Shown here piece after piece: positions 1 to 32,000 of a DNA stretch of 32,000 nucleotides. The DNA lies in contig NW_008806274.1 of NCBI RefSeq assembly GCF_000400465.1, positions 720,244-752,243 on the forward strand, given 5' to 3'. The DNA comes from Wallemia ichthyophaga EXF-994 (Eukaryota; Fungi; Basidiomycota). The notes beneath the pieces are model-generated. The model searched no databases. It saw nothing but the letters and a program-made list of their open reading frames with translations, and was not told the DNA's origin. Each line of letters opens with the position of its first letter. Position 1 is the stretch's first letter. Made by a program: the position numbers and the translations under genes.

Positions 1-9
1 AGTGCGTCC

Positions 10-3000
10 ATGATGTCAAGGGACAAAAGCAAATTGCTGTTCGATCCCAAGCGACATGATCCAGTAAAATTCAGTAATAATCATTTAAATAAAAAGAAGT
101 CAAGCGATGGCCATTCGCTGGGCCAGTCCATCTCCACCACCTCCTCCACCGTCGACGACTCCTTCTCCAGAGATCACTACAAGGATAAAGAAAAGCAGCG
201 TAAGAAGCGTAGGGATGCTCGTTCGCAGAGCAGCCACGAGTCGAGATCTTCAAACAATTCAAACTCAAATTCAAAGAAATCAAAGGATGAGCCGGCGTCG
301 GCGTTTTTAGTCCAGTTGAAGCGCGCTTATAGAGACATAATGGATACAGAGAACAAGCTAATCGATGAACGTAGAATGGCGATCACTTCCTCTACCAAAA
401 TATCCCTTTTCGGCCAAAACCCGGGGAAATCGAACGACGACTTGAATTGGATACGCTTGGTTAACAAGCACAAATCTCTTGCCGACGCTTATCACAGCTT
501 TCTTGCTACTTCTCTCGCTCCCCACACCCCAACTTCCCTGCACGCCCTGCCCCAGAAGTACAACATCCCCACAAGACTCTGGCAGAATGCTTTCCATGGC
601 CTGCTCGAGAAAATGAGGAGTGGGCTGAATCCAAAAAACCCCAGCTCTATTCTAGACCATCTCAGCGACTTTGTCTATCACGCGTACGCCTTCTATACCA
701 ACCTACTAGAAGAACCGGTTCTGTCGCCATTCAAAGCAAGCTGGATTGAGGCTCTCGGAGATCTAGCGAGGTATAGAATGGCTGTAGCATCCATCGAGTC
801 CACAGTTTCCACCGGTAACGGTAGTAGTAGCAGCCCGTATTCGCTACCTACCACTTTTGCCACTCCAGCGCCACCCACACCTTTCCAGGCACGCGTAGAT
901 GACTCGCAGCCAGAGATGCCACCTCATGCCGATGTTGCCAGCGTTGGTTTGCCAGCGTTGATGTCTGGTGGTTTTGATGTTGAGGACAGACACCTATGGA
1001 GGCAGGTTGCGCGCGACTGGTATGGCCAAGGGCTTCGAGATATGCCAGGTTGGTTGCTTCTACCACGCTAACACTCGCACTCATTCAACTACAGGCACTG
1101 GTCGACTGCAACACCACCTGGGTGTCCTTTGCAGGAATTCGCAGGACCCCGATGAGGGATTGCGAGCGCTATACCATCTCTGTAAAGCACTCACAACCTC
1201 CCACCCCTACCCCACTGCTCGAGAGACATTGCTTGGTCTGTTCGACCCCGAGCTGCAGAGTGCGCGAAAGAGGGAGGAGAGTGTAACTGAGCTCTTTACA
1301 CACGCACACGGACTGCTCTTCACGCGTGTCGAGCTGGATAGCTTTCCTCAAGCGCACGAGCGTCTCGTTGCACATCTCCAAGCTAAGCGCGCATCATTGC
1401 CCGATTCGGTGTGGATCATGATGGGCGTGGTGAACATAGCAAGTTTGCTGCAATACGGGCAGGATGACAGTGTTCTAAAACGTACCGCGGCTGCGACAGA
1501 TGACGGAGCGAAGCGACAGAAACAGCTTCACACATCGACTTCAAACCCTTCTCTCAACTCGGGCGGCGCTTTCAGTGCGCTTAGCTCCCCAGTCCCACCC
1601 GTGCCAGCATTACCGCAGGCGATCATGATGCATTCGAATAACAGGACAGGCAGTAACCCCAATCTCAATCTCATGTCGAGCAGTCCCAAATCAAGTCACT
1701 CGTTGGAGAATCTCAACAACTTCAATAACAGACCAGCCTCCAGCGCCAGCACGCGATCAGGTGGTGGCGACGACGATGTGCTCCTCGCGCTGAATAAGGA
1801 GGGCGTCAGCGAGGAGTATAGCACATCCAATACGGTTTTCGAGCATGCGCAGGAGATGACGTTCAGTATATTCGCTCTCCTCCTCCAGAAGCCTACTACG
1901 ACTAGAGAGGGAGGTGAAGGAGGGGCACCACTTAACCCATACATCACGATCGTGATGACGTATCTGACGACGATCCTTAAGCAGCCGACTGCGCTTTCGC
2001 TGCTCGAGAAGAAAATTCCGTGGGTTGAGTTAGCGATGTGTCTATCGCGCACCTTCCCCGATCGCACATCGCTAGAAAAGGGGGCCAAGACAGGCAACTT
2101 GAACGGTAGTGGTAGTAGTGGTAGTGTTGCGAATGGGCTGCCACAGGGACCGCAGCTGTCGCGCCTCGTCGCCGGCACGCCTCTCCCCGAAGATTGGTGT
2201 TTACGAGGCATGGAGTGGGTGGGGCGAAGAGTGTACGAGCGAGGGTTCTGGAAGACGCGTACGGGCGCATCAAGCACCGGTGCCAGCTACTCTGGTGCAC
2301 CTCCGCCTGTATCTGGATCTGCCATCCAGTCCGAAATGGACGTTCTATCCACTCACATGAGCGGGGTGCCCAGCGGTGCAAACGCTTCCGCACAGGATGG
2401 TCTCGACGGCGTGATCGAGAGTGACGACGATGACGATATCGATAGTATTGCTCGTCTGCGTCTCGATGGTGACGATGGAGCTTGCGCATCTTCCGATTTG
2501 GACTCACCGCTCAAACTCGCTGAGAGACGTCTGGCGCGGCTGGCATTCACCAGTACTGTGCTGGCGCGATTGGTGCAAGGCTTCGATATAGTCAGCTTAG
2601 ATAAGGAGCTCGGCCACTCTGACGCTGTCGAGTTTACCATCACGGGCGAACTGCAAGCCAAGATGAAGCGGTGGAGACTCGCCGAGGAGAGAAAGCGCGA
2701 GGATGAACTTCGCAGGTTGGAGGAAATCTACCAACATAACAGCGACAGTGCTAGCGATGTCGATTCCGATGCTTTCTCTGATATTTCCTCGCTCAGCGAG
2801 GCGATTAGTGGCGGTGAGAATGAGGATGAGGATGAGGAGCTGCGCCAGCTCAAATTGCGCAGGAGGGAGCTCAAGTCTCTAGTCAGAGAGCAAAAGGAGA
2901 AGGAGAGGGAGGCGCAAGCGAATGTGAACACCTCCAATAATCTCAACACCCTCAATATGCTCAATACCATACAACCGTCACTGACTACACTCATTTTCGA

Positions 3001-3692
3001 CACCAACGTCATGCTCTCTTCGATTGAGTATGTGCAGGCATTCGTCGAGAGCGGCGCTTGGGTGTGTGTGGTTCCGCTAGCTGGTAAGTTTGCTTGTGTT
3101 GCGGTAATCCTCTTACACTCCCCCCAGTCATCACGGAGCTGGATGGTATATCTAGAACAGATAACGCCCTCGGCAACGCTGCTATAGTCGCGACGTCGTA
3201 CTTAGATGGAGCAGTTGAGCGCAGCAACTCACTCAAGGTGCGATAGGGCATTTGCTCTGTATTTCTTTCTCACGCTCATCCTCGCAGATCCAGACATCGA
3301 AGAACAACTTCCTGAAAGACCTCACGATGAGGTACGAGGATTACGGCAGTGGTGGCGACATGGATGGGTTTGAGGAGAGGAAGACGCTCGATGATGTAAT
3401 TCTCGACGCTGCCAAGTGGCACAAGGAGAATTGGATGGAGCGGGAGAGACACTGGGAGATGCGTGAGCGTGAGCCTAAGGTTGAAGGCCAGGTGAATGCG
3501 TTCAGCCTCAACTCACCACCTACCTCACCACAGTTATCCGCTAAGCCAGCTATCCCAACCAAGTCTACTTCAAAGGTCGCGCTTATAACCTACGATCGCA
3601 ATTTGCGTCTCAAGAGTCATGCAGCAGGCGTGACTTCGGTGGACGAGAGTGCCTTCGCAAGGCTGTACAAGAACCATTACGGGAATAGCTGA
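10..3692 (+). CDS. EST1/SMG5-6-7 family protein (Est1 TPR/14-3-3-like domain plus C-terminal PIN nuclease domain), SMG6-like
   Basis: Exons 10-1048, 1095-3083, 3128-3237, 3288-3692 (GT-AG introns of 46, 44 and 50 nt; ~1180 aa). Splicing restores the Est1 motifs WIEALGDLARYRMA, W...AR.WY and PGTGRLQHHLG, then LPEDWCLRGMEW and the PIN motifs FDTN, VITELDG, DDVILD and TYDRNLRLK. The frame is open to base 1, so the start may lie upstream. Confidence 0.85.
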
Positions 3693-3713
3693 TGGGGAAT
3701 AGCTGATAATAGC
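3681..3713 (+). repeat. Short tandem duplication spanning the stop codon (GGGAATAGCTGAT x2 plus partial AATAGC)
   Basis: Copies at 3681-3693 and 3695-3707, read directly from the sequence. Confidence 0.85.
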
Positions 3714-3830
3714 CTAGCTCAGGTACACATTACAAAAGGGGTTTTTTAATCATCTTTTTGAGAAAAAAGAAAGTCAGTTGATATCGTCAAGTGCCTTGTG
3801 CGTTAAGGCGTACAAGTGAGGAGGTGGGTT

Positions 3831-4025
3831 AGTTGGTTGGTTGATATCATTGATATCATTGATGTCGTTGATGTCGTTGGTGTGGCAGATTTGGCCATTT
3901 ATACCACTCATCATCTCGTGCTCTTGCTGTTGCTTTTGCTCTTACTCTTCCTCTTACACCTACTGTCGCTCTTATTCATGCTTACTCTCGCTCTCGCTTT
4001 TTTCTTACTCCTGCTTACTCTCACA
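3831..4025. repeat. Low-complexity region between convergent genes: (TTGG)n, a 9-mer TTGATRTCR x4 and a degenerate CTYTTR/CTCTCG hexamer tract
   Basis: 9-mer copies at 3841-3849, 3850-3858, 3859-3867 and 3868-3876; pyrimidine-rich hexamer-like repeats at ~3920-4020. Confidence 0.75.
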
Positions 4026-4074
4026 TCGCATCACTGATATTTATCTCGTTTGCTGCAAATGTAAATAAATTAAA

Positions 4075-5457
4075 CTAATTTCCAATATTCTTATAAGCAT
4101 CAATATATTTTAAGTTGGCAGGGTCGTTAGGGAGGGATTCGAGATGTTGTTTTGTGAGGGAGTCCAAATGCAGCGCCGACTTGATAGCGCGTTCGAAGCA
4201 GCCGAGGGCTCTTTGGTTATCGTTTACGGACTGATGGAGGACACCCATCAAGTAAGCGCATTCGGAGGCTGTTTTGTTAGATGAGGCTGTGAGTTTAAGT
4301 GCCTGTCTCTTGGCGTATGTATCGGAGGCAAAAGAGCCATCGACGGCTTTGTGGGTAGTTTGCGAGAGATGTTCGGCATTCTGCAGCCATCCTAAAGATT
4401 CTTCGAGGTTGGATTTATTCAATGCGTAGCGCACCTCGGCGTAATGAACCTGGGATAATGCGAGGGAGTGTCTCAGCCAGAGAGCCTGAAGACAGTGGGG
4501 GGTGTTGTGGGGATCAGTCGACCTATGCAGAACGTCGATGAGGGTTTTCTGAATGGATGAAGCTTCGGTGAGTCTAGTGGTGGTGGAGTAAAGTTTGGAG
4601 AGAGAGAGGAGGGTTTCGATGTATGCTCTGAGCTGGGCGGGGGAGAGAGAGGCGATGTTTACATCCAAGCGTGGGTGGGTATGTGTGGTGTTTCTAGTGA
4701 GAGTGAGCCAGCTTGGCCAGCGCGAGGAATGCGATTGGGGTGTGTCGTGATGGGGCAGTCTGCGCAAGGCGGTGTGGTACCAAGACTCGCTTTCTTTGTG
4801 TAATCCTAACGCTCTGCAAACATTACCGGCACTATTCTCGACCTTTATCAGCGCAGTGGGTGGTGCACCACTCGCAACGAGGAAGGAAACCACCTTCTCG
4901 TAGCCGTCGAGGGCGTTGTGAAGGGAGACGCGGGTGTGGATTCTACTGCGTATATCAGCTAGACGCAAGGAGAGTGTGTTGAGGATGTAGTCTTTGTGGA
5001 TTGTAGCGGGTGCAGCTTGGATATGGGTGATAGCCGATAACAGATAAGACTGGGCCATGTCGAGGGAGGGGTTGAGGGAGGTGATGTTGGTAGCAGTGCC
5101 TACGCCCCATTCCAACGCAATCCACGCAGATCTAACCAAGTGAGCTGGCTTGTAAGGGATTGAAGGGTGTGTACCGCCGTTGAGACCACCAGACCAATCG
5201 TCGTTTTCGAGTGACCATTCATCAGTGTCGTTTGGAGGCGGGTGGTTGTATAGCGCAGCACCTTCTAGCCTCTTGTACTCCACAAACTGGTTTACTCCTT
5301 CGAAAGTGGCTAGCGTGCCCAGCAACCCAGCCAGGCTAAAGACAGCGGACCACTTGAAAATATTCTTAAACACGGCAAACGTCTCAAGCGTAGGCTTAAC
5401 GAAATTCTGATGCTTTAAATTTAAATTTGAGTATTTGAGTATTCGCGATTGGCGCAT
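4075..5457 (-). CDS. Uncharacterised protein with a basic N-terminal presequence-like segment, one TM helix and TPR-like helical repeats (probable mitochondrial inner-membrane protein, possibly Mgr3-like)
   Basis: Single 460-aa ORF from the ATG at 5457 (the track starts at an upstream TTG). It has an N-terminal MRQSRILK.., a hydrophobic WSAVFSLAGLLGTLATF segment and TPR-like segments (AGNVCRALGLHKESESWYHTAL, CAYLMGVLHQSVNDNQRALGCFERAI). The family assignment is tentative. Confidence 0.6.
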   Translation of the reverse strand: MRQSRILKYSNLNLKHQNFVKPTLETFAVFKNIFKWSAVFSLAGLLGTLATFEGVNQFVEYKRLEGAALYNHPPPNDTDEWSLENDDWSGGLNGGTHPSIPYKPAHLVRSAWIALEWGVGTATNITSLNPSLDMAQSYLLSAITHIQAAPATIHKDYILNTLSLRLADIRSRIHTRVSLHNALDGYEKVVSFLVASGAPPTALIKVENSAGNVCRALGLHKESESWYHTALRRLPHHDTPQSHSSRWPSWLTLTRNTTHTHPRLDVNIASLSPAQLRAYIETLLSLSKLYSTTTRLTEASSIQKTLIDVLHRSTDPHNTPHCLQALWLRHSLALSQVHYAEVRYALNKSNLEESLGWLQNAEHLSQTTHKAVDGSFASDTYAKRQALKLTASSNKTASECAYLMGVLHQSVNDNQRALGCFERAIKSALHLDSLTKQHLESLPNDPANLKYIDAYKNIGN

Positions 5458-5505
5458 AATGGTGGTTCCAGTCAACGGTGAGGAAGCGTAAAAGAGATAA
5501 GCTTA

Positions 5506-6078
5506 ATGAGCGTGCTGGGTGGGTGTATTAATTGAGTGCCGGGAGCAATCCAATCTCATTATAAATCCAGATTACGCAGGTGGGTGGTGTAGAGTAGATA
5601 GTAGAATCATCACTCAACATCACGGCACAATCATTAGATCGGAGTGGGTTGGGGTTTTAACGCGTATTAATCCCATCTAACGCGCCTAGTAATCTACTCT
5701 GATCGATACTCAGACGATTTCTTCGAATACAGACACGTTATCCTTCCCAAGCAAGTTCTGCGCCTTCTCCCGAGGCAGTACTTTGAAGCGGACGACAGCG
5801 GCGTATTGCGCATACTCACAGAGGCTGAGTGGAGAGGCATGGGCATAACCCAGTCACTGGGTTGGGAGATGTACGCGACTCACGGTGAGTGGAAACGTCT
5901 GGCTACTCAACACACACGTAATTTGCTTTTACAGCCCCAGAACCGCACATACTGCTGTTTAGAAGGGAGAAGGATTATCAAGGAAAAGTATGTCGTCTAC
6001 TACAGCCACGAACGCCTCTCTAACCCTCATTCTCAGTATGGTATCGAAGGCAAACCCCTTCACACTAGAAAAAAGTAA
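5506..6078 (+). CDS. CKS1: Cyclin-dependent kinase regulatory subunit (Cks1/Suc1)
   Basis: Exons 5506-5518, 5571-5579, 5638-5643, 5690-5884, 5935-5987, 6037-6078 give 105 aa: [30 protein letters not shown]...[41 protein letters not shown]... The CKS signatures [14 protein letters not shown] and [12 protein letters not shown] are clear. The gene is largely missed by the ORF track. Confidence 0.93.
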
Positions 6079-6271
6079 TTGTATCTCGTCTCGCATTTAA
6101 CAAAATTTTCATCCTTTCAGACATTATCAGATTATCAGACATATATACATATCTCTAGATATACAAAGATAAGACATGTAAGATATTTGAAACATTCCCG
6201 GTTATCACACGCCAGCGACACGCCCGCACGCGTAACACGTAAATACCATTCATTCCCATCCACCTCCCATC

Positions 6272-9228
6272 ATGACAGACGTCGGTGGAATGACAGATTT
6301 GAACAGACTGAATTTGAGGCTCAAGTGTCTCGATCTCTGTCACTTGAACAGATCGATCAATAGCGCTGTCCTAACTCCCCGCGGCTTCATTCTTCTCGCT
6401 GCGTCTGACACGCTATTCTGTCTCCCACTGAAATCGATTGGGCAGCCTCCACGCGTCTTGATCAAGCGACTTAAATCTGCTCACTCTATTTCCATTCTCC
6501 CCCTCACCAGCGTTATATTGATTTCCACCGATAATGCAACGCGATACTACGATTTGCGTCAAGTTGAAAAATCTTGTTTGCAGCTGTGGGACATGTCTAC
6601 GGGGCAGGTGAACGTGTTGCCTGATCTGCGCACTCCTGCTCCACCCGCGCTGCAAGACGGCGAACTCAACCATCTAACACACCTGCCGCCACCCACTCCA
6701 ACTAGTCCCCCTTTCTCCATTTCCCCTAGTATGCCCGATATCTCAGCCTCTACAAATTCTCCAGCGCTGCCCCCTTTACCCTTTCAAATTGAGGAGAATA
6801 GCAGTTTGTTTGGTGGTGCTGATGGTGGTGCTGATGTTGGTGCTGATAGTGCTGCCACTAGCCCTGCTCCTAGTCCTGCTATCAGTGCTGCTCCCTCGCC
6901 GTTCCACCCAGACACCCAAACTACGCCCATCCACCAGCGCAGAAAAGCAAGACAGCCACCGACACTCAACACAGTCAACACACCACACGCTCAATCCACT
7001 CAGCCCCACGTAGACGGGCATGCACGCTCACGCAGCGAGGACTTAACGCCGCTGACCAGCGACGTAGTGAAGCGGGAGTTAGAGCGTGTGCATATTCGGA
7101 ACAATCGAAGCAAAAAAAGCGCTGCGAAGCTAACACACAAGAATCTCAACGACATAATCCACCCAACCATTCTACGCGTAGGCGAGACGAGTGAGCTGAG
7201 CTACTTGGCAGTCCTTTCGCTCACGCTACCTGACAACGACACGCGACAACCCGCAGACCAAACGACAGTGTCGTTGTTTGCGGGCACGCAGCATGCCCCT
7301 CTATCCCTCGTCAAGGCTTTCATCCTCCCCGATCGCCCTGTCGATTTGCAGCTGTCGATCAAGGGCGACGACATGTCGGAGATTATCCTCGTCTACGACA
7401 GAAGTATTTTCGCTCTCAACCCGTTTTCGATTAACGTGCGCGAAATCAAAGTTGGCAGGGGTGGTAGACGGCGGAGGAACCAAAACGGGCATAGCAACGG
7501 TGAGAGGGACGGAGAGACGCAGGGCGGAGGAGCACATGGCGATAGCACACGCTGGTCAACTGAGTTAGCTAATCAAGGAGGGGTGCAAGATACGCGCGTA
7601 GTGGATATGGGTGTTGGTGTGGGCGAGACGGCACCGACGCGCGTGTCAATGTCAGTGCACGGAGGACAGAACGATCCTATACCTACAGAGCACTCTTCCA
7701 ACTCACTCGCATCGACCATCCTCGCTAACAACTCTTATACCAACTTCACGCCTCCGTTGATCGATACGAATGGAGCCAACTTGAGCAACACGACGCACCC
7801 AACAAACTCAAACTCAACACACTCAACGCCCACGCGACGCACATCAAGCAGATTCGGCGGACTGAGCAGGTGGACGAGTATGCTACAGCGGCCATTCCAG
7901 CCGCGCACATCAAGCAATGTGCTAGGGAGCCAAAGCCAGAGTGATACAGTACAGGAAGACGCAACGACACCAACAGTCTCACCTGAGACGCGCAAGACCA
8001 CCATTAACCCCCACTACACCACCCTCGTCCAACTGCACCAAACGCCGCCTCTTCCACCCGCTGCCCTCGAGAAGATGTTTACCATCCCTCCCCGCTATGA
8101 CGAGCTAGAAGCTCAGCGCAGTCGGAGTGTTTTTATGAACAAGACAGCGTCGCAGCTTTCGGCGCGCAGCCACCACCATGATGATCTGCGCAAGTGCTGG
8201 CACTACCTCGATCCACGCGGCACTGAGCATGGTTAGTTGATTTTTGAGTTTGGGTTTACCGAGCTAACACATTCGTAGGCCCATGGAGTACGAAAACAAT
8301 GCAAAACTGGTACACGAGCCGACGCTTTCTCAGCAATCTTCCTATTAGACATGAGCGAATGCGTTATCACAAAACGCTAACTGAGCTAATAGCGCAGTTC
8401 GGTGCAGAAAACCCATTTGTAGTGGCACTAGGAGCTGTACTGCAGTACTCACCAGCGGACTCACTCAAGAGCCTCGATCCTCCTACTCCCCTCCTACCCC
8501 CCATTTCCCTCATCAGCGATCCTGCTCTACCGCGTACTGGCGCACAGAGCATCTATCTCGCCGCTCGCCGTTACCTACCCACTATGCTAATCGACCACAA
8601 CGGCAGATCTATCGTGCGCGGCAGTGGTATACGCTGGGTTGGGAGTGGGTACAGTGATGGAGGTGAACACACAGACGCAGAAACGAATTCCGATGACGAT
8701 ATCAAACACTTTGAAATGATTTCTACTTCAGACGATAACACCACCGCCGCACTCGTCGCTATTCGCCAGCGCAGCTTCGAGGTGATCGATATTGCTGACG
8801 CCCTCCTCGGCCACCCCTCCGAGAGGGAGAAGGCATTGCCGGGGTGGGAGCGGCATATGTGTCGGGCGGGTGTGAGTCGGCCGTACGTTCACAAGCTGCA
8901 CAAGCACCGTAGAGACAGACGCGATCTAAATGCGGAGACGGCGCGCGGACGCAGTTATTCACACCCGCGTTATGTGAATAACGGAGTGAGTTCGAGTGCG
9001 AATGGAAGTCGCGCAGATCTGAGAAGCACATTATTGGATTCGCAGCTTCAACTCCCCTCAGAGTCACACAGTCGCGCCCATCTCCCCCACTCAAACTCAA
9101 ATTCAGACGGCGACGCTGTCCGCCTCATCTACATCGGCAGACAGGCACAGGCACACAGCGAGACGGTGTACTTGCTCGAATCGTACAGCGACGGGAATGT
9201 GCGGATAGTTATATTGTGTAGAAAGTAA
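6272..9228 (+). CDS. Uncharacterised protein with CNH-like beta-propeller segments and a GYF-type domain
   Basis: Exons 6272-8231 and 8279-9228 (47-nt intron GTTAGT..GCTAAC..TAG; ~969 aa). The splice junction creates WHYLDPRGTEHGPWSTKTMQNWYTSRRFLSNLPIR, which matches the GYF-domain pattern. Beta-strand-rich CNH-like blocks lie at the N-terminus, in the middle and at the C-terminus, separated by S/T/P-rich linkers. Confidence 0.6.
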
Positions 9229-9278
9229 AAGAAAAAAATGAATAATTTTCTCTGAATTTGTTTTGCTTTTCTTCGTCG

Positions 9279-10256
9279 ATGGCCATGACGTGGAGCAAGG
9301 AAGATAAAAGGGGAGCAGGGGAAGCGGTGAAAGCAGCAGGATTTGTAGGGATAGGTGTAGCCAGTGCGTTTCTAGGAATACTCGCGCACAAGGTGTTTAT
9401 ACGGCGGGTGCGCAATGTAGACATGATCACCGCGTCTATGATCGACAAACAGGCGAGGGTGCGTGGGTTGGTTACGCGTGTAGGGGACGGCGACAACTTC
9501 CGCTTGTACCACACTCCCCTACTCAGCTTCACACAGCGACGGGCTATTCTCGGCAGGAAGATGACGGCGAACGACACCATACACGTACGTCTGGCTGGCG
9601 TGGATGCACCGGAGGTGGGTTTGCTTGCTCATGTGAATGTGCATGAGCGTGCGCGCAACTACAACTCAATCGCTAAGCCCGCACTAGACGGCTCATTTCG
9701 GTAAACCTGCCCAACCATACGCCAACGAAGCGCTCGAGTGGCTCAGGAAGACGATCACGGGCGAGAAAGTATCAGTAAAGCTGCTGCGTAAGGATAGATA
9801 TGGTAGAGTTGTAGGTTGAAGAGTGTAGAGCGTGTAGAGCGTGTAGAGCGTCGAGTGTGCTCATATCACACCATTCAGGTTGGCAACGCGCAGCTACTCG
9901 CGAAATGGTACAGACCGTGGCGGAAGAACGTCTCGATGGAGCTGACTAAAGGTAAATTGCTGCATTGGCGTTGACACACCGTCTCACTCCCCAACGCAGC
10001 TGGGTATGGATCCATCTATGCGCAAGATGACGCAGAGTGGGTTGGTGCGCGCGTTAAGGCTTCTTACTCATCCTTTTCTTCTTCTAGATACGACGGAATG
10101 CTCGATAGGCTGCGCAAGGTTGAGAGTGACGCGAGGTGCGTAGCGCGTATCAAATGCTTATCACCACTCACATCCCGCAGACGCAAGAAGAGAGGGATGT
10201 GGAAGCAGAAGAAGGTTGAGCTGCCAGCAGATTACAAAAGCAAGTATAGAGGCTGA
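9279..10256 (+). CDS. LCL3: Lcl3-like staphylococcal-nuclease (thermonuclease) family endonuclease with N-terminal TM anchor
   Basis: Exons 9279-9614, 9688-9810, 9879-9951, 10000-10036, 10088-10135, 10181-10256 (230 aa). Motifs [42 protein letters not shown], and ...ARRKKRGMW. Confidence 0.88.
9823..9849 (+). repeat. Perfect 9-bp tandem repeat (GTGTAGAGC)x3 inside LCL3 intron 2
   Basis: Read directly from the sequence; it lengthens this intron to 68 nt. Confidence 0.9.
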
Positions 10257-10708
10257 TTGTATCGAGTGTGTCAAATGTATCATCTGTTTGTTGGATAATT
10301 GTGGATATAAATACAAAGAAAGTGAATATGTACCGGCAAGTACACCAGCCGCATTACATACTCCAGCCATATTACAAGCCACTCCACACAAATCCACCAG
10401 CTTGGTTTAGTAATCTGCCACATCACCGATAACAATCGCGACTAGAACGTCGATAAGCGTACCATAATACATTTCTCAGGCTTATACATTACAACACCCT
10501 TTCTGCACGTCCTTGTTCGCATCCCGTGGATAGCCGACATTGGGCTGAAGGGAAAATACCTTGAAAGGGGCGCAGTGTAGAGTGAGATTATACCACACAC
10601 ACCACCCACTCCCCTCCCTCAAAATACAAAATTTGATTTTAAATTTTCACCCAGATTTTGATGATTTTCGCGGTGATTTCCTCTTTTCTCCAGACCACTT
10701 AAAGTTCG

Positions 10709-10763
10709 GTGAGTGGATAACACGTGTATAAAGCACTATCAGCCGCTCTAACACCGCCTATAG
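10709..10763 (+). other. Probable 5'-UTR intron of the ADP/ATP carrier gene
   Basis: GTGAGT donor, CTAAC branch point and TATAG acceptor (55 nt), ending 12 nt before the ATG at 10776. No in-frame upstream ATG is joined. Confidence 0.7.
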
Positions 10764-10775
10764 CCACCGTCTACC

Positions 10776-11714
10776 ATGTCTGTCGCAACTCAACCACCAA
10801 AGACCAAGGACACAAAGGCCTTCCTTACTGATTTCATGATGGGTGGTGTCTCCGCCGCTGTCTCTAAGACCGCAGCAGCACCAATCGAGCGTATCAAGCT
10901 CCTCGTCCAAAACCAAGACGAGATGATCAAGCAAGGCCGTCTCTCTTCCCCTTACAAGGGTATTGGTGACTGCTTCGGACGTACCTACAAGGATGAGGGT
11001 CTTGTATCCTTCTGGAGAGGTAACACCGCCAACGTTATCCGTTACTTCCCAACCCAGGCACTCAACTTTGCCTTCAAGGATTACTTCAAGTCCCTCTTCG
11101 GTGCTAAGAAGTCTGACGGATACTGGACCTGGATGGCTGGTAACCTTGCATCAGGTGCTGGTGCTGGTGCTTCATCCCTCTTGTTCGTCTACTCTCTTGA
11201 CTTTGCTCGTACTCGTCTCGCAAATGACGCTAAGTCCGCTGCCAAGGGCGGTGAGCGTCAATTCAACGGTTTAGTCGATGTCTACAAGAAGACCCTCGCT
11301 TCCGATGGTCTCGCTGGTCTCTACAGAGGTTTCGGTCCATCAGTTGTCGGTATTGTTGTTTACAGAGGTCTCTACTTCGGTATGTTCGACTCTTTGAAGC
11401 CAGTTTTGCTTCAAGGTTCATTGTCAAACTCTTTCCTCGCTTCCTTCTTGCTCGGTTGGGGTGTCACTACTGGTGCTGGTTTGGCTTCATACCCACTTGA
11501 CACCATCCGTCGTCGTATGATGATGACCTCAGGTGGTACTGGTCCTCACTACAGATCTATGATGCACGCTGCTGCTGAAATCACCAAGACTGAAGGTACC
11601 TCTTCCTTGTTCAAGGGTGCTGGTGCCAACATTCTTCGTGGTGTCGCAGGTGCTGGTGTTCTTTCCATGTACGACAAGCTCCAAGAAATCCTCTTCGGTA
11701 CCGTTTACAAGTAA
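10776..11714 (+). CDS. AAC: Mitochondrial ADP/ATP carrier (adenine nucleotide translocase)
   Basis: 312-aa uninterrupted ORF with [33 protein letters not shown] and the RRRMMM signature. Strong codon bias typical of a highly expressed gene. Confidence 0.98.
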
Positions 11715-11797
11715 AAAGTAAACAAAATGATTTGATTAATGTTCCACATAATCTAAAATTTGATTCTTTCTAGAAAAAACATAAATACTCTTTTAGT

Positions 11798-13094
11798 TTA
11801 CAATGGCTTGCTTGGATTGCTAGCTTGCTTTTTGAAATCTTCTACCCACTTCTTCTCCTTATCGTTCTTTGGCAAGACAATAAAGTTGAGTGCACCTTCA
11901 TTCAATGGAACACCATCCTGTTGAGCTGACTTGCCTTTGCTTGCAGCGGCTAAAACTTTTGAAAGTGTCAAACCCATACCCACCTTTAACAACTTTGCTT
12001 GGTTGGTTGCAACATAAACTGAGACAGCTGCCTGACCAGAGTATTCACCAGTTTGATCCCATGGAGGTGGTGGGTTCAGCATAGGATGGAGTTGGTCATT
12101 AAAAGTTGATAGCGTGGAGAAACCTGCAATATGTTCAGCCATTGGACCCACAGGTGAGACTGGGTAGAGAATATTTGCAGGGAATTCAATTGGAGTTGTT
12201 GGTGATGGAGCTGACCAGATATTTGGAGGGAACAAAGGAATGGAATCTTTAGAAGATTCTGGGAGGTAGTTTTTATCAAATTTAACTGGATGGTCACGTT
12301 TGAATATGTCGCCCTTGATGACGACACCAGAGAGCTGTTTGAGGGTGTTAAAGGGGGGAATATTAAGTAAGATCAAGACCTACCTCAATCGCATCCCTTA
12401 ATGCATTCACAGACTCATGCTTTCTTCTTTGAGATTCGGATATCTCAATTTTACGCCTAAGTTGAGATTGATGCTTTGTGTTGATATGCTGGAGAAGGAC
12501 TTGAGCTTGTTTATTTTCAGAGTCAAGGAGAAGAACGTGATTGGCAGCATCTGTTGCCTCATCGAACCTCTCTAAAGCGTTCAAAGCCCTAGCAGCTCTG
12601 TATAAAGCTTTTGTGTTGCGTGGATTAATTTGAAGTACTTGAGCGGTGTCTTTGAGAGTCTGACCGAAGTTTTCTGTGTGTTTTGTTTAGAATTGAAAAA
12701 GAGAAGACATGAGACACCTACGCAATTCGAGGTTTGAAGCAGCTCTATTCGAGTAGAGTGATTCAAGTAGCGATTTATCGGATGGATTAGCATTGATAGA
12801 CTGAGTATAGAACTGAATAGCCTCTTTAAACCTCTTTCCCTTGAAATAATCGTTGGCTTGCTCTTTGAATTGTAAAGCGACTTCATCAGGAGAGCCATCA
12901 AAAGTGAGTGATTGCAATGCCTGTATCGTATCATTGTCTTGATAGTTTTCAGGCAGCGACTTCATGAACAAAGGTGTCTCGTTCAGTTCTTTCTCAGTTG
13001 GTGCCCTCCTTGGCTCTGCTAGCGATGGCTTTACACCTGTTTGACCAATTTCTGCGAGCTTAGCAACGGCGTCATCGACTTCCAGCTTGGACAT
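11798..13094 (-). CDS. CNS1: TPR co-chaperone Cns1/TTC4
   Basis: Exons 13094-12722, 12673-12384, 12334-11798 (399 aa). Motifs LNETPLFMKSLP, FKEQANDYFKGKRFKEAIQFYTQ, LYSNRAASNLELQNFG, and NTKALYRAARAL. Confidence 0.88.
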
Positions 13095-13137
13095 TTCCAG
13101 TATTTTAGAATTTTAAACTCGTTGCAGCGAAACAACC

Positions 13138-14307
13138 ATGGCAGCGACTACAGAGGAATACAAATTCACTTGCCAGGGATGTGGATTAGCGTTTAACTTA
13201 GCAGAGGATCAGAGAACACACTTTAAATCAGATTTACATCGTTATAATATGAAGAGAAGGGTAACCGCACTTCCTCCAATTTCTGCAGAACAATTCAAGC
13301 AAAAGTTCGTAGATAATACATCATCAAAGCCAACAACTGTACAAGTAAAGCCAAATCACGTTAAAGAGAAGAATTATAAACCTGCAAAGCCAGCTAAAGA
13401 TGTTCAAATGGTGGATGATAACCCTCAACTCAGTGAAGAAGAAATTTATCAACAAAGATTAAAATCTAGATTGAGCTCTTTAGATTGCTTATTCTCTAAT
13501 GAGAAATTTGATTCTGTTCAGGATAACGTGAGGCATATGGAACACAATTTCAGCTTTTACATCCCAGATAGGGAGTTTATTGACAATTTGGATGGTTTAA
13601 TACAGTATTTGGCTGATAAGGTTTCTATTGGTCACACTTGTTTATTCTGCAACAGATCTTTCACCTCTCTCGACTCGATAAGGAAGCACATGCTCGATAA
13701 ATCTCACAATAAGATTGCCTATGATCTTCCTGAAGAGAAGGATGAAATTTCTGACTACTACAACTTCGATGTTGACCACTCTTCTACCCAGAATGACGAG
13801 GGCTGGGAGGATGATGAAGATATTCAGTCAGGCGACGAGGATGAAGTGGTCCACCAGGATGAAACTAAGGAAGAGGGTGATGTTCACTATGGTGACACTC
13901 CTTTCGAATTGGTCTTACCTTCTGGAAGGAGAATTGGACACAGATCGATGCAACTTTACTACAAACAAAGACCAATACAGACTGAACTGACGGAGAAGAA
14001 ACACGATAAGCAGGCTGTGACGCATAAAATGTCAGACGACAACGCACTCATTCCTGCTAAAGGTTCTGGCTTCGGTGCGTTCGGCCAGGGCCAACAAATT
14101 ATTCAGGCTCCTCACAAGGGTGATGCCAAGCTTGCGAAGAAGGCCACAAGACAGGCTAGGGATGTGCAGAAGAGAGAGCAGTTCAAGACAAAGGTTGGAT
14201 ACAAACACAACAACCAGAAACAGTGAGTCCGATAAAATTTTCCACTTTTCCACCACACCCCACTAACCACACACCTACACAGCTTCCGTGATCAACTGCT
14301 TCAATAG
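13138..14307 (+). CDS. REI1: Cytoplasmic pre-60S maturation factor Rei1/Reh1 (ZNF622 family, C2H2 zinc fingers)
   Basis: Exons 13138-14222 and 14283-14307 (369 aa). Motifs FTCQGC..HFKSDLHRYNMKRRV, HMEHNFSFYIPD, CLFCN..HMLDKSH and LVLPSGRRIGHRS. The intron restores the conserved C-terminus NNQKHFRDQLLQ. Confidence 0.93.
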
Positions 14308-14404
14308 ATTTGCCCTTCTTGTATACGACATTACGCATCGGTTAAATTTCACATACGTCATACCAGAGTGATTCCTGAATCGAACGCTGAAGCTTCTTTT
14401 TAAG

Positions 14405-15669
14405 ATGCTAAGTGTCAATACCAACACAAGATCGTACCACCTTCCTGGACGATCACATTCACCATCCAACTCAATGTCGAATATCAACGAGAGAGACAGC
14501 CTTCTACCAGGCCAGCCCCGCAAAACGCACGCAGAGTCATTCAAGTGGCTGATTAAATCTGGCTGGCAGATAAATTTGCTGCTGGTCTTCGTACCGCTCA
14601 GCTTCCTTTCACATTTCCTGCAATTAAATGACAAGCTCATTTTCATTTCCTCTTTCCTCGCTATTATCCCACTAGCAAAGCTTCTCGGGGATGCCACCGA
14701 GCAAGTCGCGCTTAAGCTCGGCGATACGCTTGGTGGGCTTCTCAACGCGTCATTTGGAAATGCCGTTGAGTTGATTGTCGGTATCGTCGCACTCAATCAG
14801 GGACAGTTGAGAATTGTGCAAACGTCAATGCTTGGTAGTATTCTCTCTAATCTTTTACTCGTCCTTGGAATGTCCTTCTTCGCTGGTGGTATTGCGTACA
14901 ACGAATCCGAGTTCCAGCAAACTGCTGCACAAGCATCAGCATCAGTTATGACCCTCAGTTGCATTACGTTGATTATACCTGCTGCTTATGAATCCTCATT
15001 CGGGAGGACATTCGAAGGCGAGCATGACGGACTGCTTATCATCTCCAGAGGCACTGCTCTCCTTCTCCTGCTTATCTACGGCGCTTACCTTTATTTCCAA
15101 CTAAAGACGCACGCTCATTTGTTTGATACTACATCAGAAGAGGAAGATGAGGAGCCTGAAATGAACACGACGGCAGCATGCGTCGCACTGCTTGTCATTA
15201 CTGTTATTACGTCATTCTGCGCTGATTACTTGGTAGGCACTATCGACACAGTAGCGCAGGAGTGGCATCTACCAAAGCCATTCATCGGTCTCATTCTCCT
15301 TCCACTCGTCGCTAATGCCGCAGAGCATGTAACGTCAGTGTGGATGGCATCTAAGGGCAAAATGCCGCTGGCTATTGGTGTATCGATTGGTTCATCGATT
15401 GTGGGTGAATTGTATTTTATAGGTGCAAATTACTAACAAACCTTTCAAAGCAAATCGCTGTATGTCTTCTGCCACTCCTTCTGGTCATTGGATGGATCAT
15501 AGGTCAGCCTCTCACCCTTTTCTTCAACAACTTTGAAACTGTTTCGCTATTCGTTAGTGTCCTCCTCGTCGCGCTCATTGTCCAAGATGGAAAATCCAAT
15601 TGGTTGGAAGGTGCCATGTTGGTTGTGTTGTACATTGTCCTAGCATTAGCATTCTACGTAACACCGTAG
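14405..15669 (+). CDS. VCX1: Vacuolar Ca2+/H+ exchanger (CaCA family)
   Basis: Exons 14405-15400 and 15451-15669 (404 aa). Alpha-repeats GNAVELIVG/GSILSNLLLVLG and ANAAEH..GSSIQIA, an acidic loop EEEDEEPE, and DGKSNWLEG. Confidence 0.93.
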
Positions 15670-15702
15670 ACGCAGATGCAGATGCAAATGCACATGCACA
15701 TT
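15670..15702 (+). repeat. Degenerate hexamer repeat (GCAGAT/GCAAAT/GCACAT) downstream of VCX1
   Basis: The sequence reads gacgcagatgcagatgcaaatgcacatgcacat. Confidence 0.7.
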
Positions 15703-15789
15703 ATATTTGTATAATTTTACATAATTCCTCACATAACATGTCCTTTTACATTCTTCACGCTTCTCAATCACAAACACACAAAACAGAAA

Positions 15790-17468
15790 ATGGTGAATAG
15801 CCATAGAGACGCATTCTTCAAGAATCCATCAGAGTTTATACAATCCATCTACGACAAACACGGGGCTGAGGGTATTGAGGAGAGGATAAAGGATGAGTTC
15901 CACAGCCTTGTTCTTCTCCCCGGCGATATGGACTCTATTGCACGCTTAGACGAACCATCTAGCGATAATCACTACAACACTCTCGTCAGATGGACTGCTA
16001 TGGTCCAGGATACTGGCTACGGCACTGAGATGTACCTGTCGACATCAGCCACCAACAAATGTCTTGTCTACGGCGCAAATGAGGATGAGGTGGGTGCGAG
16101 TCCCTAAACGCGAGTAAAACACGTTCTCAGACGTGACAAAAGGAAGTGCAATACGTAAACGATTCTGATGCTCTATCGCGGATACGCGAACGTACGAATG
16201 TCTACGCTGTCGAAATTCCCGGTGACAATCGCAGTCGTAGTCGCAGTCAAAGACGCGACCTGCCAACAGGACCAAAGCACAAGTTCCCTTTGGATGGCGT
16301 CGACGACTCTCTAGGGGTGCTATTGAAGGTGCGTTACGTTGCGTGTCTTGTTAATTCTCACCCGGCTCACAACTTTCATTTCACAACTCAGATATACGAC
16401 AATGATCTCGCCAGCTCACTGCGTCCAGCCACCAACTACGAATTTGTCGGCATCCTCGGCAAATCCGCCCTTCCACGGACACTCGACTCTATCGAGGATG
16501 ACGGTGCGCAGGAGTATATTGTACCGTCTCTACACGTCGTATACGCGCAACCGTGCTTCAATAAGCAGACCAAAAGGGTTGAAAACAGGGGTGTTTGTGA
16601 GAGTCTACTGAATTGGCTCAAAGATGAGGTGTTCGACGGTGATGAACTTGCCGCTTACTACCTCCTGCTCGCTCTGGTGTCTCAGACGCAGAACCGCAAG
16701 GCTGGCTCACCAATTGGAACATTACCCATAACGCTTTCGTATCCCGAGAGTGAAAGCCACAGCAACGCCAGCAAGGCACCGCCCAAGATCCTCAAAGCTG
16801 TTCAAATACTATCTAACCTTTCAGCACACATCCCACTTTCTATCGAGAACCTCAACAGTCGCCGTCTGTATCCTTTCTCAAATGGGGATGACCTCCACAG
16901 TGGAAGTCTTCAACTCTCACCCTCCACAGTGCTAATTCTCGACGAAAGATTCTTGGGCCAAGGTACACTGCAAGATACCGGAGTTCGGAATGTCCATTCT
17001 ATACAGAACGTGATCCAGTCGCAGAAATTGGAATATGGTTTCCCCTTCTCGTCTTTTGCATTTGATACTGATCTCATAGGCGTAGTGTTGACAGACCACT
17101 CCAAGTCTATTATACCAGGCACAGTGCATATTAAGCTGCGCGGCACACCTGAGCAGCTGTGTGGAGAGTTGGCTATACCGGACGATGCAGAGTTGTGGAG
17201 GGAGTTCATCCTCCAATCGAGATGCAAGAGTGTTGCCATTCCTGACAACATATCCAACCTCATCCAGCAGTCTTTCGTCGATGAGCGACAAACTCACAAA
17301 CAGGCTGGTCTTTCCGGAGAAGGTACATCTTCAGATGACTTGGGCAGGAGGATCACCATGGCCAGATTGCTCACGTCGCTCGATGATTTCGATAAGAGTG
17401 ACATGAACGAGCGTCATTGGGGGTTGATTACAAGGCTAGAAAAAGATAGAGAATCTAGAGGTGTTTGA
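15790..17468 (+). CDS. MCMBP: Mini-chromosome maintenance complex-binding protein (MCMBP/Mcb1)
   Basis: Exons 15790-16089, 16143-16328, 16392-17468 (~520 aa; the intron 1 acceptor is an AAG and less certain). Motifs LVRWTAMVQDT, LLK-IYD, YEFVGIL, DELAAYYLLLAL, LHSGSLQL..LILDE..G.G.L and ITMARLL. Confidence 0.85.
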
Positions 17469-17512
17469 GGATGTTTAATTGTATTGCATTGCTATACCAA
17501 TTTATCATATTT

Positions 17513-19477
17513 TTAATCCATACTGCGCCTTATTTCAGCATTCCAGAAAGTAAATATGTCCATTTCGTGTGGCATTTCTAGCCACTCGCTCACCCACTTA
17601 TAGAATCGGTCGACGTCGGCGGATTTATTGAACGAATCAAGTGCAAACAACTGACTATGATGGTCGACGGATTTAGATGACGATGATGCCCCGATGATGC
17701 GCTTGATATCAGATATGAACATGGGCGATATGCTCTCATTGAGCGCTATTATGCATCTGAATAGCGTAGGTTTAGAAGGAGCCATGCCCAGCTCTCGCAT
17801 CCAACTCAAAGCTTGAAGGATGAGGTTGGTGTTTTCGTACGACCCGCCAGAAGATCGTCTCTCGAATAACATCTTGACATATGCATCAAAATGCTCACTC
17901 TTGATTGAAACGCTCGTTAAATCAATCTCTGGTGTAGATTTGGTGAGGAGATTATCCCAATTTCCAGCACTGTACGTTAGCGTGACTGGCGCATTGACAG
18001 AGTGTAAATGAGGAAATTGACTCAAGAGAAGTCCTCTGAAAACACCTTCGATCCTCCTCCAAAACATCTCCGAGTGCTCAAGAACATCACTGTGATGACC
18101 AAGTGTCAAATCGCGCAGCTCCGCCCTAAACCCTCTTCCAAGTTCTTTGATGTGATATTTGAGTGAATTGTTGTGATAAGCTTCTACTATGAAATATTTG
18201 CACGGATATAGTCCCCCAATACCCCCCTTAAACTTGCTGTGCTGGTTAAAGGATGCCTTCAACGTTATTTCAAACGTCGACGAATTCGGCGCTACTTTCC
18301 ACCTTCCGCGCAGTAAAGCACTCCAAACCCACCACACACCGTATTTTTCACGCCTGAATGCCAGACTGTTGAGAAGGGGATGTACAACGCCTATTGCGTA
18401 TTTACCTGCGTACTCATCTAGTAACTCGACGGCCTCGTTGTACAAACCTAGCTGTGAGTAGGATTGTATTACTGGTTTGAGCATTCCATTTAAATGCTGC
18501 TGGTTGTGAAAGTGATATTGAGGTTGGATGAGCTTGTATATACCAATCACATCATAGTACAACCTCCTCAACGCTAAACCACGCATTATAGACGCATATC
18601 CTATACTTTTTGATGAATCTGGCAGTGAATTGAGCATTTCGAGCAATCTGCTAGGCGTGAATTGGTTCGATTTGGCCATTATACCGAGTATAGACAGCTT
18701 GGCTTTGTCCGAGTAGCTGTTTGTGTCTAGACTGTTATAATAAGCTTCTGCTGCCATAACATCATCTTCCAGCGCTGATATGAAAGTCGATTGTGCACAT
18801 TTCCACTGATAGGTGGAAACGTTTGGAATTTTCCCGATCTGTTCCAAATACACCTGCGATTCATTCACACTGCCTCTTTTCGCGGAAACCTTCAAAGCCT
18901 GATAGAGGATATCGAAGTCAGGTGAGATACCAGCATCGTACATCCTCTGCCACAATTTGATCGTGAAAGATGAATCACGCCATTGCATCTTTTTCGACCA
19001 AATGACAGTGAGGATTGAGTGATTGAATTTAACGCCCTGCTCAATCATTCTGTCGACGACATCCAACAGCAGCGTCTGTCGTAGTTTGTCGTCCATGTTA
19101 TGTGGTCTGTGGATGAATCTAATAAGTTTGTAGTACTCCTTGGTATTTAAATTGGGCTGTGAAAGCAGCATATGTACGGCTTGCTTCCAAACGCCCTCTC
19201 GACTGATGTCGTTGTACGAGATATATCTCAGGTTTTGGAGTCCAATTGATAACCGTGAATGCGATGGGAGTGATGGCCACCTCTGTAGCAAGTCATGGTG
19301 GAATTTAATAGCTTCGTTTGGATTCTCATACGCTGTTTTCGTGTACTGGAGGAGATCTCGCGGCCAGTGTGCTTTGTAGATATCAATGTCGCTATTATTG
19401 ATGTTGGGTATTTCAGTAGTGTAGTAGCATACGCTACTCGCTCGCAGTCGTAGCGCGTAGCGCGTGCATTGTAGCAT
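17513..19477 (-). CDS. Pentatricopeptide-repeat (PPR)-like protein, probably mitochondrial
   Basis: 654-aa ORF with an Arg/Ser-rich presequence (MLQCTRYALRLRASS) and ~35-aa helical repeats (GISPDFDILYQALKVSAKRG, IGYASIMRGLALRR, VAPNSSTFEITLKA). Confidence 0.62.
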   Translation of the reverse strand: MLQCTRYALRLRASSVCYYTTEIPNINNSDIDIYKAHWPRDLLQYTKTAYENPNEAIKFHHDLLQRWPSLPSHSRLSIGLQNLRYISYNDISREGVWKQAVHMLLSQPNLNTKEYYKLIRFIHRPHNMDDKLRQTLLLDVVDRMIEQGVKFNHSILTVIWSKKMQWRDSSFTIKLWQRMYDAGISPDFDILYQALKVSAKRGSVNESQVYLEQIGKIPNVSTYQWKCAQSTFISALEDDVMAAEAYYNSLDTNSYSDKAKLSILGIMAKSNQFTPSRLLEMLNSLPDSSKSIGYASIMRGLALRRLYYDVIGIYKLIQPQYHFHNQQHLNGMLKPVIQSYSQLGLYNEAVELLDEYAGKYAIGVVHPLLNSLAFRREKYGVWWVWSALLRGRWKVAPNSSTFEITLKASFNQHSKFKGGIGGLYPCKYFIVEAYHNNSLKYHIKELGRGFRAELRDLTLGHHSDVLEHSEMFWRRIEGVFRGLLLSQFPHLHSVNAPVTLTYSAGNWDNLLTKSTPEIDLTSVSIKSEHFDAYVKMLFERRSSGGSYENTNLILQALSWMRELGMAPSKPTLFRCIIALNESISPMFISDIKRIIGASSSSKSVDHHSQLFALDSFNKSADVDRFYKWVSEWLEMPHEMDIFTFWNAEIRRSMD

Positions 19478-19576
19478 TGAGATGATGGTTGTAAGAAGAG
19501 AAGACAGAACGGAGAAGCTCGTGTAATAAATATTCTATGTATAATTAACCATGAATACAAAACAAAATAACGCTTT

Positions 19577-21839
19577 CTACTCTTCATCCTCGTCCATTTC
19601 AACCTCCTCGTCGTCCTCATCGCCATCCTCCTCCTCAGCATCAGGCGCAGCCTCGAGATCGCTGTCATCATCCTTAATCTCCACCGACTGCGTGCGTTTC
19701 TGCTCTCTCGCCTTCCTCAATATCTTAACAAAAGCGCCGAGAGTGGTTGATTCAACTGAAGTGCTTTCCAAAAATCGATCAATCTGTCCTCTTTCACCGG
19801 GACTGAAGTCTATCTTGACTCTCTCATTCTCGATAAACTTAGCCTGTGCCTCCAGTCTCTCGACCAGTGACTTGAATTGACCGACAACTTTCTGTCCAGA
19901 AGGGCACTTTTTCATCGTTTTTCTGAGTATATGCACGACAGGTACGATCGATTCTGGGAACGCGATACTCGTGCCTATTGTCATGAATGCTTCTGCGAGA
20001 ATATATATGAGTTCATCCGCCAATTCCTCGACATAGACGCGAGTGCGACTGTACGACGTTGGTACTCTAATATAAAATTCAAAGTCTATAGGCTTCAAGG
20101 TGGACTTTTTAGGCGCGCGTTTGAATTCTGCAGATGAAAGTATCTCTAATAGCGGCGCTGAGATTGGTATGTACGCTCCGGTGCGCTGCTCCAGTCTCAG
20201 CAACGATCTCAGCATGTGGAAGCGCAGTGGGAAGTATCTCGAAGTTGGCACGAGACGCACAGCACCCAAACTAACCTGCACCAAAGGATAGATTAACGCT
20301 TGGAGTTCAGACTCAGGTGCTGTCTTGTCGTTCGCTAAGCTCAATACTAAGCTCCAGAAATCGACACAATGAACATATTGCCAATTGTATACCTGTTTAA
20401 AAGATTCTTTAATTTTAGTTTTCATTGATCCTCTGAGCAGTATCGCAAGTTGTCTTATGTAACCAAATGCTTGCTGATAGGATGCACCGTGGTCGAGTGT
20501 GTACAATTCCACAGCCGTGTTTTTCATGAGATTAATCTGTGGCAGGGTGTGAATGCTAGTTTGTTTGCATGCTCTGACGAATGTGAGGTATGTTGACTGG
20601 GAGGAGGTTTAATGAGACTTTTGTTGTAAGCAGTGTGCTCACCTTCAAAACTAGATCTACTACACTGGCATCACCAGCCAAGGCAATCTTGCGTACGGAC
20701 ATATACGCTGCGATACGAACACTATCGGTGGCGGAAGACCACAAATCGAGGAGAGTCTTGAGCAGAGACTTTATACCTTTCCTCCCACCGACTATGTATG
20801 GAATAATCTTACCAACCTCACTAACGGCGACTTTGAGAATACCGCCGTCATCTTCACTCTCCTCGTCGAGGTTGTCAGACGTAGCAGGGAAATGTGATAT
20901 CAAGTATAGGGCGCTGTTGACGTAGGTTGAGAGTAGCTTAGGGAGGATAGAGTTAGGGGATGGTGAGATTTTAAATCTACCATTATCGAGCTCCTTACAC
21001 GGCCAATGGTGGTTAAGGACTATGGGGGTGAATTTGAAAGTAGTGAGAATGACTTTATTGAAAAGATCAGCCGACTCGATGTCGTAAGTAAAGTTTTGAG
21101 ATTGCTTTTTAGGCATGTCTTCAAAGTCAGTTGAGAAGGCGGCAGATCTGAAGGCAAGGATGAGCTTTTTGAAGGACCTCAAGCTACGATGGTGGATGAT
21201 AGCCCTTTGCCAATCTCTGAGCATCTTTTTGGTAAGCTTTGTCGTAGATCTCTTCTTCTCGCCGTCAAATTCAGCTAAAGCAGCGGCCTCCTCGTCATCA
21301 GAATCCTCGGGTACGGACTTTTCATTCAGGTCATCCTGGTCATCGTCAGAGCCATTGAATTGTAACAATTCATTATCATTCTCCTTTAAGAATTTGTAGA
21401 ATTCTGGATCAGTTTTGCTGAGGTTTTTGATTGCTTCGGTGTGAGACTTTTCATCGAGTTCAGCGTCAGAGTTTTCAGCCTCAGCGTCTGAGACGTTAAC
21501 GCCTTCGGAGCCATCGGAGTCATCGGCGTCATCATCATTGTCATCACCACTAAGTTGCATATTGAGTACGTCGTCAACGTTTTGAGAGTGAGAGTGATCA
21601 GGGAGATCGTCATCCTCGCTTTCTTCAGCGTTTGAGTCAATCTCAGGTTGATTTGCAGAATCATTTGATTGGTCAGGGTTATTCTTATTCTTTGGCTTAT
21701 GATCCTTCTTTGCCTGGGCCTTCTTCTGTCTAACATCACGCTTATCCTTGACAGCTTTTACTTTCTTACGATTATCAAGCTGATTCTTTAATTTACCCGA
21801 TTGAGAGAATTTCTTTGTCTGTTTGCCCAATTTAGCCAT
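19577..21839 (-). CDS. NOC2: Nucleolar complex protein Noc2 (60S biogenesis)
   Basis: Exons 21839-20643 and 20596-19577 (738 aa). Motifs MAKLGKQTKKF, LSKTDPEFYKFLKENDNELLQF, YQQAFGYIRQLAILLR, VYNWQYVHCVDFWS and RYFPLRFH. Confidence 0.95.
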
Positions 21840-21915
21840 GGTGGTTGGTGAATACGAGTATGAAATGATAAATTTTGGTATAAAGAGTTACACGAGTTGT
21901 AATATCACTTTATCT

Positions 21916-22675
21916 TTACGTATTAGCTACTGTATTTTTATTCTCTTTACCGGATTCAGTCTCCACAGCTTGACCACTCTTACCCTCAATCTTATCAGCA
22001 GCTTCTTCGGCTTGTAGCGCAACATCGTTAAGCTCTTCGAAAGTAGCTGGTGCAGGTACAGGTGGCAATTGTGAACCGCTTGCGACTGTACCTTTAGTTT
22101 CTGTGCCCCTGTAATGATTTATGAGTTAGAGGATAAATTTTCACCTTTACGAAGTGATGAAACCCACCAATCAATAGCAACACGCGTAACACGAGGTTTG
22201 TCAACAAGAATACTTCTATTCAAGTGATCAAAATCGATTTCCGCAGGTGGATTCTCCTTTAATTCATCTGAATCATACTCATTGTGAACGTAGTAACCAA
22301 CGCGTACAAACTCTTGATCACGATAGCTTGCAGTGAGTAAGAGAACAGTAACGCCTAGAATCTCTTCTTTTGGAATTTTATCGACACTTGGTGGATTCGC
22401 TTCGAAAGTGAAAGAGTTTACACCAACAGGGACAGGGCCAACGAGGCAGCTATCCAATTCTTGATCAAAATTTACACTAGATGAGGATCCAACATAGATT
22501 AGCTTCCATTCCAAATCCTCTGGGAGATGAGAAATGCACTCAAATGTAACAGTGAATTTGAATGGATCTGACCAGCGTGCGTTTGGATTTCCAACTTGAA
22601 CGTCTCTGTCGGTTATGATTGAGTTAAAATCCTATAAACACGCGTAATTACCCACCTAATTGAAATAATCGACAT
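21916..22675 (-). CDS. ASF1: Histone H3-H4 chaperone Asf1
   Basis: Exons 22675-22656, 22605-22168, 22108-21916 (216 aa). Sequence MSIISIRDVQV..FECISHLPEDLEWKLIYVGSS..VGPVPVG..QEFVRVGYYV..PRVTRVAIDW. Confidence 0.97.
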
Positions 22676-22726
22676 GACTGATTCCTTTCAAACGCCTTCA
22701 AGATTCCTTAGTTCTCAACAACGAAT

Positions 22727-23393
22727 ATGACGTTGAAAGTTAGTTGGAATTTAAAATAAATAAAAATCTAATTTATTCTTTAAGCCTTCTATTTACGATA
22801 ATCCTAATAGCCAAGTTATTGTGACGGAAACTTCAAATGATTTGGTACACGTTATAGGTCAAGGTAGAGAGCTTTTACAGGATAAGCTAGGTAGTTGCAA
22901 TGAATTTATAAGAAGTGGCGTTGATGGATTCATACGCTTCGAAGATTGCGTTAAAAGTGGGTGATTCGCAGTTGTTTACCATTTACACCCATTTAACCCT
23001 CCAAGTACAGCCCAATCTAATCAAATTTTGGATAAGAATGAGCAGTTATCACCAAATATCTTTTATATCGCAGTCGCCGGTCTCGGTGGTTCTATTTTAG
23101 CCAGAAACTCGAACATACTGATGAGATTATCATTACCACCTACAGCTGCTTTAGCTACGTCATATCAATTACTCCCACAATCAACTTCAAACGGTTTCAA
23201 CAAGCTAACTTCCATCGAGGAATCTAAATTCCCTCAACTACACAATCAAAGACTTGAACTGAAAAAGTTCATCTCAAATAGCTTTATTGACACCAAAAAC
23301 ACTTTCAGCGGTTGGAATGACCTTGTTCAACAAAACACAAACAAAGGGTTTGATAAGATTCAAGAAATGACTGGATTTAGAGTTGGTAATTAG
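22727..23393 (+). CDS. MICOS subunit Mic26/Mic27 (apolipoprotein O family)
   Basis: Exons 22727-22738, 22785-22956, 23011-23393 (188 aa). Contains PSIYD near the start and the ApoO-like core YIAVAGLGGSILARNSNILMRLSLPP. Confidence 0.75.
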
Positions 23394-23405
23394 ATATTTT
23401 GATAG

Positions 23406-24653
23406 CTAGAATGATATATTGTCTTTGACACTTTGTTGGATTGCTGAGGTTGTTGAGTGTACATTTTCCCATATCACCCTCACCGCATAATCTGGTTTGT
23501 TCTCTTGAATTTTTTCATCTGAGACTTTGTTAAGGTGGCAGCATAAATCGGCTAAACTTGAACGCATTTGATTTTCATTAGAATCGCTAACCGATTCCTT
23601 CTGATAGCCAGCAACCTTGCACCACTCACCCTCCTCTTCACGTGACAGACACGCCATTCTTAGCGCCATCAGCGTCCTCTGCGATGGCCACGCAGGTGCA
23701 GGATACAGATGTAGAGTGTAGTCATCCCACAAATCATTCTCTTGCAACTGGTCTCTCTTCCAATCCTCTTTAATCAATTGTTTCACCAAATCACTAATGT
23801 TCACCTCTGTGAAAGCGTTCTTCTCCCACCCCAGCACAAAACCATACTCTGCGAGAAGAAAGTCATCACTATGAGGGCCATACATGAAACATATCTCTGT
23901 ATCTGGTGGTATAGTATGAGTTGAGTTATTAACAAGTTCATAACCGCCTTCGCGCAAAGGAATTTCAGGTTTTGGGAGGGCGTTGAAGAGGTTTGTAGTG
24001 TTGGGCGAGGGCGAGGAGTGATTGAGAAGGTCGAGATAGGGGCACAGAGAGAGCTGCGAATCTTTCTCCACGTCCTGGATTGGATAGTAGAGGCAGCGGG
24101 TGTTGACGACGAGCCACGCCCATTTGAACACCTCTGCGATTGGCTGTGTGTGTTTCTGTATCAGTAACTTTGACGCCTCGAAATGACTCCTAAAAGCCGC
24201 GAAATCACTCTCAAACCGGTGTGAGACATGTTCAACCAATTTTCGAACGTGGATGGGCAGCCTGTCTAGCTTCTCCTGTGGCCAGCACAATGGATGGAAC
24301 GAGAAATCGGCTGGGAGTGTATCGAGATAGGGCGATTCGAGACGCGTGCACTCCAAATCGCCCATTCTAAGCCGTGTGAGGTGAGAAGAGAGGATTTGGA
24401 AACTGGTGAGAGAGCGCGGATAGCGTTGTCGGATGGATTCAGACTCCACATTCAGCAAACACTGCTTGGGGATAAATAGAAAGACTTCCGCTGGCTTGTC
24501 GCGTGTAAGTGGGCATCAGCACAGCCAAACTAAACCAACGTGTACGTGGGTGCTGGTGAGGAGAGAGTATCCGCCGTGGCTTGTGAATTGCGGCCGTAGT
24601 GCAGTCACTGCACCGTAATCGGCCACTAAACTATCTTGGAATCGATCCACCAT
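23406..24653 (-). CDS. SET-domain protein lysine methyltransferase (Rkm2/SETD4-like)
   Basis: Exons 24653-24546 (or to 24540) and 24494-23406 (~398 aa). Motifs FIPKQCLLN, WAWLVVNTRCLY, LCPYLDLLNHS and FMYGPHSDDFLLAEYGF. Confidence 0.85.
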
Positions 24654-24739
24654 CGTCGAGTGAGATAAAGCGGGTTTTCTGGGTATTTGAATAGCAAATT
24701 ATAATTCAATTTATATTACGAATTAACTTTAATCTTCCC

Positions 24740-26775
24740 ATGTCCAATTCTCTCGAAACTGAAATCATGCCCGCGCCGCCGCCGCCGCCTGGGAAGCAGG
24801 GCAGCAATCTATACCACAAACTAGAGAAGTTAGAGGAAGCAAAGTGGGTTAAGGGGGATGATGAAGACGCCGCACCAGCTTACGCGCCACACAGTCCATC
24901 TCCCCCTCCCGAAGCGCGTGCGGGAGAAGGTCAAGGGGAAGGTGAGCGAGAGCGGGAGATGGAGCAGAAGCAGAAGCAGCAGCAGCGAGAAGGGGAACAA
25001 GGAGAAGCGATGCCATACAACGCCAGCGCTGTGATGCCGCAAGCGTATCCGGCGCGATATACCAAACCGAGCACATCGCTAGCTCCGCATGTGAAGAAGA
25101 GCGCGCGCAAGCAAACTCAAACTAACGCGCACACTCTCAACAACAATCATGAGTGGTGTGACGCGTGTGGAGGTGAAGGGCGCGTTATCATGTGCGATGG
25201 TTGCGACAGCTCCTTCCATGCTAGCTGCTTCGATCCTCCGATGGATATGGGCGAGGTGGAACTAGGCGAAGATGCAGCGTGGTATTGCCGCACTTGTGCA
25301 CATGCCAAAAGTCAATCTCACCCTCACTCCAACTCCAACTCCACCCAGCCATCCCATTGGGTTGGCCAGCTTTGCCATGCGCGCGATACATCCAACCCTA
25401 CGTCATTCAGTCTACCGGTGGGTATACGCAACTATTTCGTCGGCGGTAGGTGCCTCGATTGGGTTGCGATAACGCGCTAACTGTAAACACCACGCACAGT
25501 CGAAACAGCCCATGATGGGTCTTACTCCACTTCGAACGACTCGAAACCGGTGAAAACGGATCGTTTCGGCGCAGCGCTGACGGAACGCGAAGCATACCCA
25601 ACGCGAGACAAGAATGGTGGGGTAGTGAGGTGTTACAGGTGTCAAGGCACAGCAGCGCCAGCGTTGAGTGAGAGTGGGGATGTTGAGAGTGGCGGGAGTG
25701 TTAATAGCAATAGCAAAAGCAATAGCAAAGACACCCCCAATAATACCAGCAAACACAACACTCACCCACTCATCACCACACCATCTTCTACAAACGCAGC
25801 ACACACGCAATGGCGTAAAATGGTCAGCTGCGATTACTGCAACTGCTACTGGCATCTCGATTGCCTTTCGCCACCTATCACTCACATACCGTCGCTCGCT
25901 CGTATGTGGATGTGCCCTTTGCATGCCGAACATGCAAAATCGATGCATATGGAGGTGAGTATTTTTCTGGTCGCTCTTTCAGCAGACCTCAACTCACACT
26001 CACACTCACAATCCCACTCCTACTTACACCACCAAGATGAAAAACAGAATACCGAAGGAGCACGTAAAAGAGGTAAACAAGAAGTTGGAGAGAAGTGATA
26101 GCGTTACTTTTATAGGCAATAAAAGTAAACGCTCGAAAAAGTTGGATGACCGGCTTGATAAGGAGAAGTTTCACATACCGGAAAGGTCGATACAGCTGGC
26201 ATTTTGGGATAAGCTTTATGACAAGAGTGGGAGAAGGTCTAGGTAGGGGTGGTATTCTTGGTGGATATGAGTATGAGTGCTGATATAACAATACAGACTG
26301 AGCTACTCGAAATCATTCTTGGATGATGAACCAACTATCAACGCAGTAGATGGACTGATGGCGTTATCGAAGCCTACAGCGAGCGAGACACGGAAATTAG
26401 TGAGACGGGTAATGACGGGGAGAAGGGCGACATTGAAGGAGGTGAGTTGGTGGAGTGAATTGATACAGTTGATATTGACAATGAGCACAGGAAAAGAAGA
26501 GGAACCAAGAGGAGACAAAGAAAGAGATGAATACGATGAACATGCCTAATGCGACGAATACGACGAATAAGATGAATAACAAAGAAAGGGAAAGAGAGGG
26601 AGAAGGACAAGAGATATCAGATAGTAGCTCACTCAGTTCAGTGCCGATGAGTGATGATGAAAAAGAAAAGCCACCTCACTATGTGGATCATGCTCGGTAT
26701 AACAAGCTGAGTACGATAGAGAGGCTTTTGCATTTAAAAGGGGAGAAGGAGACAATAGAGTTTTTAAGTCAGTGA
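24740..26775 (+). CDS. Double PHD-finger protein, Rco1/Cph1-Cph2-like (Rpd3S/Clr6 HDAC complex subunit); 3' end uncertain
   Basis: Exons 24740-25445, 25500-25954, 26037-26242, 26297-26441, 26491-26775 (~598 aa). PHD1 is CDACGGEGRVIMCDGCDSSFHASCFDPP..WYCRTC; PHD2 is CYRC..CDYCNCYWHLDCLSPP..WMCPLH; also IPERSIQLAF. A further exon to 26845 or 27161 is possible. Confidence 0.78.
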
Positions 26776-27341
26776 ATCGATTGTAATTATCTTGGTTGTT
26801 GACTGCGATGAGTGGTACACAGCCATTCAAATGGAATCAAAGTAGTAATATACCAAAGCTTAAGCCAACAAACACTAAGAGCCCCAAGTACGTGGACCAT
26901 ATTAGCGTCGGGAGCTGTGTGGCTATACCAGAGGATTTCGTTGTAAATCACCGCACACAGGCCAAGCAGACGGATATAAAGGAAATAAAAAAAATAAAAC
27001 CAATAAAACCAAATTTCAGTCAAAGGACTTCTAGTTTGCAGTGTAATACGCACACACACTCACGCTATCCTAGCAATCTAATCCCAGTGGAGATGAAGGA
27101 GGAATTGAAGTTGGATAAGGATTGGGCAACGAATTTGCTGAATAATGCTTTCAATATGTAGTAGGCATGGTAAAGCACAATGCAGATGGCAATCAGCAAA
27201 CAGCAGACAGCAGACAGCACACAGATATTTATATTTACATTTTATACCCTGGAATTTACTTGATAATATTTTATTTTTATTGATTTGTATTTTACTTGTT
27301 TGATCTCTACTTCCATCTCTAACATACGCCGCATACTCAAC

Positions 27342-28707
27342 ATGTCTTCGTGCGCGGGTTTAAACTGCGTGTCTACAAGCGCAACGATGCAATGTCCTAA
27401 GTGTAAGGATCTCAACATTTCTTCCTTCTTCTGCGGCCAAGACTGCTTTAGGAAAAGCTGGTCGAGCCACAAGACGGTGCACACACAGAACCAGCCCAGC
27501 CAACCCAGCCAAACTACAAACGATCCACATCTCCTCAAACTTGCGGCTGCTCTCCAGCAATCTGGCACCACCGGTATCGGCAAAGGCGAGCCTATCGAAC
27601 AAGGCGCATACGACCCAAATCCAAATCATCCATACACAGGCACACTTAGACCCCACTATCCTCTTTCTCCGAGGTCTGCTGTCCCTCAATCTGTTGCCCT
27701 CCCTGACTACGCTAAAGACGGTACGCTCAACCTCCTCAAAGCCACTTACGGGTGAGTGTTGACTGTCTTCCCTATGCAGGTTACCCACGCGGTGAAACTA
27801 GATTGGCCAAAGGTCTCGCTTCTGTAAAGAGGCTGTCCGAGGTGGAGATTGATACCATGAGACGCGTTTGCAGGGTGCGTGGTTCTTTGTCTCACTCTTT
27901 TTTTACATCCAAATCTAATTTTCTCTTCAGCTCGGCCGATACGTCCTTAATCAGACTGGAAACCAAATCAAGCCAGGTGTCTCCACAGACCAGCTCGATA
28001 AATACGTTCATTCGCTCTGCATGGCCAACAACGCCTACCCGTCTCCGCTCAACTACCATGGTTTTCCAAAATCAGTTTGCACCAGTGTAAATGAAGTCAT
28101 CTGCCACGGCATACCCGACAAGCGCAGACTGAAGCAGGGCGACATTATTAACCTTGACATAAGTCTGTTCAAGAATGGCTTCCACACGGATCTCAATGCT
28201 ACTTTCGCTGTTGGGGAGATAGATGGCGAGAGTCAGCGGCTGATCGACACTACGCGTAGAGCGCTCGATAACGCAATCGCCATCTGCAAACCAGGCACAC
28301 CATACAGGAACATTGGCGGGGAGATACAGCCGACTTGCGACGAGCAGGGCTTCTCAGTCGTCAAGACTTACACAGGTCATGGCGTTGGCAGAGAGTTCCA
28401 TCAGGCGCCAACTATCCTCCATCACTCCAATCTGCGCAGCAAGGGCGAGATGAAAGTGGGGCAGATATTCACTATCGAACCTATGGTAAATGCTAGCAAG
28501 AGCTACCATGTTGAACATTGGAATGATAATTGGACTGCTGTTACTCGCGATGGCGTTAGGAGTGCGCAGTTTGAAGAAGCTATTCTCATCACTGAGGGTG
28601 GTTGCGAGGTTCTCACTGCGGATGACGATTATTCTCCACCTGCTGACCATATCTCCATTCCCCATGTAAAGGCTGATGAGGGTGTTGTCACGATCAGTGA
28701 TATATAG
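27342..28707 (+). CDS. MAP1: Methionine aminopeptidase 1 with N-terminal zinc finger
   Basis: Exons 27342-27720, 27780-27874, 27931-28707 (416 aa). Zinc finger CPKC..FFCGQDCFRKSW..H, GFPKSVCTSVNEVICHGIPD, and metal ligands in NLDIS, HTDLN, GHGVG, TIEPM and AQFEE. Confidence 0.96.
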
Positions 28708-28792
28708 ACATTGACATGATTTTAGGGATTTGCGTATATAGATTTGTATATAGATGGATATTTCTGTGTATATAGACAGATGCATAGTTTTG

Positions 28793-30063
28793 TCATACCT
28801 CACTCCCTATGTAGGTATTCTCCACTCTCTCGAAATAGGGCTTGGCTAAGCGTATGTTCATCTGTATAGCAGATGGTGCTGTAAAGTAGAGTTAAATTAG
28901 TTTGTGCAACACGCACATACCCACGTATATCGATATTCTCCGTTATCACTAGTATGTATGTGTTGATAGTGAGCGGTTCGAGTACCGCGTTGTAGTCCAT
29001 CTCCGTCAGTTGCATTGAGTTGAATTGGTTGTTGAGCTTGGCGCACGACTGCTTGAATGCCTTGATAAGTTGCGATATCTGCTCGAATCTGTGCCTGGAT
29101 ATTGTGAGATTCCGGGTGGGTATGTGAGTGTATTGGTTGGGGTGGGAGTGGTGATGCTGGTGATGCTCCTGCTCTCGCTCCTGCTCACAATCGCAATCGC
29201 ACTCACATTCACACTCCCACTCATCACCACCCTCTAAATCCCACTCCTCGCCGTCCTTGCGCAGTGTCGTCTTCCCAATGACGAGAAAAGTGCTCCTCTC
29301 AAACAGCACCACCTCAGCAGCGTGTGTGGTACTAGCGAAGTGCGCCAATGCACTGCTCATCTTGCCCGACGACGGCAGCAACTTGGTAACTATCTTAGAC
29401 CACGCCTTGTACAGCGACTGATCCCATATGCTAGTCATGTAGCATTCCGTGTGTATGCCCGGTGTACCTCTTCCTGTGTCGAAGAGTGGCTGAAGGGAGT
29501 GAAGAATTTCAGCCTTGCGTCTGCTATACACTAAACAAGCGTCGTGTTTGGCGATAAGATCTGTTTTGTTAATGAGGATGAACAATCTGAGCGGGGTGTC
29601 GGAATTGGTGTCGCTGTCTTTCAAACACTGTAGACTTTGTATAAACCAGTCGAGCTCTTGGGATGCAGCGGATGGGGGAGTGGTGATGTCGAATACGTAG
29701 ATGAGAACACTGACGTTATGGTACAGGTGTGTGTCACTCCCACTCCCGCTTCCCCCTGAATCACAGATAAGCAGACTGAGTGAGTTGAGCAGCTCGAGTG
29801 GGTGGGAGTGTGACTGCGCATGCGACTGCGATGGAGATGGCGATGCGATAGAAGGGGATGCTTGAATATTTGAAGGGTGTTTGTTGCTAAGTGGGTGTCA
29901 GTGTGAGTTTGTGCGCCACCATTCAACACCAGACTAACAAAATAATAGACCTCATCGAAGCTTTACCAGCGCCTATTAAAAATTAGAGTTGGTCTATTGA
30001 ATTTATAGCAACGATCCACCCACCACTCTTTCCCATCAGCAGCACTTTCTTCATCTTCTTCAT
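28793..30063 (-). CDS. GTR1: Rag A/B-type GTPase Gtr1 with degenerate G1/G2/G3 motifs
   Basis: Exons 30063(or 30054)-30024, 29972-29939, 29886-28925, 28878-28793 (~373 aa, frame open throughout). RagA hallmarks are KKVLLMGKSG.GK.SMRSIIF, NVSVLIYVFD, TSIWDQSLYKAWSKIV, VVLFERSTFLVI, RFEQISQLIKAFKQSC and IQMNIRLAKPYFE. Confidence 0.9.
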
Positions 30064-30074
30064 CTTCACCGTCG

Positions 30075-32000
30075 ATGAACAACGACGACAACAGCGACTA
30101 CTGGGCGTATATCGCAGGCATAAGAGATCTGGGCGTGGGCGGGAGCACATCCACTCACCCGACCCAACACATCACCCAGAGCAGCACCAGTAAACAAGAT
30201 AACTCTGAAAGCGATGCTTCTGGTGAAGATGACGTTGAATTGGATTTGGATTTAGATTTAGATTATACGCGTGTGACCCAGCAGCCAGCTCACTTGGCTC
30301 ATCCACATCATCCACCCACCCAAATGAGCCACAACGACGTAGAATCGCGCAACCAGCGTGAAAGTCGCATCAGAAGCGATCTCACCACCGCCAGTGCCTC
30401 TTACATAAACGAAACGCTCAACCAGCGCACCAAACGCGACAAACAGGGCTCGAATCCGAAACGCGATGCAGGTAGTTCGGGCGACGCGGATAACGGAGTT
30501 GATAACGCAGGTAACAACAGAAATACTAGCACAAACAGTGGACACAGTCTACGCTGTGCTTATTGCTTGGGCGACTACGCGTATAATAACAAGACGCAGA
30601 GACAAGAAGCTATGGTGACATGTGCACGCTGTGCGAGTAGTGGTGGGTAGCACCGTAGTTGATATCACCCGATTTCTAACAACCCCCAAAAACAGCTCAC
30701 CCTACCTGTTTGCACTTCACACCTACCCTCACACAAAACGCTCAGGCATACGACTGGTGTTGCGTCGATTGCAAAGGGTGCGAGGTTTGCAGACATAAAG
30801 GAAACGAGGATGATATCATCTTCTGCGACTTATGCGATCGTGGTTGGCACATGCATTGCTTGAGTCCTGCCATCACTCAACCCCCACCGGGTGATTTTGC
30901 CTGTCCTGTGTGTAGAGGTGTGTCTTATCAGCAGCGGGTTGAGGAAGAGGAAGATAAAAGGAGAGAGGAAGAGAAGGAGAAGGATAAAGAGAAAGAGACA
31001 TTGATAGCACAGTCTACTTCCCCTACAAACACCAATCACACAACGAAACATACCACTACAAACCCAAGTCTCCCACACCACACCTCACAATCACCTCTAG
31101 CTCTACAACTCCAAATGCAGCTGCAGAATCCAACGCTCGCCCCAACTTTCCAACCTCCGCCGCCAATGCACGACAACCAACCAACACCGCGACAATCAGC
31201 AACCATCCTCAACGCTAGTAAAGCAATGCTGATGGGAAGACAGACACTGCCGCACTCACTTCTCCCTCAAACGCCCGATTTAAGCACTGTGGTTCCCACT
31301 GAGACACCACTCAAAAGAGGCAGAGGTAGACCACCAAAGAAAGTGCAGGATGGCCCATTAGGTACTCCTCACTTATTCAAGGATAAGCCTGATAAACCTA
31401 AAAATCCGGTTGGGAGGCCACCAGGACCGAGAGCGTCACTAAGTGCTCCCAAGAGAATAAACACTTTTGTCGTTATCGATAATGATGAAGATAAGCTTGT
31501 GGAGAAGGAAAAGAAAGAGAGGGATGAGAGAGAGGAGAAGGAGAAGGAGGAGAAAATTGATATGGGAAAAAAGAAACATGCTGAGAATATGCAGGTGGAT
31601 GGCCAACCACATAAGCAAGAACATCGACAATCACCTTATCCAGAGACTCGGGACGACTCAGGGCAGCAGCCGATGGAGGGTGTGGATACTGCTGAGAGTG
31701 CTGCTCCATCTGCACCTGTTGAACAGTCTTATAGGGAAATGCAGCAACTCCAGCAAATCTCCCAAAAAACCCTCCAACAACCTCCTCATCCACACCATAT
31801 TAACAGTGAAGACAAGGAGAATGAGCACGACACAGAGGATAATGACCCATTTGGTGGTGTGCTCAAACCCGATGAAGCCCAAGTGCTACATACGACCCCA
31901 CATGCGGAAGAGAAGAACAAATTTGAAATTACACGCAGAAGAGCTGAGGTAGGTTTCCAGTTTGCTTTAGCTTTCCCTTACATCCCGACTAACAACCACC
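30075..32000 (+). CDS. Double-PHD-finger (DPF) and AT-hook chromatin protein, probably a Sas3/MOZ-type MYST histone acetyltransferase (5' part; truncated by the window end)
   Basis: Exons 30075-30642 and 30696-31948, then an intron donor GTAGGT at 31949. Contains a DPF (CAYC..CARC..HPTC..WCCVDCKGCEVC..FCDLCDRGWHMHCL..CPVC), AT-hooks KRGRGRPPK and VGRPPG, and DPFGGVLKPDEA..FEITRRRAE, which I recall as the segment preceding the MYST domain in fungal Sas3. The MYST domain itself is not in the window. The long second exon is absent from the ORF track. Confidence 0.7.

What the first reader, a model, noticed from the sequence alone, without database searches (positions are those of the whole stretch)
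28793..30063. Intact Gtr1/RagA with all nucleotide-switch motifs degenerated: candidate pseudo-GTPase and possibly rewired TORC1 input
Seen in sequence: after splicing, G1 reads GKSGAGKAS, with Ala where RagA has the Mg2+-binding Thr21 (GKSGSGKTS). The switch I signature RRLGATIDVE is replaced by low-complexity QASPSIASPSPSQS. G3 reads ICDSGGS instead of WDCGGQ, so the catalytic Gln66 is a Ser (29765-29748). The switch II segment before NVxVLIYVFD is about 7 residues shorter. G4 is NKTD rather than the Rag-typical HKMD. The frame is open, the introns are clean, and the G5 region and C-terminal roadblock dimerisation domain are well conserved. Established: in RagA/Gtr1, Thr21 and Gln66 substitutions are the classic GDP/nucleotide-free and GTP-locked mutants, and GATOR1/SEACIT acts on this switch. 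Inference: this protein may be a scaffold that still binds Gtr2/EGO but no longer cycles nucleotide, uncoupling amino-acid sensing from TORC1.
Basis: partly seen in the sequence, partly recalled or inferred. Interest (0 to 1): 0.85.

Follow-up and report, generated by a model that had tools for sequence, protein, structure and literature searches.

The report
Wallemia Gtr1/RagA with a crippled switch
The only Gtr1/RagA nutrient-signalling GTPase gene of the extreme salt-loving fungus Wallemia ichthyophaga is intact in every sequenced strain but has lost key residues of its GTP on/off switch, so it probably no longer cycles; nobody has tested this at the bench.

Summary
The sequence facts hold. 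Window 28793-30063 (minus strand, 4 exons, 373 aa) is the syntenic Gtr1/RagA orthologue of Wallemia ichthyophaga.

Changes in the switch region:
- The P-loop reads GKSGAGKAS. Ala at the Mg2+-binding Ser/Thr occurs in no other of about 190 diverse Rag-family proteins.
- G3 reads CDSGGS, so the catalytic Gln is Ser.
- Switch II has 13 residues; 198 of 208 relatives have 20.
- Switch I carries a 12-residue low-complexity insert, and its Thr is most likely a Ser.

The title overstates the case. The GxxxxGK P-loop frame and its Lys, DxxG, NKxD (NKTD is canonical) and TSIWD are all kept.

All six strain haplotypes examined keep the frame and the motifs. Published Pfam counts give two Gtr1_RagA proteins in the reference proteome, and no second canonical Gtr1 turned up.

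Only the G1-to-switch-II block is accelerated (about 14 lineage-specific changes versus 2-3 in relatives). The rest of the G domain and the roadblock dimerisation domain evolve at the genus rate.

The decay was stepwise. W. mellicola is canonical. The sister species W. hederae and a relative read WDCGGT.

Best reading: a selected, non-cycling partner of Gtr2, probably resembling the GDP-bound or empty state. This is inferred, not shown. Nearest precedents are fission-yeast gtr1-S16N and mammalian RagB-long. It is a new variant of a known kind.

The parts
28793..30063 (-). Gtr1/RagA orthologue of Wallemia ichthyophaga: 4 exons, 373 aa, stop codon included
   Evidence: Splice enumeration. NCBI model P0001 has the same length and one residue different. 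Pfam PF04670 1e-43. PDB RagA 1e-46.
30024..30063 (-). Exon 1 (MKKMKKVLLMGKSG); the other Wallemia genes begin at the position of the second Met (MKKKVLL)
29973..30023 (-). Intron 1 (51 nt, GTGGGT..AATAG), same position and phase as in three other Wallemia genomes
29939..29972 (-). Exon 2 (AGKASMRSIIF); holds the P-loop Lys17 and Ala18 where other Rags have the Mg2+-binding Ser/Thr
   Evidence: T 174, S 16, L 1, A only in W. ichthyophaga.
29887..29938 (-). Intron 2 (52 nt, GTTAGT..CTTAG); one strain carries a CACC insertion here
29841..29873 (-). Switch I remnant SNIQASPSIAS (residues 30-40); Ser35 aligns with the switch I Thr of relatives
   Evidence: Manual codon-level alignment to L001, L002 and W. 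mellicola. AF2 pLDDT below 50.
29805..29840 (-). 12-residue Ser/Pro/His/Gln-rich insert (PSPSQSHAQSHS, residues 41-52) in the strand beta-2 region
   Evidence: Absent from all relatives.
29748..29768 (-). G3 ICDSGGS (residues 65-71): Asp and Gly of DxxG kept; Trp to Cys, Cys to Ser, catalytic Gln to Ser
29709..29747 (-). Shortened switch II (13 residues, GSGSDTHLYHNVS, against 20)
   Evidence: 20 residues in 198 of 208. AF2 helix only at 77-80, against 62-77 in W. mellicola.
29559..29570 (-). G4 NKTD, the canonical NKxD guanine-specificity motif, kept
29421..29435 (-). G5 TSIWD, kept
29133..29243 (-). Low-complexity stretch (residues 240-276) in the linker between the G domain and the roadblock domain; about 24 of its residues are extra relative to other Wallemia, and it is built of in-frame hexamer and nonamer tandem arrays
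   Evidence: TRF arrays at 29149-29223. Alignment gap in relatives. AF2 pLDDT below 50.
28925..29096 (-). Roadblock (C-terminal dimerisation) domain, second conserved block, up to the end of exon 3
   Evidence: Match to the RagA C-terminal domain, residues 289-366, 1e-13. pLDDT above 90. No rate acceleration.
28879..28924 (-). Intron 3 (46 nt, GTGGGT..TTACAG)
28793..28878 (-). Exon 4 (PPSAIQMNIRLAKPYFERVENTYIGSEV and stop), the last helix of the roadblock domain
28021..28707 (+). Large exon of the convergent neighbour, methionine aminopeptidase (Peptidase_M24); used as synteny marker and rate control
30075..30650 (+). First exon of the divergent PHD/MYST acetyltransferase gene; its ATG lies 11 nt from the Gtr1 ATG (synteny marker)

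Best explanation
This is the single, still-selected Gtr1/RagA orthologue of Wallemia ichthyophaga, and its nucleotide switch has been disabled step by step.

Shown:
- It is the orthologue, by synteny.
- It is intact and carries the same motifs in every strain examined.
- No canonical copy was found.
- Acceleration is confined to the G1-to-switch-II block, while the rest of the G domain and the roadblock domain keep the genus rate.
- The catalytic Gln is already Thr in the sister species W. hederae and in a relative, and W. mellicola is canonical.

Inferred:
- Without the P-loop hydroxyl that holds Mg2+, without the catalytic Gln, with a third of switch II deleted and a disordered insert in switch I, the protein can no longer run a GTP/GDP cycle under SEACIT/GATOR1 control.
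- Because the P-loop Lys, DxxG, NKxD and TSIWD are kept, it probably still holds a guanine nucleotide weakly, or as a structural cofactor.
- It pairs with Gtr2 through its intact roadblock domain and behaves as a constitutive partner resembling the GDP-bound or empty state. That would be a scaffold or attenuator of TORC1, leaving regulation to Gtr2 and to Rag-independent inputs.
For: Identity and orthology:
- Family assignment (Foldseek top hits are S. pombe Gtr1 8fw5_D and RagA 6u62_B).
- Gtr1 lies between the MetAP and MYST genes in W. mellicola, in the W. hederae-like contigs and in five W. ichthyophaga strains.

Rarity:
- Ala at the P-loop Ser/Thr and Ser at the Gln are unique among 193 Rag-family sequences.
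- A 13-residue switch II is unique among 208.

Single copy:
- A search with canonical W. mellicola Gtr1 returned only four Wallemia clusters, one per lineage.
- Zajc et al. 2013 Table S1 lists PF04670 in 2 proteins of the reference proteome.
- There is no alternative exon in the locus and no second copy in the window.

Selection pattern:
- Tajima relative-rate counts in G1-to-switch-II are 13.6 versus 2.4 (p about 0.004). They are not significant in the rest of the G domain or in the roadblock domain.
- Three-taxon branch ratio, W. ichthyophaga to W. mellicola: 2.6 in the N-terminal block, about 1.05 elsewhere in Gtr1, and 0.8 in neighbouring MetAP.
- All strains keep the frame. Four of five amino-acid polymorphisms fall in the degenerate or inserted segments.

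Structure models:
- In W. ichthyophaga, residues 28-50 have pLDDT below 50, strand beta-2 is nearly gone and the switch II helix is reduced to 77-80. The core and the roadblock domain are above 90.
- The W. mellicola control, run with the same alignment, shows full beta-2/beta-3 and switch II helices.

Stepwise history:
- WDCGGT in L001, L002 and W. hederae P0385.
- W. hederae is the published sister of W. ichthyophaga (PMC6027281).

Precedents:
- S. pombe gtr1-S16N, mutated at the same P-loop position, grows like wild type, needs Gtr2 and bypasses loss of GATOR1 (PMC5752196).
- RagB-long has a 28-residue switch I insert, low GTP affinity and almost no GATOR1-stimulated hydrolysis (PMC9481464).
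Against: - No biochemistry exists. A P-loop Ala lowers Mg2+ and nucleotide affinity in Ras (from my own knowledge), but that has not been shown for this protein.
- Keeping NKxD, TSIWD, DxxG and the P-loop Lys is what one expects of a protein that still binds nucleotide.
- Ser35 could stand in for the switch I Thr.
- A Thr or Ser at the Gln position need not kill GAP-assisted hydrolysis. Rap GTPases carry Thr61 and use a catalytic Asn from their GAP (from my own knowledge).
- Between-species dS is saturated, so dN/dS (0.11-0.18) is unreliable.
- Within the species the gene shows 5 nonsynonymous to 3 synonymous changes, against 1 to 5 in MetAP. That hints at relaxed constraint, but the numbers are too small for a test.
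- I did not see Gtr2, SEACIT, Lst4/Lst7 or EGO/Ragulator of this fungus, and I did not see expression of this gene.
- Which state it mimics (GDP-like, empty or GTP-like) is a guess.
Confidence: 0.5

Rival explanations
1. It is still a working GTPase switch with unusual chemistry. Ser35 replaces the switch I Thr, a water molecule or Ser19 makes up for Ala18, and the GAP (SEACIT) supplies the catalytic groups, as RapGAP does for Rap, which lacks the Gln. The changes retune kinetics or partner surfaces rather than abolish cycling.
For: - The P-loop GxxxxGK frame with its Lys, the Asp and Gly of DxxG, NKTD and TSIWD are all kept.
- The switch I Thr most likely became Ser, a conservative change.
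- The sister lineage, which has only Gln to Thr, otherwise looks fully canonical.
- Residues 85-235 of the G domain evolve at the ordinary rate.
Against: - Ala at the Mg2+-binding Ser/Thr is found in none of about 190 other Rag proteins. Substitutions at this position are the standard way to make GDP-restricted Rag and Ras mutants (PMC5752196).
- A 7-residue deletion in a switch II whose length is otherwise invariant, plus a 12-residue disordered insert in beta-2, remove the parts that sense the gamma-phosphate.
- A switch I insert alone was enough to abolish GTP binding in RagB-long.
Confidence: 0.25
2. The Rag branch of TORC1 control has become dispensable in this slow-growing obligate halophile, and the gene is in early neutral decay. 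The frame is still open only because too little time has passed.
For: - Within the species there are 5 nonsynonymous to 3 synonymous changes in Gtr1, against 1 to 5 in the neighbouring MetAP exon.
- Two slippage-type low-complexity inserts are tolerated.
- The catalytic Gln had already been lost in the sister lineage.
Against: - The acceleration is confined to 81 alignment columns. The roadblock domain and the second half of the G domain are as conserved as in relatives.
- G4 and G5 are untouched.
- Four of the five polymorphisms lie in the already degenerate segments.
- There is no stop or frameshift in any of the six haplotypes, despite three introns and repeat-prone inserts.
- All inserts and deletions are in frame.
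Confidence: 0.13
3. It mimics the GTP-locked state. Loss of the catalytic Gln, first to Thr and then to Ser, froze Gtr1 in the active conformation, giving a constitutive 'amino acids present' signal to TORC1. The later changes are secondary.
For: - Gln to Thr came first in the clade, with the rest of the switch still canonical.
- Gln substitutions are the standard GTP-locking mutations of Rag proteins (gtr1Q61L).
Against: - The P-loop Ala, the broken switch I and the shortened switch II all argue against tight Mg-GTP binding and against a normal GTP conformation.
- In S. pombe the GTP-locked form is as harmful as the deletion.
Confidence: 0.08
4. It is an artefact: an assembly or annotation error, a strain-specific lesion, or a decayed duplicate beside a canonical Gtr1.
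For: Public models disagree about the start codon and the 3' end.
Against: - The same sequence and motifs occur in the window and in five independently assembled strains, and in ten protein variants covering about 21 accessions.
- Intron positions and synteny are conserved.
- No alternative exon exists in the locus.
- No second Wallemia-type or canonical copy was found, and the Pfam count is 2.
Confidence: 0.03

Closest known systems
Canonical Gtr1/RagA (S. cerevisiae Gtr1, S. pombe Gtr1, human RagA)
   Same: - Same family, domain order (G domain plus roadblock domain) and fold: Pfam 1e-43, RagA 1e-46, Foldseek TM-score about 0.8 normalised to the target.
- Orthologous locus.
- G4, G5, DxxG and the P-loop Lys are kept.
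- The roadblock domain is well conserved.
   Different: - P-loop Ser/Thr is Ala.
- Catalytic Gln is Ser.
- Switch II is 7 residues shorter.
- Switch I lacks RRLG, most likely has Thr changed to Ser, and carries a 12-residue insert.
- A low-complexity insert of about 24 residues sits in the interdomain linker.
S. pombe gtr1-S16N, and the RagA T21N/T21L and Gtr1-S20L class (laboratory GDP-restricted or nucleotide-free mutants)
   Same: The lesion is at the same P-loop hydroxyl. In fission yeast this mutant supports normal growth, requires Gtr2 and makes GATOR1 unnecessary (PMC5752196). That shows a fungus can live with a non-cycling Gtr1.
   Different: Those are single engineered substitutions. 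Here the change is natural and fixed, is Ala rather than Asn or Leu, and comes together with loss of the Gln and remodelling of both switches.
RagB-long (mammalian brain isoform, described as close to a pseudoGTPase)
   Same: It is a natural RagA/B-type protein with an insert in switch I. It has very low GTP binding, poor GATOR1-stimulated hydrolysis and weak Raptor binding (PMC9481464).
   Different: RagB-long is a splice isoform that coexists with canonical RagA and RagB and acts as a sponge for GATOR1. It keeps the P-loop Thr and the Gln. The Wallemia protein appears to be the only Gtr1 in the cell.
PseudoGTPases in general (scheme of Stiegler and Boggon; examples AAGAB and microsporidian ArlEM)
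   Same: A GTPase fold is kept while catalytic motifs have mutated, and the protein is presumed to work through protein-protein contacts.
   Different: Class i members also lose G4 and G5 and bind no nucleotide. This protein keeps G4, G5 and the P-loop Lys, so if it is a pseudoGTPase it is more likely of a nucleotide-binding, non-hydrolysing kind. No Rag orthologue of this kind turned up in the literature I searched.
Rap GTPases (Thr61 in place of Gln61)
   Same: W. hederae and its relative read WDCGGT, which parallels Rap's natural Thr at the catalytic position (from my own knowledge).
   Different: Rap is rescued by a GAP that supplies an Asn. SEACIT/GATOR1 is known to supply an Arg finger, and no such compensation is known for Rag proteins.

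Membership tests
Rag GTPase family, Gtr1/RagA subfamily | Gtr1_RagA domain (PF04670) above the curated cut-off | tested here: met
   149.8 bits against a cut-off of 22, E 1.1e-43, residues 6-235.
Rag GTPase family, Gtr1/RagA subfamily | Closer to RagA/B and Gtr1 than to RagC/D and Gtr2 | tested here: met
   RagA 1.2e-46 and S. pombe Gtr1 4e-45, against RagC 3.6e-07 and Gtr2 5e-07.
Rag GTPase family, Gtr1/RagA subfamily | C-terminal roadblock dimerisation domain | tested here: met
   Residues 289-366 match the RagA C-terminal domain at 1e-13. AF2 pLDDT above 90 with a roadblock-type alternation of helices and strands. TM-score 0.91, normalised to the target, to the RagA C-terminal domain chains 5x6v_F and 6ehr_F.
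Rag GTPase family, Gtr1/RagA subfamily | Positional orthology with an accepted Gtr1 | tested here: met
   The order MYST gene, Gtr1, MetAP is shared with W. mellicola 'raga' and the W. hederae-like contigs.
Rag GTPase family, Gtr1/RagA subfamily | G1 P-loop GxxxxGK[S/T] | tested here: not met
   GKSGAGKA: Ala at the Ser/Thr position, unique among 193 sequences.
Rag GTPase family, Gtr1/RagA subfamily | G2 switch I Thr in the (G/S)(A/P)T(I/L)xVE context | tested here: inconclusive
   The HMM alignment finds no Thr. The codon-level alignment to Wallemia relatives pairs QAS with QAT, which makes it Thr to Ser.
Rag GTPase family, Gtr1/RagA subfamily | G3 WDxGGQ with the catalytic Gln, and a 20-residue switch II | tested here: not met
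   CDSGGS: DxxG kept, Gln to Ser. Switch II has 13 residues.
Rag GTPase family, Gtr1/RagA subfamily | G4 [H/N]KxD and G5 TSI(W) | tested here: met
   NKTD and TSIWD.
Rag GTPase family, Gtr1/RagA subfamily | Binds and hydrolyses GTP; heterodimerises with Gtr2; docks on EGO/Ragulator | not testable with these tools
   Indirect only: the reference proteome holds two PF04670 proteins, which I read as Gtr1 plus Gtr2.
PseudoGTPase (pseudoenzyme of the GTPase fold) | GTPase fold retained | tested here: met
   AF2 pTM 0.77 with the core above 90. Foldseek probability 1.0 to Gtr1 and RagA. This is a prediction guided by an alignment of canonical Rag proteins.
PseudoGTPase (pseudoenzyme of the GTPase fold) | Residues needed for catalysis or Mg2+/nucleotide binding are mutated | tested here: met
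   P-loop Thr to Ala, Gln to Ser, switch II deletion and switch I insert.
PseudoGTPase (pseudoenzyme of the GTPase fold) | Demonstrated inability to hydrolyse and/or bind GTP | not testable with these tools
   Needs recombinant protein.
PseudoGTPase (pseudoenzyme of the GTPase fold) | Kept by selection, that is, not a pseudogene | tested here: inconclusive
   For: the frame is open in all strains, and the roadblock domain and the second half of the G domain are not accelerated. Against: dS is saturated and polymorphism is 5 nonsynonymous to 3 synonymous.
Unitary pseudogene | Frameshift, premature stop or lost splice sites | tested here: not met
   None in six haplotypes. All insertions and deletions are in frame or in introns.

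The most novel reading that the evidence does not exclude
In the halophilic W. ichthyophaga / W. hederae clade the Gtr1 switch was dismantled in two steps. The catalytic Gln was lost in the common ancestor. The Mg2+ site and both switches were then lost in W. ichthyophaga. That would leave the most halophilic known fungus with a natural equivalent of gtr1-S16N: a permanently 'off-like' Gtr1 that, together with Gtr2, constantly damps TORC1 and makes the SEACIT/GATOR1 GAP input obsolete. It would be the first free-living eukaryote known to run the Rag module with a pseudoGTPase as its only RagA-type subunit. The change might be tied to very slow growth at low water activity.
Probability: 0.2. 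Interest if true: 0.75.

Novelty: new variant of a known kind. Interest (0 to 1): 0.55.

Why it matters
Rag heterodimers are taken to need a cycling RagA/Gtr1 subunit, and GATOR1/SEACIT acts on exactly the residues lost here. A free-living fungus whose only Gtr1 cannot cycle would be a natural experiment. It would show what the Rag module does when its main switch is frozen. It would test whether the 'GDP-Gtr1 attenuates TORC1' logic of fission yeast holds more widely. It would also let one see how the GAP, the GEF-like partners and Gtr2 co-evolve once their substrate stops cycling. The series W. mellicola (canonical), W. hederae (Gln lost) and W. ichthyophaga (switch dismantled) offers ready-made intermediates for biochemistry. 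If the protein turns out to cycle normally, it would instead show that the P-loop hydroxyl, the Gln and the switch II length are less essential in Rag proteins than assumed.

Tried and rejected
1. dN/dS by domain. Pairwise Nei-Gojobori values are 0.11-0.18 everywhere, but pS is 0.5-1.0, so dS is saturated. I did not use them as evidence. I replaced them with Tajima relative-rate counts and three-taxon branch lengths, using MetAP as a control.

2. Gene tree. Neighbour-joining puts W. ichthyophaga outside (W. mellicola, (L001, L002)) with 64-95% bootstrap support. This conflicts with the published multi-locus sister relation to W. hederae and with MetAP distances. I treat it as long-branch attraction. 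If the gene tree were right, the Gln would have been lost twice independently.

3. Gtr2, SEACIT, Lst4/Lst7 and EGO of W. ichthyophaga. No tool here searches a eukaryotic genome, and protein searches list only the best 120 hits, so the Wallemia orthologues of these proteins were out of reach. I left the third protein search unused rather than spend it on a long shot.

4. Pfam table of Zajc 2013. It gave PF04670 = 2. NPR2, NPR3, IML1, Folliculin and Raptor_N were not found, but the stored copy is cut 679 rows short, so this says nothing.

5. Expression. Table S4 of Zajc 2013 lists genes by internal ids and lengths only. The gene is not among the differentially expressed genes listed with their sequences in Table S6. 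Phrase searches across table cells failed. Expression is therefore not established.

6. Alternative exons restoring GKT or WDCGGQ. A six-frame scan of 28701-30400 and a tblastn of the canonical N-terminus against the whole window found none.

7. Literature. No paper in the library holds both 'Wallemia' and 'Gtr1'. The two papers holding 'Wallemia ichthyophaga' and 'TORC1' are unrelated. The pseudoGTPase review (PMC7544640) is not held.
Full report
**What is there**

The minus strand of 28793-30063 carries a four-exon gene. I enumerated every GT..AG combination, and only one model is both open and homologous throughout. Its exons are 30063-30024, 29972-29939, 29886-28925 and 28878-28793, with introns of 51, 52 and 46 nt, and it encodes 373 aa. 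The protein matches Pfam Gtr1_RagA at 1.1e-43. Among solved structures it is far closer to RagA (1.2e-46) and S. pombe Gtr1 (4e-45) than to RagC or Gtr2 (about 5e-07).

A database search identified the source. A 373-aa protein of Wallemia ichthyophaga differs from my model by one residue (P0001). W. ichthyophaga is the obligately halophilic basidiomycete.

**Orthology and copy number**

- In W. mellicola, in a Logan contig (L001) and in two metagenome contigs (L002, L003), the homologue lies between the same neighbours as in the window. These are a PHD/MYST acetyltransferase gene, transcribed divergently, and methionine aminopeptidase, transcribed convergently. Five W. ichthyophaga strains show the same layout.
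- L002 belongs to the same 90% cluster as a W. hederae protein.
- A search with the canonical W. mellicola protein returned only four Wallemia clusters, one per lineage. No second W. ichthyophaga protein appeared, although more than 20 annotated genomes of the species are in the database.
- The Pfam table of the genome paper gives two Gtr1_RagA proteins in the reference proteome. I read these as Gtr1 plus Gtr2, but I did not see the second protein.
- There is no alternative exon in the locus and no second copy in the window.

**The motifs**

I aligned about 270 Rag-family proteins from two searches to one HMM. All counts below refer to the 193 sequences that cover G1, G3 and G4.

| Feature | W. 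ichthyophaga | Other sequences |
|---|---|---|
| P-loop Ser/Thr | Ala (GKSGAGKAS) | T 174, S 16, L 1 |
| G3 | CDSGGS (Asp and Gly of DxxG kept) | Trp in 179, Gln in 188 |
| Switch II length | 13 residues | 20 residues in 198 of 208 |
| G4 | NKTD | H 180, N 11 at the first position |
| G5 | TSIWD | conserved |

G4 is the canonical NKxD. G5 is unchanged.

The HMM alignment finds no Thr in switch I. A codon-level alignment with the three relatives pairs TCA AAT ATT CAA GCA TCC CCT TCT ATC (SNIQASPSI) with TCA AAC GTA CAA GCC ACG CTG TCT ATT (SNVQATLSI). The Thr has therefore most likely become Ser. A 12-residue insert (PSPSQSHAQSHS) follows this stretch, and a 4-residue deletion precedes it. The RRLG part of switch I is missing from all Wallemia.

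**History**

I spliced the relatives by hand.

- W. mellicola is fully canonical: GKSGSGKTS, QATLSIE, WDCGGQ, NKMD.
- L001, L002 and the W. hederae protein P0385 are canonical except for WDCGGT.
- W. hederae is the published sister of W. ichthyophaga, and W. peruviensis is close to W. hederae (PMC6027281).

The simplest history is loss of the Gln (to Thr) in the common ancestor of this halophilic clade, then Thr to Ser, followed by all the other lesions in W. ichthyophaga alone. My own gene tree puts W. ichthyophaga outside the other three. I attribute this to its long branch. MetAP distances agree with the published tree.

**Selection**

- Synonymous sites between species are saturated, so dN/dS is not usable.
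- Tajima relative-rate counts used five basidiomycete outgroups. In the G1-to-switch-II block, W. ichthyophaga has 13.6 unique changes against 2.4 for L001 (p about 0.004). The rest of the G domain shows 4.0 against 1.4, and the roadblock domain 4.0 against 2.6; neither difference is significant.
- Three-taxon branch lengths tell the same story. The W. ichthyophaga to W. mellicola ratio is 2.6 in the N-terminal block, about 1.05 in the other two blocks and 0.8 in the neighbouring MetAP.
- Ten protein variants covering about 21 accessions, and six DNA haplotypes, all keep the frame and the motifs.
- The coding sequence has 5 nonsynonymous and 3 synonymous polymorphisms, against 1 and 5 in the MetAP exon. 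Four of the five nonsynonymous changes lie in the degenerate or inserted segments. The counts are too small for a test. They fit a gene whose switch region drifts while its core is held.

**Structure models**

With an 80-sequence alignment, AlphaFold2 gives W. ichthyophaga Gtr1 a pTM of 0.77.

- Confidence is above 90 for beta-4 to alpha-5 and for the roadblock domain.
- Confidence is below 50 for residues 28-50 and for most of 244-286 (the linker insert).
- Strand beta-2 is vestigial, and the switch II helix is only four residues long.
- The W. mellicola protein, run with the same alignment, shows full beta-2/beta-3 strands and switch II helices, and no G-domain segment below 50.
- Foldseek puts S. 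pombe Gtr1 and RagA on top.

These models lean on canonical homologues and say nothing direct about nucleotide binding.

**Origin of the inserts**

The linker insert is made of in-frame tandem hexamers and nonamers (29149-29223). Similar arrays occur in other genes of the window. Replication slippage is therefore a general habit of this genome, and this gene tolerates it at two surface sites.

**Mechanism**

Shown: this is a single, orthologous gene, fixed in the species, with a remodelled switch and a conserved core and dimerisation domain.

Inferred: it no longer cycles.

- The hydroxyl at the P-loop position is the Mg2+ ligand, and replacing it is the standard way to restrict Rag and Ras proteins to the GDP or empty state (PMC5752196).
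- The Gln is the standard GTP-locking position.
- A switch I insert alone nearly abolishes GTP binding and GATOR1-stimulated hydrolysis in RagB-long (PMC9481464).
- Because G4, G5, DxxG and the P-loop Lys survive, I expect weak or Mg-independent guanine-nucleotide binding rather than an empty pocket.
- In fission yeast, gtr1-S16N grows and responds to starvation like wild type, needs Gtr2 and bypasses loss of GATOR1. A fungus can therefore live with such a Gtr1, whose role there is to attenuate TORC1.

I give this reading a confidence of 0.5. The rivals are a still-working but atypical switch (0.25), early neutral decay (0.13), a GTP-locked mimic (0.08) and an artefact (0.03).

**Comparison with what is known, and novelty**

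The protein is a Gtr1/RagA orthologue by descent, domain structure and fold, but it fails two defining motif tests, G1 and G3 with switch II. It resembles laboratory GDP-restricted mutants and RagB-long. It differs from both in being natural, fixed, apparently the only RagA-type subunit in the cell, and hit at several sites at once. It would count as a pseudoGTPase only once the biochemistry is done. No paper in the searchable library links Wallemia with Gtr1. The public annotations are 'hypothetical protein', 'GTP-binding protein' or 'Ras-related GTP-binding protein A'. I rate it a new variant of a known kind, of moderate to good interest, and limited by the lack of any functional data.

**Not established**

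I could not establish expression or splicing by RNA-seq, the state of Gtr2, SEACIT, Lst4/Lst7 or EGO, or any nucleotide-binding property.

Noticed in passing
window 30063-30077; L001 5665-5679; L002 185-199; L005 5989-6003: The start codons of Gtr1 (minus strand) and of the divergent PHD/MYST acetyltransferase gene (plus strand, ATG at 30075) are 11 nt apart. The core CATCGACGGTGAAGATG is nearly identical in four Wallemia lineages, so the two 5' UTRs must overlap head to head.
   Followed up: partly
window 29149-29223, 25988-26019, 24963-24986, 30941-30998: In-frame tandem hexamer and nonamer arrays (CTCACA, AGCAGA, GAGAAA and others) lie inside coding regions of several genes. They produce runs such as ECECECDCDC, SHSHSQSHS and EREREME. 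Slippage-type low-complexity inserts seem to be a general feature of this genome.
   Followed up: partly
public models P0128, P0123, P0125 (W. ichthyophaga) and P0385 (W. hederae): Gene models for this locus disagree. The reference strain model starts at Met10. Some strain models start at Met4. One 503-aa model reads through into the antisense strand of the MetAP gene. The W. hederae model starts at MRSIIF and retains intron 3.
   Followed up: yes
L001 (Logan SRR25399871, about 5677-6856); L002/L003 (ENA metagenome contigs); P0385: W. hederae and a relative 87% identical to it (possibly W. peruviensis) have an otherwise canonical Gtr1 that reads WDCGGT, with Thr in place of the catalytic Gln, as in Rap GTPases.
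   Followed up: yes
protein P0281 (Logan, organism unknown): A RagA-like protein with a natural P-loop GKSGSGKLS (Thr to Leu, the same change as the laboratory T21L mutant) and MDCGGQ. This may be another natural Rag with a damaged Mg2+ site.
   Followed up: no
protein P0005 ('Medioppia subpectinata', an oribatid mite, 507 aa): This RagA-like protein scores better against W. mellicola Gtr1 (2.7e-87) than any basidiomycete orthologue does (about 1e-76). It may come from a fungal contaminant or be a fused gene model in the mite assembly.
   Followed up: no
window 29896-29897 (intron 2), strain locus L010: One W. ichthyophaga strain (GCA_004918895.1) has a 4-nt CACC insertion in intron 2 of Gtr1. 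The 5.7-kb region shows 53 variable alignment columns (SNPs and indel positions) among six haplotypes.
   Followed up: yes
window 10-3187, 10776-11714, 13138-14226, 14405-15436, 19577-21839, 23406-24458: By eye only, without any family search, the other large open reading frames look like housekeeping genes (for example an ADP/ATP carrier-like protein, a zinc-finger protein and a cation exchanger-like membrane protein). I recognised no TORC1-pathway gene next to Gtr1.
   Followed up: no
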